NCBI GenBank assembly: GCA_963931495.1
Contig: OZ007020.1
Location: forward strand, 363,338-427,337
DNA length: 64,000 nt
From: an uncultured Alphaproteobacteria bacterium
GTDB lineage: Bacteria > Pseudomonadota > Alphaproteobacteria > Rs-D84
Direction: 5' to 3'
Shown: in pieces, positions 1 to 64,000 of the stretch
Layout of the letters: the number at the start of each line of letters is the position of its first letter
Position numbering within the stretch: the first letter of the stretch is position 1
Program-made: the position numbers and the translations under genes
Notes under the pieces: model-generated
Seen by the model: only the letters and a program-made list of their open reading frames with translations
Told to the model about the DNA's origin: nothing
Database searches by the model: none

Positions 1-100
1 AGTTAAATGCCGGCACCGCATAGTGATTCGTAATTGCGTCGGCAAACATTTGTTTTGTGTTGACCAGTCCAAAATCTTTGTAATCCATAAAATCCCCCAT
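1..100 (-). CDS. Class II fructose-bisphosphate / tagatose-bisphosphate aldolase family protein, N-terminal part only; the gene continues beyond the window start
   Basis: Reverse-complement of 1-100 translates to MGDFMDYKDFGLVNTKQMFADAITNHYAVPAFN. This matches the conserved N-terminus of class II aldolases, (P)LVS(M/T)KxML..A....YAVPAFN. Alternative start at the ATG complementary to 86-88. Confidence 0.55.
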   Translation of the reverse strand, partial: MGDFMDYKDFGLVNTKQMFADAITNHYAVPAFN

Positions 101-464
101 GCTTTGTGACAATTATATCACAAGTGCCGCGAATAAAATATCAGGAATATTTTCGCAAAATTAACACCTTGACAAAAAATACATTTGTAGTGTATAATTC
201 ACAAGAACTTTGAAAACAACGTATATTCAGGTGGTTGGATACGATGAATATCTTTTGTATTCTTGACCGTTTTTATTCTGGGGGTGCGCCGTCGTGGCCG
301 CCCTGTGGGGTGACGGGGGGAATGCGGGGGAATGAATCGTTTCCGTTTGTTCAAAACGCGTCTGAATATGTTTTTGGGGCGATGTAAGACAGGGATGGGT
401 CCGGATTTTTTCGGCCCGTTTTTTGTTTTATGTTGCGTCAAATCGCCAAAATAAAAAGGAGTAA

Positions 465-920
465 GTGATGAAGTTCAAACGTGTTGTGCCATATAATTTG
501 AAAAAGATGCTGCCGATATTGGGAATTGCCGGTATCGGTGCCGTATCATCATGTGAAAAAGTTGAACCAATAGAAATGCCAAAGACGTCTGTAGAATTTG
601 AGATACGCGGCGGAACTAATAGTAATCTGGTCGCAGAAACGTGTGAATGGAACTATAATCGTATGGTGCCAGAGATATTTACATATGCGGACCAAGAATA
701 TATTGACACGGTGTATTTGGTGCCTATCAGTGTATGGTCATATAATTCAGAGGCGATACATTATATACGCAAAAACTTTTTAGAGCAATTTATAAACTAT
801 TCACCGAAAATTCGTGGAAAAGGTGATTTCCCGTTCCGTACAGGAGAGGCATCCAAGGTACCAGAAGACAGTTTATGGTTTGTCCAGAACGGTTGGACGA
901 TAAATCAAAAACAACGCTAA
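465..920 (+). CDS. Putative lipoprotein, paralog A (signal peptide with lipobox ...AVSSC)
   Basis: N-terminus MMKFKRVVPYNLKKMLPILGIAGIGAVSSCEK contains a lipobox. The C-terminus DSLWFVQNGWTINQKQR is shared with the next gene. Confidence 0.5.
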   Translation: MMKFKRVVPYNLKKMLPILGIAGIGAVSSCEKVEPIEMPKTSVEFEIRGGTNSNLVAETCEWNYNRMVPEIFTYADQEYIDTVYLVPISVWSYNSEAIHYIRKNFLEQFINYSPKIRGKGDFPFRTGEASKVPEDSLWFVQNGWTINQKQR

Positions 921-949
921 AGCGGTCTTTATTTACAAGGGGTAAGATT

Positions 950-1426
950 ATGAAAAAAATAAATTTCAGAAAAATTTTTCCGTATAATTTGAAAAAGATG
1001 TTGCCAGTATTGGGAATTGCCGGTATTGGCGCCGTGTCGTCGTGCGAAAAACCATCACCATATCAACCAGCGCCAGCCGAAGTTGATGTTTATTTTGATT
1101 ATGATAATACAGATCCAGCATATATATGGACATTAAGTTCAAATGGGCAATATACTTATGAACCCGGGAAACCTGTACAATATTACAATGAACATCCAGA
1201 TGTTAAGACAATTTATATTGTGCCGGCGGGGCAATGGAACGAGTATACTGGTGTTGTGTTGCAAAGAATACGTCCTGGGTTGGAGATGCTGTTTAATTAT
1301 TCGCCAAAGGTTCGTGGCAAGGGCAATTTTAATTTGCCGTTGGGGTATGCAGCCCAGTTTCCAGAAGATAGTTTATGGCTTGTTCAACATGGATGGACGA
1401 TAAATCAACAACAAAATCAGCATTAA
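950..1426 (+). CDS. Putative lipoprotein, paralog B (tandem duplicate of 465..920)
   Basis: MKKINFRKIFPYNLKKMLPVLGIAGIGAVSSCEK...DSLWLVQHGWTINQQQNQH. The internal ATG at 950 follows the stop of the preceding gene at 920. The ORF track started it at 875, overlapping the previous gene. Confidence 0.5.
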   Translation: MKKINFRKIFPYNLKKMLPVLGIAGIGAVSSCEKPSPYQPAPAEVDVYFDYDNTDPAYIWTLSSNGQYTYEPGKPVQYYNEHPDVKTIYIVPAGQWNEYTGVVLQRIRPGLEMLFNYSPKVRGKGNFNLPLGYAAQFPEDSLWLVQHGWTINQQQNQH

Positions 1427-1430
1427 TATA

Positions 1431-1460
1431 AAAAAAACCGGCATTTGCCGGTTTTTTTAT
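1431..1460. terminator. Rho-independent terminator (hairpin ccggcaaatgccgg flanked by an A-run and a T-run)
   Basis: aaaaaaaccggcatttgccggttttttt immediately after the stop at 1426. Confidence 0.6.
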
Positions 1461-1519
1461 CATTTGACAATACCGTTGTAAACGTGCAAAGATATTCTTA
1501 TAAGATGCGGGTCTTTATT

Positions 1520-2983
1520 ATGAAAAAACTGCTTAATACGTGGATATTTGTTTTTTTTGTGTGTGTTTGTTGTGATGTGATGGCCCAGGCTGTTGTTGGG
1601 GCTGGTGATGGGCCGGAGATTGTACAAGTCTGTCAGGTGAATTGTAGAGAAGTAAAACCAGTGGATGACCCAAATTGGGTTTGTTCAGAGGCGGGGGTCA
1701 CTTGTACAGCGGGATGCTACAAAAATCCTTACGAGGCCGAGGATGGAACACAGACAGCAAACTGTCAGGCGTGTGGTATTGGAACGTATATTGAATCCCC
1801 TGACCACGTCAGTCCGGCGTGCGATGATTGCAAGAAACCAGACAATGTTGCAAATACGGTTGTTAATTTTGTTGAAGATTCGGCGGACGTATTAAATCCA
1901 GATGTTAAGGATTGTACAGAGGATGGTTCTAATAATTCGTCATGTATATTAACTGGGCGTACATTAGAGTACGGATGTCCATGGATGGTAACGTGCGAAG
2001 ATGGATATTTTTGGAATGGCAGCCAATGTTCAAACTGTACCAAAGGATACGAAGGAAATGGAAAGACGTGGACCATGGTTGCAACTGGGAATAAGTTGTC
2101 TGGCATCGCAAAGGATAATCGGTTAGAACGTTGTATCGGTATTGAATATACGATATCTTTACAAACAAATACATCGTATGCCGCGAATATAACGCCGGTT
2201 GCCAGTGGGATGCCAACGTCGGATGAATATAAAGACAAAAGCGTCGTTTTTAAGTTTGGCAGTGGATTTAAGAACGGAAGCAGCCATACAACAACGTTGC
2301 CCAGTTCGTATTTGCAGCCGTCAACGTCGTACTATACGTTAACGTTGCCCAGTTCGTATTTGCAGCCGTCAACGTCGTACTATACGTTTTTGGGGTATTT
2401 CAAAACGGCCGATGATTCAGAAGATACAACGCCTGTTATAAAGCCGGATGGCACGGGTCAAGGGGCGGAATCTGCGGATTTGCGTGATAATAATACACTG
2501 TACGCGCGATATGAAATACATAATACCAGTGTATGGTACATGGATAAAAAACCACAGTCGTGGGGGAACGCGCCTGCGACCAAGGCAGAAGTTGTGTTTA
2601 CTGTAAAGAATCCAGAAGCAGACAGAAAGGTAAAGGCGTTGCCCAGCAATTGGTATCTGGATGGGAAAATTTTTGATTACTATGAGTGTTATAATGTAAA
2701 AACTGGTGCGGCGTGCCAGGGTAAAGTTGAATACGATCCGGGTGAATCTTTGATATTTTCAGATGATTTGGAACGTGTTTTGATTCCGCATTATCACGAC
2801 TGTCCCAAGGGACACTATTGCCCAAAAGGTGTGGAAAAGGATTGCCCCGCCGGGTCAACCACAAACAGCACGGGCCAGTCGCAGATTACCAGTTGCGTTA
2901 TGAAACCAACCGACAGTGGAACGAAATTTGTTGATCAATACGGAACCTTTTATTTGCCCAGTAATTCTGATATACCGTATTAA
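1520..2983 (+). CDS. Secreted cysteine-rich protein with ephrin-receptor/TNFR-like CxxCPxGxYC repeats
   Basis: Signal peptide MKKLLNTWIFVFFVCVCCDVMAQA. Repeated motifs CQACGIGTYIESPDHVSPACDDC and CPKGHYCPKGVEKDCPAGSTTNS. Internal 16-aa tandem duplication. Confidence 0.5.
   Translation: MKKLLNTWIFVFFVCVCCDVMAQAVVGAGDGPEIVQVCQVNCREVKPVDDPNWVCSEAGVTCTAGCYKNPYEAEDGTQTANCQACGIGTYIESPDHVSPACDDCKKPDNVANTVVNFVEDSADVLNPDVKDCTEDGSNNSSCILTGRTLEYGCPWMVTCEDGYFWNGSQCSNCTKGYEGNGKTWTMVATGNKLSGIAKDNRLERCIGIEYTISLQTNTSYAANITPVASGMPTSDEYKDKSVVFKFGSGFKNGSSHTTTLPSSYLQPSTSYYTLTLPSSYLQPSTSYYTFLGYFKTADDSEDTTPVIKPDGTGQGAESADLRDNNTLYARYEIHNTSVWYMDKKPQSWGNAPATKAEVVFTVKNPEADRKVKALPSNWYLDGKIFDYYECYNVKTGAACQGKVEYDPGESLIFSDDLERVLIPHYHDCPKGHYCPKGVEKDCPAGSTTNSTGQSQITSCVMKPTDSGTKFVDQYGTFYLPSNSDIPY
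2293..2388 (+). repeat. Perfect 48-bp tandem duplication (x2) inside the CDS, encoding TLPSSYLQPSTSYYTL twice
   Basis: aacgttgcccagttcgtatttgcagccgtcaacgtcgtactatacgtt occurs twice, back to back. Confidence 0.8.
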
Positions 2984-3106
2984 TTGATTTGATGTCCGTG
3001 GACTGTGTATTATATAACTTGACAACGTGGCGTTTTGTGCAACAATTGTAGTACGAATCGGGGAGCGGGTCAGAGAATACGTAAAGTTTGATAAAGGACA
3101 CGAAAT

Positions 3107-3502
3107 ATGAAAAAAGTTCTGGTTTCCGCAATTGCATTGACCGCTTTGACCGGATGCAGCGCATATTATGACTACTATAAGGGCGGCGTCAGATATACCC
3201 AAGATGGGCAAGATTGTATCTATTACGCCGGCGAATATGGACGTAATTTTTCCCAGTATGTCAGTGGTATTGATAATGGCAAAAAGATTGTCTATCGCAA
3301 CACACGGTGTGAAGACCTGTATGCGCGCGATACGTTTGGTTTGCCACAACGTAATGAACGCCAGGTTCTGGCCCCGGCGGCCCAAGAAGTGTCGTGCACA
3401 CAATGTGGTGCGTGTGGTGCCGAAACTGTTTCTTGCGGATGCGATTCTTGCGGTGCCCAGCCGGTTCTGAAACGCAGATATGTCATCGTTCCGGCGATGT
3501 AA
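3107..3502 (+). CDS. Small lipoprotein with a Cys-rich C-terminus
   Basis: MKKVLVSAIALTALTGCSAYY contains a lipobox (LTGC). C-terminus CTQCGACGAETVSCGCDSCG. Confidence 0.45.
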   Translation: MKKVLVSAIALTALTGCSAYYDYYKGGVRYTQDGQDCIYYAGEYGRNFSQYVSGIDNGKKIVYRNTRCEDLYARDTFGLPQRNERQVLAPAAQEVSCTQCGACGAETVSCGCDSCGAQPVLKRRYVIVPAM

Positions 3503-3633
3503 AGCAAACCAGATTTCGTTGACTTTTGGCGGCAATGCCGATGCTGTTCGGTGTTGCCGCTGTGTTTTTATCTTGCTTGAATCATGCGTGTTTTTGTGAT
3601 ACAATTGCTGTAACAGGTTAAAAGGGGATTCAT

Positions 3634-4014
3634 ATGAAAAAATTATTAAAGATTTTGGGTGTTGCTGGTATCATCGCAACCGTCGGTGCCGGCGGGGCAA
3701 TGGCGGTCGCGGCGGGCGGTGTCGGTGTTAATGATTCCGGACTGTGCATGTTAATCGGGCAAATGTATGGCGTGTTCAAAATATTACGTACGTTGGCGTT
3801 TGTTGGGGCTGCGTTCATTATCGCTGGATGGGCATGGACATATATTTCCAAAGGCAAGGTTGAAATGGAGGACCTGAAAGCCAAAGGTACAGGCATGTTG
3901 GTCGGGTTCGTATTGTTGTTTGGTATCGGTATTGTGTTACAGTTCTTCTTGTCATCAGCCGGGTTGGGGATGATTGGATGCGAAAATGTAATACTGCAAT
4001 GGGGATTGAATTAA
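3634..4014 (+). CDS. VirB2/TrbC-like type IV secretion pilin candidate (small protein with a signal peptide and two TM helices)
   Basis: Long signal peptide MKKLLKILGVAGIIATVGAGGAMA. The mature part NDSGLCMLIGQMYGVFKILRTLAFVGAAFIIAGWAWTYISKGK...MLVGFVLLFGIGIVLQFFL resembles the VirB2 arrangement (..NNICTFILGPFGQ..IGISWMFGR..hydrophobic helix 2). Confidence 0.35.
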   Translation: MKKLLKILGVAGIIATVGAGGAMAVAAGGVGVNDSGLCMLIGQMYGVFKILRTLAFVGAAFIIAGWAWTYISKGKVEMEDLKAKGTGMLVGFVLLFGIGIVLQFFLSSAGLGMIGCENVILQWGLN

Positions 4015-4042
4015 AAAAACGGCCAAATGGCCGTTTTTTATT
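4014..4042. terminator. Bidirectional Rho-independent terminator between convergent genes
   Basis: aaaaaaacggccaaatggccgtttttta. Confidence 0.6.
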
Positions 4043-4094
4043 GTTCTGGCGTAAATACCCCGGGCGTGGGCCCAAGGAATTATTTATTTTATTT

Positions 4095-5045
4095 TTATCG
4101 CTGTAAAACCTGGGGCGCGAATTGTTGAATAAATTTTTGTTCCGCGTTTTTGAATTCACGCGATATATTGGTGACTGATTTTTTGAATATGTCTTGTTCT
4201 GGGGCGATTCCAGTCTTTTGTATCATGCGAACGCGTGCAGACACCAGTTCTTCGTATAATATATCGGCAAAACGTTCAAATCGCATATGTGGGGTCGTGT
4301 CCCATGTGGCAATGGCGTTGCATATGCCCCGCCGGCGTGACAGTAATGACTGGGCCCCCATATAATTTGACAGTGGGTCATTGTCGTATATCGGAATGTC
4401 GTGACCGATTTTGATGTCGTTTGCGTCGCGACCATAGAAAAACGCACGGTGCATATAATAATGAAAATGGCGCATGTTGGCATGATTACGATGGGCAATG
4501 CCGTTGACCATGTGTTCTGCGCGTGCCAATTCATCACGCAATGATATGCGGGCGTATTGGTATGTTTGGTTGTATATATCACCGAATGTCGCGTTCGGCA
4601 TCATAAAATATGTCTGGGTGAATATCTGGCGTGGCCATTGACGCATTATTGACCAGCATGCATATCGGGTTAATTTGGCGTCTGGGGCGTTTGTTTTGTT
4701 TATTGTCTGGTTGCCGTCATTGATTTGATAGTTGTTATGTATCGTCGCAATGTGACCAGTATAGAAATTATAAAAGTTTTGCGGAATACGTTCGTTATCT
4801 GAATTATGTCGGCGGATTTTTTCAAATGTTTTGCGATTAATTGCGTCGCGACCAATTGTGTCAATGTCGTCGTGGTGACCCATGTATAATGGACCAAATA
4901 AATTATATAAATCAGAAAATAACCAATATTCGCATTCGGATGTTATGGCGGCGCCAGAAAACAGGGTGGGGGGATTATCGTCATATGTGCTGTGGGTGCA
5001 ACGATTCAATTGATTGTAAATATTTTCAGATTTTTCGTGTGCCAT
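4095..5045 (-). CDS. Hypothetical protein (316 aa), no recognisable family
   Basis: Long ORF flanked by terminators. Its codon usage is consistent with its neighbours. Confidence 0.4.
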   Translation of the reverse strand: MAHEKSENIYNQLNRCTHSTYDDNPPTLFSGAAITSECEYWLFSDLYNLFGPLYMGHHDDIDTIGRDAINRKTFEKIRRHNSDNERIPQNFYNFYTGHIATIHNNYQINDGNQTINKTNAPDAKLTRYACWSIMRQWPRQIFTQTYFMMPNATFGDIYNQTYQYARISLRDELARAEHMVNGIAHRNHANMRHFHYYMHRAFFYGRDANDIKIGHDIPIYDNDPLSNYMGAQSLLSRRRGICNAIATWDTTPHMRFERFADILYEELVSARVRMIQKTGIAPEQDIFKKSVTNISREFKNAEQKFIQQFAPQVLQR

Positions 5046-5067
5046 TTTTTGTCCCCTGGGGTGATTA

Positions 5068-5310
5068 TTATTTTTGTTCTTCTATGTTCGCCAATGAAAA
5101 CAAAACAGACGAAATCAATGATTGGTATGGGACGTGTTGTTGATCGGCCAATTGTTTTATGCGTTCCAAAATCTGGTGCGGAATGCGCATGTTTATCACA
5201 CTGTCAGATTTATTAAATGCGCGATATGCCGCATATTCTTTCAGTAAAGATTCTATGTTCATTATGAACAGTTGTTGCATTACGTTTGGCATACACAACC
5301 CCCTATACAT
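5068..5310 (-). CDS. BrnA-like ribbon-helix-helix antitoxin with no adjacent BrnT toxin gene
   Basis: C-terminal INMRIPHQILERIKQLADQQHVPYQSLISSVL matches the BrnA RHH signature (..LRLPeel...lk..A...GiPYQtlI..). The true start may be the internal Met at 5262. Confidence 0.45.
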   Translation of the reverse strand: MYRGLCMPNVMQQLFIMNIESLLKEYAAYRAFNKSDSVINMRIPHQILERIKQLADQQHVPYQSLISSVLFSLANIEEQK

Positions 5311-5512
5311 ACGGCAATACCGCCGTCTTTACAACGAACTATACCATTGTATTGGCATTTGTCAATACATTTGTAATTGCGGGTGTATGCACGGGTGTGA
5401 TGGCGTTTGTAGGGGCGTGTGTGTGACACTGTTTTTGGGGCGCAAAATCTTGCTTTTTATGTTTTGCGCATATAAAATTATTGTGTCTTTTGTTCGCAGG
5501 AAAGGTTCAGAT

Positions 5513-6832
5513 ATGATAAAGAAAATAATCTTTGGTGTGATGGCCGTAATGATGATTGCGTTTCCGGTCCATGCAGAAATCAAGGTTGATATTATTGCAA
5601 ATGCAGCCGAACCAATATCGGTCGCAGTTCAGAAAATTGAACCCGTTGGTGATGTTGATGCAGACGATCTGGAAATGATACGTGATGTTGTTGATGCAGA
5701 TTTGAAATCAACCGGACTGTTTCGTATTGTGTCGCGTGATGCGTTGCCTGAATTTGTAAAAATGGGAAATATGCCTGATTTTGAACTGTGGGATGCGGTG
5801 CGTGCCCAAGTTCTGGTCCAGGCAAAATTGGCCGCGGAATCTGGGGGGCGGTACAGTTTGGAATTTTATGTATGGGATGTAAATGGCCGTGAACAGATAG
5901 AAGCACAGAGTTTGGTCGCATCACGTAAATCTGTGCGGCGGTTGGCGCATATTATGGCGGATGCAATTTATGAACGTCTGACCGGTGAAGTCGGATATTT
6001 TGATACGCAAATTGTATTCATTGCGGAAACAGGACCTGTTGGTAACAGAATAAAGCGGATGGCAATAATGGACCAAGATGGTCATGGAATGCGATATTTA
6101 TCAGATGAAGATACTTTTGTTATGTCGCCCCATTTTTCGCCGAATATGCAAACAATTGTGTTTTTGTCTTTCCGTGATGATGATCCAATGGTCTGGACGC
6201 TGGATTTGGAAACAGGGGAACAGCGTCGGTTGGGCCAATTTGGCGGGATGAACTTTGCCCCGCGGTTTTCGCCAGATGGTACTAAAATTGCACTGTCGTT
6301 GGTTAAAAACGGCATAACGCACATATATGAATACGACATTGAGTCAAAAAAGTTGCGTCAATTAACCTTCGGGCGTTCGCTGAACACCAGTCCGTCTTAT
6401 TCCCCAGATGGTAAAAAAATGGCTTTTAATTCTGATCGCAGTGGTAACCAGCAAATTTATGTGTTGGATCTGGAATCAGGGGATGTGGAACGTATAACAT
6501 ATGGGGCTGGGCGATATGCAACCCCGGCATGGTCCCCAGATGGGCAATTTATCGCATTTACAAAAATTGCCGACGATACGTTCTATATTGGCATTATGAA
6601 TCCGCGGGGACGTAATGAAAAAATATTGGCCGGTGGATGGTATATGGAGGCCCCATCCTGGGCCCCGGGTTCACGGCGTCTGGTGTATTATGAAACAGAA
6701 AAGGCACTGGATGGTATTGAACGTATCAGTCATATTCGCAGTGTGGATATTACCGGACAGAATATATATGATATTGAATTGCCAGATGGTATAAATGGGG
6801 TTGAACCAACGTGGTCACCAAAGTTGCCCTAG
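5513..6832 (+). CDS. tolB: Tol-Pal system beta-propeller protein TolB
   Basis: Signal peptide MIKKIIFGVMAVMMIAFPVHA, a TolB N-domain and repeated FSPDG / SPDG propeller motifs. The ORF track began it at 5159, a spurious 5' extension. Confidence 0.8.
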   Translation: MIKKIIFGVMAVMMIAFPVHAEIKVDIIANAAEPISVAVQKIEPVGDVDADDLEMIRDVVDADLKSTGLFRIVSRDALPEFVKMGNMPDFELWDAVRAQVLVQAKLAAESGGRYSLEFYVWDVNGREQIEAQSLVASRKSVRRLAHIMADAIYERLTGEVGYFDTQIVFIAETGPVGNRIKRMAIMDQDGHGMRYLSDEDTFVMSPHFSPNMQTIVFLSFRDDDPMVWTLDLETGEQRRLGQFGGMNFAPRFSPDGTKIALSLVKNGITHIYEYDIESKKLRQLTFGRSLNTSPSYSPDGKKMAFNSDRSGNQQIYVLDLESGDVERITYGAGRYATPAWSPDGQFIAFTKIADDTFYIGIMNPRGRNEKILAGGWYMEAPSWAPGSRRLVYYETEKALDGIERISHIRSVDITGQNIYDIELPDGINGVEPTWSPKLP

Positions 6833-7224
6833 GGCTGGGGATTTCATTGATATCGGGCGTGGCATATGCGATGCCGGCGGTTGTTGACTATGTGATTGAC
6901 GGCGATACGTTTGGCGCACATGTGTTGGTAAGTGACGATATCAATGTTGATGTGCGTGTACGAATCGCAAATATTGATGCCCCAGAAATTCATGGTCGGT
7001 GTGAATTTGAAACGATGTTGGCACACCGGGCCCGTGACCGGTTGGCGGAATTGTTGCCAATTGGTGAATCCGTTGATTTAACAGATGTTCGTGATGATAA
7101 ATATCTGGGGCGTATTGACGCCCGTGTTATTCATGCAAAACATGGCGACGTTGGCCGCGTTATGATGACAGAAAATTTAGCGCGCAAATATGATGGCGGG
7201 CACCGTGATGGATGGTGTGATTAA
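6811..7224 (+). CDS. Staphylococcal-nuclease-like (SNase/thermonuclease) secreted nuclease
   Basis: VIDGDTF...VRIANIDAPE...YLGRIDARV pattern typical of the SNc fold. Carries a signal peptide. Occupies the position where pal normally follows tolB. Confidence 0.55.
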   Translation: MVTKVALGLGISLISGVAYAMPAVVDYVIDGDTFGAHVLVSDDINVDVRVRIANIDAPEIHGRCEFETMLAHRARDRLAELLPIGESVDLTDVRDDKYLGRIDARVIHAKHGDVGRVMMTENLARKYDGGHRDGWCD

Positions 7225-7235
7225 GTGCACAGTTA

Positions 7236-7415
7236 ATATATTACTTGCAAAACTACTATAAAACCAGTACCGAATGCAAAGAATGTCCATCGCCAGGTAC
7301 CAGTGATAACAATAATTCAAATGGAATTACAGATTGTTATATCCCGGCGGGTACCACCGGCAGTGATTCAACCGGTTCGTTTATGTATGTATCTGATTGT
7401 CATTATTCAAATTAA
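7236..7415 (+). pseudogene. C-terminal gene fragment of the ephrin-receptor-like Cys-rich secreted protein family, with no start codon
   Basis: Open frame IYYLQNYYKTSTECKECPSPGTSDNNNSNGITDCYIPAGTTGSDSTGSFMYVSDCHYSN*. It resembles the C-terminus of the 17423..18298 protein (CTPCPSHSSGT...ECYVIPNKFTGSDTTGS). It is only 59 codons long and lacks both an ATG and an RBS. Confidence 0.35.
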
Positions 7416-7441
7416 AATCCCGCAATATGCGGGATTTTTTA
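7414..7441. terminator. Bidirectional Rho-independent terminator
   Basis: aaaatcccgcaatatgcgggatttttt. Confidence 0.6.
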
Positions 7442-8146
7442 TGCACTGTGGCGGTTGATGGCCGCAGATATTTCGTCCAATGATGCGTTACAAGGTAACA
7501 TGGGTTCAAACCATACATTTGCCGTGCCTGGGCGCATTTTTCCACGCTTTGGCCAGTACAGTCCCGTATCTGTTCCAACCGGTAATATTGGTAATTTTAA
7601 TTCATGGGCCAGAAATAACAAACCGCGTTTTAATTTTACTTTTTGTCCCGGCTTTGCACGTGTGCCTTCGGGGAATATTATCAGTACCATGCCGTCCATA
7701 ATCTTTTTTGCCACGGCGTTTGTTAATTTATGCATGTTTGTTGCACCACGTGCACGATTTACCGGCTGTAACCCCATGCGCCAAAATGCCCATCCGTAAA
7801 TCGGAATCCACAATAATTCGCGCTTTATTATAAAAAATGCATGTGGCAATTTGGTTGTTAATATCGCAACTTCCAGTATGGACATGTGTTTTGCGGCAAC
7901 AATCGCTTTGCCATCCAGACGTATGTTTCCGTTTGGGGTCATTGGGATACCATTTTCTTCGTTTGGTGGAAAATGCAATGTGTACTTTATCCCAGCGACC
8001 AATCGGGCAATGCCCAGCACACCGCGCGCGCATGTGCGTATTAAAAAACGTATTAATGATTTGGATATTAACCCAATTAACAAAATCGGTGACCATAAAA
8101 CAAAATACAGTCCCAGTGTAATTTTGAAAAGAATTGTTCTGAACAT
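7439..8146 (-). CDS. plsC: 1-acyl-sn-glycerol-3-phosphate acyltransferase (PlsC family lysophospholipid acyltransferase)
   Basis: LIIFPEGTR motif and a KHMSILEVA (HX4D/E-like) motif. N-terminal TM segment. The ORF track extends to 8200, overlapping the upstream gene. Confidence 0.6.
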   Translation of the reverse strand: MFRTILFKITLGLYFVLWSPILLIGLISKSLIRFLIRTCARGVLGIARLVAGIKYTLHFPPNEENGIPMTPNGNIRLDGKAIVAAKHMSILEVAILTTKLPHAFFIIKRELLWIPIYGWAFWRMGLQPVNRARGATNMHKLTNAVAKKIMDGMVLIIFPEGTRAKPGQKVKLKRGLLFLAHELKLPILPVGTDTGLYWPKRGKMRPGTANVWFEPMLPCNASLDEISAAINRHSA

Positions 8147-8168
8147 TACTGTTTTTTCCTTTTGATTA

Positions 8169-8678
8169 CTATCGTTCTTTGATTCCGCAAAGTGTTGCAA
8201 TGTATTTTATATATTCTGTGGCCCATCTTTCAAGTCTTTTTGCAGGCGGCATCCCAGATAATGGTACCGGGCATGCGATTATTTCTGAATCTGGAATTTC
8301 ATGTTGTATCAAGTGACGCGCGCGATTCATGTGGTCTTCGGTTGTAATTAAAACGATCCTGTCCAGTCCAGTGCGTGTCGCAATTTTTTTTATTGCCAAT
8401 GCATTTTGATATGTTGATTCTGATTCGGATTCAATCGTTACACGACGGTTTATTTCATATGAACCATCATCGCCCGCACCAATGATATACAGGTCTGTAT
8501 TTGGATATGTGCGTAATTTACGCATTGCAAACGGAATGCGGCGCATGTCACCGGTTAATACAAAAATACTGTCGTCTGGCAATATTTCGTTACACTGTGA
8601 CGGTGTAGAAAACTTAAACGCCATTCCACCAATCGCAACGCATGTCAGAAGTAATAAAGACGATGTTAATAATCTCAT
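8169..8678 (-). CDS. Periplasmic DUF218 (YdcF/ElyC/SanA-like) domain protein
   Basis: Signal peptide MRLLTSSLLLLTCVAIGG. Core IVLITTEDHMNRARHLIQHE...YIIGAGDDGSYEINR resembles DUF218. Confidence 0.4.
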   Translation of the reverse strand: MRLLTSSLLLLTCVAIGGMAFKFSTPSQCNEILPDDSIFVLTGDMRRIPFAMRKLRTYPNTDLYIIGAGDDGSYEINRRVTIESESESTYQNALAIKKIATRTGLDRIVLITTEDHMNRARHLIQHEIPDSEIIACPVPLSGMPPAKRLERWATEYIKYIATLCGIKER

Positions 8679-9514
8679 TCTTCGTTTTTAAGAATATTCA
8701 ATGTTGTGCGTTTTGTCATCCAAATTGCGAATATTATTATAACAATTGGCAATAATAACAATGTAATCCATCCCGCCCCAGATATGTCCAACATTGCCAT
8801 TAACCCAACGCGTGCACTGTGCGCGGTTGACAGTATTAACAGTAATACTGGGGCCGCAACAACAAATCCAATTCCACCCGCAATTGTACATATTTTTGCA
8901 ATAATAATTTGCATCTGGTGGGCAACATATGCGTCTGTGGCGCCAATTTGGTTTAATATTTCCAGTTCGCGTCGGTGCAACAATGCCATATTACGTGTGA
9001 TATACGATATGCACAGACCAATTGCCCCCAGGGTCAGCACTAATACAAACGATGCAATCAGAATCATTTTCCATCCGGCCGATGTTGATGCGTTTAACGC
9101 ATCGGCATGTGTTAAAAAACGCGCATATTTTGATATCTGGGGGCCGATTTGTTCCATGGCATCGGTTGTGGTAAATTCAACTTCATACATTTTTGGCAGA
9201 TAGTTTTCCAATGCCCCACCGCCAGAAATCCATGGCCGCATTAAATCACGCATTTGTTCAGTTGTTATTTCTGTGACATGGGTTATTTTGTCAGTGTTTT
9301 CATCAAAAATCTTTTTTACATTTGCTGTATTATCAGTATCCATAATCTGGACAGTGGCGTATAAATCCCATTGCGAATTCCAGCGAATAACCCCCGTGCC
9401 AATTGCCAATGACATGCCCAATGCAATTACCGCCAGAAAAGTTAATAACGACATTATTGCCGTCATGAAAACGGATTGGTCTTTGATTACAGAAAATACA
9501 ATGGGCTTTTTCAT
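8675..9514 (-). CDS. ftsX: FtsX-like ABC transporter permease (4 TM segments, periplasmic loop between TM1 and TM2)
   Basis: Topology and size fit FtsX (TM1, ~100-aa loop, TM2-4). Translationally coupled to the upstream ATPase (stop/start at 9514/9515). Confidence 0.55.
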   Translation of the reverse strand: MKKPIVFSVIKDQSVFMTAIMSLLTFLAVIALGMSLAIGTGVIRWNSQWDLYATVQIMDTDNTANVKKIFDENTDKITHVTEITTEQMRDLMRPWISGGGALENYLPKMYEVEFTTTDAMEQIGPQISKYARFLTHADALNASTSAGWKMILIASFVLVLTLGAIGLCISYITRNMALLHRRELEILNQIGATDAYVAHQMQIIIAKICTIAGGIGFVVAAPVLLLILSTAHSARVGLMAMLDISGAGWITLLLLPIVIIIFAIWMTKRTTLNILKNEE

Positions 9515-10318
9515 TTATGCGTTTCCGATGTCATCAAATTGTTTTGATAATTCTGTGAAGTAATTTTGTGGTTTGGGGCCTTTCCACAACTTTTTTCCAA
9601 TGTTTTGTGTTGTTGATTGACCGGCGGCCTTGGTGGGTGCGCCGTTTGTAAAACTGACCCGGTGATTTTCAACACGAATAACAGGGTATTTATATGTTTC
9701 TATTAATTTAGTGCTGTGTGTGGCCAATATAATTGTTGTGCCAAATGCACGATTCATTTGCACAAACAATTCCATCAGGCGTGACGCGTTTTCGTCGTCC
9801 AGATTGCCCGTCGGTTCGTCGGCCAATAATATTGCCGGCTGGATAATAATTGCACGCGCAACGGATACACGTTGCTGTTGACCGCCAGACAGTTCGCGCG
9901 GGTTGGCATTGGCATATTTGCCCAATCCGACCCATTCCAGTGTTTTGGATACCAGTTTCTGTATCTTGGATTCTGGAAAGTTTCGTACCCGCAGTGGTAA
10001 CGCAATGTTATCAAACACAGACATATGTGATAACAGTGAATATTCTTGGAATACAATTGCCATTTTGTGACGCAGTTTTGCAATCTCGTCCCGCGTCATA
10101 TCATTGGTTATGTGACCAAATAATTTAATCTGGCCCCGGCATGGTTTGTGTAATTGATATATTAAACGCAGTAACGTTGTCTTGCCCGCACCAGATGCCC
10201 CAGATAAAAAGTAAAATCCGCCAGAACTGATATTAAATGATACATCAGACAGTATTTCGTGCGTGTCATCATAACGCGCACCAACATTGGCAAAAGATAT
10301 CGCAGTGTTATCTGGCAT
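9515..10318 (-). CDS. ftsE: FtsE-like ABC transporter ATP-binding protein, with a ~40-aa C-terminal extension
   Basis: Walker A GASGAGKTTLLRLI, ABC signature LSGGQQQRVSVARAI, Walker B ILLADEPTGNLD. Confidence 0.7.
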   Translation of the reverse strand: MPDNTAISFANVGARYDDTHEILSDVSFNISSGGFYFLSGASGAGKTTLLRLIYQLHKPCRGQIKLFGHITNDMTRDEIAKLRHKMAIVFQEYSLLSHMSVFDNIALPLRVRNFPESKIQKLVSKTLEWVGLGKYANANPRELSGGQQQRVSVARAIIIQPAILLADEPTGNLDDENASRLMELFVQMNRAFGTTIILATHSTKLIETYKYPVIRVENHRVSFTNGAPTKAAGQSTTQNIGKKLWKGPKPQNYFTELSKQFDDIGNA

Positions 10319-10438
10319 GATAAAAAATCATAGTAAAAAAATTTTTTTCGGTCAAGTTGCACAAAATATAAATTTATTATTTGGAATGAATGCTTATTTG
10401 TGATATAGTTACAGTAAATTTTATGGAGTTATGGAAGG

Positions 10439-11182
10439 ATGAAAAAAATAATTTCTTTTGCTGTGTTGGCTGGTTTGTCTGTGTCTGCGTATGCGGCACC
10501 GATGTATCCAACGTATGTATCCAGTAATTCGTATGTTGATGCGAATTACAGCGGTGACAGTCTGTACAGATATGCCGACCGTGAAAAAACAAATTGGTAT
10601 GCCACAATTCGTGCCGAATTGGCTTTGTTGAATTGGACGAATACGTATTCAATGCAAGAAACTGCACCAACAGATGCGGGATTTGGCGGGGATAAATATT
10701 CACTGGAACCGGTGTTTGGTGGCAACTTGGCGGTTGGTCATAAGTTTACAGATGCATGGCGTGCGGAACTGGAAGCCGGCTATATCGGATATTTTTCTGA
10801 TACTGATCCGATTTCACACTTTACAATGCAGATTCCGTATTTAATGGTGAATGGATTTTATGATTTTCAAAATGGATTTTATCTGGGGGCGGGCGTTGGT
10901 GTGTCGCTGGTTATAACAGAAATTGATACGTTGATGTCTACGCCGGAAAATCGCTATAACACCGGGGCATCGCCAATGGGGGCGGTTATGTTGGGTTATG
11001 CGCTGGAACTGGGTAATGATTTTGTTCTGGATGTGCGGTACAGATTGTCTGGGATGATGGGGGACCAGCATCGTTTCTATCCGACAGAACTGTTTGATGG
11101 CAGTGCAACGTTCTGGGTGCAAAATGAAATTGGATTCATACTGGATAATTCACTGTCGGTCGGGTTGCGATATGAATTTTAG
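10439..11182 (+). CDS. Small outer-membrane beta-barrel protein (porin/OmpW-like paralog family)
   Basis: Signal peptide MKKIISFAVLAGLSVSAYA. Alternating hydrophobic beta-strand pattern. C-terminal ...GLRYEF with a terminal Phe. Confidence 0.5.
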   Translation: MKKIISFAVLAGLSVSAYAAPMYPTYVSSNSYVDANYSGDSLYRYADREKTNWYATIRAELALLNWTNTYSMQETAPTDAGFGGDKYSLEPVFGGNLAVGHKFTDAWRAELEAGYIGYFSDTDPISHFTMQIPYLMVNGFYDFQNGFYLGAGVGVSLVITEIDTLMSTPENRYNTGASPMGAVMLGYALELGNDFVLDVRYRLSGMMGDQHRFYPTELFDGSATFWVQNEIGFILDNSLSVGLRYEF

Positions 11183-11194
11183 TATAAAATGCTG

Positions 11195-11224
11195 TTGACC
11201 CGATTCGGACATTTGTGATATCAT
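11195..11224 (+). promoter_or_regulatory. Candidate sigma70 promoter (TTGACC-18-TATCAT with a TG extended -10) upstream of the fibre-protein array
   Basis: ttgacc cgattcggacatttgtga tatcat, 20 nt upstream of the ATG at 11245. Confidence 0.3.
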
Positions 11225-11244
11225 TAAACAGGTAGAGAGAATTT

Positions 11245-13062
11245 ATGAAAAACACGTTTGGCATTTCAACATTAGCAATCACATTGGCCATAGGGGCATT
11301 TGTGTGTGACGCAAATGCGGCGGCAACTGTTCGGGCATTGGGGGGCAGTGGAACGTATTCCAGTGCATCCAGTGCATCGTCTGGTTCGTCGGCCACAACA
11401 CGGGGCAGTTCGGTCAGTGTTGCACCGGTGGCCAGTTCTGGGTCGTCGGGCGTCGCGGCAACCGGTGGTGGAACAACCACGGGGCGGGTTTCAACAATGC
11501 CACGTCTGTCGTTGGGCAGTTATTTGACCGGTGCAATTAATTCCAGTGGCGGAATGCTGCGGCCGGTGGTGTCGGGTGATGATTCTTCGTCGTCTGGTTC
11601 GGGGTCTGGGTCAACAGGTGGTAATATGACCCCCGGGGCATCCGCGGAAATTATCAAGGAAATTGACCGGTTGCATTCAGATGTGGAAAGTTTGCGCGCA
11701 TCAGATGAAAGTCTGTTGGAAAGCATGGATGCCAAGCAGGATGTTTTGGTTCCGACCGAAGATGGGTATGTTGTTATTGACAATAATGAAATCTTTTTGG
11801 ACGTTGAAAATTTAAGTAATGCATTAGAAGAACTGGTTGATGATGGTCGTGAAGTAGAAATTGATTATGATGGCGAATATGTTGTTTGGCGTTATGTCGG
11901 TGATGCAGTGTGGAATAATTTGATATCCAAGGAAGATATTACCGGACCCCAAGGACCCGAAGGACCCCAAGGTCCCCAGGGCGAGGCCGCCAATCTGGAC
12001 GCATATTCAACAACAGAACAGATGAATTTTGCAATTGCAAATGCAATTGGTGCGCTGGCTGAAATATACGCAACGAAAACAGAATTAACAAAGTATCCGA
12101 CGTCTGATACTGTGGCGGCAACATACGCGACCAAGGCGGAATTGGCGAAATATCCAACCGCGGATACGGTTGTTGCAACCTATGCAACCAAGGAAGAGTT
12201 AAAGAACTATCCCACGTCTGAAACAGTATCGGCAACATATGCAACAAAAACAGAGTTGGCGACCAAGGCAACGACCGAGGCACTGGAACGTGGATTGGCG
12301 GCCAAGGCAGATGCCGCGGCATTGGATAACTATGTTAAAACAGGAACACTGACCCAGTATTATTATGACAAGGCCGGGGTTGATAATCGTATATCTGAAA
12401 TTGTGTCGGGGGATTTAAGTACTGCGTTGACACAATATGTTAAAACAGAAGATATGAATACGGCATTGGCGGGCAAGGTTGATAACGAAGATATGGTCAA
12501 CTATGCAACGGTTGCAACGGTTGATACCAAGGCGGATAAAACAGCGGTGGAATCGTTGGCACTGACGGTTGCAGATGTTGATACAGTCGCAACATCGGCG
12601 GCCCAGGGTGTTGATACGGTGTCTGATTTGGTGGATGAGGTTATTGGGCATGTAAAACAGAATAAAACGGCAATTGGAAATATGCAGACTGTCGTAGGGG
12701 CGGGGGAATTGTCAACCGAAGCGCGAACAATCGTGGGGGCCATCAATGAAATAACAGGTCGGGTGGACGATTTACCAACACAGAGCAATTTCCAAGAAGT
12801 TAATCAAGCTATCACCAGCATAGAAAATGCATTGGAAACCAAGGTTGAAACGACCGAATTAAATGAAATCGCCTTTACCGGCCAGATTACAAATGAAAAT
12901 GTGGCGGAAAATGCGGGGATTTCACGTATTAAATTATCATCGGATGTTCAAGATTCTTTGGATCGTGCCGATGAAGCGGTGGTTGTTGATGGTATCGGTT
13001 CAAATCGTATCTTGGGAACAGACGACGCCGGTCAAGAAACGTGGTACGAAATTGTTATGTAA
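11245..13062 (+). CDS. Secreted phage-tail-fibre-like / collagen-like repeat protein (array member 1, 605 aa)
   Basis: Signal peptide. Ser/Gly-rich linker. Collagen triplets GPQGPEGPQGPQGE. Four tandem YATK(T/A/E)EL(T/A/K)KYPT(S/A)DTV repeats. Ala-rich coiled-coil segments. Confidence 0.5.
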   Translation: MKNTFGISTLAITLAIGAFVCDANAAATVRALGGSGTYSSASSASSGSSATTRGSSVSVAPVASSGSSGVAATGGGTTTGRVSTMPRLSLGSYLTGAINSSGGMLRPVVSGDDSSSSGSGSGSTGGNMTPGASAEIIKEIDRLHSDVESLRASDESLLESMDAKQDVLVPTEDGYVVIDNNEIFLDVENLSNALEELVDDGREVEIDYDGEYVVWRYVGDAVWNNLISKEDITGPQGPEGPQGPQGEAANLDAYSTTEQMNFAIANAIGALAEIYATKTELTKYPTSDTVAATYATKAELAKYPTADTVVATYATKEELKNYPTSETVSATYATKTELATKATTEALERGLAAKADAAALDNYVKTGTLTQYYYDKAGVDNRISEIVSGDLSTALTQYVKTEDMNTALAGKVDNEDMVNYATVATVDTKADKTAVESLALTVADVDTVATSAAQGVDTVSDLVDEVIGHVKQNKTAIGNMQTVVGAGELSTEARTIVGAINEITGRVDDLPTQSNFQEVNQAITSIENALETKVETTELNEIAFTGQITNENVAENAGISRIKLSSDVQDSLDRADEAVVVDGIGSNRILGTDDAGQETWYEIVM

Positions 13063-13083
13063 CAGAGCAGAATGGGAACGTAA

Positions 13084-14247
13084 ATGAAAAATAAAAAAAT
13101 TGTTTTTTGTGGATTTGCGGCGACATTACTGATGGCGGGTACCGCGAATGCGGCGGTGAAAATTGCCAGCCAAGAATACGTTGATCGTGTTGATAATGTT
13201 ATCGCGGAAAGCGTTGATTCTGTTCAGACCCAGGTTACAGAATTGGATACCGTTGTTAATGACCCGGATACAGGGCTGGTTAGTGGGGTTGCGGATTTAC
13301 AATCCCAGATTTCGGGCAAGCAAGATGTTGCGAATTTAACCCAGACCATAAATGATGAATCCCAGGAAACACAATATCCATCGGCGGCGGCGGTTAATAC
13401 GGCAATCAAAGATGCAACAACAGGACTGGTTGGCAGCGAAGATTTAGAAGATTTGGCCGGTGATGTAAATGCGCTGAACACAAATGTTATCCAGTTGCAA
13501 TTTGATGTAAAGTCAAAACAGGATTCTTTGAATGATAATCAAATGAATGCGGTGAATTCTGGGATTACTGCGGACAAGGTTACACAGTATGATGAATATG
13601 CAACCCAGATTGCGGCCAAGCCAGACGCAGCATCGTTGGCAACAGTGGCAACAACAGGATCATATAATGATTTGAAAGATGCGCCGGCACCGATTGTCGT
13701 TGATGCGACGTTAAGTGCAGAAAGTACAAATCCGGTTCAAAATAAAGTTATTAATGCCGCATTGGCAACCAAGGCCAGTACCCAGGATGTTTCTGATATC
13801 GCCGAAGATGTGACGATATTGGAATATCTGGTTAATAACGAAGATACAGGCTTGTCGGCCCAGGTTGCAGATATTGCTACCGCGGTTGAAACAGCGCAAT
13901 CGGGTGTTGATTCGTTGACACAAACAGTCGGTAATGCCGAAGGTGGACTGGTCAAAGATGTTACAGATTTGCAAGGCGATATGTCTGGCAAGCAAGATGT
14001 GGCAAGTCGTGAAAATACAATCACTGATGATGATACAAAATATCCATCATCTGGGGCGGTGTACGATGCGTTGGCAACCAAGGCTGATGTTGATGCAACG
14101 TATACCAAAGAAGAAACAGACAACCAAATCACTACATTGGCAATACCACGGCCAAGTGATGAATGTATGGCATCGTCAGGGGTGTGTGTGTTGTCGGTAA
14201 CCAGTTCTGGTGACTTTGCATGGGTTAATGTGGCGTATCCAGATTAA
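13084..14247 (+). CDS. Secreted phage-tail-fibre-like coiled-coil protein (array member 2, 387 aa)
   Basis: Signal peptide followed by IASQEYVDRVD. Motifs QYPSAAAVNTAI, ATTGSYNDLKDAPAP and KYPSSGAVYDALATKAD, which are typical of tail-fibre repeats. C-terminal Cys motif ECMASSGVCVL...WVNVAYPD. Confidence 0.5.
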   Translation: MKNKKIVFCGFAATLLMAGTANAAVKIASQEYVDRVDNVIAESVDSVQTQVTELDTVVNDPDTGLVSGVADLQSQISGKQDVANLTQTINDESQETQYPSAAAVNTAIKDATTGLVGSEDLEDLAGDVNALNTNVIQLQFDVKSKQDSLNDNQMNAVNSGITADKVTQYDEYATQIAAKPDAASLATVATTGSYNDLKDAPAPIVVDATLSAESTNPVQNKVINAALATKASTQDVSDIAEDVTILEYLVNNEDTGLSAQVADIATAVETAQSGVDSLTQTVGNAEGGLVKDVTDLQGDMSGKQDVASRENTITDDDTKYPSSGAVYDALATKADVDATYTKEETDNQITTLAIPRPSDECMASSGVCVLSVTSSGDFAWVNVAYPD

Positions 14248-14305
14248 TTTGGCTGGGGCAAAACAAAGAGATATAAAGAGAAAAAAATAAAACAGGAGAA
14301 AACAA

Positions 14306-15580
14306 ATGAAAAAATTAACCGCAGGTATATTTGCAACCTTATTAGCTGTTGTGTCGGTTGGTGCCGCACGCGCTGATATCGCGTCCAGCCAATATGTTGA
14401 TGACAAGGTTGATACCGTTGAAACATCTGTAACAACATTGTCTGGACGGGTTGATACCGCCGAAGAGGGAATTGAAACATTGGGAACAAAATTGGATGCC
14501 AAGTTGGATTCTGCAACAGCGGCCAGCACGTATGCAACCCAATCAGCATTAACAAGTGGTTTGGCGAACAAGCAAGATAAAGCACTGATTACATCAGCAG
14601 AATATGCGGAACATATATCCAGTGAAACAGGTTATCCATCTGTGGCGGCAGTAGAAGCGGCAATTGATGCGGCAACCGATGGGGTGGTTACCGATGTGTC
14701 GGACAAGGTTGATATTGCCCAGGGCGCTGGTGCCGCGAACAAGGCTGTTATTACTGGGGCGGATGGTAATATTACAACTGGTGAAGTTACCAGCGGCATG
14801 ATTGCAGATGGTACAATCGTTAATGCAGATATTTCCGCATCGGCGGCCATTGAGGCATCAAAAATTACAGGTCTGGGTGGTTTGGCCAGTCAAGATACTG
14901 TTGGTGCCGGTGATATTGAAGCGGGCGCAATCGTTAATGCAGATATTTCCGCGTCGGCAGCCATTGATCAATCAAAAATTAATGGATTAGAAGCATCGTT
15001 GGGTGCAAAAGAAAATGTTGCTAATCGTGTTACAACGACAACATGGAATGCAAACAAGAACAGTGATGAAATGTATCCGACAGCGGGTGCGGTCAATGCC
15101 GCAATTACAACCGCAACGTCTGGTATTACAACAGATATATCTGAATTGACGACCCAGGTTGAAGAAAATACCCAGGGTATCGCTGATAACGCAAGTGATA
15201 TATCAACCAATACATCGGCGATTGGTACTTTGACCAGTTTGACAACCACAGAACAAGGAAACTTGGTTGGTGCGATTAATGAAGTGGCCGGTGAGGTTGC
15301 GGATGTTTCGGGTGATATTGCATTAAAACAGAATATCACAGATAACACATTCACAACAGCGGCGAAGACGGTACCGGGTGCTGTTAATGAATTGAAAACC
15401 GCGGTTGATGCGGCCGCAGATGCGGCAGAAGCAGCCCAGACGGCGGCCGATGCCAAGATCCCAATGCCAAGTGGCGAATGCAGCAACCCAACAAACAAAT
15501 GCGTATTAGTATCAAATGGTACAAGTTCGTTTGAATGGGAAGTTGTTGCCCGTGGTGTGTCACCGGATGTTGGTGAATAA
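14306..15580 (+). CDS. Secreted phage-tail-fibre-like coiled-coil protein (array member 3, 424 aa)
   Basis: Signal peptide followed by DIASSQYVDDKVD. Motifs GYPSVAAVEAAIDAATDG and MYPTAGAVNAAITTATSG. Duplicated block GTIVNADISASAAIEASKITGLGG / GAIVNADISASAAIDQSKINGLEA. C-terminus GECSNPTNKCVLVSNGTSSFEWEVV. Confidence 0.5.
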   Translation: MKKLTAGIFATLLAVVSVGAARADIASSQYVDDKVDTVETSVTTLSGRVDTAEEGIETLGTKLDAKLDSATAASTYATQSALTSGLANKQDKALITSAEYAEHISSETGYPSVAAVEAAIDAATDGVVTDVSDKVDIAQGAGAANKAVITGADGNITTGEVTSGMIADGTIVNADISASAAIEASKITGLGGLASQDTVGAGDIEAGAIVNADISASAAIDQSKINGLEASLGAKENVANRVTTTTWNANKNSDEMYPTAGAVNAAITTATSGITTDISELTTQVEENTQGIADNASDISTNTSAIGTLTSLTTTEQGNLVGAINEVAGEVADVSGDIALKQNITDNTFTTAAKTVPGAVNELKTAVDAAADAAEAAQTAADAKIPMPSGECSNPTNKCVLVSNGTSSFEWEVVARGVSPDVGE

Positions 15581-15596
15581 TTTTACCGATAAGATT

Positions 15597-15628
15597 CTGT
15601 GTGTGATGCGTGGTGCGTCACACACAGA
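15597..15628. promoter_or_regulatory. Near-perfect 11-13 bp inverted repeat (TCTGTGTGTGA-N-TCACACACAGA) in the spacer between array genes 3 and 4
   Basis: tctgtgtgtgatgcgtggtgcgtcacacacaga. No T-run follows, so it is more likely an operator or RNA-processing hairpin than a terminator. Confidence 0.35.
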
Positions 15629-15698
15629 AGGATAAAAATGGGTATAAGTGGTGCGCAACGTAACGGTAATGTGAACATTTAGTTTTGTTTATGTAAAT

Positions 15699-16736
15699 GT
15701 GATGCTGAAAGTTAAAAATATTTTTGCTGTTTCTGTTATCGCGATAATGACAGTTGGCGGGGCGTTGGCTGATATTGCATCTGTAACGTATGTTGATGAT
15801 AAGTTCAGCACCGTTGAAACCGATGTTACGGGAAATGTCACAGGGGACGGGAATGTTGTAACCACAATTTCAGCCAGTGGTAACACGGTTACCGCGACCA
15901 AGGGAATAACCGCCGAAGAAATTAAAAACAAGGTTGAAAGCATTCGTGATTCTGGGACGGCAACAAACACGGCGTATCCATCAGAACGTGCGGTTGCAAT
16001 TGCGTTGGCGGTCAAGGCAGATTCCAGCACTGTTTCCGCAATGCAAAGTGATATAGATGCCGCCGGTGCCGCCGCCGCCGAGGCCAAAGAAGCGGCCAGC
16101 AGTGCAGAAAGTGCAGCAACAGAGGCATCAGAAGCCGCCGCCGCCGCCACCGCAGCGGTCGCGAACAAGGTTACGGCGAATGCCGCAATCACGGGTGGCA
16201 CAGCAACAAAAATTACATTTGATGCCAAAGGATTGGTTACGGGTGGGGCCAATTTGACCGCTGATGATATTCCAACGGTTCCAAGTACAAAAGTTTCGGG
16301 GCTGTCAACAGTCGCAACGTCGGGGTCGTATGATGATTTGACGGACAAGCCGTCTATCCCAGCGGCATATACTTTGCCGGCGGCGACATCGGCGGCGTTG
16401 GGCGGTGTTAAATCGGGCGGTGATATTTCTGTTTCCGCAGATGGTATTGTGACAGTCAGCAATGCTGCATCGGCGGACAAGGCGACAACGGCCACAACCG
16501 CAACGAATGCAACCAATGCAACAAATGCGACGAATGATGCCGGCGGTAATAATATTGCGAGTACGTATGCAACCAAGTCGCAAATAACGGCATTGAACAG
16601 TTCATCCACAGGTACGGGTGCCGTTGTGACCGCTGTGTCACAATCAGGTGGCAAGGTTTCAGTGACCAAGGGCAATGTTCAAATTCCTGTGGGCAGTGCG
16701 ACCGGAACATCGTATGCCACGATATGGGTTGAATAG
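15699..16736 (+). CDS. Secreted Ala-rich coiled-coil protein (array member 4, 345 aa)
   Basis: Signal peptide followed by DIASVTYVDDKFS. Motifs AYPSERAVAIALAVKAD and VATSGSYDDLTDKPSIPAAYTLPAATSAALGGVK, a classic tail-fibre motif. Also TATTATNATNATNATND. Confidence 0.5.
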   Translation: MMLKVKNIFAVSVIAIMTVGGALADIASVTYVDDKFSTVETDVTGNVTGDGNVVTTISASGNTVTATKGITAEEIKNKVESIRDSGTATNTAYPSERAVAIALAVKADSSTVSAMQSDIDAAGAAAAEAKEAASSAESAATEASEAAAAATAAVANKVTANAAITGGTATKITFDAKGLVTGGANLTADDIPTVPSTKVSGLSTVATSGSYDDLTDKPSIPAAYTLPAATSAALGGVKSGGDISVSADGIVTVSNAASADKATTATTATNATNATNATNDAGGNNIASTYATKSQITALNSSSTGTGAVVTAVSQSGGKVSVTKGNVQIPVGSATGTSYATIWVE

Positions 16737-16772
16737 CCTGTGCTGTGTGTGGACCAAGGTTTACATAATAAC

Positions 16773-16800
16773 AAAAAAGCGCCGTTTGGCGTTTTTTTTG
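16773..16800 (+). terminator. Rho-independent terminator closing the fibre-protein array
   Basis: aaaaaagcgccgtttggcgtttttttt. Confidence 0.6.
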
Positions 16801-16812
16801 TTTCGGACTGGG

Positions 16813-16832
16813 TACCCCAGGTGGCAGGTCCG
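16813..16832 (+). repeat. Left copy of a ~20-bp direct repeat (TACCCCAGGTGGCrGGGTCCG) flanking a ~450-bp region with no convincing ORF
   Basis: taccccaggtggcaggtccg here, against taccccaggtggcggggtccg at 17285..17305. Confidence 0.5.
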
Positions 16833-17284
16833 ATGAATGCGGATAATCCAAAATTTTTGTTCTGGGATATTGGTATGAATTTAATGTTGGGGTTGCATTA
16901 TGTCTGTCACGGCCGGTATCATGTACGTTTAGCGGCCGCATGGCGTCGTAAAACATTCAACGATGGCATGTTTAGTTTTTTCAAGAAGTGCGCAGAAATA
17001 ATTTGTAAATGTTACCCACGGATAAAAGTATTAGAAATAAAACACAATAGAGATTATATATATATTTTGATATCGCCAGCGCCGTCATTGTCTGGGGGGG
17101 GTAACGCGATTAGCACGATAAAAACAAATACCAGCAGCCAGATGAACAATATATTTTAGGTATGGACAGTAATTGGCCTGAGGAATGTTTTTTATCAATG
17201 GCATAGATGAAATGATGGTCAAAAAATACATTGAACAACAGTGATAAAAAGATTTGGGACGACATGTGGTCAATACCCCAGGTG

Positions 17285-17305
17285 GCGGGGTCCGTGTGAT
17301 TATTT
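17285..17305 (+). repeat. Right copy of the direct repeat
   Basis: taccccaggtggcggggtccg. Confidence 0.5.
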
Positions 17306-17345
17306 ATTAGCACAACTGATACGGGTAAAAAAATCGGGGACATGT
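17305..17345 (-). terminator. Rho-independent terminator for the minus-strand gene 17423..18298
   Basis: Minus-strand reading: aaatcggggcaacatgtccccgattttttt. Confidence 0.5.
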
Positions 17346-17422
17346 TGCCCCGATTTATAACATGTGTTGGGGATGTTAATGTTTATTAATCATTGCTGAT
17401 AATATGCATTTTTATCACACGC

Positions 17423-18298
17423 TCAACTGCCGGTGGTATCACTGCCGGTGAATTTATTTGGTATAACATAGCATTCTGTTATAGAAACAGTGCCAGGGGT
17501 TGCAGAACCGCCAACACCGATAGAGCCGTCGTTTATTTCGCCCGGGCCGGCGGTCGTTTGGGTACCAGATGAATGCGATGGGCATGGGGTGCAATATGAT
17601 ACTATGCTGCCGGCGAAATTTGCATTAGGTACCCCGTAAAATCCCTTGGGGCATCGCGTTTGTTTATTCATGTACGTCATGCATCTGTTGCCACTGCATG
17701 CTTTCTTTGTGCGGACCTGGACCGCGTTTGAACCACTGTATGCCATTTCCCATGCTGTTGGAACGCATGTTGATTCATCGCATGTGCCACCAGTGGTGCC
17801 ACCACCACCAGTATTGCTGGCCAAAGAATCACTCATACATTTATAATAGGTTACATTACTGCATCCCAAAATAGTGTGTTTTACGCGTGTGTATCCAGAT
17901 TTACATCCGCTGGCGGATTTAATATAGTATTGAATACCATCTGCATCAAAACATATGTTTGTGGTACCTGTGGCCCCAGGATCGCCCATCACAGATGCCG
18001 TTGAACCAAAGTCTATGAATTCCGTGCGTTCATATATATTGGTGCATCCCGCAGACAGGCATTGAGCATATCCACCGCCGCCGCCACCACCACCACCGGA
18101 ATCGCCACAGCGACGACAACATGCGGTGTTTACAATGTCAAGGCATGTCATGCATCCACTGATGCATTCGGATACGTTATCCCAATCTAAGTATGATTCA
18201 GGAATGTTGGCACTGAATGCAGGCGTATTGAAACACAGGCAACATAACACAGAAAACACCCCGCCATGCCAAATGGCGGCATTTGATTTTATATACAT
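17423..18298 (-). CDS. Secreted cysteine-rich protein with ephrin-receptor/TNFR-like repeats and a poly-Gly tract
   Basis: Signal peptide MYIKSNAAIWHGGVFSVLCCLCFNTPAFSA. GGGGGGGGGG run. Motifs CTPCPSHSSGT, CPKGFYG and CKSGYTRV. The start is taken at an internal Met; the ORF track gives 18343. Confidence 0.5.
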   Translation of the reverse strand: MYIKSNAAIWHGGVFSVLCCLCFNTPAFSANIPESYLDWDNVSECISGCMTCLDIVNTACCRRCGDSGGGGGGGGGYAQCLSAGCTNIYERTEFIDFGSTASVMGDPGATGTTNICFDADGIQYYIKSASGCKSGYTRVKHTILGCSNVTYYKCMSDSLASNTGGGGTTGGTCDESTCVPTAWEMAYSGSNAVQVRTKKACSGNRCMTYMNKQTRCPKGFYGVPNANFAGSIVSYCTPCPSHSSGTQTTAGPGEINDGSIGVGGSATPGTVSITECYVIPNKFTGSDTTGS

Positions 18299-18396
18299 AT
18301 TTTTGTCTCCCACTTTTGTTGTTGTGAATGCCGAATTTGTCATTCACAACATTTGCATTTATTATATAAAATTTTGCATGTGGGTTCAATCGCAAA

Positions 18397-18972
18397 TTAA
18401 AACAGGGATATTAATCCAATACCCAGGCCGGCCGCAATTATCGCCCCAATCGTTATCGGCCAGAAATATTTTTTTACAATCGCGTTTGCGCGTTCTTGGA
18501 AAAAATACAACAGTGTTGCAATTATCGCAAAGCGACCAGTGCGGAATATCGCAGATACACCGACAAATATCCACAATGGATATCCAATGAACCCCAACCA
18601 TATCGCCAACAGTTTGTATGGTATCGGGGTTACCGCGGTTAAAACAATAATCAGTATGCCGTATTTGCTGAACATCGGTTTGATGGCCGTGTCAATTAAT
18701 TCTGGATTAGTAAATGTGTTTATTATCCACATGCCAAGTGAATCCCATAACCATGCACCAATCAGATATGCAATTATGCCACCAACAATTGAACCCAGTG
18801 CCGCGGCAATTGTTATCGGTAACGCGCGTTTCTTGTTCGCGATGATTGGCGGGGTCATAAATACTTCGGGTGGAATAAATAAAAATATTGATTCGCAGAT
18901 TGTCAAGAAAAATACAATCCATGAATATGCGCGGCTTTCTGATTTGCTTAATATATATTCTGCGAATTTCAT
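18397..18972 (-). CDS. DedA/YqaA (VTT-domain) family inner-membrane protein
   Basis: Polytopic membrane protein with an ...FLTICESIFLFIPPEVF... motif characteristic of the VTT/SNARE-associated domain. Confidence 0.45.
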   Translation of the reverse strand: MKFAEYILSKSESRAYSWIVFFLTICESIFLFIPPEVFMTPPIIANKKRALPITIAAALGSIVGGIIAYLIGAWLWDSLGMWIINTFTNPELIDTAIKPMFSKYGILIIVLTAVTPIPYKLLAIWLGFIGYPLWIFVGVSAIFRTGRFAIIATLLYFFQERANAIVKKYFWPITIGAIIAAGLGIGLISLF

Positions 18973-19068
18973 TTATCTCTCGGTTCCCATGGTTGATTCA
19001 AAAAAATTTACTTGATTGTAAATTAATATTTTATACTTTACAATACATTATATATGGTGAATGCAAAT

Positions 19069-19425
19069 ATGATGAAAAAACAAAATAATTCCAATCGTGC
19101 AGAACGTGTGGCCAGTAAAGTTCAAACACTGGTCGCAGAAATATTGCGCAGTCAGTTTGGCGATGATGAATTGCTGGGCGGGGTGTCGCTGGTCGGCGCC
19201 GTGGCACATGGCGGATTACAATTCGTGCGATTGTTCTTTTATTCCCATAATAAAAATATTGCCGATGTTCAACGACGATTGGACCAAGAAACAAAAACGA
19301 TTCGTTATGAACTGGCCGCGCGAATGAATCAAAAATATGTGCCAGAAATCCGTTTTGAATATGACGATACGCTGGAACGGGCCGCGCGAATTGATGAAAT
19401 TTTTGCCAAATTAAACGAAAAATAG
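19069..19425 (+). CDS. rbfA: Ribosome-binding factor A
   Basis: RAERVASKVQTLVAEILR...ELLGGVSLVGAVAHGGLQFVRLFFYS...VPEIRFEYDDTLERAARIDEI matches the RbfA pattern (RaxRVaxxi...L...vtit.V.vS.DL..A.Vy...vPeL.F..D.sl). Confidence 0.6.
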   Translation: MMKKQNNSNRAERVASKVQTLVAEILRSQFGDDELLGGVSLVGAVAHGGLQFVRLFFYSHNKNIADVQRRLDQETKTIRYELAARMNQKYVPEIRFEYDDTLERAARIDEIFAKLNEK

Positions 19426-19493
19426 TTTTATGAAAATTTGGTTGCAAGTTCGTATATACTGGTGTATTATTGCCGCATAACGCGCGGTATAGT

Positions 19494-21290
19494 ATGAATC
19501 AAAAGTATATCAGAAATTTTGCAATCGTTGCACATATTGACCATGGTAAGTCAACGCTGTCTGACCGGTTGATTGAATATACCGGCGGATTGCAATCGCG
19601 CGAAATGAAGGCCCAGGTACTGGATTCTATGGACATTGAACGTGAACGTGGAATAACAATCAAGGCGCAAACAGTGCGATTAAATTATACGGCCAAGGAT
19701 GGACAGGTTTATCAATTAAATCTGATGGATACCCCCGGACATGTTGACTTTTCATATGAAGTATCACGCAGTTTGGCCGCATGTGAAGGCGCATTGATTT
19801 TGGTTGATGCAACCCAGGGGGTCCAGGCGCAAACACTGGCAAATGCATATTTGGCGTTGGATAACGATTTGGAAATGTTGCCGGTTCTGAACAAGATTGA
19901 CTTGCCGTCCAGTGATGTTGATGCCGCACGCCAGCAGATTGCCGATGCGATTGGATTGGACGCGTCAAATGCGATTTGTGTGTCGGGAAAGACAGGTGCC
20001 GGCGTTCCAGAATTGTTGGAAGAAATTGTTCATAAATTGCCCGCCCCAGACGGTGATGAAAATGCCCCGGCGCGCGCGCTGTTGGTGGATTCGTGGTATG
20101 ATTCTTATCTGGGGGTTGTGATTCTGGTGCGGGTTGTTGATGGGCAATTGGCGCGTGGTCAGAAAATTCGCTTTATGGCAACAGGTGCAGAATATGTGAT
20201 TGAAAAAATCGGATGTTTTACACCAAAAATGATTGATACAGATGCGTTGCTGACCGGTGAAATCGGATTTATTATCACAGGAATGAAAACAATCCATGAT
20301 TGCAAGGTCGGCGATACAATTATTGATGCGCGTGCGGGTGCGGCGTGCGAACCGTTGCCGGGTTTCAAGCCGTCTGTGCCGGTTGTTTTTTCGTCGTTTT
20401 TCCCAGTATCGGCGGATGATTATCCGAATTTGCGCGATGGCGCAGAAAAATTGGCGTTGAATGACGCGTCGTTCGTGTTTACAACAGAAAAGTCATCTGC
20501 ACTGGGGTTTGGATTGCGGTGTGGGTTCTTGGGGTTGTTGCATATGGAAATTATCAGTGAACGTTTGCGCCGTGAATTTGGATTGAACTTGATTAATACG
20601 GTGCCAAGCGTGTTGTATAAAATTCATATGCGTGATGGCAGTATCGTTGATCTGGAAAATCCCGCAGATATGCCAGATGTTACAAAAATTGAATCTGTTG
20701 ATGAACCGTGGGTGCGGGCAACAATTATGATGCCTGATAAGTATATGGGCGGAATTATGTCACTGTGTTCCGAACGGCGCGGGGTGCAAGAAAATATCTC
20801 TTATGTTGGTAATCGCGCCGTGTTGGTATACCAGTTGCCATTGGCGGAAATTGTGTTTGATTTTTATGACAGGGTAAAATCTATATCGTCGGGCTATGCA
20901 TCGTTTGACTATGTCGTTCAGGGATATCAGCCGTCTGATTTGGTCAAAGTGTCCATATTGGTTAATGAAGAAAATGTAGAACCACTGTCTTTTATGTGTC
21001 ATCGCAGCGCCGCAGAAAAACGGGGGCGCCAAATTGTTGAAAAATTAAAAGATTTAATCCCAAGACATCAATTCAAAATTCCGTTACAGGCCGCAATCGG
21101 TGGTAAAATTATCGCACGTGAAACAATTGCGGCATATCGCAAGGATGTAACAGCAAAATGCTATGGCGGGGATATTACGCGCAAGCGCAAATTGCTGGAA
21201 AAGCAAAAGGAGGGAAAAAAACGTATGCGGACATTCGGTAATGTGGAAATACCCCAGTCTGCATTCATAAACGCATTGAAAGTAAACTGA
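19494..21290 (+). CDS. lepA: Elongation factor 4 (LepA)
   Basis: [30 protein letters not shown]-domain motifs. Highly conserved LepA C-terminus ...[21 protein letters not shown]. Confidence 0.9.
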
Positions 21291-21307
21291 TATAAAGGAA
21301 CTGGGCC

Positions 21308-21724
21308 ATGTCTGTGTGGACGTATATACTTAAAACACCAATAAAAGTAATTCGGGCGGATTTCGCAGAATATAGAAAACTGAATCAAGACATTGCGCGT
21401 GTGGGACGTAATATGCAGAATGCACGTGTTAATATGATTGTGCGTATGGGGAAAAAATGGTGCGTGGTTCCATCGGCACGTGCGTATGCGGGCTGTGTGC
21501 AAAAATCTTGGACCCCAGAGTTAGATATTCAAATGGGAATTAATGTATTGCGTGAATATGAATGTGAATGTCCGTTGTTCGTTCCAAACTGGTGGCCGTG
21601 TAATCAAGTAAACTGTCTGTATCACCAGTTTAACAACAAGTATTTTGAAAATAAAAATATTTATGAAGTTCTGAAACGTAATAAGTCTGGGTTTTGGAAA
21701 GAAAAGTTTAACAAGGTACGATAA
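21308..21724 (+). CDS. Small Cys-containing protein, family member S1 (138 aa)
   Basis: N-terminus WTYILKTPIKVIRADFAEYRKL, paired Cys residues, C-terminus FWKEKFNKVR. Paralogous to 21742..22023 and 22358..22747. Confidence 0.4.
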   Translation: MSVWTYILKTPIKVIRADFAEYRKLNQDIARVGRNMQNARVNMIVRMGKKWCVVPSARAYAGCVQKSWTPELDIQMGINVLREYECECPLFVPNWWPCNQVNCLYHQFNNKYFENKNIYEVLKRNKSGFWKEKFNKVR

Positions 21725-21741
21725 ATGGTGGGGTTGTTGTT

Positions 21742-22023
21742 ATGTCTGGGTGGAAATATTTAATTAAAACTTCGCGGAAAACGTTAAAATCAGATATCAC
21801 AGAATATAAAAAACTGTGTGAACGTCTTGTGGATGCCAGGCGACAATATAATTTATCACGTGCATCCTTTACAGATGTTGGATGTACGCGTTATCCATGC
21901 AAAGACATATATTGCAAATATTATGAAGTTAACCGAAATTATGGCGAAACGTTGCATATGATGCATATGTTGGAAAAACAGCGCAAGATTTACTGGGTGC
22001 AAAAGTTTGCAAACTGTCGGTAA
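21742..22023 (+). CDS. Small Cys-containing protein, family member S2 (93 aa)
   Basis: WKYLIKTSRKTLKSDITEYKKL ... CKYYEVNRNY ... IYWVQKFANCR. Confidence 0.4.
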   Translation: MSGWKYLIKTSRKTLKSDITEYKKLCERLVDARRQYNLSRASFTDVGCTRYPCKDIYCKYYEVNRNYGETLHMMHMLEKQRKIYWVQKFANCR

Positions 22024-22034
22024 AAAAAAACAAG

Positions 22035-22340
22035 GTGAATGTTATGAATAAATTTAACGTTGTAAAAAAAACTGTTTCTGATTGTTTTAATATACGGCCG
22101 GGTGTAATCAATAAAACAACTCATCTGGAAAATGATTTAGAATTGGACAGTCTGGACAGAATTATATTACAGGCGAAAATAGAATCAAAATGTAAAAATT
22201 TTTATCCAAATGTTAAAAACTGGGTGGAAAATGTTCAAACGGTCGGTGATATCGCAGATTATGTTGATATGTGCAATCATGTGAATTGTAAAAAATTCGG
22301 ACTTATTGGGCTTATCGGCCGTTTCGGAAAATCAATGTAA
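22035..22340 (+). CDS. Acyl-carrier-protein-like small protein; a second, divergent carrier protein
   Basis: VVKKTVSDCFNIRPGVINKTTHLENDLELDSLDRIILQAKIESKC...VENVQTVGDIADYVD aligns with the ACP pattern (..[22 protein letters not shown]....ITTVQDAIDYI). The phosphopantetheine Ser lies in LDSLD. Confidence 0.4.
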   Translation: MNVMNKFNVVKKTVSDCFNIRPGVINKTTHLENDLELDSLDRIILQAKIESKCKNFYPNVKNWVENVQTVGDIADYVDMCNHVNCKKFGLIGLIGRFGKSM

Positions 22341-22357
22341 ACAAGGGAAATAAAAAT

Positions 22358-22747
22358 ATGAAAATAATTCAATATATGTTAACAACACCAATAAAACAAC
22401 AACGTGCGGACCTTGCGGAATGGCGTATATTACAATACAAATGCGCGTCACTGCATTTGGATAAATTTTGCGCATATGATTCGCTGATTCGGTTTGTTAA
22501 CGAAAATCAAAATCCGCATGATATACGGGCGTGTGTAAAGCGGCCTGAAAATTGGCAACAGTTCATGTCCGTCCCAGACGATTCGTTTTGTAAAAAATTT
22601 AATCCAAATAATATGATGGGGGCGTGCGATGAACAAAATTGTCCTTTCTATCAGCGCAATAATGCATTCTTTAATATTTTGAAACGGTATGAAAGCGCGA
22701 TTACAGCACGGCGTGATTTTTGGGATAATAAAATGAATCAGCGTTAG
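22358..22747 (+). CDS. Small Cys-containing protein, family member S3 (129 aa)
   Basis: IIQYMLTTPIKQQRADLAEWRIL ... CPFYQRNNAFFNILKRYE ... FWDNKMNQR. Confidence 0.4.
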   Translation: MKIIQYMLTTPIKQQRADLAEWRILQYKCASLHLDKFCAYDSLIRFVNENQNPHDIRACVKRPENWQQFMSVPDDSFCKKFNPNNMMGACDEQNCPFYQRNNAFFNILKRYESAITARRDFWDNKMNQR

Positions 22748-22770
22748 TCTTTCTGGACGGGGGGAATATC

Positions 22771-23769
22771 ATGGCACATCAATTCTTTTTTAATCCGTTT
22801 ATATTGGATAACTTGCCGACACCAAGTGCGGGATTTGATGTGGTCCAGGATATATCTGAACCGCGTCTGCGTATGTATATCACCAGTCGCGGGATAAAAA
22901 CATTCTTTGTGCGTAAACGTGTACATGGGCGGGACAAGCGTATAATAATTGGAAATTATCCGGATATTGATGTTGAAACAGCACGTGGAATGGTGCCATC
23001 TGTGTTGGCGCGCGCAATGGAAAAACCACGCCGTCGCAATAAAAAAATTACAATGCGCAAATTTCTGGATATATATTTGACGAACCGAATTCGCAGAAAC
23101 AGTTATTCGCGCGAAAAATTGGAACGCGCAATAAGACGGCATCTGTCACCACTGTTTGATATGCCATTGAATGAAATTTCAGATGCTGATATTGCCAATG
23201 TTATCATATGTATCCATGGCCCGGCCATCGCAGCCCGTATGCAGGATTTGTTACAAAGTGTTTACAAGTATGCAATTGATAATGGGTATGCCAATGAAAA
23301 TCCAGTTGCGAAATTACAGAAAATAAAGCCTGTGCGTCGTGTGCGGCCGTTGAATATGGCGGGGTTCCATCGGCTGGTGGGGGCAATAAAACGCGAACCT
23401 GTCCAGAATTTGCGCGCGGCGTTTTTAATGCTGGTGTACGGTTTCGCACCGAAATCACGTGTCTTTGCAATGCAATGGCGTGACCTGGATTTTAACCTTT
23501 ATATGTGGAATGATTGGCCACTGTCTGATGCCGCGGTTGTTTTGTTACAGGATTTGCCGCAAAATGGCCGTTGGGTATTTCCTGGACGGGGACGGGGGCA
23601 TTTGACAGATCCGCGTGTCGCATGGCAGCGGATTGTGACCAAGGCCGGTATCCCAAATGTGACAATGGACGATGTGCATAAATTCTTGATGCGACAATTG
23701 GTCTGGGCCCCAGACAAGGAAGATATTCGTGCAAATATGAATGATGTTTTGGTAAATGCGCTTGGTTGA
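22771..23769 (+). CDS. P4-type (tyrosine recombinase family) integrase homolog, short and probably catalytically degenerate
   Basis: N-terminal arm-binding signature LRMYITSRGIKTFFVRKRVHGRDKRIIIGNYPDIDVETARGM (compare L.L.V.PSG.K.W..RYR..GK....LG.YP..SLA.AR). The C-terminal region lacks an obvious HxLRHT...Y catalytic box. At 332 aa it is shorter than the typical ~400 aa. Confidence 0.5.
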   Translation: MAHQFFFNPFILDNLPTPSAGFDVVQDISEPRLRMYITSRGIKTFFVRKRVHGRDKRIIIGNYPDIDVETARGMVPSVLARAMEKPRRRNKKITMRKFLDIYLTNRIRRNSYSREKLERAIRRHLSPLFDMPLNEISDADIANVIICIHGPAIAARMQDLLQSVYKYAIDNGYANENPVAKLQKIKPVRRVRPLNMAGFHRLVGAIKREPVQNLRAAFLMLVYGFAPKSRVFAMQWRDLDFNLYMWNDWPLSDAAVVLLQDLPQNGRWVFPGRGRGHLTDPRVAWQRIVTKAGIPNVTMDDVHKFLMRQLVWAPDKEDIRANMNDVLVNALG

Positions 23770-23905
23770 TACATATATTTTTGCATTTGTCAAGTGTTTG
23801 TTATCGTTTGTTATAATTTCTTGACACTGTTTGCATAAAATGATAGTTTTAAGTAATGACGCCCGTGTTCGGGCCAAAAATTTAACAAGAATAAAGGATA
23901 AAAAT

Positions 23906-24139
23906 ATGACAACTTTTGAACGTGTAAAAAAAATTGTGTCTGAAAAATTGAGTATACCAGAAGCGCGAATTGAAGAAAATTCGTCTTTTGTAAATGATTT
24001 GGGCGCAGATTCTTTGGACGTCGTGGAATTTGTTATGGCCGTGGAACAGGAATTTGGTATTGAAATTCCAGATGATGCCGCAGCAAAATTAACAACTGTG
24101 GGCGAAGCGGTTAAGTATATTGATGCACATAAAAAATAA
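23906..24139 (+). CDS. acpP: Acyl carrier protein
   Basis: [75 protein letters not shown] is a canonical AcpP. The ORF track began it at 23831; the true ATG is at 23906. Confidence 0.9.
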
Positions 24140-24171
24140 TAGTTTGGGGTTTGTGTATCAAGAATAGTAAA

Positions 24172-24206
24172 GTCCGTCGCGATATTTTTTGCGTGACGGA
24201 TTTTTT
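24172..24206 (+). terminator. Rho-independent terminator or attenuator after acpP
   Basis: gtccgtcgcgatattttttgcgtgacggattttttt. Confidence 0.45.
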
Positions 24207-24276
24207 TCTGTACGTTGATTGTTAAACGTTATATTATAATTGCATCGTACAGGTTTTATTACAAAGGATATGTGGT

Positions 24277-25530
24277 ATGAAAAGAGTTGTTATTACCGGC
24301 ATGGGAATTGTATCACCGGTTGGAACAGGCGTTGAATATGCATGGAAAAATATTGTTAATGGTGTGTCTGGGGTGCGGAAAATTGATACATTTGATGCAT
24401 CTGATTTGGCATCGCAAATTGCGGGATTACCGGTTGTGGGGACTGAACCAGGGCAATATAATCCAGATGCGGTTGTTGATGCGCGCGAACAGCGTAAAAT
24501 GGATAAATGTATTATATACGGCGTTGTTGCCGCAGATGAAGCAATCAAAGATGCCGGATTGGCCGAATACGATGGGGACAAAACCAGAATGGGCGTTTCA
24601 ATTGGTGCGGGCATTGGTGGATTGAATACGATTTATGATAACTGTGTTGAATTGTATGCAAATGGTCCACGACACATCAGTCCGTTCTTTATCCCAAAGG
24701 TTATTATTAATATGACCGCGGGACATGTTTCTATTAAATATGGGCTGAAAGGACCGAATCTGTCTGTTGTTACAGCATGCGCGTCGGCGGCGCATTCAAT
24801 TGGCGAAGCCGTGCGGTTAATCCAGCATGGTGATGCAGATGTTATGGTTGCTGGTGGTGCCGAAGGTGCGGTTGGTAAAATTGGCGTCGCAGGATTCTGT
24901 GCAATGAAGGCGTTGTCAACGCGTAATGATGAACCAGAAAAAGCATCGCGCCCATGGGATAAAGGTCGTGATGGATTTATCATTGCCGAAGGTGCCGGTA
25001 TTTTGGTTCTGGAAGAATACGAACATGCGATTAAGCGTGGCGCAAAAATTTATGCCGAAGTTGCTGGGTACGGTTTATCCGGTGACGCATATCATATTAC
25101 GGCACCGGCCCCAGGGGGCGAAGGTGGGCTGCGTGCAATGCAGGCGGCATTAAAAGATGCCGGAATGCAACCGGGCGACGTTGATTATATCAATGCACAT
25201 GGAACATCAACAGGTTTGGGTGACATGGGTGAATTGGCCGCGGTAAAGACGTTGTTTGCCGGTGCCGATGTTTCAATGTCTTCAACAAAATCTATGACAG
25301 GTCACTTGTTGGGTGCCGCCGGTGGGATAGAGGCGATATTTTGTGTGATGGCAATTCGTGACGGAATTGTGCCACCAACAATTAATCTGGAAAATCCAGA
25401 AGAAGAGGTTGGTGATTTTGATTTAGTTCCGAATGTTGCCAAAAAACGCACGGTTGATGTTGCGTTAAGCAATTCGTTTGGTTTCGGTGGTACGAATGCC
25501 AGTTTGATTATTAAACGATTTGAAAAATAA
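24277..25530 (+). CDS. fabF: 3-oxoacyl-ACP synthase II (KAS II)
   Basis: MKRVVITGMGIVSPVGTG...; active-site context ACASAAHSIG; ...HGTSTGLGD...GHLLGAAG; C-terminus NSFGFGGTNASLIIKRF. Confidence 0.9.
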   Translation: MKRVVITGMGIVSPVGTGVEYAWKNIVNGVSGVRKIDTFDASDLASQIAGLPVVGTEPGQYNPDAVVDAREQRKMDKCIIYGVVAADEAIKDAGLAEYDGDKTRMGVSIGAGIGGLNTIYDNCVELYANGPRHISPFFIPKVIINMTAGHVSIKYGLKGPNLSVVTACASAAHSIGEAVRLIQHGDADVMVAGGAEGAVGKIGVAGFCAMKALSTRNDEPEKASRPWDKGRDGFIIAEGAGILVLEEYEHAIKRGAKIYAEVAGYGLSGDAYHITAPAPGGEGGLRAMQAALKDAGMQPGDVDYINAHGTSTGLGDMGELAAVKTLFAGADVSMSSTKSMTGHLLGAAGGIEAIFCVMAIRDGIVPPTINLENPEEEVGDFDLVPNVAKKRTVDVALSNSFGFGGTNASLIIKRFEK

Positions 25531-25556
25531 AAAATGCCCCGAATGGGGCATTTCTT
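25530..25556 (+). terminator. Terminator hairpin after fabF, with a weak T-run
   Basis: aaaatgccccgaatggggcatttcttat. Confidence 0.4.
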
Positions 25557-25615
25557 ATATCTTGTTTTATTTTTATATACATATTTTGTATGAATAAAAT
25601 CAATTAACGCGATAG

Positions 25616-25650
25616 ATAAAAAAAAAACGGGCAATGCCCGTTTTTTTATT
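25616..25650. terminator. Bidirectional Rho-independent terminator
   Basis: aaaaaaaaacgggcaatgcccgttttttt. Confidence 0.6.
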
Positions 25651-27355
25651 ATTTGTCATCATCTTTGCCGAATCCAATCGTGCTTTTGATTGGTTCAATA
25701 ATTGTGTTTTTGGCACTGTCCAGCGTGCGTATTAATGCACGACGAATTTTGCCACTGATTGTCATCGGCAGACTGTCCACGAATTCAATTACACGTGGAT
25801 ATTTGTATGATGCAGTGCGACTGCGTACATGATCTTGTAATTGACGCACAAGAACATCTGTTCCTTGGAAATATTTATTCAGAACAATTGTCGCCTTGAC
25901 CGCCATGCCACGTGATGGGTCGGGAATTCCAGTAACGGCAACTTCGCGGACGGCGGGATGTTCCAGCAGCACACTTTCAACCTCAAACGGGCTGACGCGA
26001 TATCCAGACGTTTTGATTAAATCATCGTTCCGGCCAACAAACCAATAGTATCCATCGTTGTCGCGGTACGCCACGTCCCCAGTATGATAGAATCCATCAC
26101 GAAATACCTGGTTCGTCAGTTTTTCGTTTTTATGATAACCCTGGAATAATCCCACAGGACGGCCATTTTTTAACGATACGCAGATTTCACCAACTGTACC
26201 ATTCGGAACAGGGCGTCCGCCTTCGTCCAATAACTGAACATCCCAGCCCGCTGCCGGCATGCCCATGCTGCCCGGTTTGGGTTCAATCCATTGATTTGTA
26301 AACAGCATTATGCATGTTTCTGTTTGACCGAAACCTTCGTGTAATTTGATGTCTGTGGCCGATTGAAAGCGTTCAAAAACTTCTGGATTTAACGCTTCGC
26401 CGGCAACGTCAGCCTTGGTCAATGCGGATACATCATAATGTGTGAAATCAGCGTGTATTAACATTTTATATACAGTTGGGGGTGCACAAAATGATGTTAT
26501 GTGGTTGTCTGACATCGCGGACAATAAATCATGTGCGGTCGCGATTCCGGAAAAGTCATATACAAATACGGTCGCGCCCGCCAGCCATTGGCCGTACATT
26601 TTGCCCCATGAACATTTTGCCCATCCTGATTCAGACAATGTAAAATGAATGTCGCCATCATGCAGACGTTGCCAAAACACGGCGGTGTTTATATGCCCCA
26701 GCGGATATACGAAATTATGTGCAACCATTTTGGGTAAATCTGTGGTGCCACTGGTGAAATATATTACCATCGTATCAGTGTTATTATTTGGGACACGTGC
26801 AAATTCAGACGGCATTGTTTCCAGTGCGCCATCAATATCTGGGGTTAATATTAATTTAACATCAGATGTGCCGATTGCCGTCTTGATTTCGTTTATAATG
26901 TGTCCATCGTCGTATGCAAAAATATATTTCGCGTCGGCCTGGCGAATGCGGTATTCAATATCTTCGGCCTTTAACTGATTCGTTGATGGAATTGGTATGA
27001 TTCCAGCCTTGTGCATGGCCAACATTAAAATCCAATATTCCCAGCGACGACGCATGAACAGCAATGCAGTGTCGCCACGGTTCATGCCAAGTGATGTTAA
27101 ATAATTTGCCAGTGCGCCCGACATTAACGATAAATCACGAAATGTAAAACGTTTGATTTCCCCCGAATCGTCGGTCCACAATAATGCCAAATTATTCGGT
27201 GTTTCTGTTGCCAATACATCAATTACATCATATGCAAAATTAAAGTTTTCTGGAACAACAGGGGCGCCATTTTGGATATAGTCTTCGTAACTGTCAAATT
27301 TATCTTTTTTCAGGAATTTTGATGCAAACATATTCTGGTTACCTTTTTTGTTCAT
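25649..27355 (-). CDS. AMP-dependent acyl-CoA synthetase (medium-chain fatty-acid--CoA ligase family)
   Basis: AMP-binding motifs IYFTSGTTDLPKMVAH, HEGFGQTET, FYHTGDVAYRDNDGYYWFVGRNDDLIKTSGYRVSPFEVE. Confidence 0.7.
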   Translation of the reverse strand: MNKKGNQNMFASKFLKKDKFDSYEDYIQNGAPVVPENFNFAYDVIDVLATETPNNLALLWTDDSGEIKRFTFRDLSLMSGALANYLTSLGMNRGDTALLFMRRRWEYWILMLAMHKAGIIPIPSTNQLKAEDIEYRIRQADAKYIFAYDDGHIINEIKTAIGTSDVKLILTPDIDGALETMPSEFARVPNNNTDTMVIYFTSGTTDLPKMVAHNFVYPLGHINTAVFWQRLHDGDIHFTLSESGWAKCSWGKMYGQWLAGATVFVYDFSGIATAHDLLSAMSDNHITSFCAPPTVYKMLIHADFTHYDVSALTKADVAGEALNPEVFERFQSATDIKLHEGFGQTETCIMLFTNQWIEPKPGSMGMPAAGWDVQLLDEGGRPVPNGTVGEICVSLKNGRPVGLFQGYHKNEKLTNQVFRDGFYHTGDVAYRDNDGYYWFVGRNDDLIKTSGYRVSPFEVESVLLEHPAVREVAVTGIPDPSRGMAVKATIVLNKYFQGTDVLVRQLQDHVRSRTASYKYPRVIEFVDSLPMTISGKIRRALIRTLDSAKNTIIEPIKSTIGFGKDDDK

Positions 27356-27436
27356 ACATTAATAAATTATAAATAGCCGTATGCAAGTATTGCAGATTAT
27401 TTTCACAAGTAAAACAAAAATAATGAATAAAAAAAG

Positions 27437-27465
27437 TTGATTTTTTATTCCCATGGGTGCATAAT
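27437..27465 (+). promoter_or_regulatory. Candidate sigma70 promoter for tRNA-Pro (TTGATT-17-CATAAT)
   Basis: ttgatt ttttattcccatgggtg cataat. The -10 ends 21 nt before the tRNA 5' end. Confidence 0.35.
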
Positions 27466-27486
27466 CGGCCTGGTTGTTTGGTGTTG

Positions 27487-27563
<77 letters not shown>

Positions 27564-27571
27564 TAAGTTTT

Positions 27572-27600
27572 TTGTGCGCCGTGGTGGCGTTTTTATTTTT
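27572..27600 (+). terminator. Rho-independent terminator after the tRNA
   Basis: gtgcgccgtggtggcgtttttatttttt. Confidence 0.5.
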
Positions 27601-27643
27601 TGTAATTTGCATTCGTTTTTTTATCTGTAATAATATGTATGCT

Positions 27644-28657
27644 ATGAGAAAGAAATTAAAAATTCCAAATAACAGAGTACTGGGTATTGTTGGCTTTATT
27701 GTTGTTATTCTGGTGATATTGTTATATCTGTTTGGTATTCGCAGTGTCGTGTCGCATGATGTGACGTTTGAATTGTCGCGTGGTACCACTGTGTCCGCGG
27801 TGGCGACACAGTTAAATGCCATAGGGGTGATTGATATGCCAGGACTGTTCAAAATCGCAGTTCGTGGTAATGGTGGGCAAATTCAATCAGGACTGTATGA
27901 TATTCCACGTGGAACCAGTGTATGGCGTATCGCCCGCATGTTTGCCAATGGTGACGTGGCGTCAACAACAATTGTTATCCCCGAAGGTTTAACAGTACAA
28001 CAGATTAAGCGATTGTTGCTGGACGAATCTGGGTTAACAGGTGGTGTTGAATGTGGTCCGGGGACCGATTTGCCGGTGTGTGATTTGCATGATGGGGATT
28101 TGTTCCCAGATACATACCGGGTTGCGCGCGGCACGTCGCGATTGGCAGTGTTGGATTTAATGCGTAAAAAAATGCTGGATTTGCGTCATAATTGGGAACG
28201 GGGTGGGGCGATTGCGCCACGGCCGTTGAAATCTTGGAACGATGTGGTTACATTGGCATCCATTGTTCAAAAAGAAACGCCCAAAAAATCAGAAATGCCA
28301 ATAGTGGCCAGTGTGTACCTGAATCGGTTGCGTGATAATATGCGTTTACAGGCGGATCCGACGGTGGTTTATGCGGTGACGCGTGGACTGGGGGATATGC
28401 AGGGGCGCCCGTTGTTGCGTGAATACCTGAAAACAGACAGCCCATATAATACATACACGAATCGCGGATTGCCGCCGGCACCAATCGCGAACGTTGGTCG
28501 TGATGCGATATATGCTGTCTTGCAACCCGCAGACACAAATTATTTGTTTTTTGTCGCAGATGGTACTGGTGGGCATCGTTTTTCGTCGTCGTATGACGAG
28601 CATATGAAAAATCATGCGAACTGGCGCGTGATAAAAAAAATTCAAAATCAAAAATAA
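27644..28657 (+). CDS. mltG: Endolytic murein transglycosylase MltG (YceG-like)
   Basis: N-terminal TM anchor. YceG-like domain with ...VIPEGLTVQQI... and ...LQADPTVVYA...YNTYTNRGLPPAPIANVG... motifs. Confidence 0.7.
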   Translation: MRKKLKIPNNRVLGIVGFIVVILVILLYLFGIRSVVSHDVTFELSRGTTVSAVATQLNAIGVIDMPGLFKIAVRGNGGQIQSGLYDIPRGTSVWRIARMFANGDVASTTIVIPEGLTVQQIKRLLLDESGLTGGVECGPGTDLPVCDLHDGDLFPDTYRVARGTSRLAVLDLMRKKMLDLRHNWERGGAIAPRPLKSWNDVVTLASIVQKETPKKSEMPIVASVYLNRLRDNMRLQADPTVVYAVTRGLGDMQGRPLLREYLKTDSPYNTYTNRGLPPAPIANVGRDAIYAVLQPADTNYLFFVADGTGGHRFSSSYDEHMKNHANWRVIKKIQNQK

Positions 28658-28723
28658 AAAGTCGTCATTTATTAAAAAAATTAATAATTTATTTATTTAA
28701 TAATGGCGTGTATCAATGTAATA

Positions 28724-28750
28724 AAAATGCCGCATTTATGCGGCGTTTAT
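28724..28750 (+). terminator. Terminator-like hairpin
   Basis: aaaaatgccgcatttatgcggcgtttatc. The T-run is weak. Confidence 0.35.
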
Positions 28751-28922
28751 CAATTATTCACGAATTTTATCCGATTCGTTACTGCATATGTTTATAGCAT
28801 ATTTAGTGTCATTTTGCAAAAATCTTTGAACTTGAAAATCGGTGATTGTGGACTATACAATATTTATGACCGGGGTGGAAAATCTGGTTTTTTGCTAACT
28901 TAACATAATAAAAGGACAGGAA

Positions 28923-29685
28923 ATGAAAAAAATAATTTTAACATCTTTGTTGGCTGTTTTTGCGGCAACAAGTGCAAACGCGGCAATTAATGATAATCCT
29001 ATGTATCGTCCGGACCAGGGCCGCTTTTACAGTGTTACAGAATTGAATTCGCATACCGAAGATATTGACAGTTGGAAAGTTACAGAAAAATTTGGTTATG
29101 GCATAACAGACCAAGCGTCTATTTACATTAATACTGATTTTATATGAATATAATTCTTTTGACCACTATGGTTGGGGCAATTTTGAAATCGGTGCTGATT
29201 ATCGTTTGTTGAATGATATGAATTGGAAAGTTGATGCGTATGGTTCGTATGCGTTGGCGCCAGTATGGGGGGCAGAATTCTTGGATTCAAATGCAACAAC
29301 ATATACATGGGGGGTCGGTGTTCGTGCCGGATATGTAACGGATTTGTGGACGGTTGCTGGACATGTTGAATTTAATTATTTGAACAGTGAATCGTTCAAT
29401 TGGGGCAACGATTTTGGAAATAATCATCTGTTGATTGCCGGGTTGGATGGATTTGTTTCGCTGACATCAGATTGGGCATTAATGCTGGGGGCGGAATACA
29501 CCGGCGTTATGGATGACAGCGCAGAAAATGCCGGCAGATGGGACGGCAAAATTGGCGTAAATTATAACTTTAACCAAGACATGTTTGCTGGTGCGTACGT
29601 GTCAGCGATGATGGGTCATGGTTCTGGTGATTGGAAAATCGCCGATGGCATCGGATTTGGTGTAAAATTTGGTGCACAATTTTAA
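28923..29685 (+). pseudogene. Outer-membrane beta-barrel protein paralog, interrupted by a frameshift in a T4 tract near 29137-29147
   Basis: ORF 28923..29147 (signal peptide MKKIILTSLLAVFAATSANA) and ORF 29206..29685 (ending ...IGFGVKFGAQF) are contiguous in two frames. Reading ...INTDF(I)YEYNSFDHYGWGNFEIGADY... requires a 1-nt shift at gattttata. Confidence 0.45.
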
Positions 29686-29704
29686 TAAATACCGGACTGC
29701 TTTA

Positions 29705-29735
29705 CAAAATCCCGCCGTGTGGCGGGATTTTATAT
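29705..29735 (+). terminator. Rho-independent terminator
   Basis: aaaatcccgccgtgtggcgggatttta. Confidence 0.6.
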
Positions 29736-29962
29736 TGACTGTAATGGATGATGCGTTACATCAATGAACAAAATTAATTCGTATACAGTTGGATGTTGTT
29801 GGTCTGTGGTGATTTGATAATATCCGGATTCATCTGTATTGAATATGTCGCACATAACAAATATCGGAATTTTTTGTTTATGGCGTACGTGTTCTATTTC
29901 TTGCCCTAATGTCATTGTATCCCCCAAAAAAATGTAATAAAAAACCACCAGAAAAAATCTAA

Positions 29963-30043
29963 GTGGTTGGAGGTTGATTACTATGAAAGATATAGTGCCG
30001 CTTATTCAATATATTCACGACCCTCCAACCAAACAGGTTGGAA
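29963..30043. repeat. Palindromic repeat element A (GGTTGGAGG -N48- CCTCCAACC-AAACA-GGTTGG)
   Basis: Shares CTCCAACC/GGTTGGAG cores with the elements at 31293..31405 and 51975..52080. Confidence 0.5.
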
Positions 30044-30247
30044 TTTCATCCAATGGATGTCTTTCAGGGGTAATCACACCCCGCAACAGCAACCCGCCAT
30101 TGCAGATGCTATTATAAAAATCCGTTTTGTTTATTGCAATTTGTTTTTTGTCATAAATTGTAATAATTTTGTACTGATAAAAATATTGTCATTTTGCCAT
30201 TTTTAATACGTCCCTGATTTTTGGGATTTTCCATCGGTATTTTTAAT

Positions 30248-30278
30248 AAAAAATCCCACCGAATGGTGGGATTTTTTT
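30248..30278 (+). terminator. Rho-independent terminator with no upstream CDS, consistent with a small RNA ending here
   Basis: aaaaatcccaccgaatggtgggattttttt. Confidence 0.55.
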
Positions 30279-30330
30279 GCGGACTTTGTTCTTGTTGTTT
30301 ATGTTTGCACAGACGTGTAATTATTGTGGT

Positions 30331-31095
30331 ATGGCGCATGGTATAAAATTATTTTTAATATTTACGGTATGCTATATTGCTGGATACTCATGCGCACATG
30401 CCGCGCGATTGGATGTCAGTCGTATCAGTCAATCTGGTGAATTTTCTGCATCGTTTGGTGCGGCGTTCAAGACTGGTGCAAATCGTGATAATACGACCCA
30501 AACAGATTTTTTATCTGGACGTATACATGAATTATCACTGGATTTGGATTATACTTTTTTAGATGATTGGACGATTTCATTCAGCACGGACAATGATTAT
30601 TCTGATTCACAGATTGGTGTAAAGTGGAAGCTGATAAAATTTCATGAACTGAAAATTGATTTTATGGCGGACTATGGCATTGCATGGACAAAAAACGCCA
30701 AAACAGATGTACGTTTGGGGAATAATAATTTTGATTTTGGAATGCGTGTTCATGGTATTGCGTTGCAGGATTTTCAATGGGCAGTGAAAATCATGGGCCA
30801 GTTTGTATTTGCAGAACCAAAAAACTTTTGGAATATAAATCTGACCGCAGAAGCGATGTATTATTTCCATCCAGATATTGCCGCCAAGTTTGAATTTGAA
30901 TATGACTTTAATCAGATTAGTGCACCAATAACACAATATGATCGCACAATTCATTTTGGAATAATATATAATATGTCTAATATTGCGTCAGTGCATCCTT
31001 ATGTAAAATATCACTTTAAGACCGATACAGCAGACAATAATTATATTCCCGATAATTTTTGGAAAATTGGGGCAGAGTTTTCAGTAGAATTTTAA
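30331..31095 (+). CDS. Small outer-membrane beta-barrel protein paralog
   Basis: Signal peptide MAHGIKLFLIFTVCYIAGYSCAHA. Amphipathic beta-strands. C-terminal ...IGAEFSVEF. Alternative start at 30301. Confidence 0.5.
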   Translation: MAHGIKLFLIFTVCYIAGYSCAHAARLDVSRISQSGEFSASFGAAFKTGANRDNTTQTDFLSGRIHELSLDLDYTFLDDWTISFSTDNDYSDSQIGVKWKLIKFHELKIDFMADYGIAWTKNAKTDVRLGNNNFDFGMRVHGIALQDFQWAVKIMGQFVFAEPKNFWNINLTAEAMYYFHPDIAAKFEFEYDFNQISAPITQYDRTIHFGIIYNMSNIASVHPYVKYHFKTDTADNNYIPDNFWKIGAEFSVEF

Positions 31096-31292
31096 GCATC
31101 TATGATGGTGGTTTGACGCATAATGCATAACAATTAATTTTTGGATTGTGTTGTACTTGCCGGTAAAGGTTTATGATAAAAATTTGCTTGGATTTTTATA
31201 CAAATATAAATTATAATATTTTTTGTGGCGTTGGATTAACGCCATGGGGTGTCAAGACCCGAAATGCGGCGTTGCGGTATGCGACGATAAAG

Positions 31293-31405
31293 CTCCAACC
31301 ATTGGTTGGAGGGCTGTGAATAATGCGTTTACGCAAAATAAGCACACTATACCGTATTGTAGTCTTGAACCTCCAACCACTTGAAAATTCTTTCAGTGGT
31401 TTTTT
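31293..31405 (+). repeat. Palindromic repeat element B. CTCCAACC-ATT-GGTTGGAGGG, then a ~57-nt spacer, then CCTCCAACCAC and an intrinsic-terminator hairpin plus T-run. Candidate small RNA.
   Basis: gctccaaccattggttggaggg...cctccaaccacttgaaaattctttcagtggttttttg. Confidence 0.5.
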
Positions 31406-31420
31406 GTTTGGGGGTGGATT

Positions 31421-31987
31421 ATGAGAAAGCTTATATTTATTATCGTTGTCTGCATGCTGTACCACAACGCGTATGGTGCGGTAGGAGAACCATGCAGCGA
31501 GCCGTGTTTAGAAGGAACAATCCCAATACCATATAGTTGGGATTGTGGTGTGTGTCCTGCTAATACATATATGGATGAGGTGTTATGTCCCGAACCCAGA
31601 TTATTTGAATGTAAGCCATGTCCCGCGGGTACAATAACAATTGGCGATACAGCCGCCGATCATGACAGTATTGATGACTGTGTCGCTGCGCCTGTATTGT
31701 GTGCGTCCGGATATTATTTGCCTGCCGGTTCTGCAACATGTACGCAATGCCCAAAAAATTCATATTGCCCGGGCGGGGAATATACATCATCTGGTCAAGA
31801 TAGTGGTATTATCGCATGTCCAAATGATACCAAATCACCGATTGGTTCTGACAGTGCGGATGATTGTGGTCGTATATTACATATTGGTGAATATGTTTTA
31901 TACTTACGCACTGCAAAATTAACCAGTCCAGCATTGCATGTAAAAATAGGTGATGTGATATATTATGGGGATGCGTTTCCCGCATAG
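31421..31987 (+). CDS. Secreted cysteine-rich protein with ephrin-receptor/TNFR-like repeats (188 aa)
   Basis: Signal peptide MRKLIFIIVVCMLYHNAYG. Motifs CPANTYMDEVLCPEPRLFECKPCPAGT and CTQCPKNSYCPGGEY. Confidence 0.5.
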   Translation: MRKLIFIIVVCMLYHNAYGAVGEPCSEPCLEGTIPIPYSWDCGVCPANTYMDEVLCPEPRLFECKPCPAGTITIGDTAADHDSIDDCVAAPVLCASGYYLPAGSATCTQCPKNSYCPGGEYTSSGQDSGIIACPNDTKSPIGSDSADDCGRILHIGEYVLYLRTAKLTSPALHVKIGDVIYYGDAFPA

Positions 31988-32102
31988 TTATTATTAGTAA
32001 TGTAATGTACTAATAAAAAAATCGTCATGTTGAAACAAGACAAACATCCCAGTTTTACGGGATTTTCTAGCGTTTTTTTTGATAAAAATTCCCACATTCT
32101 GC

Positions 32103-32131
32103 TTGACAATACTGGGGTTCGTGATTATAGT
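32103..32131 (+). promoter_or_regulatory. Strong candidate sigma70 promoter of the str operon (TTGACA-17-TATAGT)
   Basis: ttgaca atactggggttcgtgat tatagt, about 150 nt upstream of rpsL. Confidence 0.45.
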
Positions 32132-32278
32132 ATATTCGCTTTCCGTGTAAATAAGGAAAGAAAAAACACAGAAATCTGCGTATCTTGACAGATTTATAAT
32201 CGCGGTGTTTCCGTTGAAATAAGTCTGATAGGCAGGTTTTGTGCAGACAAAAAGTAAGCAAAAACAAAGAGATTTTGA

Positions 32279-32650
32279 ATGCCAACAGTAAATCAACTGA
32301 TTCGGAAGCCGCGCAAAAAGGTTGTTGTAAAGTCAACAGCACCGGATATGATGGCGGCGCCGCAAAAACGTGGTGTTTGCACGCGTGTGTACACAACCAC
32401 GCCGAAAAAACCTAATTCTGCCCAACGTAAAGTGGCACGTGTAAAACTGGCCAATGGACGTGAAGTTACGGCCTATATCCCGGGTGAAGGGCATAATTTA
32501 CAGGAACACAGTGTTGTTATGATACGTGGTGGTCGTGTAAAGGACTTGCCGGGGGTGAAATACCATATTATTCGTGGTGTTTTGGATACCAAGGGTGTTG
32601 ATGGCAGAAAGCAGGGACGTTCCCTGTATGGTGCCAAGACGGCAAAGTAA
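32279..32650 (+). CDS. rpsL: 30S ribosomal protein S12
   Basis: [14 protein letters not shown]...[11 protein letters not shown]... Confidence 0.95.
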
Positions 32651-32727
32651 TTATGATGGTGCACACAGCGTGTCTGTGTGAGTAATTCGGGCCCCAGCCC
32701 GGATGAAGAACAAAAAGGAAAATTAAA

Positions 32728-33201
32728 ATGTCAAGACGCAAAAGAGCAACAAAACGTGAAATTCTGCCGGATTCAAAGTATAACAATCTGGTTGTCGCAA
32801 AATGTATTAATGTGGTTATGTGGGACGGCAAAAAAGAAGTTGCCGAAGATATTGTTTATGGCGCACTGGATTCGTTAAAGAAAATCGCAAAAGATGGCGA
32901 TGAATTGGCCACGTTCTTGGAAGCGGTTGATGCGTTAAAACCATCTGTGGAAGTCAAAGGACGCCGCGTTGGTGGTGCAACATATCAGGTTCCCGTAGAA
33001 GTAAGACCGGACCGTCAACAGACGTTGGCATTGCGTTGGTTGGTTATGTTCGCACGTAAACGTGGTGAACGTTCTATGAAAGACAGATTGTTTGGTGAAC
33101 TGCGTGATGCGTTAAACGGCCAGGGCGGTGCGTTTAAGAAGAAAGTTGATACGCACAAAATGGCCGAAGCCAACAAGGCATTTGCGCACTTCCGTTGGTA
33201 A
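32728..33201 (+). CDS. rpsG: 30S ribosomal protein S7
   Basis: [20 protein letters not shown]... Confidence 0.95.
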
Positions 33202-33240
33202 TATTTTTGAATTTACAAATAAAGAACAAGGGAAAGAAAT

Positions 33241-35322
33241 ATGTCAGTCGGAAAAACAGCACCTTTGGATATGTACCGCAATATCGGCATTATGGCACAT
33301 ATTGATGCGGGCAAAACAACAACGTCAGAACGTATTTTGTTCTATACCGGTAAAACATATAAAATTGGTGAAGTGCATGATGGTGGCGCAACCATGGACT
33401 GGATGGAACAGGAACAAGAACGCGGTATTACAATTACGTCCGCGGCGACAACATGCTTTTGGCGCGATCATCGCATCAATTTGATTGACACACCGGGGCA
33501 CGTTGATTTTACGATGGAAGTTGAACGTTCGTTACGCGTCTTGGACGGTGCGGTTGCGGTGTTTGAATCTGTGTCTGGGGTTCAACCGCAAACAGAAACT
33601 GTATGGCGCCAGGCTGATCGTTATAACGTTCCGCGTATTTGTTTTGTGAATAAAATGGACCGTATTGGTGGAAACTTTTTCCGCTGTGTTGATATGATTC
33701 GTGAACGTTTGGGGGCGAATCCGTTGGTTGTGAATTTCCCAATCGGTGCAGAATCTGAATTCCGTGGGGTTGTTGATGTTGTTGAAATGCGGGGTATCGT
33801 TTGGGAAGATGACCTGGGCAAGGAACCGCACATTGTTGATATCCCAGATGACTTAAAAGAAAAAGCCGCGGAATTACACAACAAACTGATTGAAGAAGTT
33901 GTGACACTGGATGATGACATTATGGAAGCATATATGGAAGGTAACGAACCAGATGTTGCAACAATTAAAAAATTAATCCGCAAGGGTACAATTGCACAAA
34001 ACTTTAATCCGGTTTTATGTGGTACAGCGTTCAAAAACAAGGGTGTTCAGCCACTGTTGGATGCGATTGTTGATTATTTGCCAAGTCCATTGGATATTCC
34101 GGCGATTAAAGGAACGGCGATGGATGGTAAAACGGTTATTGAACGTCATGCCGATCCAAAAGAACCGTTCAGTGCGTTGGCATTCAAGGTGGCAAATGAC
34201 CCATTTGTCGGAAATTTGATGTTTATCCGTATTTATTCTGGCAAATTAGTGTCGGGTTCTTATATTTACAATTCTAATCGTGACAAGCGTGAACGTGTTG
34301 GACGTATGTTGTTGATGCATTCTAATCAACGTGAAGAAATTAAAGAAGCATCAGCCGGTGACATTATTACGCTGGTCGGTATGAAAGAAACAATTACCGG
34401 TGACACATTGTGTGATGAATCAAATCCGATTATTTTGGAAAACATTCATGTTCCAGAACCGGTTATGAGTATTGCTGTTGAACCAAAAACCAAGGCAGAT
34501 ATTGAAAAAATGTCGTTGGGGTTACAGGCATTGGCCAAGGAAGATCCGTCTTTCCGTGTGTCCGTGGATGAAGAATCCGGTCAAACGATTTTGGCGGGTG
34601 TTGGTGAATTGCATCTGGAAATTTTGGTTGATCGCTTGCTGCGCGAATTCAAGGTTGACGTTAATGTTGGTGAACCGCGCATTGCGTATCGCGAAACATT
34701 CAGTAAACCAATTACAGAAGAATATACGCATAAAAAGCAATCTGGGGGTTCGGGTCAATACGCCCAAGTGAAAATTGAATTTGAACCATTGGAACCAGGT
34801 TCTGGGTATGTGTTTGAAAACAAGATTGTTGGTGGTGCTATTCCAAAAGAATATATCCCCGGCGTTGAAAAAGGGTTAAAGATAGCACAACAGACAGGTG
34901 TTCTGATTGGCTATCCAACTGTGGATTTCAAAGCGACATTGGTTGATGGTAAGTATCATGAAGTTGATTCTAATGTATTATGCTTTGAAATTGCGGCGCG
35001 TGCCTGTTTCCGCGAAGCAATGAAAAAGGCGGCGCCAAAGTTGTTGGAACCGATTATGAAACTTTCGGTCAACACACCGGAAGAATATGTCGGTGACATC
35101 ATCGGGGACCTGAACAGCCGTCGTGGACAAATCAACGGTATTGAAACACAATTTGGAAATCAGTTGATTTCAGCATTCGTTCCATTGGCGAACTTGTTCG
35201 GATATGTCAAGACATTGCGTTCTTTGTCGCAAGGGCGCGCAAATCCATATATGGAATTGTCGCACTATGCCGAAGTGCCGCAAAATGTCGCAGACGAGGT
35301 TATCAAGAAACTGACAAAATAA
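33241..35322 (+). CDS. fusA: Elongation factor G
   Basis: [28 protein letters not shown]; 693 aa. Confidence 0.95.
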
Positions 35323-35437
35323 AAAAATAAAAAAAGATTGTGATTTTTGATTTCTGGTTTATGATTGGTGAGAATTCCAATGAATCGGAAATCAGATTTC
35401 AGAAATCAAATTAACAGCCAAGCCTAAGGAGAAAACT

Positions 35438-36625
35438 ATGGCAAAAGAAAAGTATGTAAGAACCAAGCCGCACGTTAACATCGGTACAATTGGTCACGTT
35501 GACCATGGTAAAACGACATTGACGGCCGCAATCGTTCATTATTATGGCGTTGGCGCAGACCAAGCCAAGGGTGTTGATCAAATTGATAATGCACCAGAAG
35601 AACGCGCACGTGGTATTACAATTAATACTGCACACGTTGAATATGAAACAGCGAATCGTCATTATGCACACGTTGACTGCCCAGGGCACGCGGACTATGT
35701 TAAAAACATGATTACCGGTGCGGCGCAGATGGACGGTGCGATTTTGGTCGTTGCCGCAACAGATGGACCGATGCCACAAACACGTGAACACATTTTGTTG
35801 GCACGCCAGGTTGGTATTCCAAAAATCGTTGTTTATTTGAACAAGTGCGATTTGGTAAATGATCCTGAATTGTTGGAATTGGTTGAAATGGAAATTCGTG
35901 AACTGTTGTCTTCAAATGACTTTGATGGCGACAAGGCTCCGATTATTCGTGGTTCTGCCGTTTCTGCATTAGAAGGTAAAAGTGATGGTTTGGGCAAAGA
36001 ATCAATTGACGCGTTGTTGGCGGCATGTGATGAATACATCCCATTGCCAGAACGTCCGGTTGACAAACCGTTCTTGATGCCGATTGAAGACGTATTCTCT
36101 ATTACTGGTCGTGGTACTGTGGTTACAGGTCGTATTGAATCTGGTACAGTAAAGGTCGGTGATGAATGCGAAATTGTTGGTTTGCGTCCAACACAGAAAA
36201 CAACAGTTACTGGCGTTGAAATGTTCCGCAAATTGCTGGACCAAGGTGAAGCCGGTGATAACGTTGGTTTGTTGTTGCGTGGAACCAAGAAAGAAGATGT
36301 TGAACGTGGTCAGATTATTTGCAAACCGGGTTCTATTACCCCGCACACTGAATTTGAAGCAGAAGTCTATATTCTGACCAAAGAAGAAGGTGGACGTCAC
36401 ACTGCGTTCTTTAGCAACTATCGCCCACAGTTCTATTTCAGCACAACAGACGTAACAGGTACAATCACACTGCCGGCTGATAAAGAAATGGTTCTGCCGG
36501 GTGATAACGTCCGTATCTCTGTGCAACTGATTGCACCAATTGCTATGGACGAAGGCCGTCGCTTTGCTATCCGTGAAGGCGGACGCACAGTTGGCGCAGG
36601 CGTTGTATCAAAAATTATTAAATAA
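35438..36625 (+). CDS. tuf: Elongation factor Tu
   Basis: [32 protein letters not shown]... Confidence 0.97.
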
Positions 36626-36706
36626 GTAAAACAGTCGTGGGTCGGTGTATCTGGATGAAAAATGCCAGAGATTACCGGCCCCGATAACGATAAGGAAAAC
36701 GAACAA

Positions 36707-37018
36707 ATGGTACCAGCATCTAAAATTCGCATCAAATTGACAGCGTTTGACCACAGGGTTTTAATGGAATCTGTGGATGAAATAGTCAAAACTGCAAAGC
36801 GCACAGGCGCAGATGTAGTTGGACCCGTTCGCTTGCCGACATTGATTAAGAAGTTTACTGTGAACCGTTCGCCGCACGTGGATAAAAAATCACGCGAACA
36901 ATTTGAAATTCGCAATCACAAAGCGGTTGTGGATATTGTTAATCCAACCCCTCAGACAGTAGATGCATTGATGAAGTTGGATTTGGCGTCCGGTGTTGAT
37001 GTAAAAATTAAATTGTAA
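36707..37018 (+). CDS. rpsJ: 30S ribosomal protein S10
   Basis: [35 protein letters not shown]... The ORF track start at 36662 is a 5' extension. Confidence 0.9.
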
Positions 37019-37089
37019 TTGTTTGTGTTGGACGGCGTAATCAATGGTGTGTACAACGTCCAACCTACTGACGAAAAAAGGCAAATAAA

Positions 37090-37842
37090 ATGAAACGTAG
37101 CGGTTTAATAACAACAAAAATAGGTATGACACGTTTGTATGATGACGGTGGCGTGGCGCATCCAGTGACTGTTCTGTCTGTGGGTGATTGCACGGTTATC
37201 GGTAATCGTACAATGGATAAAAATGGATATGTCGCAAATGTGTTGGGGATGCGCGAAGCCAAGGCAAAGCATGTTGCAAAGCCCCAGGCGGTTGCGGCAG
37301 AAAAAGCAGGCGTAAAACCATATCGCAAAGTCGTAGAATTTCGTGTGTCTGATGATTGTGTCATCCCAACAGGAACTGTATTAAATGCGGCGCATTTTAT
37401 TGCCGGACAATTTGTTGATGTCCAAGCAACCAGTAAGGGCAAGGGATTCCAAGGTGCAATGAAACGCCACAATTTTGGTGGTAAAGAAGCGTCACACGGT
37501 GTGTTAAAAGCCCATCGTTCAATCGGTGGTACAGGTATGCGTGAATGGCCTGGTCGTGTTTTGAAGGGTAAAAAAATGGCCGGTCAGATGGGTAACGAAA
37601 CTGTTACTGTTCAGAATCTGAAAGTGTTTGGTGTTGATGAAGCAGAAAATTTAATCTTTGTAGAAGGCGCGGTCCCAGGGGCAAATGGAACATTTGTCTT
37701 GGTGACAGATGCGATAAAAAAAGAACAGAAAGATTTGCCGGTTCCGACAAAGTTGCAGGTCGCGGAATCTGTGGCACCAGAATCAGTGGAATCCGGTGAA
37801 CAGCCGGCGGCAGAAACCGAAACAGAAACTGTTGCGGAATAA
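37090..37842 (+). CDS. rplC: 50S ribosomal protein L3, with an acidic C-terminal extension
   Basis: MKRSGLITTKIGMTRLYDDGG... Confidence 0.92.
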   Translation: MKRSGLITTKIGMTRLYDDGGVAHPVTVLSVGDCTVIGNRTMDKNGYVANVLGMREAKAKHVAKPQAVAAEKAGVKPYRKVVEFRVSDDCVIPTGTVLNAAHFIAGQFVDVQATSKGKGFQGAMKRHNFGGKEASHGVLKAHRSIGGTGMREWPGRVLKGKKMAGQMGNETVTVQNLKVFGVDEAENLIFVEGAVPGANGTFVLVTDAIKKEQKDLPVPTKLQVAESVAPESVESGEQPAAETETETVAE

Positions 37843-37868
37843 TAGTATGGGCAACAGATTAGAGTAAG

Positions 37869-38498
37869 GTGGAAAAAATGCAAGTAGATGTTATTAATTT
37901 TGATGGCAAGTCGGTCGGCAAAGTGGATTTAGCAGACCAGATATTTGGTGTTGAACCGCGCGCAGATATTCTGTATCGTGTTGTTACATGGCAACGCGCA
38001 AAATCACGTGCAGGTACACATGCAGTGAAAACTGTATCAGATGTCGCGGGCAGTGGTAAAAAAGCATTCAAACAGAAAAAAACAGGTAATGCGCGCCAGG
38101 GTGAAAGATATAATGTTCACATGCGTGGCGGTGGTGTTGTACACGGACCGGTTGTTCGGGACCACAGCATTGATTTGCCAAAGAAAATTCGCGCATTGGG
38201 ATTAAAAATGGCCTTGTCGTCCAAGGTAAAAGATGGAAATTTAATCATTATTGATTCTGAAAAATTGTCTGCGGCAAAAACAGGGGCGTTTGCAAAACAG
38301 TTGAAAAAACTGGATTTGAATTCTGCGTTGTTTGTTGGTGCAGATACGTTGGATGAAAATTTCCGTAAGTCTGCGGCGAATATTCCAAATATTGATGCGT
38401 TGCCGACAATCGGTTTGAATGTGTTGGATATTTTGAAACATGATAAATTGGTTTTGACCGCAGATGCAGTCAAAGCGGTGGAAGCACGCTTGGCATAA
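37869..38498 (+). CDS. rplD: 50S ribosomal protein L4
   Basis: Position and sequence. Alternative start at 37878. Confidence 0.9.
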   Translation: MEKMQVDVINFDGKSVGKVDLADQIFGVEPRADILYRVVTWQRAKSRAGTHAVKTVSDVAGSGKKAFKQKKTGNARQGERYNVHMRGGGVVHGPVVRDHSIDLPKKIRALGLKMALSSKVKDGNLIIIDSEKLSAAKTGAFAKQLKKLDLNSALFVGADTLDENFRKSAANIPNIDALPTIGLNVLDILKHDKLVLTADAVKAVEARLA

Positions 38499-38534
38499 TT
38501 TTATGCCTGGGTATGACGAAAAAGGTGAAATAAA

Positions 38535-38867
38535 ATGGCAGAAAAGAAAGTTACATCAGAAAAAAAAGTCGTTGCGACCGCCGGTATTTATGATATACTG
38601 CGTCGCCCGATAATTTCGGAAAAGGCGGCAAAATTGTCTGAAAGCAATGGTGTTGCATTTGAAATTGCACCGAATGCAACCAAGGCAGATGTCGTTCGCG
38701 CAGTCCAAGCAATTTACAATGTAAAACCGATAAAGGTGAACATTGTTGTTGCCAAGGGAAAAATTAAATCTTTCCGTGGACGTGGTGCGGGCGCACAACG
38801 TGCAGTTAAAAAGGCATATGTATCTTTGCCGGCAGATGCAAAATTGGATTTATCGGCAAATATATAA
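38535..38867 (+). CDS. rplW: 50S ribosomal protein L23
   Basis: Position between rplD and rplB; size. Confidence 0.88.
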   Translation: MAEKKVTSEKKVVATAGIYDILRRPIISEKAAKLSESNGVAFEIAPNATKADVVRAVQAIYNVKPIKVNIVVAKGKIKSFRGRGAGAQRAVKKAYVSLPADAKLDLSANI

Positions 38868-38940
38868 TATAAACACAGTCTTGGCAGAGAACCCACAAAA
38901 ATGGATGTTATTGTCAAGATAAAATAAAAAGGTAATAAAA

Positions 38941-39774
38941 ATGGCATTAAAACATTACAAGCCAAATACAGCAGGAACACGTGGTTTGACATTGGTTGAC
39001 CACAGTGATTTGCACCGTGGCGCACCAGAAAAGTCGCTGACTGTTGGGTTAAAGTCCAAGGGTGGACGTAATAATTTTGGACATGTGACGGTTATGCACC
39101 AAGGTGGCGGTCACAAACGTAAATATCGTTTAATTGATTTTGCCCGCAAGAAAAAAGGCGTGCCGGCAACTGTTGTTCGTTTGGAATATGATCCGAATCG
39201 TACAGCGTTTATCGCATTGATTGAATACACCGATGGTGCACGTTCGTATATTTTGGCACCGCGTGATTTGAAAGTTGGCGATGTTGTTGTTTCTGGGGAT
39301 CGTGAAGATATTAAACCAGGTAATGCAATGCCGTTGAAAAATATGCCGATTGGTACAATTGTGCATAATGTTGAATTAAAACCAGGTGCCGGCGGCCAAT
39401 TGGCGCGCAGTGCTGGTTGCTATGCCCAATTAATGGGTAAAGATGGTGTGTATGCCCAGATTAAAATGAACAGCGGCGAATTACGCAAGGTTCATTCTGA
39501 TTGTATGGCAACAGTTGGCAGCGTGTCAAATCCAGACCAGCGTAATGTTAACCTGGGCAAGGCTGGACGTGCACGTTGGTTGGGTATTCGTCCATCTGTT
39601 CGTGGTATGGCCCAGAATCCTGTGGATCACCCAATGGGTGGTGGTAATGGCCATTCCAAGGGTCATGAACCTGTATCGCGTACTGGTATCCCGGCCAAGG
39701 GTTATCGCACACGCAAGAATAAACGTACTGCAAAGATGATTATCCGCAGCAGACATTTGGCAAAGAAAAAATAA
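38941..39774 (+). CDS. rplB: 50S ribosomal protein L2
   Basis: [15 protein letters not shown]... Confidence 0.95.
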
Positions 39775-39793
39775 TATAAAAACGGAGTGATTA

Positions 39794-40075
39794 ATGTCTC
39801 GTTCAATATGGAAAGGTCCTTATGTTCATCCGTCTGTGCTGAAGAAAGTTGCGGCGGCAAATGAAAAAAATGATCATAAGCCGATTAAAACTTGGTCCCG
39901 TGGCAGTACAATTATACCGCCAATGGTTGGTTTAACCTTTGAAGTTCACAATGGAAATAAATTTATTCCGGTGTCTGTCGTAGAAGATATGATTGGACAT
40001 AAATTGGGCGAATTTGCCCCAACGCGTACATTCAAAGGACACGCAGCGAATAAAAAAGCCGCAGCGGCAAAATAA
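39794..40075 (+). CDS. rpsS: 30S ribosomal protein S19
   Basis: [18 protein letters not shown]... Confidence 0.93.
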
Positions 40076-40090
40076 TAAAGGGTTACAGTT

Positions 40091-40507
40091 ATGACAACAG
40101 CAAGATATGGAATTAAAGATAACCAAGTGCGTGCGTTTAACAGACTGATTCGTATCAGCCATCAGAAATTGAACTTGGTGTGTGATACTGTTCGTGGGTT
40201 GCCAGTTGCGCGTGCGATTGATGTCTTGAAATTTTCAAAAAAGCGCGTTTCTGGGGAAGTTTTGAAGACTTTGTTGTCGGCAATTGCAAATGCAGAACAT
40301 AATAAAAATTTGCCGGCAGACAGTTTGTACATCAAAGAAATTTGGTGTGGCAAAGCGTTGACAATGAAACGTATTATGCCGGCGTCCCAGGGACGCGCAC
40401 GTCCGATTTTGAAACCGTTTTCAAATCTGACGATTGTTTTGGAATCTGGGGTGGCGCCATCCAAGAAAAAAGAAACAAAGGCAAAAAAACAAGAAAAGGC
40501 AAAATAA
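40091..40507 (+). CDS. rplV: 50S ribosomal protein L22, with a Lys-rich C-terminal tail
   Basis: Position and sequence. Confidence 0.9.
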   Translation: MTTARYGIKDNQVRAFNRLIRISHQKLNLVCDTVRGLPVARAIDVLKFSKKRVSGEVLKTLLSAIANAEHNKNLPADSLYIKEIWCGKALTMKRIMPASQGRARPILKPFSNLTIVLESGVAPSKKKETKAKKQEKAK

Positions 40508-40603
40508 TAAATACGGCAAGTGGTATGGATGAAAATCCTGAATAAAGCCGATGCCAAGGCTTCAAGAACACTTGCCATAAAAAAACACTAAGGGAAAAGT
40601 AAA

Positions 40604-41305
40604 ATGGGACAGAAAGTATCACCAGTTTCATTACGCGAATTTATTAACAAGATTACTGATTCGCGTTGGATTGCGGGTAAAAAAGACTATGCAGGTTTGC
40701 TGGCCGAAGATATCAAAATTCGCAACTTTATTGAAAAAAAGTTGAAAAAAGCCGGCTTGGCCAAGGTTGTTATAGAACGCTTTGCAAAGAAAGTTGTTGT
40801 TACTATTCATACGTCACGGCCAGGTATGATTATCGGTAAAAATGGTGCTGATATTGAAACGTTGCGTAACGATATTAAAAAACTGGTTAAAAATGACCAA
40901 GTTGTTGTGAATATTTATGAAGTTCGTCGCCCGGACTTGAATGCACAATTGGTTGCCCAGAATATTGCACAGCAAATAGAAGGGCGTGTTTCATTCAAGC
41001 GCGCAATGAAAAAGGCGGTTCAAAATGCACTGAAAGCAGGTGCCCAAGGCATCAAGGTTATGTGTTCTGGGCGTCTGAATGGTGCAGAAATTGCCCGCAG
41101 TGAACAAATTCGCGAAGGTCGCATCCCATTGCATACTTTGCGTGCCGATATTGACTATGCGTCAATCCAGGCGAAAACAACGTACGGGGTTATTGGTGTG
41201 AAAGTTTGGATTTACACTGGTGACGTCGTAAACAAGGAAAAGTTGGCATCTGAAATGGCACGTCCAGCCGAATATGCCGGCACCAGCGAAAGAAAAAGCA
41301 AGTAA
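40604..41305 (+). CDS. rpsC: 30S ribosomal protein S3
   Basis: [11 protein letters not shown]...KH domain. Confidence 0.93.
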
Positions 41306-41372
41306 TTTTTGTCGGCATCTATATGGTGTCGGGACGACAAAAATTAAAAACAGAAATTAAAAGGTTGTTATT

Positions 41373-41786
41373 ATGTTAATGCCAAATAAAACAAAATTTC
41401 GCAAACAGCACAAAGGGCGTATTCACGGTGTTGCCAAAGGCGGCAGTGAATTGGCGTTTGGGTCGTTTGGTCTGAAAGCAATGACGCCGGAACGTGTCAC
41501 CGCGCGTCAAATAGAGGCGGCACGTCGTGCAATTACCCGTCATATGCGTCGTATGGGGAAATTGTGGATTCGTGTTTTCCCGGATGTTCCAGTTACTAAA
41601 AAACCAGCCGAAGTCCGTATGGGTAAGGGTAAAGGTGCGGTTGAATACTGGATTTGCCGCGTAAAGCCAGGACGCATCTTGTTTGAACTGGATGGTGTTA
41701 AACCAGAAGTTGCATATGAAGCGTTTGCATTGGCCGCAGCAAAGTTGCCGGTTAAAACAAAAGTGGTTGAACGCAAAGTTAACTAA
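41373..41786 (+). CDS. rplP: 50S ribosomal protein L16
   Basis: [16 protein letters not shown]... Confidence 0.93.
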
Positions 41787-41844
41787 GTTGATAAGAACGT
41801 TATATTTTTCGCACTGGGGCGGAATATGACAAAAGGGTTAAAAA

Positions 41845-42039
41845 ATGGCAGAAAAAAAAGTTGAAAAAGAAACTTTGACAGCAGAAGCGTTGCAAAGCAA
41901 ACTGGAAAACTTGAAAAAAGAACAAATGAATCAACGTTTCCAGCATGCCGCCGGACAAATGGCGAAAACGCACGTTATGCGCCAGACGCGGCGTGAAATT
42001 GCGCGTGTGAAAACACAAATTAACGCGTCAAAAAAATAA
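41845..42039 (+). CDS. rpmC: 50S ribosomal protein L29
   Basis: Position and size (64 aa), helical Lys/Glu-rich. Confidence 0.85.
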   Translation: MAEKKVEKETLTAEALQSKLENLKKEQMNQRFQHAAGQMAKTHVMRQTRREIARVKTQINASKK

Positions 42040-42161
42040 ATCACCGATTTTTGTTGAGATTTCTAAATTTTTAGATATCATATTCCGAAATCGGGTAAAA
42101 TGTGTGCTGGGGGGGCGGTAATGCACAAACCAGCGTAAATAAATGTAAGGGAATAATAGTT

Positions 42162-42431
42162 ATGCCAAGACGTATACTGCAAGGAACAGTTAAAAGTACA
42201 GCAAATGACAAAACAGTCGTGGTGGAAGTTGAACGTCGTTTTCGTCATCCGCTGTATGGTAAATTTGTTAAGCAGAATAAAAAGTACAAGGCGCACGATG
42301 AAAACAACGAATACAAAGTTGGTGATATCGTCGCAATTGAAGAACATCGTCCAATTTCCAAGACAAAAACTTGGGTGGTCAAAGGGCGCGTTGGTGTGTC
42401 CAAAGACGAAACAGTGGATGTTGTTGAATAA
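42162..42431 (+). CDS. rpsQ: 30S ribosomal protein S17
   Basis: [25 protein letters not shown]... The internal ATG at 42162 is taken as the start; the ORF track begins at 42102. Confidence 0.9.
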
Positions 42432-42546
42432 TATCACACAGGGTCTTTGAGGTTTGGCACGTAATATCTTTATGGCGCCAGACAGTCGGAACCTGGGATA
42501 ACAAAGCAGTGGGGGATTGCCCCACGTGCAGGATAAAGGTGAAGTT

Positions 42547-42921
42547 ATGATACAAAATGAAACAGTTATGACGGTTGCAGATAATTCTGGGGCACGCAAG
42601 GCAATGTGTATCAAAGTCTTGGGTGGTTCGCACCGTCGTTATGCAACAGTTGGTGATAAAATTGTTGTTGCCATCAAAGAAGCAATTCCACGTGGCAAAG
42701 TTCAAAAAGGTACGGTACAACGTGCAATTATCGTTCGTACAAAGTTTCCGGTAAAACGTCCGGATGGTTCAATTATTCGTTTTGATGACAATGCAGTTGT
42801 TTTGATAAACAAAAATAATTTTGAACCAATTGGTACACGTATTTTTGGGCCGATTGCGCGTGAAGTTCGTCGTAAATATGATGTTCAGAAAATTGTGTCT
42901 TTGGCACCAGAAGTTATTTAA
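42547..42921 (+). CDS. rplN: 50S ribosomal protein L14
   Basis: [33 protein letters not shown]... Confidence 0.95.
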
Positions 42922-42965
42922 TTTTGGGTCAATGGCAAGCATGATGTAGACAAAGGATTGGGAAA

Positions 42966-43268
42966 ATGAAAATCAAAAAAGGCGACGAAGTCGTAGTTAT
43001 TTCGGGAAAATATAAAGGCGTTAAAGGTAAAGTCTTGGAAGCGCGCCCGTCTGAATCCCGCGTTGTTGTAGAAGGTGTCAATCGCCACAAGTGGCATGTG
43101 AAACCAACACAAGAACAACCAGGACATATTGTTGATCGCGAAGCACCGATACATGTTTCTAATGTTGCGTTGGTGGATCCGAAAACAAAAAAGCCGTCAC
43201 GCGTTGGATATAAGGTTGATGGTGATAAAAAAGTTCGCATTGCAAAGAAATCTGGTGCGGAATTATAA
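42966..43268 (+). CDS. rplX: 50S ribosomal protein L24
   Basis: [18 protein letters not shown]... Confidence 0.93.
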
Positions 43269-43317
43269 TAAAGAATGTTTCCCGCTGTTACGGGAATAAA
43301 ACGTTAAGGAATAAAAA

Positions 43318-43863
43318 ATGCAAAGCAGATTGCGTGAAGTTTATGAAAAAGAAATTGTTCCTGAATTAATTAAAGAATTCGGGTACACGAATCCTTTGGC
43401 GGTTCCAAAACTGACCAAAATTGTTTTGAATATGGGCGTTGGCGAGGCCGTTAATGATAAAAAGAAATTGGATGCGGCGGTGACTGATTTAACCGCGATT
43501 GCCGCACAAAAGCCGGTCGTTACGCATGCAAAAAAATCTATTGCAACGTATCGTTTGCGCGAAGGTCAACCCATCGGTACCAAGGTGACGTTGCGTGGCA
43601 AAAGAATGTATGATTTCTTAGACAAATTAATTACGGTCGCATTGCCACGTGTAAAGGATTTTCGTGGATTATCAAAGTCTAAATTTGATGGACGTGGTAA
43701 TTATGCGTTCGGTATCAAGGAACACTTGATTTTCCCAGAAATTTCCGTTGATAAAATTGACGCAATCCGTGGAATGGATATCGTCATTGCAACAACGGCA
43801 AAAACAGATGATGAAGCGCGTGCATTGCTGACTAAAATCGGGTTGCCGCTGGTTCTGAAATAA
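43318..43863 (+). CDS. rplE: 50S ribosomal protein L5
   Basis: Position and sequence. Confidence 0.93.
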
Positions 43864-43878
43864 TAAAAGGTAATACAA

Positions 43879-44181
43879 ATGGCGAAATTAGCGTTAATTA
43901 ATAAACAAAAAAAACGTGAAAAGTTGGTCGCGCAATATGCCAAAAAACGTGCATCTATTAAAGAAAAGATGTCTGTGAATGCAACACCAGATGAACGTAT
44001 GGATGCAATGAAAAAATTGGCAAAATTGCCACGTAATGCAAATCCAACAAGACTGCATAATCGTTGTTCTGTTACAGGGCGTGCACGCGGGTATTTCCGT
44101 TTGTTTGGTCTGTGCCGTCAACAGGTTCGTACCATGGCATCCGAAGGTAAATTGCCGGGCGTACGCAAGTCCAGTTGGTAA
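43879..44181 (+). CDS. rpsN: 30S ribosomal protein S14 (long, 100-aa form)
   Basis: MAKLALINKQKKREKL... Confidence 0.92.
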   Translation: MAKLALINKQKKREKLVAQYAKKRASIKEKMSVNATPDERMDAMKKLAKLPRNANPTRLHNRCSVTGRARGYFRLFGLCRQQVRTMASEGKLPGVRKSSW

Positions 44182-44266
44182 TTTGTGTTTTTATTAAATC
44201 CCCAGTTGTGGACAATGCAGCTGGGCATCAGTTTGGGGAAACCCACTGAGTAACAAGGAGTAAAAG

Positions 44267-44665
44267 ATGTCATTATCACACCCAATCGGAGATATGCTGA
44301 CCCGTATTCGTAACGGTCAGAATGCCGGTAAAGAATTTGTGACTGTCCCAAACAGCAAACTGCGCGCAGCAGTGTTGGCGGTGTTAAAGGACGAAGGTTT
44401 TATCACTGATTTTCATAAAGAACAAATTGACGAACATCGCGCTAATTTGGTTGTTGAATTGAAATATATTAACGGAAATGGCGCAATCCAAGATATTACA
44501 GTCGTTTCAAAGCCTGGACGTCGTGTATATTCAGGCAGTGCAAAAATGCCACGCGTACTGAATGGATTGGGCATCGCGATTGTTTCAACACCAAATGGTG
44601 TTATGACAGATCACAAGGCTCGCTTGATGAATGTTGGTGGCGAAGTGTTGTGCAAGGTTATATAA
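44267..44665 (+). CDS. rpsH: 30S ribosomal protein S8
   Basis: MSLSHPIGDMLTRIRNGQ... Confidence 0.95.
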   Translation: MSLSHPIGDMLTRIRNGQNAGKEFVTVPNSKLRAAVLAVLKDEGFITDFHKEQIDEHRANLVVELKYINGNGAIQDITVVSKPGRRVYSGSAKMPRVLNGLGIAIVSTPNGVMTDHKARLMNVGGEVLCKVI

Positions 44666-44686
44666 TTAAGGTAAGCGAGGTTTAAT

Positions 44687-45238
44687 ATGTCACGTGCAGG
44701 AAAACATCCAGTAAAATTGACCCAAGGCGTTACAGCGGCAATCGCAGATGGCGTCTTGACAGTCAAGGGACCAAAAGGTGAAATAAAATTACCGTTGGAT
44801 ACAAAGCATGCCGGACTGGTTGATGTCGTAATTGAATCGGACCAAGTTGTTGTTACACCAAAAGATGCCGAAGATAAAACATCGCGGGCAATGTGGGGTA
44901 CAATGACGCGTAATGTTCGGGCGGCGGTTATCGGGGTTACAGACGGATTTTCAAAAGAAATGTACATGAATGGTGTCGGATATAAAGCATCAGTCAGTGG
45001 TAATAAATTAGTTCTGGGGGCGGGATATTCGCATGACGTCGTTATGGAAATCCCAGATGGACTGACCGTAAAAATGGGTGACAAGCCAACAGAATTTATA
45101 ATCAGTGGTTCTGACAAGTGCTTGGTCGGACAATTTGCAGATAAAGTGCATAAAGTTCGTAAACCAGATCCGTATAAAGGAAAAGGTATTTTCTATAAGG
45201 GCGAAAGAATTCGTCGCAAAGAAGGTAAAAAGAAATAA
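44687..45238 (+). CDS. rplF: 50S ribosomal protein L6
   Basis: MSRAGKHPVKLTQGV... Confidence 0.93.
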   Translation: MSRAGKHPVKLTQGVTAAIADGVLTVKGPKGEIKLPLDTKHAGLVDVVIESDQVVVTPKDAEDKTSRAMWGTMTRNVRAAVIGVTDGFSKEMYMNGVGYKASVSGNKLVLGAGYSHDVVMEIPDGLTVKMGDKPTEFIISGSDKCLVGQFADKVHKVRKPDPYKGKGIFYKGERIRRKEGKKK

Positions 45239-45289
45239 TAAATAATGGCACGTTCCCGCTGTTACGGGAATTGGAAAAAAGGAAACAAA

Positions 45290-45646
45290 ATGTTAAAACA
45301 TTTATCTACGGAAGAAAGACGTACATTGAAAATTCGCGGTGCGTTAAAAAGAAAAAATCCGGGCAAAATCCGTTTGTCGGTTTTCCGTTCCGGACGTCAT
45401 ATTGAAATTCAGGCAATTGACGATGTCAAAGGACATACAATCTGTTCGGCATCATCCAAAGAAAAGAATTTCAAAGGCAAGGGTTGGAATGTCGCAGGGG
45501 CTGAAATGGTCGGTAAAGCATTCGCAGAACGCGCTGTAAAAGCGAAAATCGCGGATAATTGCTATTTTGATCGTGGTGGTTACCGTTATCATGGTCGTGT
45601 AAAAGCACTGTGCGAAGCAATCCGCGCGGGTGGTATTAGAATATAA
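45290..45646 (+). CDS. rplR: 50S ribosomal protein L18
   Basis: MLKHLSTEERRTLKIRGALK... The ORF track start at 45245 is a 5' extension. Confidence 0.9.
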   Translation: MLKHLSTEERRTLKIRGALKRKNPGKIRLSVFRSGRHIEIQAIDDVKGHTICSASSKEKNFKGKGWNVAGAEMVGKAFAERAVKAKIADNCYFDRGGYRYHGRVKALCEAIRAGGIRI

Positions 45647-45663
45647 AGTAACGGAGTTTTATA

Positions 45664-46224
45664 ATGGCACGTTTTGATGATAAGAAATTACAAACGGATA
45701 ATTTAGTAGATAAACTGGTTTCTATTAACCGGGTGTCTAAGACTGTTAAGGGCGGACGCAACATGTCCTTTGCGGCATTGGTCGTCGTTGGTGATAAAGC
45801 AGGGCGCGTCGGTTTTGGTAAAGGCAAGGCGTTGGAAGTACAAAGTGCAGTGCAAAAAGCAACCAAGGCAGCCAAGGCAAAAATGATACGGGTTCCGTTG
45901 AAAGAAGGGCGCACGTTGCATCATGATATTTCTGCAAAATATGGCGCAAGTAAATTGGTGGTGCGCAGTGCGGTTCCAGGTACGGGTATTATCGCCGGTG
46001 GCGCGTTGCGTGCAGTATTTGAATGTCTGGGGGTCCAGGACGTTGTTGTAAAGTCCCAGGGTTCTAATACACCAAATAATATGATTCGTGCAGTGTTTTC
46101 GGCGTTCAGCAAAATGAATTCACCAAAAACTGTTGCGGCGCGCCGTGGCAAAAGTGTTGCGGAAATTATCGCTGGCCGTGATGGTAAAAAACTGGACACC
46201 GCAGAAGCCACCGCAGAAAAATAA
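45664..46224 (+). CDS. rpsE: 30S ribosomal protein S5
   Basis: ...[24 protein letters not shown]... Confidence 0.95.
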
Positions 46225-46262
46225 TCAACGGGCATTACGCCAATAAATAACGGAGATTAATT

Positions 46263-46442
46263 ATGGCAAAAATTACAGTAAAACAGGTGAAAAGTATTAT
46301 TGGCCGCCCAACAGCACAACGCAAGATTATTGCTGCGCTGGGGTTGGGACGTATCGGAAAGTGCAAAGAACATGAAGATACCCCGGCGGTTCGTGGCATG
46401 GTTGCCAAGGTTTCACACCTGGTTGAAGTTGTGGAAAAATAA
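46263..46442 (+). CDS. rpmD: 50S ribosomal protein L30 (59 aa; missing from the ORF track, which is cut off at 60 aa)
   Basis: Hand translation: MAKITVKQVKSIIGRPTAQRKIIAALGLGRIGKCKEHEDTPAVRGMVAKVSHLVEVVEK*. The overlapping +frame ORF 46300..46527 is spurious. Confidence 0.85.
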   Translation: MAKITVKQVKSIIGRPTAQRKIIAALGLGRIGKCKEHEDTPAVRGMVAKVSHLVEVVEK

Positions 46443-46523
46443 ATTTGTTAAACCGAGTATGTCAGATTTGGCATGCGACAAAGAACTGGGTTACAATAGT
46501 TCGCAGGATAAAAAGGAAAAAAT

Positions 46524-46982
46524 ATGAAACTGAATGCATTAATGGATAATTTCGGCGCACGCGCAAATGCAAAGCGTGTCGGACGTGGTATCGGTTCAGG
46601 TATGGGTAAAACATCTGGACGTGGTAACAAAGGACAAAAAGCACGCAGCGGTTCACGTAAACAGGCGACATTCCAAGGTGGACAGATGCCGATTTTGCGT
46701 CGCTTTCCAAAATTTGGGTTCAATAATCCGTTTGCAAAAGAATATGTGACAATCAACTTGGGCGATATTGAAAAGTTTATTGCATCTGGGAAAATTGATC
46801 CAAAATCACCAATTACAATTGATTCTCTGTTGGGTGCAAAAATTATTAACCGCACAAAATCTGGGTTAAAGATTTTGGCCAAAGGCGAAATAAAGACATC
46901 TGTGAATATTATTGCCGATAAATGGTCCAAGGCGGCCGAAGAAGCAATTGTTAAAGCAGGTGGAACAATTAAAAATAAATAA
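46524..46982 (+). CDS. rplO: 50S ribosomal protein L15
   Basis: MKLNALMDNFGARANAKRVGRGIGSGMGKTSGRGNKGQKARSG... Confidence 0.93.
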   Translation: MKLNALMDNFGARANAKRVGRGIGSGMGKTSGRGNKGQKARSGSRKQATFQGGQMPILRRFPKFGFNNPFAKEYVTINLGDIEKFIASGKIDPKSPITIDSLLGAKIINRTKSGLKILAKGEIKTSVNIIADKWSKAAEEAIVKAGGTIKNK

Positions 46983-47045
46983 TTTAATGTGTTTGCACCT
47001 GGGGGAAAAACTGGGTGCAAACAAATAATTGAAAAGTCGTATCGC

Positions 47046-48362
47046 ATGAAATTTTTGAGAGAATTTTTTGGAAGTATGTCCGATTTGCAAAAGCGCATAT
47101 TGTTTACGCTGGGTGCGCTGGTTGTATATCGTATCGGTTCTTTTATTCCATTGCCGGGGGTAAATGCGTCTGCGGTGTTACATCTGTTTTCTGGCGAAGG
47201 CAGTGGCATGATGGGAATGTTTGATATGTTCGCCGGCGGTTCTTTGTCGCGTATGTCGGTGTTGGCATTGAACATTTTCCCGTATATTTCTGCATCTATC
47301 GTGTTACAACTGTTAACAGCGACCAGCAAATCTTTAAGTGAACTGCGTAAAGAGGGCGAATCTGGGCGTATCAAAATCAATCAGTATACCCGTTATTTAG
47401 CGGTGTTCTTGGCAATTATTCAAGGATGGGCCGTTGTTCGTGGACTGGAAGTGATGGCGCCTGTTAATGGGGTGCCGGCTGTTGTTAATCCGGGATTTGC
47501 ATTTGAACTGTCGGCGATTATTGCGCTGGTTGGTGGTACGGTATTTGTAATGTGGTTGGCCGAACAAATCACAGCACGTGGCATTGGCCAGGGGGCGTCT
47601 TTATTGATTTTTGCCGGTATTATTGCCGAAGTGCCAAGTGGAATCGCGCAACTGGTTTCACTGGGGTCGGTTGGCCAGATTTCACCAGCAATGATTGCGT
47701 TAATTGTGGCATTCGTTATCGGAATTATCGCGCTGATTGCGTTCTTTGAACAGGCACAGCGGCGTATACAGATTTTGTATCCGCGTCAAGTTATGGCGAA
47801 CGGGGTCGTTAATACAAATGCGTCTTATTTGCCAATCAAGGTCAATATGTCGGGCGTTATGGGACCGGTATTTGCCGCAAGTATAATGATGCTGCCGGCA
47901 TTTGTGCAGCGTTTTGTACAAAGTGAAAATCCGATTGTTCAGTCAATTATGGGATTCTTTACGTATGGTACGTGGTCGTACATCATTACATATACGATAT
48001 TAATCGCGTTCTTTGCGTATTTCCAGACAGCGGTTATATTTAATTCCGAAGAAACGGCAAACAACCTGAAAAATGCGGGTGGATATATCCCGGGCGTTCG
48101 TCCAGGTGAACAAACAATGCATTATTTAGATTCTGTTGTTTCGCGTACAACGGCAATTGGTGTTTTGTACTTGATCGTCGTTTGCGTTGTGCCGATTATT
48201 CTGAATTCGCATGCAGGTATGCCATTGGCAATCGGCGGTACCAGTGTGTTAATCGTTGCGGGGGTTGTACTGGATACCATGAATCAAGTTCAATCGTATC
48301 TGGTCGCAAAGCAATATAAAAGTGTTATTAAAAAGGCACAAAAAAAAGGACGGTTCCGTTAA
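47046..48362 (+). CDS. secY: Preprotein translocase subunit SecY
   Basis: MKFLREFFGSMSDLQKRILFTLGALVVYRIGSFIPLPGV...; 10 TM segments. Confidence 0.93.
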   Translation: MKFLREFFGSMSDLQKRILFTLGALVVYRIGSFIPLPGVNASAVLHLFSGEGSGMMGMFDMFAGGSLSRMSVLALNIFPYISASIVLQLLTATSKSLSELRKEGESGRIKINQYTRYLAVFLAIIQGWAVVRGLEVMAPVNGVPAVVNPGFAFELSAIIALVGGTVFVMWLAEQITARGIGQGASLLIFAGIIAEVPSGIAQLVSLGSVGQISPAMIALIVAFVIGIIALIAFFEQAQRRIQILYPRQVMANGVVNTNASYLPIKVNMSGVMGPVFAASIMMLPAFVQRFVQSENPIVQSIMGFFTYGTWSYIITYTILIAFFAYFQTAVIFNSEETANNLKNAGGYIPGVRPGEQTMHYLDSVVSRTTAIGVLYLIVVCVVPIILNSHAGMPLAIGGTSVLIVAGVVLDTMNQVQSYLVAKQYKSVIKKAQKKGRFR

Positions 48363-48482
48363 TATGATTTAATGAAATCGTAATAAAATTTGACTTTTGC
48401 CACATTTTTTATAAAATTATGCGGCGAGATAAAGTAAATAGGGCGCGTCGCGCGTCACGTAACATAAAAAGGAAAATAAAAA

Positions 48483-48860
48483 ATGGCACGTATAGCGGGG
48501 GTTAACATTCCGACAGAAAAGCGTATTGAAATCGCATTGCAATACATTCATGGTATTGGTCCGGCAAAGTCTGCACAGATTTGCAAGGCCTTGAAATTAA
48601 AAGATGGATTGCGCGCAAAAGATTTGACTGACGAGGATGTTGTTAAAATTTCAAGTTATATTGAACAAAACTTTAAGGTAGAAGGTGATGTTCGTCGTGA
48701 AGTGGCGATGAATATTAAACGTCTGCAAGATTTGAAAACATACCGTGGAATTCGTCATCGTAACCGCTTGCCGGTGCGTGGGCAACGGACGCAAACAAAT
48801 GCACGTACACGCAAAGGTAAACGCGTCGTTGTCGCGGGTTCCGCAGTAAAGGGTAAGTAA
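48483..48860 (+). CDS. rpsM: 30S ribosomal protein S13
   Basis: [26 protein letters not shown]... Confidence 0.95.
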
Positions 48861-48925
48861 ATATATCCAATGGGTAGAGATTAACACCATAGTTAATTGA
48901 AGACATCTGATAAAGGGATAAAATA

Positions 48926-49309
48926 ATGGCAGTAACAAAAGCAAAAAAGAAAGTTGTTAAAAAAGTATCGCATGGCATCGCGCATGTTGTTGCGACAAAT
49001 AATAATACACGTATCACCATCACTGATCAATCAGGGGCGGTGTTGACATGGGCAACCGCTGGGGCAAATAATTTCAAGGGCGCAAAGAAATCTACGCCGT
49101 ATGCCGCAACAGTTGTCGCAGATGCAGTTGGTAAGAAAGTCGCAGAAATGGGCATGAAAACAGTTGATGTGTTAATGCGTGGTATTGGCCAGGGGCGTGA
49201 ATCTGCGGTGCGCGGTTTGGCAAATGCCGGATTGATTGTTCAATCTATTACGGATACAACCCGTATTCCACACAATGGTTGCCGTCCGAAAAAAGTACGT
49301 CGTGTATAA
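48926..49309 (+). CDS. rpsK: 30S ribosomal protein S11
   Basis: ...GIAHVVATNNNTRITITD... Confidence 0.95.
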   Translation: MAVTKAKKKVVKKVSHGIAHVVATNNNTRITITDQSGAVLTWATAGANNFKGAKKSTPYAATVVADAVGKKVAEMGMKTVDVLMRGIGQGRESAVRGLANAGLIVQSITDTTRIPHNGCRPKKVRRV

Positions 49310-49435
49310 AATATAATAATATATCTACTCGCGGTGGTGGGCGTGTATGTTCTGGTGATACATTTCGCAACCCCCACTGTGTGTATCTGTATCATTTTGT
49401 TTAATTTTCAAATCGGTAATAATCTTGATGTTAAA

Positions 49436-49468
49436 ATAAAAAAATCCGCGGATGCGGATTTTTTTTAT
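49436..49468. terminator. Bidirectional Rho-independent terminator
   Basis: aaaaaaatccgcggatgcggatttttttt. Confidence 0.6.
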
Positions 49469-49860
49469 TATCGTTTGCATGTGCCGCAGCGCGGATTAGG
49501 TGACGGGACATAGCGACGGGTTGTATATGTTCCGGCCGGTTTGTATGTGATGACCGGTTCGTACACTTGGTAATGGTCAATTACTTCGGTATATGTTTTT
49601 ACGCGAATAGGTGCCGGCTTGGCAGGTGTGTGCTTTTTACAGCCGCACCGGCGGCCAACGTCCATAGAAGATGCCGCACGGCATGGGTTTGTATTACGAC
49701 AAGTTTGCGGAACATATGCATCGTCATAAACACGCACGGTGTCCACAGTTATACGTTCGCGAATGGTTACAGTTTCTGTTTCGGCAATGCCGTCAGCATA
49801 TGCACCACCAAACGCGATAAATATGCATGATAGTGCAAAAATCAATATGTTATGTTTCAT
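49468..49860 (-). CDS. Small secreted Cys-containing protein, antisense to the alpha operon and sitting between rpsK and rpoA
   Basis: Signal peptide MKHNILIFALSCIFIAFGGAYA. Mature part has paired Cys (CRNTNPC...CGCKK...CGTCKR). Flanked by terminators. Confidence 0.4.
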   Translation of the reverse strand: MKHNILIFALSCIFIAFGGAYADGIAETETVTIRERITVDTVRVYDDAYVPQTCRNTNPCRAASSMDVGRRCGCKKHTPAKPAPIRVKTYTEVIDHYQVYEPVITYKPAGTYTTRRYVPSPNPRCGTCKR

Positions 49861-50064
49861 AATTATCCTTTTGTTTCTTATATTCAGCCTAGGACAATAT
49901 TTCTGTGTTGTCAATTATTTTATGCCATTATTACAAATGGTCGGCATTATGAATAATTGTTTGACTTTTGCGGATTTGTGGTATAAAATTCGCGGGCGTG
50001 TATGGGAATTCTGTGCACCAGCCGATTGGCGAAAATGATAAACTAAGCCGAATGGAGGATTTAT

Positions 50065-51093
50065 ATGATTGAAAAAAACTGGGGCACGTTGATTAAGCCC
50101 AAAAAACTGAAAATAACAGTTGATGAAAACAACCCTAATCAAGCGAAATTGGTCGCCGAACCGTTGGAAAAAGGTTTCGGATTAACACTGGGGACGGCGT
50201 TGCGTCGGGTATTGCTGTCGTCGTTACAGGGGTGTGCGCCGATTTATATTAAAATTGATGGGGTCCAGCATGAATTTTCCAGTCTGTCTGGTGTTCGTGA
50301 AGATGTGACGGATATTGTATTGAACTTAAAAGGTGTGTATTTCAAGGCTTTGACCGAAGGTCAACACAAGGCAACATTAAAGGTCAAGGGTCCCGCCGTT
50401 GTTACCGCTGGCATGATTGAAACGTCGGGTGGCGTGGAAGTTATGAATAAAGATGCAGAAATTTGCACATTGGATGATGGGGCAAATTTAGATATGGAAA
50501 TCACATTGAGCACAGGTCGCGGATATGTGCCGGCGTCTGCACATGCAGAAGATTTGCCGTTGGGCGTTATCCCAGTTGATTCAATTTTTTCACCAATTTT
50601 GAATGTGGCAACCGAAGTGTCGGAAACGCGTGTTGGACAGAGTACTGATTATGATAAATTGGAAATGACAGTCAAAACAAATGGTTCTGTATCACCCGAA
50701 GATGCAATTGCGTTGGCGGCCCGTATTTTGACAGACCAATTGGTTGTCTTTATTAACTTTGAAGATCCAGCGCAAATTAATGCACCGACCGAAGAAGAAA
50801 AGGCCAAGGATGCATTGCCATTTGATCCAAAATTATTAAAGCATGTTGATGAACTGGAATTGTCGGTTCGTGCAAATAATTGCTTAAAGAACGACAAGAT
50901 TAACTGGTTGGGCGAACTGGTTCAAAAGACCGAAGCGGATATGTTGAAAACACCGAACTTTGGTCGTAAATCTTTGAACGAAATAAAAGTTCAACTGGAA
51001 GCAATGGGGTTAAGTTTGGGAATGGATGTCCCAGGTTGGCCACCGGAAAATATTGCGGAATTGGCCAAAAAGTACGAAGACCCGTACAAGTAA
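50065..51093 (+). CDS. rpoA: DNA-directed RNA polymerase alpha subunit
   Basis: [15 protein letters not shown]...; NTD and CTD (...[12 protein letters not shown]...). Confidence 0.95.
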
Positions 51094-51293
51094 TTTAGGT
51101 TCATTTGGGGGCGCCGTCGTTCACCGTTAATACAATGGTGAACGGTGGTTGCTGCCCAGGTGTGATTTAATTGCTTTACAAATGCCATGATTGTGTTAGA
51201 ATCATGGCGAAAAAAATCCGTATAACTGAAAGAAATTCCAGGATGCGGTGCGTAAATTAATCCCCGCGCGGGGCAGAAACAAAGGATGATAAA

Positions 51294-51833
51294 ATGAGAC
51301 ATATGAAATCAGGTCGCACTTTTAATCGCGATACTAATGCACGCAAGGCCATGTTTATTGGGCTGGCGAAGAATTTGATTGAAAAAGAACAAATTAAAAC
51401 GACTTTGCCAAAGGCCAAAGATTTGCGTGGTGTTGTTGAAAAATTAATTACCCGCGCAAAGACAGATACGGTTGCAAATCGTCGTTTGGTTGCCAGTGAA
51501 TTGGGCAACAGTTCGGCGGAAACTGTGAAAAAATTGTTTACAGTATTGGGACCGCGCTATGCAAAACGGCCGGGTGGTTATACCCGTGTGTTAAAGGCTG
51601 GATTCCGATATGGTGATGCGGCGCCAATGGCAATTATTGAATTGGTTGACCGTGATGAAAATGCGAAAAAAGTTGTAAAACCAGCGGCAGAAAAACAGGA
51701 AAAGACAACTGAAAAAGTTGCAGACACAGCCGAGAAAAAAGAAAAAGCGCCACGCGCGAAGAAAGCGGCCGCGGCAGATGCAGAAACAACAGAAAAAAAG
51801 CCGGCAAAACGTCGCACAGCAGCCAAAAAATAA
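51294..51833 (+). CDS. rplQ: 50S ribosomal protein L17, with a Lys/Ala-rich C-terminal extension
   Basis: [21 protein letters not shown]... Confidence 0.93.
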
Positions 51834-51852
51834 TTGGTGCATTAATGTAAAA

Positions 51853-51885
51853 GAAAAGCACCCCGCACAGGGGTGTTTTTTATTG
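51853..51885 (+). terminator. Rho-independent terminator after rplQ
   Basis: aaaagcaccccgcacaggggtgttttttatt. Confidence 0.6.
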
Positions 51886-51974
51886 CGCGGTATATGATTT
51901 GATACGATGCAAGGTGTTCTGGCATTAGGATTTAAGAACCAATTGAGTGCGTATGGATTTTTATGCTAAAAAAT

Positions 51975-52080
51975 TCCAACCGATTCGGTTGGAGTATGGC
52001 GAATATGTTGAATAAACCATGCAATTCACTTCAATTGTTATTAAACTGCAACCACCTGTTTTGGGTGGTGTTTGTTTTTT
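51975..52080 (+). repeat. Palindromic repeat element C. TCCAACC-GATTC-GGTTGGAG, then a ~50-nt spacer, then CAACCACC-hairpin and a T-run. Candidate small RNA, homologous to element B.
   Basis: attccaaccgattcggttggag...ctgcaaccacctgttttgggtggtgtttgttttttg. Confidence 0.5.
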
Positions 52081-52207
52081 GCACAAGGTGGTGAATAATA
52101 AGAAAATTTATCGTTAATTTATATTGTCCGCAAAAAATGTAAAAAGAAATATAAATTGGGACAGGCGCAATACGTGGGATTATAAAAATTCTGTACAATA
52201 AATAAAC

Positions 52208-53065
52208 TTATCGGGTGCGCTGTAAAACAACAACTGATTCACTGTTTGGGTTTTTGCGGTCTTGGTCCACACGCATTATTTTTGCCCAATTTTGAAATCT
52301 GGATGCCAAATATTGGTACACTTTGTCCTGTTTTTGTATCCCCATGCGACCAGCCTGGGCGATAATGTACCCATTTGGACGCACGTATGGACGCAAATTC
52401 AGTAATATATCGTGCATTTGGGCACTGCGTAAATATTCAAATATATTTGACAGATTTATCACGTCGTATTCGCGCGTCAGATGTGTGTGCAGTGATTCAA
52501 TGTCGGTCCATATGAAATTGAACGGTTGTGATATTTTTTTACGCATTCCATCATATTCTGATTCTGTGGGAATGTTTTCTTGGTAATATATTGGTTCTAT
52601 GCCTTGGCTGAATATCGCGCATTTTGGCATGCTTTGAACAAATTGACGGCTGGCATCTGGTACAGATGGTAATATCTGGGCCAGGCCGGCGTCGTATGTG
52701 CAATTGTGCATATCGTTCAACAGGGTTATATAATCTGGACGTGATAATTTATGCAAGGCTGTGGATTTTATATCCATCGCCACTTTGGCACAAAAAGATA
52801 CATCAAATGTATCAATATGCTTTGCACCACGCAGTGCGTAAAACATTGGTTGGTCCCCACTGGCCGCGACCGTCAATACATTATCGCATATCCCAGATGT
52901 TAATCCAGAAATCCAACGAATGTTTTCGTTCGTTAAAACGTATGACGGCGAATATTTGGCAAACATAGGATTGCTTACATTACTGTATATGCCAACGCCG
53001 TCACCGTGCCGGATATAGCACTGTTTCGCATCGTAAATATTAAAAGTTCGTTCTGGTCGTTTCAT
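52208..53065 (-). CDS. Putative class I SAM-dependent methyltransferase-like protein
   Basis: Rossmann-like VLTVAASGDQPMFYALRGAKHIDTFDVS and DVINLSNIFEYL motifs. Confidence 0.35.
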   Translation of the reverse strand: MKRPERTFNIYDAKQCYIRHGDGVGIYSNVSNPMFAKYSPSYVLTNENIRWISGLTSGICDNVLTVAASGDQPMFYALRGAKHIDTFDVSFCAKVAMDIKSTALHKLSRPDYITLLNDMHNCTYDAGLAQILPSVPDASRQFVQSMPKCAIFSQGIEPIYYQENIPTESEYDGMRKKISQPFNFIWTDIESLHTHLTREYDVINLSNIFEYLRSAQMHDILLNLRPYVRPNGYIIAQAGRMGIQKQDKVYQYLASRFQNWAKIMRVDQDRKNPNSESVVVLQRTR

Positions 53066-53189
53066 CTTTATGTCCCTTAAATATATAGTACTGGAATAAA
53101 AAATGTCAAGTTGTTAATTTTTTATAAAAAATGTTTTCAATAACTTTGTAAAATGTGATAAAATTAAATAAATTGTTGAGGGGTTTTTC

Positions 53190-56066
53190 ATGAAAAAATT
53201 ACTGACCAGTATGATAATTTGCCTGGGCTTTATTGCCGGTGCGGATGCGGCGGTACGCAGCCAGTCGGCAACAACGGTTAATCGTGGGGCGGCGGCAACA
53301 AATACGTCAACGCGTGCAACGGCAACGGCGCGTGCGGCAACCACGGCGCGCAGTGCAACGCAACCACGGGCCACAACGGCGCGCGCCGCCACAACGGGGC
53401 GCACCACGGTCAGTCGTACCAGCGCCGCAACATCATCAACACCAACAGTCGCGGCGCGTGCCGCCACAACACAAAAAGTGTTGAATGCCGGTACCAGTGT
53501 CCAGGCGGCAAATGAAAATATTGTTGTCAGTGCAGATTGTCGCCAAAAGTATTATGGATGCATGGATTCGTTCTGTATGCTGGATAATGACAGTGGTGGG
53601 CGCTGTATTTGCAGTGACAGAAATGCTGAACTGGATGCCATTTTAGACAAAATTCAACAACTGGACCAGCAAAGTTATCAAATGGCAACGTACGGTGTTG
53701 AACGTATAGAAATGGGGGCTGATGCGGATGCGGCAATCGCAAATGCAAATGCTGTGGCACAGTCTATTATTGATTCTGTCCCAGAAGAAGAACCAGCCAA
53801 GCGAGAGTTTAAGTTGGATTTATCATTATGGGATACGTCCAGTTTATATTCAGATAATGTATTTGATGAAACTGTTATGGTTGACCCGATTGAAGGTAAA
53901 GAAGGTGACGCGTTGTACCAGGCATCACACGCCATTTGTGCACAACAAATACCAGAATGTGCCGCGGATATGAATATGCTGCAATTAATGTATGCACAAC
54001 AAATTCGTTCAGATTGCAGCGCGTATGAAAACAGCCTGAAACAGCAACAAAACGCCAGTGCACAAAAATTGGCCGCCGCAGAACAGGCGTTGCGCAGCGC
54101 GGCACTGGAACAATATCGCAGCGCAAACAAGTATGATCTGGGGCAATGTACGGTTGAATTCAAAAATTGTATGATAACAACCGGTGGGTGTGGCGATGAC
54201 TTTGCCGGCTGTGCAACAGTTGCGGCGTTTGATGCAACAAATACACGCGGTCGGGCCAGTGATGCAGAAAAATATTCAATCAAAGGCGCTGTTACAGAAA
54301 TAGAAATTAATGCGTCAACGTACGATATTTTGTTGTCTAAAAAGCCGTTGTGCGAAAGCGTGACTCAGCAATGTGTTAATGTTGCCGATCAAGTTTGGGA
54401 TACTTTTTTGCGTGATATTGCGCCCCAGGTAAAGTCAGCGGAATTAATTGCCGAAGATAATGCGCGCCAAAATTGCATTGGTAACATATCGTCATGTTTT
54501 CAACAGGCGTGTCGTGATACCATGGATCCAAATGATCCAGATGGTTCGTATGATATGTGTCTGACACGGCCAGAAACAATGCTGGACTTATGTACAGTGC
54601 CGTTGAATGCATGTGAAATTTCTACGACGTCGGCGGCCGAAGCAGAGGCGTCGCCAATATGGGAATTTGTGGTTGCGCGTTTGCAATCAATGCGTGTGAA
54701 TTCGTGTACAACCCAGGTTAAAGAATGTCTGCAATCCGAAGACAGATGTGGTTCGGATTATACGCAGTGCATCGGTATGGATTCGTATACGATTATTCGG
54801 ATGTGTCCACAAGAATTGCTGATTGGATGCCAAGGATATGATGGTGGCACCACCAGGGGGGTAAGTTCAGACAGCCAGGATGCGTTCTATTCCAGTTTGG
54901 AAAATATGATTCAAGGTATATTCTTGAATATTGATAACAACATGTTGGCCGAATGCCAGAATGCCGCGAACGAAGCAATGATAAGTGTTTGTGGGGATAC
55001 GGAAAATTGTGACAGTTTGGCGGTTGATGATTCTGTGGGGGCAAATACGTTGGAATACAAGATATGCCAAATAAAATCGGGATCTGGTACAGATATTGAT
55101 TATAACAATTGTGTGACTGATTTGTCCCAGATATCTGATGCGGCGTTGGGACGTGGCGGCGGCAAGGCAGCAAATTATGCAATTGTAATTGATGGTGAAA
55201 TTGATTGGGGCGAAATATCGTTTGATGACGAAGGACGCGTTGTGTTGGGCGATGTTCCAGATACCACAACCACATCAGACACGACCGCCACAGCAAATGC
55301 AAACGCCAGTGTGGCAACTGTTGCAAACGAACCGTTGACAGCGGCGACAACATTGCAACCGGTTATCGCATTAAACAGAACGCCGGTGGTTACAACAACG
55401 GCCCCAGAATTGGCGGCGTCGGAACAAGAACTGAATGCAGAATTGGTGTTGTTACAGAATAATATTAATAATGCGATTAACACAATTGAATCAAATGCCC
55501 AGGTTAATTTCTGTATGACGGGGCGCGAAGTTCAAGGTATCCGCAATGTCGTTGACAGAACGCAAGAAGGGGGCCGGTTCCCAAGTCTGACCAAGCAAAT
55601 GCGTATGCTGATTGCGTCGTCGGCAATCAAGGCGGCAATGGATAACTATTATGAAAGATATGAAGAACTGACGCAAAGAAAGATGCAAGACTATGTCACG
55701 ATGAATGAACGTATTGCGGAAATAAATAATCAAAATACGTTGGATGCACGTCGTGAAGCAGCGCGTATCGCGTGTGTTGAATTGGCCGAAAGTGATGGCG
55801 CATCTGGTGATGATACAGAAAATTCAACCCAGCAAAGCACAACGGTTGCATCATTAAACGGCCAACCGGGTGGACCGTTGGCGGGTGCCAGAGAGACCGC
55901 AAACGATTGGAATTATAAAGAAACAATAACATCAACGTTTGATTGGGAAACATTGGCCTGTACCAGATGCACACGTAAACAAAATTGTTTAGATCCCAAG
56001 GGTGGCAGAAGGTTCTGTAAAGAATGGGAAGATCCAGTTGAAACATGCACAACGGTTGAATTCTGA
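53190..56066 (+). CDS. Large secreted cysteine-rich protein, tandem paralog 1 (958 aa)
   Basis: Signal peptide MKKLLTSMIICLGFIAGADA. Arg/Ala/Thr low-complexity region (ARAATTARSATQPRATTARAATTGRTT...). Multiple Cys-rich modules (CRQKYYGCMDSFCMLDNDSGGRCICSD...). C-terminus ...CKEWEDPVETCTTVEF. Confidence 0.55.
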   Translation: MKKLLTSMIICLGFIAGADAAVRSQSATTVNRGAAATNTSTRATATARAATTARSATQPRATTARAATTGRTTVSRTSAATSSTPTVAARAATTQKVLNAGTSVQAANENIVVSADCRQKYYGCMDSFCMLDNDSGGRCICSDRNAELDAILDKIQQLDQQSYQMATYGVERIEMGADADAAIANANAVAQSIIDSVPEEEPAKREFKLDLSLWDTSSLYSDNVFDETVMVDPIEGKEGDALYQASHAICAQQIPECAADMNMLQLMYAQQIRSDCSAYENSLKQQQNASAQKLAAAEQALRSAALEQYRSANKYDLGQCTVEFKNCMITTGGCGDDFAGCATVAAFDATNTRGRASDAEKYSIKGAVTEIEINASTYDILLSKKPLCESVTQQCVNVADQVWDTFLRDIAPQVKSAELIAEDNARQNCIGNISSCFQQACRDTMDPNDPDGSYDMCLTRPETMLDLCTVPLNACEISTTSAAEAEASPIWEFVVARLQSMRVNSCTTQVKECLQSEDRCGSDYTQCIGMDSYTIIRMCPQELLIGCQGYDGGTTRGVSSDSQDAFYSSLENMIQGIFLNIDNNMLAECQNAANEAMISVCGDTENCDSLAVDDSVGANTLEYKICQIKSGSGTDIDYNNCVTDLSQISDAALGRGGGKAANYAIVIDGEIDWGEISFDDEGRVVLGDVPDTTTTSDTTATANANASVATVANEPLTAATTLQPVIALNRTPVVTTTAPELAASEQELNAELVLLQNNINNAINTIESNAQVNFCMTGREVQGIRNVVDRTQEGGRFPSLTKQMRMLIASSAIKAAMDNYYERYEELTQRKMQDYVTMNERIAEINNQNTLDARREAARIACVELAESDGASGDDTENSTQQSTTVASLNGQPGGPLAGARETANDWNYKETITSTFDWETLACTRCTRKQNCLDPKGGRRFCKEWEDPVETCTTVEF
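54177..54712 (+). repeat. 536-bp tract with a single mismatch to 57002..57537 in the downstream paralog
   Basis: Seen in sequence. The identical antisense ORFs 54376..54612 and 57201..57437 in the ORF track confirm it. Confidence 0.8.
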
Positions 56067-56080
56067 TTGGGACGGGATAA

Positions 56081-58954
56081 ATGAAAAGACTGGTTGCGAT
56101 TTTATTAATGTTGCTGGTTATTCCTGGGGCGGATGCGGCAACACGCGGACAGAGTGCAACGGTGTCGCGTGGAAATGATGCGTCGTCGTCCACTGCAACG
56201 CGGGCGACCGCGGCGCGTGCCGCAACCACAGCACGTAGCGCGGCGGTGCCACAAACGTCGGCACGTGCCGCCACATCGGGGCGCACCACGGTCAGTCGTA
56301 CCAGCGCCGCAACATCATCAACACCAACAGTCGCGGCGCGCGCCGCCACAACACAAAAAGTGTTGAATGCCGGTACCAGTGTCCAGGCGGCAAATGAAAA
56401 TACTGTTATCCAAAATCAGTGCCTTGAAAAATATTATGGTTGTATGGATTCGTTCTGTATGCTGGATAATGAAAATGGCGGTCGCTGTATTTGCAGTGAT
56501 AAGAATGCAGAATATGATCAAATCTTGGCGGATATAGAACGTTTGGACCAGCAGAGTTATCAAATGGCGACTGTTGGGGTGGAAAGTATTGAATCAGGAT
56601 TTGATGCAACAGCGGCGATAAGTTCGGTGGTGAAAGATGACAGTGGTGTTGATTTGTCACTGTGGGACGCATACACCGTGATGGATGATTTGGATTCGGG
56701 TTCTGCAAATCCGTTAAGTGGCAAAGAAGGGGATGCGCTGTTTAATGCATCGCACCAACTATGTGCCCAGCAAATGCCCGAATGTAATGAACAGTTAAGT
56801 ATGCTGTCACTGATGTATCGCCAGCAAATTCGTTCCGATTGCACGGCGTATGAAAACAGTTTGAATCAACAAAAACAAGCCAGCCAACAAAAATTAGCCG
56901 CGGCCCAAACGGCGTTACGCCAGGCGTCATATGAACAACTGCAAGCGGCGAATAAGTACGACTTGGGTCAATGTACGGTTGAATTCAAAAACTGTATGAT
57001 AACAACCGGTGGGTGTGGCGATGACTTTGCCGGGTGTGCAACAGTTGCGGCGTTTGATGCAACAAATACACGCGGTCGGGCCAGTGATGCAGAAAAATAT
57101 TCAATCAAAGGCGCTGTTACAGAAATAGAAATTAATGCGTCAACGTACGATATTTTGTTGTCTAAAAAGCCGTTGTGCGAAAGCGTGACTCAGCAATGTG
57201 TTAATGTTGCCGATCAAGTTTGGGATACTTTTTTGCGTGATATTGCGCCCCAGGTAAAGTCAGCGGAATTAATTGCCGAAGATAATGCGCGCCAAAATTG
57301 CATTGGTAACATATCGTCATGTTTTCAACAGGCGTGTCGTGATACCATGGATCCAAATGATCCAGATGGTTCGTATGATATGTGTCTGACACGGCCAGAA
57401 ACAATGCTGGACTTATGTACAGTGCCGTTGAATGCATGTGAAATTTCTACGACGTCGGCGGCCGAAGCAGAGGCGTCGCCAATATGGGAATTTGTGGTTG
57501 CGCGTTTGCAATCAATGCGTGTGAATTCGTGTACAACGCAATTCAAAGAATGTTTGCAATCCGAAGACAGATGTGGTTCGGATTATACACAGTGCGTTGG
57601 ACTGGATACAGATACAATCGTGCGGATGTGCCCGTATGACGCGTTGCCCGGATGCCAGCAGGTTTATGGCAGTAATGAAATTCGCGATGATGCCGTATAT
57701 GACGAATTATATGAATTCGCCCAGGGAATATTCTTGGGCATAGACAACAATATGTTGGAATATTGCCAGTCTGCGTTGGATGAAGCGGTCATAGAAGTTT
57801 GCGGTTCAACAGATTCCTGTGACCAGTACATGTTAAATCAAGATGTTGGTACGCGTTCATTGGATTACAAAATCTGTGATATCCAGGTTATTGATGGTAC
57901 GGATATTGCGTATTCAAATTGTCGGACAACGGCATCGCAAATAACAGATGTTGAATTGGGACGCAATGCAACCGGACAAATTTCACCGTTGGGTGGCGTT
58001 ATTACAGGTACAATTTATTGGGACAGTGTTGATGTTGACAGCAATGGCAACATTACCCCGGTTGATGAATATTTCGTAAATGCAGATTTGACAGATGCAT
58101 CAGATTCAGAAAAAGAAATGGTGGCGTTGGAATTGGGGGCGTTACAGACCAATATAGATATGGTGTTTGGTATGATTGAATCTGACCCGACCGTACAATT
58201 CTGTATGAGTGGCCGTGAAGTTCAGGGTATTAAACCGTATTCTGGGGAAACAAAACCACGGTTCCCAGAATTAACCAAACAGGTACGTATGCAGATTGCA
58301 ACATCGGCACTGAATGCCGCGCGGGATAATTATTACCAGCGATATGATGAATTAAATGAACAAATGAGCAAAGATAATATTGAAATCGCCGAACGTATTG
58401 CCGCGGTCAGTGGTGAAAATGCAAAAGATGTTCGTCGTGAAGCCGCACGCCAGGCATGTGTGAACTTGGCAGATATGTCTGGTATGCCAAAGTCAGAGAC
58501 ACCAAAATCACTGGTTGGAACAATTATTGCCGCCGCGGTTATCGCGACATCGGCGGTTCTGATTACAGTGTTCAGTGCAGGGATTGGTGGGTTGGTCGGG
58601 CTGGCAGCAACAGTTACAGCCAAAAGCGCCATTGTCGCGGCGGCACCAATAGTATATGTGGCCGCCGGGTCAGCCGGACTGGGGGCGGTCAGTGGATGGA
58701 TCCAAGGGGCCGCAACGGCGGATTATTCTGGTGCCCAGGTTACAAACGAAGTCAAGGATTTAACAGGGTATTTTGAAAATAAGCAATGGAATTACGAAGA
58801 AACAATTACAACAGAATTCAATATGGATACTCTGGTTTGTCACAAGTGTGTAAAATCACGTCAATGTGCGAAAATAAAAACACCATTGTTTGGCAGCAAG
58901 TCTTGCAAGCAATGGGAAGAACCAATTGAGGTTTGTTCAGATATTGAGTTTTAA
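56081..58954 (+). CDS. Large secreted cysteine-rich protein, tandem paralog 2 (957 aa), with an additional C-proximal hydrophobic/TM region
   Basis: Signal peptide MKRLVAILLMLLVIPGADA. The same architecture as paralog 1. An extra segment LVGTIIAAAVIATSAVLITVFSAGIGGLVGLAATV...AAGSAGLGAVSGWIQGAATADY. C-terminus CKQWEEPIEVCSDIEF. Confidence 0.55.
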   Translation: MKRLVAILLMLLVIPGADAATRGQSATVSRGNDASSSTATRATAARAATTARSAAVPQTSARAATSGRTTVSRTSAATSSTPTVAARAATTQKVLNAGTSVQAANENTVIQNQCLEKYYGCMDSFCMLDNENGGRCICSDKNAEYDQILADIERLDQQSYQMATVGVESIESGFDATAAISSVVKDDSGVDLSLWDAYTVMDDLDSGSANPLSGKEGDALFNASHQLCAQQMPECNEQLSMLSLMYRQQIRSDCTAYENSLNQQKQASQQKLAAAQTALRQASYEQLQAANKYDLGQCTVEFKNCMITTGGCGDDFAGCATVAAFDATNTRGRASDAEKYSIKGAVTEIEINASTYDILLSKKPLCESVTQQCVNVADQVWDTFLRDIAPQVKSAELIAEDNARQNCIGNISSCFQQACRDTMDPNDPDGSYDMCLTRPETMLDLCTVPLNACEISTTSAAEAEASPIWEFVVARLQSMRVNSCTTQFKECLQSEDRCGSDYTQCVGLDTDTIVRMCPYDALPGCQQVYGSNEIRDDAVYDELYEFAQGIFLGIDNNMLEYCQSALDEAVIEVCGSTDSCDQYMLNQDVGTRSLDYKICDIQVIDGTDIAYSNCRTTASQITDVELGRNATGQISPLGGVITGTIYWDSVDVDSNGNITPVDEYFVNADLTDASDSEKEMVALELGALQTNIDMVFGMIESDPTVQFCMSGREVQGIKPYSGETKPRFPELTKQVRMQIATSALNAARDNYYQRYDELNEQMSKDNIEIAERIAAVSGENAKDVRREAARQACVNLADMSGMPKSETPKSLVGTIIAAAVIATSAVLITVFSAGIGGLVGLAATVTAKSAIVAAAPIVYVAAGSAGLGAVSGWIQGAATADYSGAQVTNEVKDLTGYFENKQWNYEETITTEFNMDTLVCHKCVKSRQCAKIKTPLFGSKSCKQWEEPIEVCSDIEF
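57002..57537 (+). repeat. Second copy of the 536-bp tract (1 mismatch); candidate gene-conversion tract
   Basis: Identical to 54177..54712 except ccggctgtg / ccgggtgtg. Confidence 0.8.
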
Positions 58955-58960
58955 TAAATA

Positions 58961-58990
58961 GAAAATCCCGCCAATGTCGGGATTTTTATT
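58961..58990. terminator. Bidirectional Rho-independent terminator
   Basis: aaaatcccgccaatgtcgggattttta. Confidence 0.6.
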
Positions 58991-59020
58991 GTTCCGACGT
59001 AATACCACGGGCGTGACTAT

Positions 59021-60019
59021 TTATTTTATTTCATCAATTGATGTTATGACGCGTATGCCAGATTTTTCCCATTCTTGGCGGTGTGTTTCAAAATCCATTA
59101 TATTCGTTTGGCCCATGTATAATATTGGTTGCACGTTGTTTGCCGCGGCAACTGTGACCAGTGTTTTAATTGGTGATGGGCGTTGGCCACCGGTTGTGAA
59201 CCATGTTTCTTCATCGGCAACCCAGAAGTTTGCATCGTCGTGTACGGCAATGGCGTTTTTATCGGTTAATATTATGTCGTCTTGGGTTGTGTATGCAATG
59301 CCTTGTTCGGTCAGATATTTTGTTACACTGTTTTCATTGTTATTGTCATTGATGATGGGGATGGGGGTGTCATCAAAATTTATTTCCGAGAATACTGGGT
59401 TAAATTCCGGCATCATTGTATCAACGTCGTTGTCTGATTCCATTGGAACATCAAAATCGTTTGGCAATGGTATTTGCCCCACAGGCTGTAATTCGGGTGC
59501 CGTGGGTTGTGCCGGGGGCGCGGATGTAATGTTACTGATATCAAATCCAGAACGGGGCAAGGCCGCAAGGTTGTTTTTTGCACGCGTATACATTGTGCGC
59601 ATTTCGTGTGGCATGTTTGGTGGAAATTCTGGCGCATGATTTTGTTCTGGAATTTTTTCCGTCGGCGCCGGTGTATCATTGTTTTTGTCTGTTTGGGGCG
59701 CGTCACATGGAACAGGTTCCATAAACTTTGGTATTTTTATCGTAAACAGTGGTGCGTTACGGCGCGCAATTATTACAGTTGTTGCAACATATAATGGCAG
59801 TGCTGATAATATTAACAAACCAAATACAAATCCAGGAAATCCATGCAGTTCTGAACGCGCCAAGTGAATCCAGTATTCGGTGGAAAACATATTGAAATTA
59901 AACATCCAATATAAAATTGCCCACATTGTGAAAATATAAAATACTGTCCATATTAATGGATGCTTGATGCGTTTGAAAAAATTCAGTACTTTATTCATAT
60001 GTATATAAAGTATAGACAA
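59021..60019 (-). CDS. Membrane-anchored protein with a Pro-rich linker and a C-terminal globular domain; function unknown
   Basis: Two N-terminal TM helices (IWTVFYIFTMWAILYWMF; FVFGLLILSALPLYVATTVII). Pro-rich PAPTEKIPEQNHAPEFPPNMP. Possible start at 59998. Confidence 0.4.
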   Translation of the reverse strand: MSILYIHMNKVLNFFKRIKHPLIWTVFYIFTMWAILYWMFNFNMFSTEYWIHLARSELHGFPGFVFGLLILSALPLYVATTVIIARRNAPLFTIKIPKFMEPVPCDAPQTDKNNDTPAPTEKIPEQNHAPEFPPNMPHEMRTMYTRAKNNLAALPRSGFDISNITSAPPAQPTAPELQPVGQIPLPNDFDVPMESDNDVDTMMPEFNPVFSEINFDDTPIPIINDNNNENSVTKYLTEQGIAYTTQDDIILTDKNAIAVHDDANFWVADEETWFTTGGQRPSPIKTLVTVAAANNVQPILYMGQTNIMDFETHRQEWEKSGIRVITSIDEIK

Positions 60020-60145
60020 TAATATAGATTTGTCAATGTTTGTATGATTTTATGTTGTTGGGTTTTGAAAAAGTGCTTTTTTTTGTCGCGTTTTTAGGAT
60101 ATAATCTGTTAATAAGAGTGTCTTATAACAAGGGGGAGTTTTCCT

Positions 60146-62167
60146 ATGCAAAATTTGCTGAAAATGTTTGGCGTATCCGTTGTTGGTTTGGGAATCTGTG
60201 CGTTCGTTGGGGGCGCGTATGCGGTGGATACCAGTGCTGGGCGTGCGGCATATAATACGGTGCAATCTGCGCGGGCCGGTGCCACATCCCAGGCGCGTAT
60301 GCCGACAATGCCGTCTTTGCCAATTAATGCGGTTGGAAATTTGTCCCCGAATGTGTCGGTGGATAATGGGAATAATAATGATGATGGCGGTGGAAATGAT
60401 GGTAACCCGGATATTCCCCCAGAACCAGAATGCCCAGATGGCGGGGTTAAAAATTCTGAATATACAGTGGATGATTGTATGAATGATATTCTGGCATGCA
60501 TAAACAATGGGGCATTGCCGGGTGGGTTGAACGACATGTTTAACGAAGATCTGCGTAACGCGATTGTTAATGGAATGGGACTGTGTGCAACCCAGGTTGA
60601 CAGATGTATTACAGATGTGCGGCGCGATTGTGAAAATGTATATCGTTCGTCGGCAGATGTCTGGATTGATTTTAATTCGCGCAAGGTGCAACCGGAATAC
60701 TATAACTTTGTATTGCGCAAAACGGGCTTGACCCCGAACCAGGCGGAAAATACATGCGAATTGTTGGACAGAAATGTTTATGGTTCTTCGTTTAATGCGG
60801 TGTCAAATTCGGGTACTGTTACCGCAGAATATAATAACCGGGTTGGCGCGTATAACAGCCAAAATGGAAATGTGTTGGTTAAAACAACACCCCAAGGCGT
60901 CCAGGTTAACAGTAATGACAATTCCGTAGATGGCCAACGTGGGCACTATGCACGATGGGATCCGACAACTGCAGAATGCTGGTTGCGGGTGGCGGCCTAT
61001 AACAAGGATACACATATTAAAAACAGTTGGCTGTTCGGTGCCGCTGGGAATGACCAGCCCGCCGAAGTGTGGCGTCTGGCCGGGGATACGTTTACGTGCA
61101 ATCGCGATCTGTTCGGATTTTCTTTGATGAATCAAACAAATACCGCGGCCGTTGTTGGTATCGGTGGTGGTACACTGTTGGGTGTCGGGGTTGGTGCAAT
61201 TGCCGGACATGGTGAACGTGCGTTTAACTGTGATATCAAAAATCATCGCGATATGTTGATGTCGGCGTTAAAGCAAAATGATTCTGTGGGCAAGGTGAAT
61301 AAATATCTGGGGGCCGGTGTTCAATTGTCTGTGATTGATGACACTATGACACGCGAACAATGTGCGGCGGTTGTTACCCTGTATGATAACGCGGTCAGTA
61401 ATTCGTTGTTGGTGACAACGGATATATCTGGGACAATGACGTTGGATATCCAGGCGGTTTGTGCCGCTGGCCAGGCAGAGGCTGATTGCATCAACGCCAA
61501 TGCACGTGGGTGTGCCGATGCGGGTATAACCACAATTGCGGCGTGCCAAGATTTCTTGTCAGGGCAATCTTGTGTCAATATGTCGCCGGATGAATGTATT
61601 GATTACTTGGTGAATGATTTGGGTGTGAACAGAAATGCGATTACGGTTGAAAGCGTGTCGGAAACAACGATGGTCACAACCCAAGAAGCCAGCGATATTC
61701 GTGCAATATTTACCAGCGATGTAATTGATTTAATGCAAAATGGCGATGATTCTAATATGGGCAAGGCAATTGGTATTGGCGCCGCGGCCGGTGCCGGTGC
61801 CGGTGGATTGGCCACAGCGATAACGGCATTTGTTGAACGCAGTAATATTAATTGCCGCGTTGGTGATGGTCTGGCCCAGGTCGGATATGGTAAATCGTAT
61901 GCGATTGAATCGTTAAAAGATTTCTATGTTAAGTGGAATTTGAATTTACCGGATACTGTATCGCCGACGGCCACGGTTGTGGACTGTGATTCATGGCGGC
62001 GTGCATGTGGCACAATCAAAGATTTGAATCAATGTCCACATGTTCAGATTAATTATCGGCCGGCCGGGGCGGCGACAACAACACTGATACCATCGGCATG
62101 TGCCGTATCGGGCAGTGAATGTATTGAAAACTATCCGGTGGCAAAATCGTTTGGTGCATGTAAGTAA
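60146..62167 (+). CDS. Secreted cysteine-rich protein (673 aa), function unknown
   Basis: Signal peptide MQNLLKMFGVSVVGLGICAFVGGAYA. Gly/Asn/Asp-rich linker. Many paired Cys residues. Gly-rich hydrophobic patches. Confidence 0.5.
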   Translation: MQNLLKMFGVSVVGLGICAFVGGAYAVDTSAGRAAYNTVQSARAGATSQARMPTMPSLPINAVGNLSPNVSVDNGNNNDDGGGNDGNPDIPPEPECPDGGVKNSEYTVDDCMNDILACINNGALPGGLNDMFNEDLRNAIVNGMGLCATQVDRCITDVRRDCENVYRSSADVWIDFNSRKVQPEYYNFVLRKTGLTPNQAENTCELLDRNVYGSSFNAVSNSGTVTAEYNNRVGAYNSQNGNVLVKTTPQGVQVNSNDNSVDGQRGHYARWDPTTAECWLRVAAYNKDTHIKNSWLFGAAGNDQPAEVWRLAGDTFTCNRDLFGFSLMNQTNTAAVVGIGGGTLLGVGVGAIAGHGERAFNCDIKNHRDMLMSALKQNDSVGKVNKYLGAGVQLSVIDDTMTREQCAAVVTLYDNAVSNSLLVTTDISGTMTLDIQAVCAAGQAEADCINANARGCADAGITTIAACQDFLSGQSCVNMSPDECIDYLVNDLGVNRNAITVESVSETTMVTTQEASDIRAIFTSDVIDLMQNGDDSNMGKAIGIGAAAGAGAGGLATAITAFVERSNINCRVGDGLAQVGYGKSYAIESLKDFYVKWNLNLPDTVSPTATVVDCDSWRRACGTIKDLNQCPHVQINYRPAGAATTTLIPSACAVSGSECIENYPVAKSFGACK

Positions 62168-62196
62168 AAAAATCCGCCGCATGGCGGATTTTTTCA
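62165..62196 (+). terminator. Rho-independent terminator
   Basis: aaaaaaatccgccgcatggcggatttttt. Confidence 0.6.
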
Positions 62197-62613
62197 TCTG
62201 TAAATATGGGTGTCATCCGTGGGGCGACGGGGCGCGGAAAGTGGCGTCTATAAATAAATATCAATTCATGTAATACGTCGTTTGGGCGTTTATTTCGTTA
62301 TTTGGACAGATTGTTTGATTTGCTGGAATAGTATTTGTGCAACAGAGTGTATCGCCACTGGTGCGTTTCCATTGATGGGCAATGTTTATATCTGATACTT
62401 GTGTGATGGTGAATGGTTGGTGCGGTTGTGGATAATATGGCATTAAACAGATATGCGTTATTCTGTTAATTTTTGTTTATAAGTATGTGTTGATAAGCCA
62501 ATTGTTATTGCAAACCACAAACCGCGGTACAGATTTGGTAAATACAGGGAATAAACAAATACAGAAATTGCCACTATACCCGGGTGTAAAAGTCGGTGTG
62601 CTTATTGATTTTT

Positions 62614-64000
62614 TTATACTTGGCAAACTGTGTTACTGTATTGTATTTCAATATTGCGGCAATCTGGTTGGTCACCGATGTCGGGGCATGCCGACGAACC
62701 CGCGCCAATTGATGTGATATTATTTGGATTTAATCCGGATTCTATCAGTACGTCACGCACAGCATCGGCGCGTTGTTGGGACAGTGGTGTATTGATCGCA
62801 TCGTTACCTGTTTTGTCTGTATTTCCAATAACGCTGATGCAATAATTTGCATTTGTGCCGGACGTTTGTTTTACATCTGTGGCGAAATCTTTTATTATTT
62901 TTTCTGCATCGGTGGTCAAGCGACTTTCGTTCACAGCAAACAACTGTGGTGCCGGTATTTGCAGTCTGTCAATTGGTAACGTGGGATTTTTAACGCACTG
63001 TCCGGCCAGATTTATTATATGATTCGGACTGGGGCATGCACATGCCGTTATGTATTCTGGGTTATCTGGTGAATATTGCGGTATAAAACCATTGTCACAT
63101 GTACATGAACAATCAGTTGTATCAAAGCGAATGTTTGCCGCCGTGATATCACATTCGTATTCTTGGCATGTTGCAATTGGCGCAATACACACGTCGTTAT
63201 CCATTTCTGTGGTTCCAGCAGGACATTGGCATGTGTTGTTTACAGAAATCTTGTCGCCTGGACATATGTCACATGTATTCGTATTTTTGTTATATGCAGA
63301 TTTTGTGTCAGAACATACACAATTTGGATATGTTCCGGTTGCATTGGATGGACATTGTGCATCTGCGTCTTGGTCGGGCAAGATTGCAACCGCGTTTTCC
63401 AGTGATTTTAATGGTTCATACTTTGCGATGATGTCATCAGTTAAATTCTGGGGTGATTTTTTGTTTTCATTTATCGCAATATTGCCAATTATACTGGCCA
63501 ATGTACCAACCCCAGCCGTTATTAAACCTGTTTGTAATTGTTCCGATGTCGCAGATTGTTGCGCCGCCCATGCCGCCGCCGCAGGTCCAGTCGGATCAGA
63601 TAACGCCGCCGCCAATGATACATATACACCATCACCGCGACCCAACGATACATTGTCGTATAACCCAGATGTCGCACTGTCTTGTATTATCTCGGATTCT
63701 ATGCCAGGACTTAATCCCAATGCTTCTTTACGCGTCTTTAAGTCTGATGCCAATGTTATATATTCTGTATACAGTGGTAATAACTGGTTCCCCCCAGGTA
63801 ACGTTATGCCCGTTTCACCACCACTGATGTTGCGACCAGAACCATAGTCACACCGGAATGTTGCCAGGTATGCCGTCATATCGCGTGTCGCATCATTTGA
63901 TGCATTCTGTTGCGCCAACGCAGATGCTGTTTGCATTAATCCAATACCTGTTGCACCAATGCCGGCAGCCCCCAGTATCTTGTTCGCTGTTGATTGTTCT
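62614..64000 (-). CDS. Cys-rich-repeat protein with a C-terminal OmpA-like peptidoglycan-binding domain; the 5' end runs off the window
   Basis: C-terminal FAVNESRLTTDAEKIIKDFA...VIGNTDKTGNDAINTPLSQQRADAVRDVLIESG matches the OmpA_C pattern. Upstream Cys modules (CPSNATGTYPNCVCSD..CDICPGD..CQCPAGT). The frame stays open upstream of the Met at 63936 to the window end. Confidence 0.5.
   Translation of the reverse strand, partial: EQSTANKILGAAGIGATGIGLMQTASALAQQNASNDATRDMTAYLATFRCDYGSGRNISGGETGITLPGGNQLLPLYTEYITLASDLKTRKEALGLSPGIESEIIQDSATSGLYDNVSLGRGDGVYVSLAAALSDPTGPAAAAWAAQQSATSEQLQTGLITAGVGTLASIIGNIAINENKKSPQNLTDDIIAKYEPLKSLENAVAILPDQDADAQCPSNATGTYPNCVCSDTKSAYNKNTNTCDICPGDKISVNNTCQCPAGTTEMDNDVCIAPIATCQEYECDITAANIRFDTTDCSCTCDNGFIPQYSPDNPEYITACACPSPNHIINLAGQCVKNPTLPIDRLQIPAPQLFAVNESRLTTDAEKIIKDFATDVKQTSGTNANYCISVIGNTDKTGNDAINTPLSQQRADAVRDVLIESGLNPNNITSIGAGSSACPDIGDQPDCRNIEIQYSNTVCQV

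Follow-up and report, generated by a model that had tools for sequence, protein, structure and literature searches.

Three predicted exported, cysteine-rich proteins encoded in a 64-kb stretch of an Rs-D84 alphaproteobacterial genome (the window, that is, all of the DNA analyzed here) carry, or are linked to one another through, modules of the TNFR/ephrin-receptor type, and in two of them one part of the protein is hypervariable between strains and apparently exchanged by recombination. This strain-level variation is the strongest feature of the set, and it was missed by the initial annotation, which had described four loci with the same repeat style as one dispersed family of secreted proteins with eukaryotic-like Cys repeats, one member of which was decaying, and had taken them to suggest a host-associated lifestyle. 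Judging from the comparisons below, we favor with moderate confidence the reading that the three gene products, A, B, and C, are putative binding or surface proteins that are Sec-exported, disulfide-stabilized, and strain-variable.

Cysteine-Rich Loci in the Window

The open reading frames and motifs originally reported for A, B, and C are correct. Together with the features found around and within them, they are as follows:

465–920 and 950–1426, plus strand: two paralogous small lipoprotein genes directly 5′ of A, without a Pfam match
1520–2983, plus strand: gene A, an ORF of 487 aa that contains CQACGIGTY and CPKGHYCPKG
1520–1591, plus strand: predicted Sec signal peptide of A (residues 1–24, MKKLLNTWIFVFFVCVCCDVMAQA; hydrophobic core with KD10 of 3.3, AQA site)
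1592–2134, plus strand: hypervariable N-terminal Cys-rich region of A (residues 25–205, 16 Cys)
2135–2800, plus strand: central part of A (residues 206–427), near-invariant in alignments outside an indel-prone stretch at ∼238–316
2293–2388, plus strand: exact 48-bp tandem duplication in the central part of A, found with TRF
2801–2980, plus strand: Ephrin_rec_like-type C-terminal module and tail of A (residues 428–487, CPKGHYCPKG..CPAGSTTNSTGQSQITSC..GTKFVDQYGTFYLPSNSDIPY)
7221–7415, plus strand: fragment D, an open frame of 56–64 codons (start at 7221 or 7245), the C-terminal-module remnant of a B/A-type gene
7414–7440, plus strand: terminator-like hairpin (CCCGCA-ATA-TGCGGG, then T6), read from the alignment
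17390–17425, minus strand: premature TGA in B (TGG in the orthologues P0071 and P0072) and 11 leftover codons
17423–18298, minus strand: gene B, an ORF of 291 aa from Met16 that contains CTPCPSHSSGT
31421–31987, plus strand: gene C, an ORF of 188 aa that contains CTQCPKNSYCPGG
31480–31630, plus strand: hypervariable patch of C (∼residues 21–70, first Cys module)

The Cys content of the family loci is 5%–8%, versus mostly 0%–1.8% in a set of 21 long, ordinary ORFs from the window. Other, unrelated Cys-rich proteins lie at 53190–62167. The window is unusually rich in exported Cys-rich proteins of several unrelated kinds, among them an OmpA-C protein with a Cys-rich insert and two 958-aa paralogues, and the neighbors of C are outer-membrane beta-barrel-like genes.

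Domain Content of A, B, C, and D

The domain assignment is clearest for C, in which a predicted signal peptide is followed by TNFR/ephrin-receptor-type Cys-rich modules and a conserved, cysteine-free beta-strand tail (residues ∼150–188, GRILHIGEYVLYLRTAKLTSPALHVKIGDVIYYGDAFPA). C passes the Pfam model Ephrin_rec_like (PF07699, formerly GCC2_GCC3) over two stretches, with 31.2 bits against a gathering cut-off of 23.1 bits (E = 1.9e-7), and most of its 49 homologues have a precomputed PF07699 match. Besides ELAPOR1 (E = 3e-7), the C-family profile matches mastigoneme, 4-1BB, and EphA2 sequences. The fold matches of an AF2 model of C (pLDDT 79) are nearly all cysteine-rich domains of TNFR, Eph, ELAPOR1, and CaSR, the closest solved or viral structures being TNFRs, viral TNFR homologues (CrmE, iridovirus, adomavirus), ELAPOR1, and Eph receptors; as modeled, C has a TNFR/Eph-type cysteine-rich fold.

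Gene A has four syntenic orthologues (58%–93% identity) and belongs to a wider metagenomic family of 68 representatives, as seen in a profile search. Its predicted signal peptide precedes an N-terminal Cys-rich region, a central Cys-poor part, and a C-terminal Cys module with a conserved tail. In Pfam at E ≤ 1, A itself has no Ephrin, TNFR, or VSP match, and the same holds for its close orthologues except for one at E = 0.84. Across 32 members of the A family, Ephrin_rec_like is found at E ≤ 1 in 15, two of which (P0084 and P0103) lie above the gathering score, and TNFR_c6 in 4 (best E = 0.0053). The passing match in P0084 (23.8 bits) covers the region equivalent to A residues 25–205, the one in P0103 (27.7 bits) the module equivalent to the A C terminus, and in P0092 and P0089 the A-type C-terminal module aligns to Ephrin_rec_like positions 13–48. 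Repeats of clam SCUBE2 are also matched by the A profile at positions 417–454 (E = 3.7e-5). A therefore carries a divergent module of Ephrin_rec_like type but is not a recognizable member in its own right. Structural searches with A were uninformative: AF2 run on five sequences yielded no usable model (pLDDT 29.7), and in a PDB sequence search, the A1 profile had no matches and the A5 profile only sub-significant ones to TNFR and Eph (E = 0.1–0.4).

In 18 of the 18 proteins matched through the C-terminal module of A alone, this module is no more than 20 residues from the C terminus, and it is conserved and joined to varied N-terminal parts across relatives. In the KFCD..GCF tail, both cysteines are kept or lost jointly across the A family, as expected of a disulfide pair. 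The central part may contain beta domains like those of Flg_new, the Listeria-Bacteroides repeat (InlB B-repeat, PF09479), with which it shares the motifs Y.I.L..N ... F.GY ... LYA.W. Unlike true Flg_new proteins, A is unmatched and its close relatives are unmatched or below the cut-off of 27 bits (P0092 at 17.9 bits, the best; P0123 at 16.1 bits). P0118, a distant protein with an A-type C-terminal module, scores 34 bits in a region that does not align with A.

Gene B has a GGGAGA Shine-Dalgarno-like motif upstream of its start, with an alternative start at 18343, and encodes a predicted signal peptide, a poly-Gly tract, 20 Cys residues in the mature protein, and a C-terminal module (CTPCPSHSSG...ITECY..GSDTTGS). 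Neither B nor any of its seven homologues has a Pfam match at E ≤ 1, Ephrin_rec_like, TNFR, and VSP included. The codons left behind its premature stop read ACDKNAYYQQ, followed by the ancestral stop at 17392–17390. Fragment D lacks both a start context and a signal peptide, its Ephrin_rec_like score is sub-threshold (15.7 bits, E = 0.013), and the hairpin behind it begins at the last two bases of its stop codon (7413–7415); in L001–L003, the fragment is 99% identical and no gene is called there. D is a remnant, probably of a fourth A/B/C-like gene, in keeping with the decay originally reported. Together with the premature stop in B, it shows that some members are dispensable.

Relations among the Cysteine-Rich Genes

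Pairwise BLASTP among A, B, and C gave nothing significant, and hhalign with shallow family profiles returned uninformative probabilities of 4%–21%, much as if these were unrelated Cys-rich exported proteins with CxxCPxG-like strings that are alike by composition or convergence, their grouping being an artefact of inspection by eye. That B lacks a Pfam match and does not directly match either A or C at a significant level (hhalign of A versus B gives a probability of only 54%) speaks for such a coincidence, as do the unrelated Cys-rich proteins elsewhere in the window. An A-family HMM built with the window sequence excluded matches C at E = 1e-7 with the signal peptide included, but the signal peptide supplies about half of the score, and without it the match falls to E = 0.003 (12.9 bits); the strong A-C match (96.9%, E = 1e-10; E = 1e-7) was therefore rejected and is not relied on here. 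Mature C nevertheless outscores all of 1,000 shuffles, the best of which reached 7.6 bits, and C is a true Pfam member.

Further evidence against coincidence comes from D, which is matched by the B-family HMM through the B C terminus (E = 6e-9) and by the HMM of the A-family C-terminal module (E = 2e-7) and hence links A and B, and from the alignment of the A C-terminal module to Ephrin_rec_like positions 13–48 in relatives that pass the threshold. A chance resemblance among unrelated proteins is, in our judgment, quite improbable. A, B, and C are separate families joined through profile-level or transitive links only, and A–D are a loose superfamily with one module type in common, not one tight family. 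NCBIfam has no matches for A, B, C, or D, and Pfam VSP has none at E ≤ 1 for the window proteins, the A orthologues, the B homologues, or the 32 A-family members.

The description in the initial annotation therefore needs to be narrowed. A common repeat style at four loci holds for C directly and for A by way of its relatives, with A and B themselves unmatched and D below threshold; the four loci are not one close family, A, B, and C being separate. The eukaryotic-like character is borne out by the Pfam score and predicted fold of C and by the SCUBE2 match of the A profile; A and B themselves are not recognized by Pfam. Among the candidate domains, Ephrin_rec_like is confirmed for C, TNFR_c6 (PF00020) stays below its cut-off there (18.4 versus 29.4 bits), and VSP is unmatched.

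Predicted Export and Disulfides

By inspection and hydropathy, A, B, and C each begin with a hydrophobic core (KD10 2.8–3.7) followed by an AQA, FSA, or YGA site, respectively. These signal segments are conserved across the three families, and A-x-A-like motifs close those of other A-family members as well. The claim that every locus has a Sec signal peptide is plausible on these features for A, B, and C and fails for D, which lacks an N terminus. A Sec signal alone carries a protein to the periplasm only, and we could tie no secretion system to A, B, or C; export past the periplasm would be an additional, putative step. The mature proteins have even numbers of cysteines (22 in A, 20 in B, and 14 in C) and are predicted to form disulfides. 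A DsbA-like gene was found in a relative's genome, and the 64-kb window contains no DsbA or thioredoxin gene.

Strain Variation and Recombination

All comparison sequences are metagenome assemblies. Relative to L001 and L002, nucleotide similarity is absent from A over ∼1567–2129, and the adjoining sequence from 2129 to 12983 is 98.3% identical. Protein identity in A residues 25–205 is 15%–42% between strains, with dS = 2.2 and dN = 0.77, as compared with dS = 0.025 for TolB. Overall, identity drops from 98%–100% in the flanks to 15%–60% in the N-terminal region of A, the patch of C, and the two lipoproteins. For the C patch, identity is 47%–79%, versus 97%–100% just upstream (L014 and L015). 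The patch differs from L014 by 13 non-synonymous and 2 synonymous changes, and the omega values above 1 rest on small counts only (13 versus 2 and 10 versus 1).

The A alleles each occur in two independent assemblies (the window and L003 for one, L001 and L002 for the other), and P0002 is a mosaic of both allele classes; such mosaics imply recombination. In the comparison with L015, dS is 0.006 in the gene for the outer-membrane protein and at the 5′ end of C but 0.48–0.76 in rpsL and fusA, a contrast indicating that a recombination block ends inside C. The high dS of the variable segments means that they are imported old alleles; positive selection is not demonstrable. Hypervariability confined to one part of the protein, in near-identical genomes and accompanied by mosaics, is the pattern of a variable antigen or adhesin.

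In the lipoproteins upstream of A, the signal and lipobox are conserved and the mature parts hypervariable; they belong to the variable island of A, not to the Cys-rich family. A consensus sigma-70 promoter lies ahead of them at 169–198, and there is no terminator-like site before 3527. Two other sources of variation were considered and rejected: a diversity-generating retroelement, given that the variable segments differ by indels and are saturated with synonymous changes, and phase variation, given that we found no frame-shifting repeat. The poly-Gly tract of B consists of GGT/GGC triplets and so stays in frame, and a TRF search for repeats returned the 48-bp duplication in A only.

A, B, and C could instead form a disulfide cross-linked structural layer of the periplasm or outer envelope, comparable to the chlamydial cysteine-rich envelope proteins, with variation driven mainly by phages or predators and not by host binding. 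An envelope layer would suit a window so unusually rich in exported Cys-rich proteins of several unrelated kinds, the location of C among outer-membrane beta-barrel-like genes, and the Sec signal being the only export signal evident. However, modules of the TNFR/ephrin type typically form elongated stalks for binding, hypervariable N-terminal tips on conserved bases fit exposed binding or antigenic ends, and there is no cross-linking evidence for A, B, or C. A search of IMG/VR found no relatives that would hint at a phage origin, although phage pressure is not addressed thereby. We consider a structural layer unlikely. A phage origin of the genes themselves was rejected, the viral fold matches being TNFR homologues of eukaryotic viruses.

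Origin of the Modules and Host Association

Rs-D84/Enterousia bacteria are common in human and animal guts. A GTDB scan with the C family placed the relatives in gut alphaproteobacterial MAGs, Candidatus Enterousia (order Rs-D84) among them. Rs-D84 genomes are smaller than 1 Mb and inferred to be partner-dependent; it has been proposed that Rs-D84/Enterousia take metabolites from other cells, and many hypothetical membrane proteins were noted in them (PMC12306168). Gut-associated relatives with small genomes provide independent support for host association, so the lifestyle originally suggested is sustained; A, B, and C themselves may interact with a host.

The animal-gut habitat, the nearest structures (TNFRs, viral TNFR homologues, ELAPOR1, and Eph receptors), and a literature in which the domain type is overwhelmingly eukaryotic and sporadic bacterial cases are read as HGT (PMC6993872) might together suggest that A, B, and C are host-mimicry effectors of recent eukaryotic derivation, secreted as decoys or ligands for TNF-family or ephrin-type partners in the manner of viral TNFR homologues. 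The similarity to eukaryotic proteins, however, is only ∼20%–30% over single modules (∼30% over 35–48 residues), and the searches turned up no eukaryotic protein with an extended collinear match. Named eukaryotic proteins account for 2 of the 68 A-profile matches, one of them a spurious chitin-binding repeat; the other 66 are, where looked up, unnamed metagenome proteins, and those inspected mostly have the A-type architecture or the A C-terminal module. The families are, moreover, diversified and syntenic inside a bacterial lineage and have bacterial architectures, in which the middle is Flg_new-like and the tails are specific to the lineage. These comparisons do not support a recent transfer from eukaryotes, and we regard host mimicry as very improbable.

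A Model for Variable Surface Proteins

Under the reading that we favor, A, B, and C would be envelope or surface proteins of an Rs-D84/Candidatus Enterousia-related gut alphaproteobacterium, and the ephrin-receptor/TNFR-type modules of A, B, C, and D would form elongated, disulfide-held ladders. The conserved C-terminal part (an Ephrin_rec_like-type module and tail in A, B, and D; the beta-strand tail in C) may anchor the protein to or within the envelope or direct its sorting. In A and C, the N-terminal Cys-rich modules, presumably membrane-distal, exist as deeply diverged alleles. Homologous recombination that uses the conserved signal-peptide and C-terminal sequences as anchors probably exchanges these alleles across strains and even across lineages. 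The variable tips could serve in ligand binding or as antigens, with the surface of a host or partner cell as a possible target, and immunity, phages, or partner specificity may exert balancing or diversifying pressure on them.

Proteins with PF07699 domains, such as ELAPOR1, SCUBE2, the Eph Cys-rich region, and Chlamydomonas Mst1, share with the present set the pattern C..CP.G.Y....C..CP.G..S..G..S...C, as reflected in the matches of the C profile to ELAPOR1 and Mst1 and of the A C-terminal module to SCUBE2 repeats, and they are extracellular or exported and disulfide-rich, as A, B, and C are predicted to be. Unlike them, A, B, and C are small proteins of one to three modules, whose predicted signal peptides are bacterial and whose tails are lineage-specific, and the middle of A is Cys-poor; they lack the transmembrane, kinase, EGF, or CUB parts of ELAPOR1/SCUBE2/Eph-type proteins, and A and B stay below the Pfam threshold. 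Membership of the TNF receptor superfamily, including CrmE and the iridovirus TNFR, is likewise not indicated by the sub-threshold TNFR_c6 score of C.

The likeness to the variant-specific surface proteins of Giardia and to further CxxC-rich proteins on the surface of gut protists is one of functional analogy only: in both cases, a Cys-rich, protease-hardy scaffold of a gut organism, predicted to be exported in the present set, combines a variable distal region with a conserved C-terminal one. Unlike in Giardia, the variation in A and C consists of alleles that differ between strains and are produced by recombination, with no within-cell switching repertoire seen, and A, B, and C have no Pfam VSP match (E ≤ 1), transmembrane anchor, or CRGKA tail. 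A eukaryote-type Cys-rich domain in a bacterium has a precedent in the sporadic Ephrin_rec_like protein of Ilumatobacter (YM304_37510, putative HGT; PMC6993872); in contrast to that single case, several families are found here across a gut lineage, with synteny, paralogues, and allelic diversification. A literature search found no description of A/B/C-like proteins in Enterousia/Rs-D84 or as bacterial Ephrin_rec_like/GCC2_GCC3 proteins.

A broader picture, which we put forward tentatively and would still call doubtful, is that small-genome Rs-D84/Enterousia bacteria have a recombining surface coat made from TNFR/ephrin-type modules, the tips of which set attachment to host, protist, or bacterial partners or allow escape from mucosal antibodies, comparable to the variant surface proteins of protists. 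With their eukaryote-type fold, conserved bases, and recombining hypervariable tips, proteins of the A/B/C type make concrete candidates for molecules of contact or recognition in the Rs-D84/Enterousia lifestyle, and they might serve as strain markers. They also add a diversified bacterial lineage to Ephrin_rec_like, a domain generally regarded as eukaryotic, its scattered bacterial occurrences being put down to HGT.

Results

Three Cysteine-Rich Families and a Fragment

The initial annotation had read four loci as one dispersed family of eukaryotic-like cysteine repeats, each with a Sec signal peptide. The loci lie at the following coordinates, and every motif string quoted for them was found there:

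1520-2983, + strand: A, an intact ORF of 487 aa counted from the MKK start
17423-18298, - strand: B, 291 aa
31421-31987, + strand: C, 188 aa
7221/7245-7415, + strand: D, a short open frame

Cysteine makes up 5-8% of residues in the proteins of these loci vs mostly 0-1.8% in 21 ordinary long ORFs of the window. A, B, and C each open with a hydrophobic stretch, after which comes AQA, FSA, or YGA, in keeping with a predicted Sec signal peptide in these three; D, lacking an N-terminus, carries none.

C passes the cut-off of the Pfam family Ephrin_rec_like (PF07699; 31.2 bits, cut-off 23.1), with sub-threshold matches to NCD3G and TNFR_c6, and the C-family profile matches human ELAPOR1 (E 3e-7), followed by mastigoneme Mst1, 4-1BB, and EphA2. 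C therefore belongs to PF07699. None of A, B, and D is recognizable as a member, and neither A nor B has a match in Pfam or NCBIfam. A search of 1.84 billion representatives with a profile made from A and its four orthologues returned 68 proteins, and the architecture of A from about residue 150 to the C-terminal end is common to most A-family members aligned or read. Ephrin_rec_like appears at E<=1 in 15 of 32 aligned members, and two relatives exceed its cut-off: in P0084 the passing match lies in the N-terminal region, in P0103 it is the C-terminal module that matches (model positions 13-48). A profile positions 417-454 match the Ephrin_rec_like repeats of clam SCUBE2 (E 3.7e-5). Together, these matches indicate that A carries divergent Ephrin_rec_like-type modules at both its N- and C-terminal ends. 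By motif, the cysteine-poor middle of A is similar to Flg_new repeats, with Flg_new matches that are only sub-threshold. The unrelated bacterial cysteine-rich fold that, according to the initial annotation, would speak against its reading was not encountered.

Matches between the loci are uneven. Compared pair by pair with BLASTP, the loci give no significant match apart from short C-terminal ones that involve D, and in the window the HMM built from the orthologues of each protein misses the other two at full length. D is matched by the last 39 positions of the B-family HMM (E 6e-9) and by the C-terminal module of the A-family HMM (E 2e-7), which makes it a remnant of that module and a bridge between A and B, for which direct profile comparison gives a probability of only 54%. 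A deeper A-family profile gives a 96.9% match to the C family. An A-family HMM built without the window sequence matches C (E 1e-7), the signal peptide contributing about half of the score; mature C still scores 12.9 bits (E 0.003), as compared with a maximum of 7.6 bits in 1000 shuffles. Because of this unevenness, we treat A, B, and C as three families plus one fragment with one cysteine-module type in common, so that the single family proposed initially survives only in a loose sense.

A Variable Island at the A Locus

Two contigs from related metagenome assemblies, L001 and L002, are 98.3% identical to the window in a BLAST block over 2129-12983 and have no nucleotide similarity over ~1567-2129, which encodes the N-terminal cysteine-rich region of A. 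A 100-bp identity profile resolves three discrete variable patches upstream of and within A, against a background of 95-100% at positions 1-600 and 900-1100:

465-920, + strand: mature part of a lipoprotein
950-1426, + strand: mature part of a paralogous lipoprotein
A residues 1-205, + strand

The lipoproteins are small paralogues directly upstream of A with the lipobox ...AVSSC, and a perfect TTGACA-18-TATAAT promoter consensus lies upstream of the pair at 169-198. In near-identical strains their signal regions are 95-100% identical and their mature parts only 45-80%; the pair and the N-terminus of A form one variable island. Over the first 200 alignment columns the A proteins are 15-42% identical, and over the last 150 the figure is 90-100%. 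The dS value is 2.2 (saturated) in A residues 25-205, compared with 0.025 in TolB, which argues that the N-terminal variants are old alleles imported by recombination and not recent point mutations. Both alleles are seen in two independent assemblies each, and the orthologue P0002 combines both allele classes as a mosaic. A also contains an exact 48-bp tandem duplication at 2293-2388, adding 16 residues (TLPSSYLQPSTSYYT repeated), that is missing from P0001, an orthologue with 93% identity.

An Exchanged Block Ends inside C

At the C locus, identity falls to 47-79% over 31480-31630, a patch that covers residues ~21-70, vs 97-100% immediately upstream. Relative to the related contig L015, dS is 0.006 in the outer-membrane protein gene upstream of C and 0.48-0.76 in rpsL and fusA, from which it follows that a recently exchanged block ends inside C. 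C homologues differ in module number and have two shuffled tail alleles. Another contig, L014, follows window 27510-31988 at 98.4% identity and diverges from the C stop codon onward (31988 / L014:4485), where DksA and thioredoxin genes, not rpsL, follow; this break is either a rearrangement breakpoint or the mark of a chimeric contig. An outer-membrane beta-barrel-like gene at 28923-29685 (+ strand) has a frameshift near 29145, with an intact 251-aa orthologue at L015:1175-1930, and is either a pseudogene or the product of a sequencing error.

B has a TGA in place of the TGG of its orthologues, 11 codons ahead of the ancestral stop, and has lost one conserved cysteine; the premature TGA may be a real mutation or a sequencing error. 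D keeps only the last module, and the end of its stop codon is where a terminator-like hairpin (7414-7440) starts. Three related contigs carry D at 99% identity, without a gene call.

Distribution and Neighborhoods

All homologues (4 of A, 7 of B, and 49 of C) come from metagenomes; IMG/VR holds no relatives, and we found no description of these cysteine-rich proteins in the literature. Scanning GTDB with the C family yielded gut MAGs labelled 'uncultured Alphaproteobacteria' and one Candidatus Enterousia sp., and from these relatives and the 88-99% DNA identity to their contigs we infer that the window belongs to the Rs-D84/Enterousia lineage. Enterousia is placed in the order Rs-D84, whose members have genomes under about 1 Mb, lack most biosynthesis, are found in animal guts, and have been proposed to associate with other cells as symbionts or parasites (PMC12306168). 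The synteny of A, adjoining the tolB region, is kept in relatives; rpsL lies downstream of C, and some relatives encode paralogous C-type genes. B-type genes occur in differing contexts, with other cysteine-module genes nearby. Candidatus Enterousia sp. and other related MAGs encode much larger proteins (668-1670 aa, 50-94 Cys) built from the same type of cysteine module:

L009:1888-6900: large module protein
L010:4480-6486: large module protein, ending in a lengthened form of the C-family tail (DDCGRILHI...)
L011:3577-6870: large module protein with the same tail

The printed C-terminus of the L009 protein is without that tail, and the L011 protein also shows a Flg_new-like segment.

Other Exported or Repeat-Rich Proteins of the Window

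Further exported, repeat-rich, or cysteine-rich proteins are encoded in the window:

10439-16736, + strand: run of lineage-specific exported or repeat-rich proteins
53190-56066 and 56081-58954, + strand: two tandem paralogues, ~958 aa each, signal peptide, about 4% Cys
60146-62167, + strand: third cysteine-rich protein, after the paralogues, 673 aa, 3.7% Cys
62614-63936, - strand: OmpA C-terminal domain protein (55.6 bits), its ORF running toward the window end

The proteins at 53190-62167 are a cysteine-rich exported family distinct from A/B/C. The 958-aa paralogues have an Ala/Thr/Arg-rich N-terminus, a C-terminal ...EF, and no credible Pfam match (one sub-threshold HCMV_UL116, 16.6 bits vs cut-off 30). 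The two share a 300-nt block (54123-54422 vs 56948-57247) at 97% identity, compared with about 75% in their other parts, which suggests gene conversion between them. The OmpA-domain protein has a cysteine-rich middle segment (CPSNATGTYPNCVC...CDICPGD...CQCPAGT). In the 10439-16736 run, a protein of 247 aa matches OMP_b-brl below threshold (24.3 bits vs cut-off 28.7), and one of 605 aa contains 57-bp tandem repeats (12066-12245). The run is completed by proteins of 387 and 424 aa and by an Ala/Thr-rich protein of 345 aa that has ATN repeats, and Pfam gives no significant match for any of them. GC skew in 2-kb bins across the whole window is about +0.03 to +0.24 nearly throughout (one bin, -0.02), and the + strand carries most genes, consistent with a single replichore with strong strand bias.

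Discussion

The main new result is the strain variation at the A and C loci. In fold, these cysteine-module proteins resemble eukaryotic Ephrin_rec_like and TNFR cysteine-rich domains, and in population behavior they resemble variable surface proteins; recent horizontal transfer from eukaryotes is not shown for them. In the mechanism we propose, A, B, and C would be exported by Sec and oxidized in the periplasm, as suggested by even cysteine counts, by two tail cysteines that are present or absent together, and by a DsbA-like gene in a relative. The oxidized proteins would form rigid disulfide ladders, with the conserved C-terminal parts tethering or sorting them. Surface exposure, binding, and a selective agent are all three what we infer: the N-terminal tips may bind, or be recognized by, something outside the cell, and selection would keep allelic diversity, with homologous recombination through the conserved ends shuffling the alleles.

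What the first reader, a model, noticed from the sequence alone, without database searches (positions are those of the whole stretch)
3634..4014. Isolated VirB2/TrbC-like pilin candidate
The 126-aa product has the hallmark T4SS pilin organisation. There is a long signal peptide, then two hydrophobic helices separated by a short charged loop (ISKGKVEMEDLKAKGTG). Sequence in the first helix is reminiscent of VirB2 (..LCMLIGQMYGV.. vs ..ICTFILGPFGQ..). No other virB genes are in the window. Scattered virB2 paralogs away from the main T4SS cluster are typical of Rickettsiales-type intracellular alphaproteobacteria.
Basis: partly seen in the sequence, partly recalled or inferred. Interest (0 to 1): 0.5.

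Follow-up and report, generated by a model that had tools for sequence, protein, structure and literature searches.

The report
Orphan VirB2-like pilin gene, gut symbiont
This small membrane-protein gene is a real, conserved and very divergent relative of the pilin (VirB2/TrbC) that builds type IV secretion pili; it sits alone among housekeeping genes in a tiny-genome gut alphaproteobacterium (Rs-D84 / 'Candidatus Enterousia' group) whose relatives carry other type IV secretion genes scattered around the chromosome.

Summary
The ORF at 3634..4014 (+, 126 aa) is real, with its own Shine-Dalgarno, promoter-like site and terminator. It has a 24-aa Sec signal peptide (conserved AxA site), two hydrophobic helices and a 15-aa charged loop. 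It belongs to a family of over 700 proteins found almost only in gut Rs-D84/'Ca. Enterousia' alphaproteobacteria with genomes under 1 Mb.

The window protein itself gives no Pfam or NCBIfam VirB2 hit. At family level the link holds. Eleven of 50 diverse members hit PF04956 (TrbC/VirB2) at 20–26 bits, below the 27.9 cut-off, and 0 of 40 architecture-preserving decoys do. hhalign against a broad VirB2/TrbC alignment gives P = 8e-5; 0 of 200 column-shuffled nulls reach that score (z = 7.6). This distance equals that between accepted VirB2 subfamilies.

There are no T4SS genes in the window or about 10 kb beyond it. Relatives carry virB3–virB4 embedded in housekeeping genes, once 4 kb from a family member. 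Two features are new: an invariant periplasmic Cys pair, and a conserved lipoprotein gene directly upstream in 76 of 85 loci.

This is a new, divergent variant of a known kind. T4SS function and T4SS presence in this exact genome remain unproven.

The parts
3107..3502 (+). Conserved partner gene: a 131-aa lipoprotein (lipobox LTGC, YDYY motif, four invariant Cys). No known family.
   Evidence: Directly upstream on the same strand in 76 of 85 related loci, including loci where tolB and copG have moved. LPAM_1 lipobox in 13 of 18 members and no other Pfam or PDB relative. Family alignment.
3527..3562 (+). Terminator-like hairpin plus T-run between the lipoprotein gene and the pilin-like gene.
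   Evidence: 15-bp stem, 8 G-C pairs. Suggests the two genes can be transcribed separately; this is inferred.
3577..3605 (+). Sigma-70-like promoter candidate (TTGAAT-17-TACAAT with TG extension).
   Evidence: A consensus match only; the count is not above the shuffle expectation.
3623..3627 (+). Shine-Dalgarno AGGGG, 6 nt upstream of the ATG.
   Evidence: Read directly from the sequence.
3634..3705 (+). Signal peptide, residues 1-24 (MKKLLK n-region, hydrophobic core, A22-M-A24 cleavage motif).
   Evidence: Hydropathy. A22 in 260 of 276 and A24 in 270 of 276 members. The region is otherwise variable.
3706..4014 (+). Predicted mature pilin-like protein (residues 25-126) plus stop codon. It has a variable N-tail, amphipathic helix 37-53, TM1 54-72, loop 73-87, TM2 88-108 and a variable C-tail with a short helix.
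   Evidence: AF2 model with the 50-sequence alignment: pLDDT 74.7, helices 34-73, 78-108 and 117-125. Conservation by segment: TM1 0.91, TM2 0.81, tails about 0.5.
3745..3747 (+). Codon of Cys38, the first of the conserved Cys pair. It aligns with Cys64 of A. tumefaciens VirB2.
   Evidence: Both Cys present in 274 of 276 unique members (273 scored, plus P0169, whose first Cys is only misaligned), both lost in 2, never one alone. hhalign register.
3850..3894 (+). Charged inter-helix loop (residues 73-87, KGKVEMEDLKAKGTG), predicted to face the cytoplasm.
   Evidence: Family medians for this stretch are 4 K/R and 3 D/E over 16 residues. The orientation is inferred from signal-peptide cleavage and the two TM segments.
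3979..3981 (+). Codon of Cys116, the second of the conserved Cys pair, in the C-terminal tail predicted to be periplasmic.
4014..4046 (+). Intrinsic terminator: 11-bp stem AAAAAACGGCC/GGCCGTTTTTT followed by a T-rich tail.
   Evidence: sequence.

Best explanation
The gene encodes a highly divergent TrbC/VirB2-type pilin-like protein of a gut Rs-D84 ('Ca. Enterousia'-group) alphaproteobacterium with a genome of about 0.96 Mb. The proposed mechanism follows; steps are marked shown or inferred. (1) Shown: it is a stand-alone, conserved, vertically inherited core gene. (2) Inferred from sequence: the pre-protein enters the inner membrane by Sec and is cut after A22-x-A24. (3) Inferred: the roughly 102-residue product sits as a helical hairpin with both ends in the periplasm and the K/E-rich loop in the cytoplasm, the topology of VirB2/TrbC/TraA pilins. 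(4) Inferred from strict co-conservation: Cys38 and Cys116 form a periplasmic disulfide that ties the N- and C-terminal segments together, doing topologically what head-to-tail cyclisation does in VirB2 and TrbC. (5) Inferred: a chromosomal T4SS with dispersed genes draws on this membrane pool. Only virB3-virB4 were shown, and only in relatives; the VirB4 ATPase would extract the pilin to build a pilus or inner conduit used for contact with a partner cell. The conserved upstream lipoprotein is a candidate accessory factor of unknown role.
For: Family and conservation: (over 700 proteins, 195 species genomes, all gut Rs-D84-type MAGs). Architecture. Homology to TrbC/VirB2: PF04956 is the family matched by the most members (11 of 50, best E 1.4e-5); in five of the six hitting members scanned individually the match covers profile positions about 3-92 of 98. 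A 60%-identical relative, P0203, carries a precomputed PF04956 call. None of 40 segment-shuffled decoys hits at E<=0.01. hhalign against a 17-sequence broad VirB2/TrbC alignment taken from annotated T4SS operons gives Prob 61%, P=8e-5 and 93 collinear columns; 0 of 200 within-segment column shuffles reach that score, z=7.6. The accepted IncN TraM and At-VirB2 groups score no better against each other (P=0.011) than this family does against At-VirB2 (P=0.019). T4SS in the clade: the L084 contig carries virB3 (27.2 bits, above cut-off), virB4 (47.8 bits, above cut-off) and a family member 4 kb downstream. Clade-type virB4 occurs in 57 metagenome loci at 63-93% identity, always among housekeeping genes. 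Cys pair: 274 of 276 have both, 2 have neither, 0 have one. The most variable parts are the two tails, which established F-, T- and pKM101-pilus structures (my knowledge) place on the pilus surface. Lifestyle context: Rs-D84 genomes are under 1 Mb and presumed partner-dependent (PMC12306168).
Confidence: 0.6

Rival explanations
1. It descends from VirB2 but has been exapted. It no longer serves a T4SS and works as a structural or scaffolding inner-membrane protein of the cell envelope, together with the lipoprotein encoded directly upstream, in these wall-bearing bacteria with reduced genomes.
For: The pair lipoprotein plus pilin-like gene is kept in 76 of 85 loci and survives local rearrangements. 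It always lies in an envelope/housekeeping neighbourhood (tolB, acyltransferase, ftsEX). The TM core is very strongly conserved. Only virB3-virB4 were detected in the clade and no other T4SS parts near them. The lipoprotein resembles no known T4SS lipoprotein.
Against: Synteny is conserved overall in these small genomes, so adjacency is weak evidence of a functional link. A terminator-like hairpin separates the two genes. virB3/virB4 are conserved at 63-93% identity across 57 loci, which argues for a working T4SS that would need a pilin, and no other VirB2 candidate was seen. Lineages such as L084, L066 and L068 keep the gene without the lipoprotein.
Confidence: 0.2
2. It is an unrelated small secreted two-TM membrane protein. 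Its resemblance to VirB2/TrbC would be convergent, produced by the shared layout of signal peptide, two Gly/Ala-rich TM helices and a short loop.
For: No hit reaches a curated threshold. The hhalign probability is only 61%, and against each single subfamily P is only 0.004-0.09. Other membrane families give noise hits down to E=2e-4. Fold searches are non-specific.
Against: Decoys and column shuffles that keep architecture and composition never reach the real scores: 0 of 40 and 0 of 200, z=7.6. The match is full-length and collinear and puts the conserved Cys and Trp on those of VirB2. PF04956 is the family hit by the most members. Accepted subfamilies are equally distant from each other.
Confidence: 0.15
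3. It is a phage-type holin or another mobile-element membrane protein: class II holins also have two TM helices, and a CopG-like gene and an integrase lie in the window.
For: Small size and two TM helices. A copG-like gene lies 1 kb downstream, and an integrase lies at 22771-23769.
Against: It has a cleavable signal peptide with a conserved AxA site. The gene is a syntenic core gene in 195 species genomes with no phage or ICE genes around it. There is no match in plasmids. The copG-like gene is itself a conserved core gene at 86% identity. The integrase is 19 kb away.
Confidence: 0.03

Closest known systems
VirB2 of Agrobacterium tumefaciens (T-pilin; Pfam PF04956 TrbC/VIRB2)
   Same: A pre-protein of about 120 aa with a cleaved leader, two hydrophobic helices and a short polar loop. 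hhalign puts Cys38 on VirB2 Cys64 and Trp66 on Trp87. Predicted topology is the same.
   Different: The leader is 24 aa rather than about 47. The mature protein is about 102 aa rather than 74. There is no Gly-rich C-terminus used for head-to-tail cyclisation; instead there is an invariant Cys pair. The gene is not in a virB operon. Pairwise profile similarity is only P=0.019. The VirB2 processing facts come from my knowledge of the literature.
TraM of pKM101/R46 (IncN) and relatives: VirB2-type conjugative pilins
   Same: Same family-level architecture. They are as distant from At-VirB2 (P=0.011) as the window's family is (P=0.019) under the same test.
   Different: TraM lies directly upstream of virB3-virB4 in a complete plasmid T4SS operon. 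The window gene is chromosomal and alone. Direct family-against-IncN similarity is weak: P=0.048, over the leader region only.
Scattered virB2 paralogs of Rickettsiales (Anaplasma, Ehrlichia, Neorickettsia; rvh-type T4SS)
   Same: An alphaproteobacterium with a reduced genome. T4SS genes are split into separate chromosomal islands, with the pilin gene away from virB3/virB4 (literature: PMC3556328, PMC7789307, PMC4676284, listed; here). One lineage has a tandem duplicate.
   Different: The host lineage is Rs-D84/'Ca. Enterousia', anaerobic gut bacteria not known to be intracellular. Each locus examined holds a single copy, apart from that one tandem duplicate. No direct sequence comparison with Rickettsiales VirB2 proteins could be made here.
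TrbC of RP4 (IncP pilin)
   Same: It shares Pfam family PF04956 with VirB2, the family that members of this family hit. Its N- and C-termini are joined in the mature pilin (cyclic peptide), a topological parallel to the Cys38-Cys116 link proposed here.
   Different: TrbC is cyclised by the TraF peptidase after C-terminal trimming (my knowledge). No TraF-type gene or cyclisation motif is seen here, and the link would be a disulfide. RP4 was not in the plasmid collection under the accession I tried, so there was no direct comparison.

Membership tests
TrbC/VirB2 pilin family (Pfam PF04956) | Scores at or above the curated Pfam gathering threshold (27.9 bits) | tested here: not met
   Window protein: no PF04956 hit at E<=10. 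The best relatives score 20.3-25.6 bits. One 60%-identical relative (P0203) carries a precomputed PF04956.19 call.
TrbC/VirB2 pilin family (Pfam PF04956) | Sequence-specific profile similarity to accepted members, beyond what shared architecture gives | tested here: met
   Eleven of 50 members hit PF04956 (best 1.4e-5), against 0 of 40 segment-shuffled decoys. hhalign against the broad VirB2/TrbC alignment gives P=8e-5 and Prob 61%; 0 of 200 shuffles reach the real score, z=7.6. This is comparable to the distance between accepted subfamilies.
TrbC/VirB2 pilin family (Pfam PF04956) | Cleavable N-terminal leader followed by two hydrophobic helices joined by a short polar loop | tested here: met
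   The leader is of ordinary length (24 aa), not long.
TrbC/VirB2 pilin family (Pfam PF04956) | Encoded within or next to a T4SS gene cluster (typically directly upstream of virB3-virB4) | tested here: not met
   No T4SS gene in the window or about 10 kb beyond it. In 85 related loci only L084 has virB3-virB4 within 10 kb. All nine reference pilin genes fetched lie directly upstream of virB3. Rickettsiales are a known exception to this rule.
TrbC/VirB2 pilin family (Pfam PF04956) | A T4SS (VirB4 and so on) is present in the same genome | tested here: inconclusive
   Shown for one related genome on the same contig (L084) and for the clade at large (57 virB4 loci). The rest of the window's own 958,617-bp contig could not be read with the tools left.
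TrbC/VirB2 pilin family (Pfam PF04956) | Maturation (leader removal, C-terminal trimming or cyclisation) and polymerisation into a pilus or T4SS conduit | not testable with these tools
   Only sequence inference is available: a conserved AxA site, no Gly-rich cyclisation tail, and a co-conserved Cys pair instead.
Rickettsiales-type (rvh-like) dispersed chromosomal T4SS | T4SS genes split into several chromosomal islands among housekeeping genes | tested here: met
   In relatives, virB3-virB4 are flanked by mrdA, rodA, topA, dnaG, sufBD, rml and lpxK/lpxC, with no other virB genes within 10 kb.
Rickettsiales-type (rvh-like) dispersed chromosomal T4SS | Duplicated components (virB4, virB6, virB8, virB9) and multiple virB2 paralogs | not tested
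Only one tandem duplication of the pilin-like gene was seen (L005).

The most novel reading that the evidence does not exclude
Rs-D84/'Ca. Enterousia' bacteria are gut alphaproteobacteria with genomes under 1 Mb, no respiration and few biosynthetic pathways. On this reading they keep a stripped-down, dispersed T4SS whose pilin is stabilised by an intramolecular N-to-C disulfide instead of peptide cyclisation, and which works with a clade-specific Cys-rich lipoprotein. This apparatus would be the organelle through which they attach to, or draw metabolites from, a partner cell. It would be a previously unrecognised T4SS-based route to a partner-dependent lifestyle in the gut.
Probability: 0.15. 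Interest if true: 0.75.

Novelty: new variant of a known kind. Interest (0 to 1): 0.5.

Why it matters
Rs-D84/'Ca. Enterousia' is a widespread, uncultured gut lineage of humans, poultry, ruminants and horses. Its genomes are under 1 Mb and it is presumed to depend on other cells, but no mechanism of interaction has been described; the one genomic paper found (PMC12306168) mentions only 'hypothetical membrane-bound proteins'.

Almost none of the family members listed carries a Pfam annotation. Recognising it as a divergent VirB2/TrbC pilin, and showing that the clade has conserved chromosomal virB3-virB4, gives a concrete and testable candidate for a cell-contact machine. The exact protein is on record in 240 blocks of the assembly collection, so this species is common.

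The co-conserved Cys pair suggests an alternative to pilin cyclisation that could be tested biochemically. In practical terms, the family could seed a new Pfam or NCBIfam model, so that these genes stop being annotated as hypothetical.

Tried and rejected
- **Single-sequence Pfam and NCBIfam scans:** no VirB2/TrbC hit.
- **NCBIfam on 50 members:** noise only, such as CvpA and FraD.
- **Family profile against PDB sequences:** only a chance superoxide dismutase match.
- **hhalign and HMM search with only Agrobacterium-type VirB2:** not significant (P=0.019; best E=0.038 among 8,271 ORFs). The reference was too narrow and was replaced by a broader one.
- **tblastn of the protein against 72,556 plasmids at E<=10:** no match.
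- **Lipoprotein partner as a VirB7-like protein:** no support from Pfam or PDB.
- **The no-Pfam gene clusters in the window (11245-16736 and 53190-62167) as hidden VirB6-like or other T4SS genes:** rejected. They are signal-peptide-bearing repeat-rich or Cys-rich proteins with no ATPase motifs and no multi-TM cores, and they have no R46 T4SS similarity.
- **The six-gene block recurring downstream of virB4 in L084, L096, L098 and L142 as virB8-11/D4:** rejected. It is DUF374, lpxK, lpxC, an unknown, a PilO-like gene and an unknown.
- **Literature:** no paper links Rs-D84 to a secretion system. The 2023 Enterousia paper is not held, and the mSphere paper has no supplements held.
- **Plasmid references:** RP4 and R388 accessions were not in the collection.
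- **Looking beyond the window:** the exact OmpA-like ORF was not on record because the window truncates it. The neighbouring gene worked and showed no T4SS genes beyond the window end.

Full report
**1. The observation**

It looks like a self-contained gene:
- an AGGGG Shine-Dalgarno 6 nt before the ATG;
- a promoter-like TTGAAT-17-TACAAT at 3577-3605;
- a strong hairpin plus T-run at 4014-4039.

Hydropathy shows a signal-like N-terminus, hydrophobic helices at about 54-72 and 88-108, and the charged loop KGKVEMEDLKAKGTG. An AlphaFold2 model built on a 50-sequence alignment has mean pLDDT 74.7, about 90 over residues 41-110, with helices at 34-73, 78-108 and 117-125.

One detail needs correcting. 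A22-x-A24 is nearly invariant (260 and 270 of 276 members), so the leader is an ordinary 24-residue Sec signal. It is not a long VirB2-style one.

**2. The family and the organism**

The protein has 471 homologs at E<=0.01, 708 with a profile, and 72 clusters at 50% identity among 1.84 billion representatives. Almost none of the members listed carries a Pfam domain.

A scan of one genome per GTDB species found relatives in 195 genomes. Nearly all are gut MAGs titled 'uncultured Alphaproteobacteria' or 'Candidatus Enterousia', and a few are titled 'uncultured Rickettsiales'. The literature places Enterousia in the order Rs-D84: genomes under 1 Mb, no respiration, few biosynthetic pathways, and a presumed partner-dependent lifestyle. 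That paper does not mention a T4SS (PMC12306168).

The exact window protein is on record in 240 blocks of the assembly collection. The window lies on a 958,617-bp contig, ena:ERZ21564551:s287.ctg000449c.

**3. Is it VirB2/TrbC-like?**

Evidence against:
- The window protein alone gives no PF04956 or NCBIfam VirB2 hit.
- NCBIfam gives nothing for 50 members.
- The family profile finds no pilin among PDB sequences.
- tblastn against plasmids finds nothing.

Evidence for:
- When 50 diverse members are scanned one by one, PF04956 is the family matched by the most members: 11 of 50, best E = 1.4e-5.
- The scores are 20-26 bits, just under the 27.9-bit cut-off. In five of the six hitting members scanned individually the match spans profile positions about 3-92 of 98.
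- A relative 60% identical to the window protein (P0203) carries a precomputed PF04956 call.

Such hits could come merely from the shared layout of signal peptide plus two TM helices. I tested this with 40 decoys made by shuffling residues within each segment (n-region, h-region, N-tail, TM1, loop, TM2, C-tail) of two hitting members. None of the 40 hit PF04956 at E<=0.01, while both originals did.

I then built a reference independent of Pfam. It holds 17 annotated VirB2/TrbC proteins from four subfamilies (Agrobacterium-type, Acetobacter, Bradyrhizobium and Sinorhizobium plasmids, IncN TraM). The nine plasmid genes fetched for it all lie directly upstream of virB3. The results were:

| Comparison (hhalign) | P | Score |
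|---|---|---|
| Family vs broad VirB2/TrbC alignment | 8e-5 (Prob 61%, 93 collinear columns) | 32.3 |
| 200 within-segment column shuffles of the family (null) | median 0.31 | 12.0 ± 2.7, max 27.4 |
| IncN TraM vs At-VirB2 (positive control) | 0.011 | 19.3 |
| Family vs At-VirB2 | 0.019 | 19.5 |
| IncN TraM vs Bradyrhizobium group (positive control) | 0.0025 | 21.7 |
| Family vs Bradyrhizobium group | 0.0041 | 21.9 |

No shuffle reached the real score (z = 7.6). The family is about as far from classical VirB2 as recognised subfamilies are from each other.

I conclude that homology to the TrbC/VirB2 superfamily is probable, about 0.75-0.8. It is not established by any curated threshold.

**4. 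Context**

The window holds no T4SS gene. This rests on Pfam scans of 30 ORFs, inspection of the no-Pfam ORFs, the str/S10/spc/alpha ribosomal operons at 32-52 kb, and tblastn/phmmer with all eleven R46 T4SS proteins. The roughly 10 kb beyond each window end is also empty of T4SS genes.

Across the 85 related loci where the gene was found, its neighbourhood is a conserved housekeeping one: copG-like, tolB, SNase-like, acyltransferase, DUF218 and ftsEX. A 131-aa lipoprotein gene lies directly upstream on the same strand in 76 loci, including loci where tolB and copG have moved. That lipoprotein has a lipobox, a YDYY motif and conserved Cys residues, but no known relatives.

The gene's median identity across the loci is 62%. 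That is below TolB (81%) and FtsE (80%) and close to FtsX (66%). Within the protein, TM1 (0.91), TM2 (0.81) and the pre-TM helix (0.79) are conserved, while the two tails are variable at about 0.5. From published pilus structures (my knowledge), this fits pilin termini that face outward.

**5. T4SS in the clade**

The R46 VirB4 query found one hit in the 1.6 Mb of Rs-D84 loci I held, in L084. L084 is a 247-kb contig of 'Alphaproteobacteria bacterium KA0040-166'. Its gene order is:
- virB3 (PF05101, 27.2 bits, above the cut-off);
- virB4 (PF03135, 47.8 bits, above the cut-off);
- a 203-aa secreted protein;
- rmlACDB;
- the family member.

Using this clade-type VirB4 as a probe in JGI metagenomes gave 57 loci at 63-93% identity. 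In all those examined, virB3-virB4 (usually followed by the ~204-aa gene) are embedded among mrdA, rodA, topA, dnaG and sufBD, and in some loci lpxK and lpxC. No other T4SS gene or family member lies within 10 kb.

So the clade carries conserved, dispersed chromosomal T4SS genes, the layout known from Rickettsiales (literature). At least one genome has both virB3/virB4 and the pilin-like gene on the same contig.

**6. A distinctive feature**

The mature protein has exactly two Cys residues in 266 of 276 unique members. Cys38 and Cys116 are both present in 274 (273 scored, plus P0169, whose first Cys is only misaligned), both absent in 2, and never present singly. With the inferred topology both lie in the periplasm. 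This suggests a disulfide that ties the N- and C-terminal segments together.

This would be a topological analogue of the head-to-tail cyclisation of VirB2 and TrbC (my knowledge of the literature). The family lacks their Gly-rich C-terminal motif. The disulfide is an inference only.

**7. Verdict**

The most likely reading (0.6) is a divergent VirB2/TrbC-type pilin of a dispersed chromosomal T4SS in a gut symbiont with a reduced genome. The rivals are:
- a VirB2-derived protein now working outside a T4SS, with the lipoprotein (0.2);
- convergent resemblance (0.15);
- a holin or mobile-element protein (0.03).

It is a new variant of a known kind. It falls below curated thresholds, has a disulfide pair instead of a cyclisation motif, has a conserved lipoprotein partner, sits in an orphan core-genome position, and belongs to a lineage for which I found no report of a T4SS. 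Interest is moderate (0.5). It gives a concrete handle on how Rs-D84 bacteria might interact with partner cells, but function is unproven.

Noticed in passing
window 53190-56066 and 56081-58954: Two tandem paralogs of about 958 aa encoding Cys-rich secreted proteins with no Pfam family. A block of about 450-600 nt (roughly 54240-54690) is 100% identical to the copy 2.9 kb downstream, while the flanks are only 55-65% identical. This points to recent gene conversion. The second copy has an extra pair of C-terminal TM segments.
   Followed up: partly
window 11245-16736: Four consecutive genes (605, 387, 424 and 345 aa) encode signal-peptide proteins rich in Ala/Thr/Ser repeats, with recurring 'YPS..AV' and 'SQYVD' motifs and no Pfam hit. 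They look like a family of surface fibre or adhesin-like proteins.
   Followed up: no
window 465-1426, 1445-2983, 17423-18343(-), 31421-31987, 60146-62167: Many further secreted or lipoprotein ORFs without any Pfam family, several very Cys-rich; 465-920 and 875-1426 are paralogous lipoproteins. The window is unusually dense in unannotated envelope or surface proteins for a genome under 1 Mb.
   Followed up: no
window 21308-21724, 22358-22747, 22771-23769: Two paralogous small Cys-containing proteins (138 and 129 aa, no Pfam) lie next to a phage-type integrase. This may be a remnant of an integrated element. tRNA-Pro is at 27487-27563.
   Followed up: no
window 5068-5310 (-): A CopG-antitoxin-like gene is one of the most conserved genes of the neighbourhood (median 86% identity in 75 loci), with no obvious toxin partner. 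The gene between it and the pilin-like gene (4095-5045, 316 aa, no Pfam) is variable and often absent.
   Followed up: partly
L084 3276-6614; L116 9656-13040 and about 50 other metagenome loci: In Rs-D84-type genomes virB3-virB4 is usually followed by a conserved secreted protein of about 204 aa with conserved Cys and no Pfam family. It may be a clade-specific T4SS component, perhaps VirB5-like.
   Followed up: partly
L084 17584-18861: A 425-aa protein matching Pfam PAP_PilO (pilin accessory protein; 31.5 bits, above the cut-off) lies in a conserved block with lpxK and lpxC. It hints at another pilus-related system in this clade. A weak VirB11/GspE-like ATPase hit is at L115 11294-12913.
   Followed up: no
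L005 58-429 and 605-973 (also L003, L004): One divergent lineage carries a tandem duplication of the pilin-like gene. The first copy is 51% identical to the window protein and the second only 36%.
   Followed up: partly
window 62614-63936 (-): The OmpA-domain ORF at the window's end is cut by the window. On the source contig it is a 950-aa protein with CarboxypepD_reg-like and OmpA domains, followed by further large proteins without Pfam families (455, 288, 232 and 1240 aa).
   Followed up: partly
L086 (OZ246409.1), L043, L069: Several public records carrying this alphaproteobacterial locus are titled Muribaculaceae or Bacteroides fragilis, which looks like mislabelling or bin contamination. 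OZ246409.1 is a complete chromosome of only 716,531 bp.
   Followed up: no

Follow-up and report, generated by a model that had tools for sequence, protein, structure and literature searches.

What is the role of four consecutive genes in a bacterial chromosome whose products combine signal peptides with repeats resembling those of phage tail fibres? The genes lie in a 64-kb window (the whole stretch of DNA that was analysed) from the gut bacterium Candidatus Enterousia (Alphaproteobacteria, order Rs-D84), whose genome comprises about 0.96 Mb. Enterousia lacks flagella and biosynthetic pathways and is probably an obligate symbiont or parasite (PMC12306168); a dependence of this organism on other cells is predicted.

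A conserved operon between ftsEX and lepA

The cluster consists of five genes:

10439..11182, + strand: OMP gene, outer-membrane beta-barrel (247 aa) with signal peptide, first in the conserved cluster
11245..13062, + strand: P1 (605 aa), signal peptide, repeats, helical rod, C-terminal hairpin
13084..14247, + strand: P2 (387 aa), signal peptide, heptad segments, C-terminal IPRP..C..C..W hairpin domain
14306..15580, + strand: P3 (424 aa), most conserved ends of the four, mosaic and exchangeable middle
15702..16736, + strand: P4 (344 aa), signal peptide, DIASVTYVDD, Ala-rich helix, phage-fibre modules

The four consecutive + strand reading frames P1-P4 recognised in the initial annotation were borne out at their coordinates. 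For P4, the ATG at 15702 is preferred, also by gene callers; the ORF lister extends the frame to a GTG at 15699. As had been claimed, all four proteins possess a Sec-type signal peptide, in which a basic n-region is followed by 12-15 hydrophobic core residues and an AxA site. Direct reading of the sequence places the cleavage sites between ..CDANA and AATVR in P1, ..GTANA and AVKIAS in P2, ..GAARA and DIAS in P3, and ..GGALA and DIAS in P4. No secretion system was identified within the window, and the only export signal seen is Sec.

The synteny sample comprised the 39 species-representative genomes that were recovered. The shared gene order is ftsX-ftsE (- strand), followed by OMP, P1, P2, P3 and P4 (+ strand), and then by VTT and lepA. 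When the array was sought in these relatives, it was present at the same ftsEX/lepA site in nearly all 39 loci; a few distant or truncated loci have fewer members, and some distant species (L030, L037, L040) contain only two or three. At least 962 P3-type and at least 386 P1-type relatives were counted. The contigs that encode relatives are Enterousia/Rs-D84 MAGs, one of which has 958,617 bp and is circular by name. None of P1-P4 matches a curated family; the P1- and P3-type relatives likewise gave no curated-family match above threshold, and the sole source name recorded for them is "hypothetical protein".

The OMP gene is located directly upstream of the P1-type gene in 37 of the 39 loci, and this conserved adjacency makes its product a candidate anchor or partner of the fibres. 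It matches the Pfam family OMP_b-brl (PF13505) with an E-value of 4e-5, which is under the gathering score. Its DNA identity to the L007 locus is 54-65%, compared to 70-85% for housekeeping neighbours, which indicates faster evolution. The membership of the OMP gene, the genus-wide conservation and a Trp-containing C-terminal motif of all four proteins had been missed by the initial annotation.

The region is a vertically inherited operon found genus-wide in Candidatus Enterousia, which combines an OMP gene with four Sec-exported paralogues. A tandem diversification had been suggested; it is not a recent one, and the genes are ancient paralogues, with fixed P1-, P2-, P3- and P4-type positions in nearly every species examined.

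Architecture of the four proteins

The following features were located within P1 and P3:

11758..11988, + strand: P1 residues 172-248, small globular domain with five collagen-like GXY triplets after it
12067..12258, + strand: P1 residues 275-338, tandem repeats YATKxEL-(K/N)YPTxxTV with a 19-residue period (regex)
14801..14981, + strand: P3 internal direct repeat, copies 14801-14867 and 14915-14981, 85% identical
15458..15553, + strand: P3 residues 385-416, conserved C-terminal domain with IPxP, Cys pair, beta-hairpin and invariant Trp

The N-terminal region of P1 is conserved and Ser/Gly-rich (AATVRALGGSGTY.., PRLS.G.YL), with invariant residues across 34 orthologues. It is followed by a helix, a small beta/alpha domain, GPQ triplets, the YATKxEL/KYPT repeats and a helical rod; the C-terminal hairpin ends with ..ILGTDDAGQETWYEIVM. 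For the small domain, AF2 predicts strands within residues 176-228 (pLDDT 75-84). The proposed collagen character stood as far as the presence of GPQ triplets is concerned (residues 234-248, GPQGPEGPQGPQG, by regex), but there are only five triplets and no match to Pfam Collagen. Four or more GXY triplets occur in 23 of 35 P1-type orthologues. The tandem repeats comprise four YATKxEL and three (K/N)YPTxxTV units.

All previously listed motifs were found by regex, and each protein holds a subset of them, as had been stated. P2 contains IASQEYVD (27), YPSAAAVNTA (98), TGSYNDLKDAP (191), YPSSGAVYDA (320) and Cys361/Cys368. P3 contains IASSQYVD (25), YPSVAAVEAA (110), YPTAGAVNAA (257) and Cys392/Cys399, and P4 contains IASVTYVD (25), YPSERAVAIA (92) and SGSYDDLTDKP (207), but no Cys. 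The signal peptide of P3 (MKKLTAGIFATLL..) is followed by DIASSQYVDD, and its C-terminus reads IPMPSGECSNPTNKCVLVSNGTSSFEWEVVARG; the direct repeat encodes (I)VNADISASAAIxxSKIxGL twice. Minimal P3-type proteins of 119-132 aa retain no more than both ends plus a short helix.

All four C-termini form a strand-turn-strand motif with a Trp; that of P4 (..GTGAVVTAVSQSGGKVSVTKGNVQIPVGSATGTSYATIWVE) is conserved and distinct from those of P1-P3. A C-terminal Cys pair, which is a putative disulfide, is found in most P2-type and in about half of the P3-type members. The AF2 model of P3 contains helices 28-66 and 258-384, followed by a hairpin (398-415, pLDDT 84-90) with strands 398-403 and 409-415. We propose that this C-terminal domain serves as an oligomerisation cap.

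The earlier description of the proteins as elongated and helix-rich agrees with the AF2 models, which chiefly show long helices with the conserved beta-hairpin at the end, and with the heptad analysis. In P1-P3, 9.5-20.8% of 28-residue windows gave a heptad signal, compared to about 0.5% of shuffled ones (20-40 times); for P4, no signal above shuffled controls was seen in such windows. Profile searches yielded weak PDB matches, all of which are oligomeric and mostly trimeric coiled coils (P22 gp26, fibritin, TAA stalk fusions, Lpp). Foldseek with the AF2 monomer models gave no significant match to a trimeric fibre, a beta-helix or a collagen fold; because monomer models are a poor test of fibres, this result speaks neither for nor against the fibre idea.

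Modules shared with phage fibre proteins

The strongest relationship to phage proteins is confined to one part of P4:

16149..16595, + strand: P4 residues 150-298, phage-fibre modules of three types common to phage head/tail fibre proteins

The three types are TKITFDAKGLVT..DIP, SKVSGLSTVATSGSYDDLTDKPSIP and YTLPAATSAALGGVKSGGDISVSADG. They align with modules of phage head/tail fibre proteins (Phage_head_fibr, PF11133; PTR, PF12789; Phage_tail_C, PF24243; crAss-like head fibre proteins) as GLSTVATSGSYxDLTxKPxIP, YTLPxATxxxLGGVKxG and TKxTxDAKGLVT, and whole-library E-values against the repeats of these proteins reach down to 1e-41. An exhaustive search with P4 gave 2,819 relatives at E<=1e-3 and 678 at E<=1e-10. 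Sampled long matches carry Phage_head_fibr (6.5e-69), Phage_tail_C (2.4e-12) and PHROG tail-fibre families, and one short module match adjoins a portal gene on a 59.7-kb contig. In P1, the mini-domain preceding the collagen-like segment and the GXY triplets (residues 192-250) match the PHROG tail-associated family phrog_19976 (4.2e-10). Matches of P1, P2 and P3 to phage families are otherwise weak, such as that of P2 to the PHROG "fibritin neck whisker" (0.0028).

The phage-fibre hallmarks that had been noted are thus real for modules, as seen in the alignments of P4 and P1, but do not extend to whole proteins. P1-P4 stay under the Pfam thresholds for Phage_head_fibr, PTR and Phage_tail_C, and a whole-protein tblastn search with P1 and P4 against 50,697 phage genomes gave nothing at 1e-3. 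Unlike phage fibre proteins, P1-P4 have Sec signal peptides, clade-specific N- and C-termini and a core chromosomal locus.

Variation and cassette exchange

Within the variable middle of P3, one segment stands out:

14769..15518, + strand: P3 exchanged segment, 750 bp, 95-100% identical in a different species (L007)

In L007, the flanking genes are only 55-85% identical (housekeeping genes, 70-85%) despite the near-identical P3 segment. Conversely, in the conspecific loci L046-L048 the same segment is replaced, giving a 369-aa allele, and the flanks are 99.2-99.9% identical. Between species, 19 segments reach an identity of 95% or more, and 18 of these are located in P1-P4. Alignments of P3-type proteins show invariant ends (the signal peptide with IASxxYVD, and the C-terminal hairpin) around a gappy, mosaic middle. 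P3 is a mosaic hotspot, and segments of the four proteins are exchanged among strains and species. The window showed neither silent donor cassettes nor invertible promoters.

Within species, pN/pS is 1.23 for P3 and 0.47 for P4, compared to 0-0.04 for housekeeping genes, and about 0.1 for P1, P2 and OMP, which indicates purifying selection; all these values derive from small counts and non-independent strains. Across loci, the length varies from 295 to 1468 aa in P1-type and from 119 to 595 aa in P3-type proteins.

The initial annotation had suggested receptor-range variation, to be sought in the C-terminal tips. These are the most conserved part of P1-P3; it is the middle that varies, by cassette exchange. 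In phage fibres the C-terminal end is usually the receptor-binding tip, and its conservation in P1-P3 runs counter to the fibre-adhesin view.

A variable fibre coat and its alternatives

Starting from the established gene order, family limits, phage-module homology, helix-rich predictions, conserved ends and cassette exchange, we interpret P1-P4, with a probability of roughly 0.55, as a variable cell-surface fibre coat through which the cell would contact partner cells or host surfaces. After cleavage of the signal peptide, P1-P4 would oligomerise into elongated rods, probably trimers. Alpha-helical coiled-coil segments would make up these rods; a YPSxxAV or IASxxYVD module would start and cap each of the helical segments, and short beta modules of the phage head/tail fibre kinds would be interspersed. 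The chain register would be set by the conserved C-terminal hairpin domain with its IPxP, disulfide and invariant Trp. The short mature N-terminus of P2-P4 and the N-terminal region of P1 may dock to a common envelope element, perhaps OMP, which would anchor the fibres. The rods would then cross the outer membrane and project from the cell as a variable coat with a putative adhesin function. The conserved 5' and 3' ends may double as homology arms, such that recombination within and between species would replace the P3 middle and segments of P1, P2 and P4, altering exposed epitopes or specificities.

It is possible, at a clearly lower probability, that the proteins form a variable protective coat or decoy layer of the S-layer or fibrillar glycocalyx type, which would serve mainly as a shield against phages, immune factors or predators and not to bind a partner. 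On this reading, antigenic or receptor variation, and not target recognition, would account for the phage-like modules and the exchange of cassettes. Exposure and variation would rest on the same evidence as in a contact-mediating coat, and the present data do not separate the two; that all four genes occur in almost every species fits a structural coat, and it is the shaft that varies, not the tip. However, there is no S-layer-type domain and no sign of lattice formation, and phage fibre modules are mostly binding or spacer elements.

It is unlikely that the proteins are periplasmic coiled coils, which tether or space outer membrane and peptidoglycan together with neighbouring envelope genes and are never exposed. 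Consistent with such a role, a Sec signal alone is evident, ftsEX, tolB and an OmpA-family gene are neighbours, Lpp is among the weak coiled-coil matches, and P1, P2 and OMP are under purifying selection. However, the 3- to 5-fold length variation of P1- and P3-type proteins between species is poorly suited to a compartment of fixed width, mosaic allele replacement and inter-species exchange are centred on the P1-P4 genes, and the shared modules belong to virion fibres acting outside cells.

We also consider it rather improbable that the four proteins are subunits of a single heteromeric structure, P1 being its base and P2-P4 having the IASxxYVD docking end in common, instead of forming four independent homotrimeric fibres. 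The four positional types in fixed order in nearly every species, the mature N-terminus common to P2-P4, the different and highly conserved N-terminal region of P1 and the C-terminal hairpin common to P1-P3 would agree with it; the member lengths, however, differ greatly and vary independently, and L030, L037 and L040 manage with two or three members.

A remnant of a prophage, tailocin or gene-transfer agent with surviving fibre genes is highly improbable in spite of the module homology and an integrase-like gene 6 kb downstream (22771-23769; phrog_1, 1.2e-27), since the site is fixed in nearly all 39 loci, capsid, terminase, portal, tube and baseplate genes are absent within 10 kb on each side, virion fibres do not need Sec signal peptides, no relative of P1-P4 was found on IMG/VR contigs and a composition anomaly is absent, in line with the chromosomal, non-prophage origin initially assigned.

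Comparison with known systems

In Anaplasma Msp2/P44, Mycoplasma Vsp/Vlp and Campylobacter fetus Sap, as in Enterousia, a highly conserved signal peptide and conserved termini enclose a mosaic centre that is replaced by recombination; the bacteria are host-associated, mostly with reduced genomes. In this comparison from general knowledge, the Enterousia exchange differs in being seen between strains and species, not within a clone, and the folds are unrelated.

Trimeric autotransporter adhesins (YadA, SadA, AtaA) are surface fibres of Gram-negative bacteria that are likewise long, modular and rich in coiled coils; for the Enterousia fibres, the surface location is putative. TAA stalk fragments were the best fold and sequence matches, none of them significant. 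Unlike TAAs, the Enterousia proteins contain neither a C-terminal YadA-type membrane anchor nor a Pfam domain of the head or neck; instead, the cluster includes a small OMP as a separate gene.

T4 fibritin shares the segmented coiled-coil rod, which is predicted here, and a C-terminal beta-hairpin with a conserved Trp after a Pro-rich turn. The Enterousia hairpin is longer than the T4 foldon and usually contains a putative disulfide. No sequence relationship of the two was detected: a profile of the C-terminal domain finds no foldon-containing PDB chain, and hhalign gives a probability of 0.2%.

The mosaic adhesive trimer (MAT) fibres of Bdellovibrio bacteriovorus (PMC10769870) have a beta-rich and conserved N-terminal domain (about 130 aa), and their shafts are beta-helical and their C-terminal tip domains variable; an S74 chaperone-protease is present in 13 of the 21 members, which are scattered paralogues (PMC10769870). 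In Enterousia, the conserved N-terminus has about 12 residues and runs directly into a helix, most of the shaft is predicted to be helical, conservation lies at the C-terminus, an S74 domain was not found, and the genes form one fixed operon with an OMP gene. Nevertheless, both systems are cell-encoded, elongated and phage-fibre-like, have a signal peptide directly followed by a conserved region, combine exchangeable modules into chimeras, and belong to bacteria dependent, in Enterousia by prediction, on contact with other cells.

Architecture of the P1–P4 gene cluster

All four open reading frames that the initial annotation had proposed to encode exported proteins (P1–P4) are present on the + strand, each with a signal peptide. 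A putative outer-membrane beta-barrel gene (OMP gene), which the annotation had not mentioned, precedes P1 by 62 bp in the same orientation.

10439-11182, + strand: OMP gene (Pfam OMP_b-brl, E 4e-5)
11245-13062, + strand: P1, 605 aa
13084-14247, + strand: P2, 387 aa
14306-15580, + strand: P3, 424 aa
15699/15702-16736, + strand: P4, 345/344 aa

The Sec signals of P1–P4, as read from the translations, each consist of a basic n-region, a hydrophobic core and an AxA site. Lipoprotein anchoring was rejected, because the cleavage sites contain no lipobox Cys. The OMP gene product has a signal peptide as well; it scores 24.3 bits with the PF13505 model, which is below the gathering cut-off of 28.7, and matches weakly the Rickettsia Adr adhesin in NCBIfam (0.0087).

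A regular-expression check retrieved every motif listed previously, with each protein carrying a subset. P1 contains GPQGPEGPQGPQG as well as four YATKxEL and three (K/N)YPTxxTV units with a period of 19 residues. The motif IASxxYVD immediately follows the cleavage site in P2–P4, and the same three proteins possess YP(S/T)xxAV modules. (T/S)GSYxDLxDxP occurs in P2 and P4, and a Cys pair is located close to the C-terminus of P2 and P3. All four proteins end with a strand-turn-strand motif containing Trp, which had been overlooked. GPQ triplets exist in P1, but the collagen-like stretch comprises just five GXY triplets (234-248) and gives no match to Pfam Collagen (PF01391). At least four GXY triplets are found in 23 of 35 P1-type orthologues, the counterparts at this position in other species. 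Coiled coils had been assigned to all four proteins; heptad periodicity is far above that of shuffled controls in P1–P3, but P4 gives no such signal.

Conserved ends flank a mosaic middle

No curated family matched P1–P4 above threshold, and searches of Pfam, NCBIfam and PDB sequences yielded only coiled-coil noise below it. A metagenome protein collection contains at least 962 relatives of P3 and at least 386 of P1; the only source name among them is 'hypothetical protein [Candidatus Enterousia intestinigallinarum]'. Alignments of the P3 family show almost no variation in the signal peptide (MKKLTAGIFATLL..), in the mature N-terminus or in the last ~35 residues, IPxPxGECSNPTNKCVLVSNGTxSFEWEVIAR. 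Conservation after the signal peptide extends over a motif of about 12 residues. Between these ends, the alignments are a gappy mosaic. The C-terminal tips, which had been expected to vary, are instead the most conserved part.

The other positional classes have ends of their own. P1-types share the N-terminal region ASSVRxLGGxGTY ... RGGSVRV ... PRLSIGxYLGG, and most of them terminate with xVLGTDxxGxxVWYEIAM, while some carry the Cys-pair version. P4-types possess the distinct C-terminus ..GTGAVVTxVSQxxGKVSVTKGNVxIPVGSxxATxYATIWVE. Short modules such as YPSxxAV, YATKxEL, SGSYxDL and AVTxxKL are spread over all four classes across species.

Phage-fibre modules in P1 and P4

The resemblance to phage fibres noted in the initial annotation is real for modules of P4 and P1; it does not extend to whole proteins. 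Residues 192-250 of P1 match the tail-associated PHROG family phrog_19976 (4.2e-10), and P3 matches an unnamed PHROG family (5.6e-7). Tail-fibre, fibritin and minor-tail PHROG families match P1–P4 at 1e-2 to 1e-3 at best. Searched as whole proteins by tblastn against 50,697 phage genomes, P1 and P4 had no match at 1e-3; a 95-residue module of P4 gave weak matches (E 1e-2) to crAss-like 'head fiber protein' genes and to jumbo-phage tail fibre genes.

An exhaustive HMMER search with P4 yielded 2,819 representatives at E<=1e-3, 678 of them at E<=1e-10. Many are long repeat proteins with whole-library E-values of 1e-22 to 1e-86, each matching in up to 27 separate stretches, all of which fall inside P4 145-300. 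Six sampled matches contain Phage_head_fibr (PF11133, 6.5e-69), Phage_tail_C (PF24243, 2.4e-12), PHROG tail-fibre families (down to 1e-57) and, in one protein, YadA_head (5e-11). Residue alignments revealed the common units TKITxDAKGLVT..DIP, SKxSGLSTVATSGSYxDLTxKPxIP and YTLPxATxxxLGGVKxGxxISVxxDG. Restricting the query to P4 150-260 yielded short proteins carrying PF11133, PF12789 or PF24243; the gene for one of these lies directly downstream of a portal gene on a phage-like contig of 59.7 kb (L050). P4 is thus a chimera in which clade-specific ends enclose phage-fibre modules. The corresponding link of P2 and P3 to phages is weak.

On L050, a reverse transcriptase gene (RVT_1, 16431-17441) lies a few kb downstream of the head-fibre protein with the P4-type module; it could belong to a diversity-generating retroelement that acts on genes for phage fibres.

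The cluster is a syntenic part of the chromosome

The window is ordinary chromosome. It encodes FtsE/FtsX-like proteins, TolB, LepA, SecY, fatty-acid synthesis enzymes and one tRNA, and its composition is even throughout. Exact matches to P2 were found on gut-metagenome contigs, one of which has 958,617 bp and a name marking circularity. Capsid, terminase, portal, tube and baseplate genes, which would have indicated a prophage remnant, are absent within 10 kb on either side of the array; the sole phage-like gene nearby is the integrase homologue at 22771-23769. A scan of 2.9 million IMG/VR contigs detected no relatives of the P1–P4 family.

A pattern scan of GTDB species representatives identified 39 loci carrying the cluster between ftsEX and lepA, nearly all from Candidatus Enterousia or uncultured Alphaproteobacteria/Rickettsiales MAGs. 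All ORFs of these loci were scored with HMMs of the family N- and C-termini and with the window proteins. The gene order is the same throughout: DUF218-ftsX-ftsE on the - strand, then the OMP gene and the P1-, P2-, P3- and P4-type genes on the + strand, followed by a VTT-domain gene and lepA. The array sought in related genomes is thus present in 39 species; in a few loci, distant or truncated ones, it has fewer members. It follows that the paralogues are old and orthologous by position, and that the tandem diversification postulated previously is not a recent expansion. The conclusion that the array is no prophage stands, as it is chromosomal, core and syntenic in 39 species and has no structural genes within 10 kb.

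Lengths vary widely across the species loci, from 295-1468 aa in P1-types, 296-750 aa in P2-types and 119-595 aa in P3-types to 104-992 aa in P4-types. The minimal P3-types (119-132 aa) comprise hardly more than a signal peptide, IASxxYV, a short stretch of helix and the hairpin domain at the C-terminus.

Variation within and exchange between species

Over the whole neighbourhood, conspecific contigs agree with the window at 99.2-100% identity. Three conspecific strains (L046-L048) contain a 369-aa P3 allele that matches the window at its ends and in its flanks but has an unrelated middle. An apparent identity of 98.6% between P3 and its counterpart on the conspecific contig L001 was an artefact of secondary HSPs from an internal repeat; the sequences are identical. 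Pooled within-species pN/pS values, which derive from small counts and non-independent strains, are 0-0.04 for ftsE, ftsX, the VTT gene and lepA, ~0.1 for OMP, P1 and P2, 0.47 for P4, and 1.23 for P3 (30 non-synonymous versus 8 synonymous).

A locus from a different species (L007) is 70-85% identical to the window at the DNA level in housekeeping genes and 55-65% in P1, P2, P4 and OMP, whereas 14769-15518, a segment inside P3, is 95-100% identical. An all-against-all megablast of 40 species loci (>=95% identity, >=200 bp) found 19 inter-species segments, 18 of which lie within P1–P4, a region that makes up ~40% of each locus. The screen is conservative, because it misses the P3 segment common to the window and L007, whose HSPs span too much. 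For the same reason, a blastp screen of best HSPs at >=95% detected no inter-species exchange: its HSPs spanned whole proteins.

Extra copies and partial or silent donor cassettes of the array are absent elsewhere in the 64-kb window. A diversity-generating retroelement was rejected as the source of P3 variation, as the window has neither a reverse transcriptase nor a template repeat close to the array. Among strains, conservation is lowest in the intergenic region downstream of P4 (96-98% identity, with a coverage of only 36% in L046). In the conspecific L003, a small ORF at 13747-14073 with a weak match to Y1 transposases (IS200-like) lies between P4 and the Cys/Gly-rich gene.

Other genes of the window

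17423-18343, - strand: secreted Cys/Gly-rich protein of 306 aa with a run of eleven Gly, just downstream of P4, no family match
22771-23769, + strand: tyrosine-integrase homologue (phrog_1, 1.2e-27; Pfam Arm-DNA-bind, SAM-like and central domains only)
53190-56066 and 56081-58954, + strand: tandem Cys-rich paralogues of 958 and 957 aa with signal peptides, no Pfam match
60146-62167, + strand: third large secreted Cys-rich protein, 673 aa, no family match, adjoining an OmpA-family gene (62614-63936, - strand)

The Cys/Gly-rich gene occurs in conspecific strains with small length differences and is absent from the syntenic locus of L007. The integrase homologue has four small orphan ORFs, which follow lepA, on one side and the acyl-carrier/ketoacyl-synthase genes on the other. 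It is kept in conspecific strains, and no mobile element is evident around it. The tandem paralogues are 89.6% identical over a central ~915 bp, and their Ala/Thr/Arg-rich post-signal sequences (AAVRSQSATT../AATRGQSATV..) are similar to AATVRALGG.. of P1. GC skew is strongly positive (~+0.2) nearly throughout positions 1-64000 and most genes are on the + strand, which is consistent with a single leading-strand replichore.

Predicted structures

The AlphaFold2 model of P3, based on an alignment of 69 sequences, has a mean pLDDT of 65.7. It contains four long helices (28-66, 258-311, 314-354, 357-384), short helices that start exactly at the YPSxxAV modules, and a small hairpin (146-160). A confident C-terminal hairpin (398-403/409-415, pLDDT 84-90) belongs to a unit of ~30 residues. 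The model of P1 is poor (pLDDT 48.6), with ~100 N-terminal residues (22-128) predicted to be disordered. A small beta/alpha domain (176-233, pLDDT 75-84) is placed just ahead of the GPQ triplets, which are followed by helices and a C-terminal hairpin.

Foldseek comparisons of both monomer models with PDB and BFVD gave no significant match; the best of the non-significant ones were the stalk of AtaA and various phage fibre proteins. Absence of a fibre fold, which would have argued against fibres, is uninformative here, because intertwined fibres are poorly tested by models of monomers. Every sub-threshold PDB profile match is to an oligomeric coiled coil, in most cases a trimer (P22 gp26 needle, fibritin, TAA fusions, Lpp). 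By eye, the C-terminus resembles the T4 foldon (IPxP, hairpin, Trp). A profile built from the C-terminal alignment retrieved no foldon chain from the PDB, and hhalign of this domain against the foldon gave a probability of 0.2%; the resemblance is therefore kept as an analogy.

Interpretation

P1–P4 are best read as envelope-anchored, externally exposed fibres under diversifying pressure, with a probability of about 0.55. This reading is based on Sec export, the helix-rich, elongated and modular character of the proteins, the phage-fibre modules, the plasticity in length, the exchanged middles and the co-conserved OMP gene. Their fibrous nature is well supported and surface exposure moderately so. 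A function as adhesin for a partner cell is plausible, solely on the basis of the organism's predicted dependence on other cells.

Conserved ends around a mosaic middle recall the variable surface antigens of other reduced-genome bacteria. A protective variable coat is the strongest competitor of the exposed adhesive fibre, although a rather unlikely one. It is improbable that P1–P4 are periplasmic structural proteins; the Lpp coiled coil is among their sub-threshold matches, and length plasticity and exchanged middles speak for exposed fibres. Slightly less probable still is a single heteromeric assembly of the four proteins, which overlaps with the exposed-fibre reading. A phage remnant is very improbable, since P4 and P1 share modules with phage fibres but the cluster has no phage genome context.

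Enterousia (order Rs-D84) is rod-shaped and non-flagellated, with a genome of ~0.75-1.0 Mb; it lacks steps of glycolysis, the TCA cycle, respiration and the bulk of biosynthesis, which makes an obligately symbiotic or parasitic life probable (PMC12306168). Building on the exposed-fibre reading, one might tentatively speculate that the uncultured Enterousia made phage-fibre components into a core organelle by which it attaches to the cells on which it lives, and that it retargets this organelle, as phages do their receptor-binding proteins, by swapping fibre cassettes between strains and species via the conserved end sequences. The operon would then be the key determinant of partner range for the order Rs-D84.

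The group is widespread in animal and human guts, has genomes of ~1 Mb and is thought to live off other cells (PMC12306168). The operon, which accounts for ~0.6% of the genome, recurs in almost all species examined; it lacks any annotation by curated families, and inter-species recombination in its neighbourhood is concentrated in it. It is therefore the most obvious candidate for a contact or surface-variation apparatus of Rs-D84, and offers targets for antibodies, fluorescent fibre probes and partner pull-downs.

Comparison with known systems

P1–P3 may have a coiled-coil stalk like that of trimeric autotransporter adhesins (TAAs), judging by sequence (heptad signal) and monomer models (helices); SadA/AtaA stalk fragments match weakly (E 0.014 and E 4.7). 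The YadA-like anchor (PF03895, a 12-stranded barrel in the trimer), head and neck are absent from P1–P4 according to Pfam and NCBIfam. Bacterial collagen-like proteins (Legionella Lcl, Bacillus BclA) differ from P1, which has no long, model-detectable GXY run. The C-terminal foldon of T4 fibritin is not recognisable by sequence in the family.

The closest functional analogues are the MAT fibres of Bdellovibrio, which possess a conserved domain, ~130 residues long and rich in beta structure, right after the signal peptide (PMC10769870). This domain is missing here, as P3 is predicted to be helical from residue 28 and P1 to be disordered at 22-128. Likewise, P1–P4 have conserved C-termini instead of variable tips and give no match to Peptidase_S74, the chaperone-protease of MAT fibres. 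Because the MAT hallmarks, the TAA anchor and a phage context are all missing, P1–P4 are classed as a clade-restricted and uncharacterised family of cell-encoded fibres with phage modules in a fixed operon. Beside Bdellovibrio, Rs-D84 is a second, unrelated lineage of cells with phage-style modular fibres. Their organisation is different, in that the ends are conserved, the middle can be exchanged and the operon has an OMP gene of its own.
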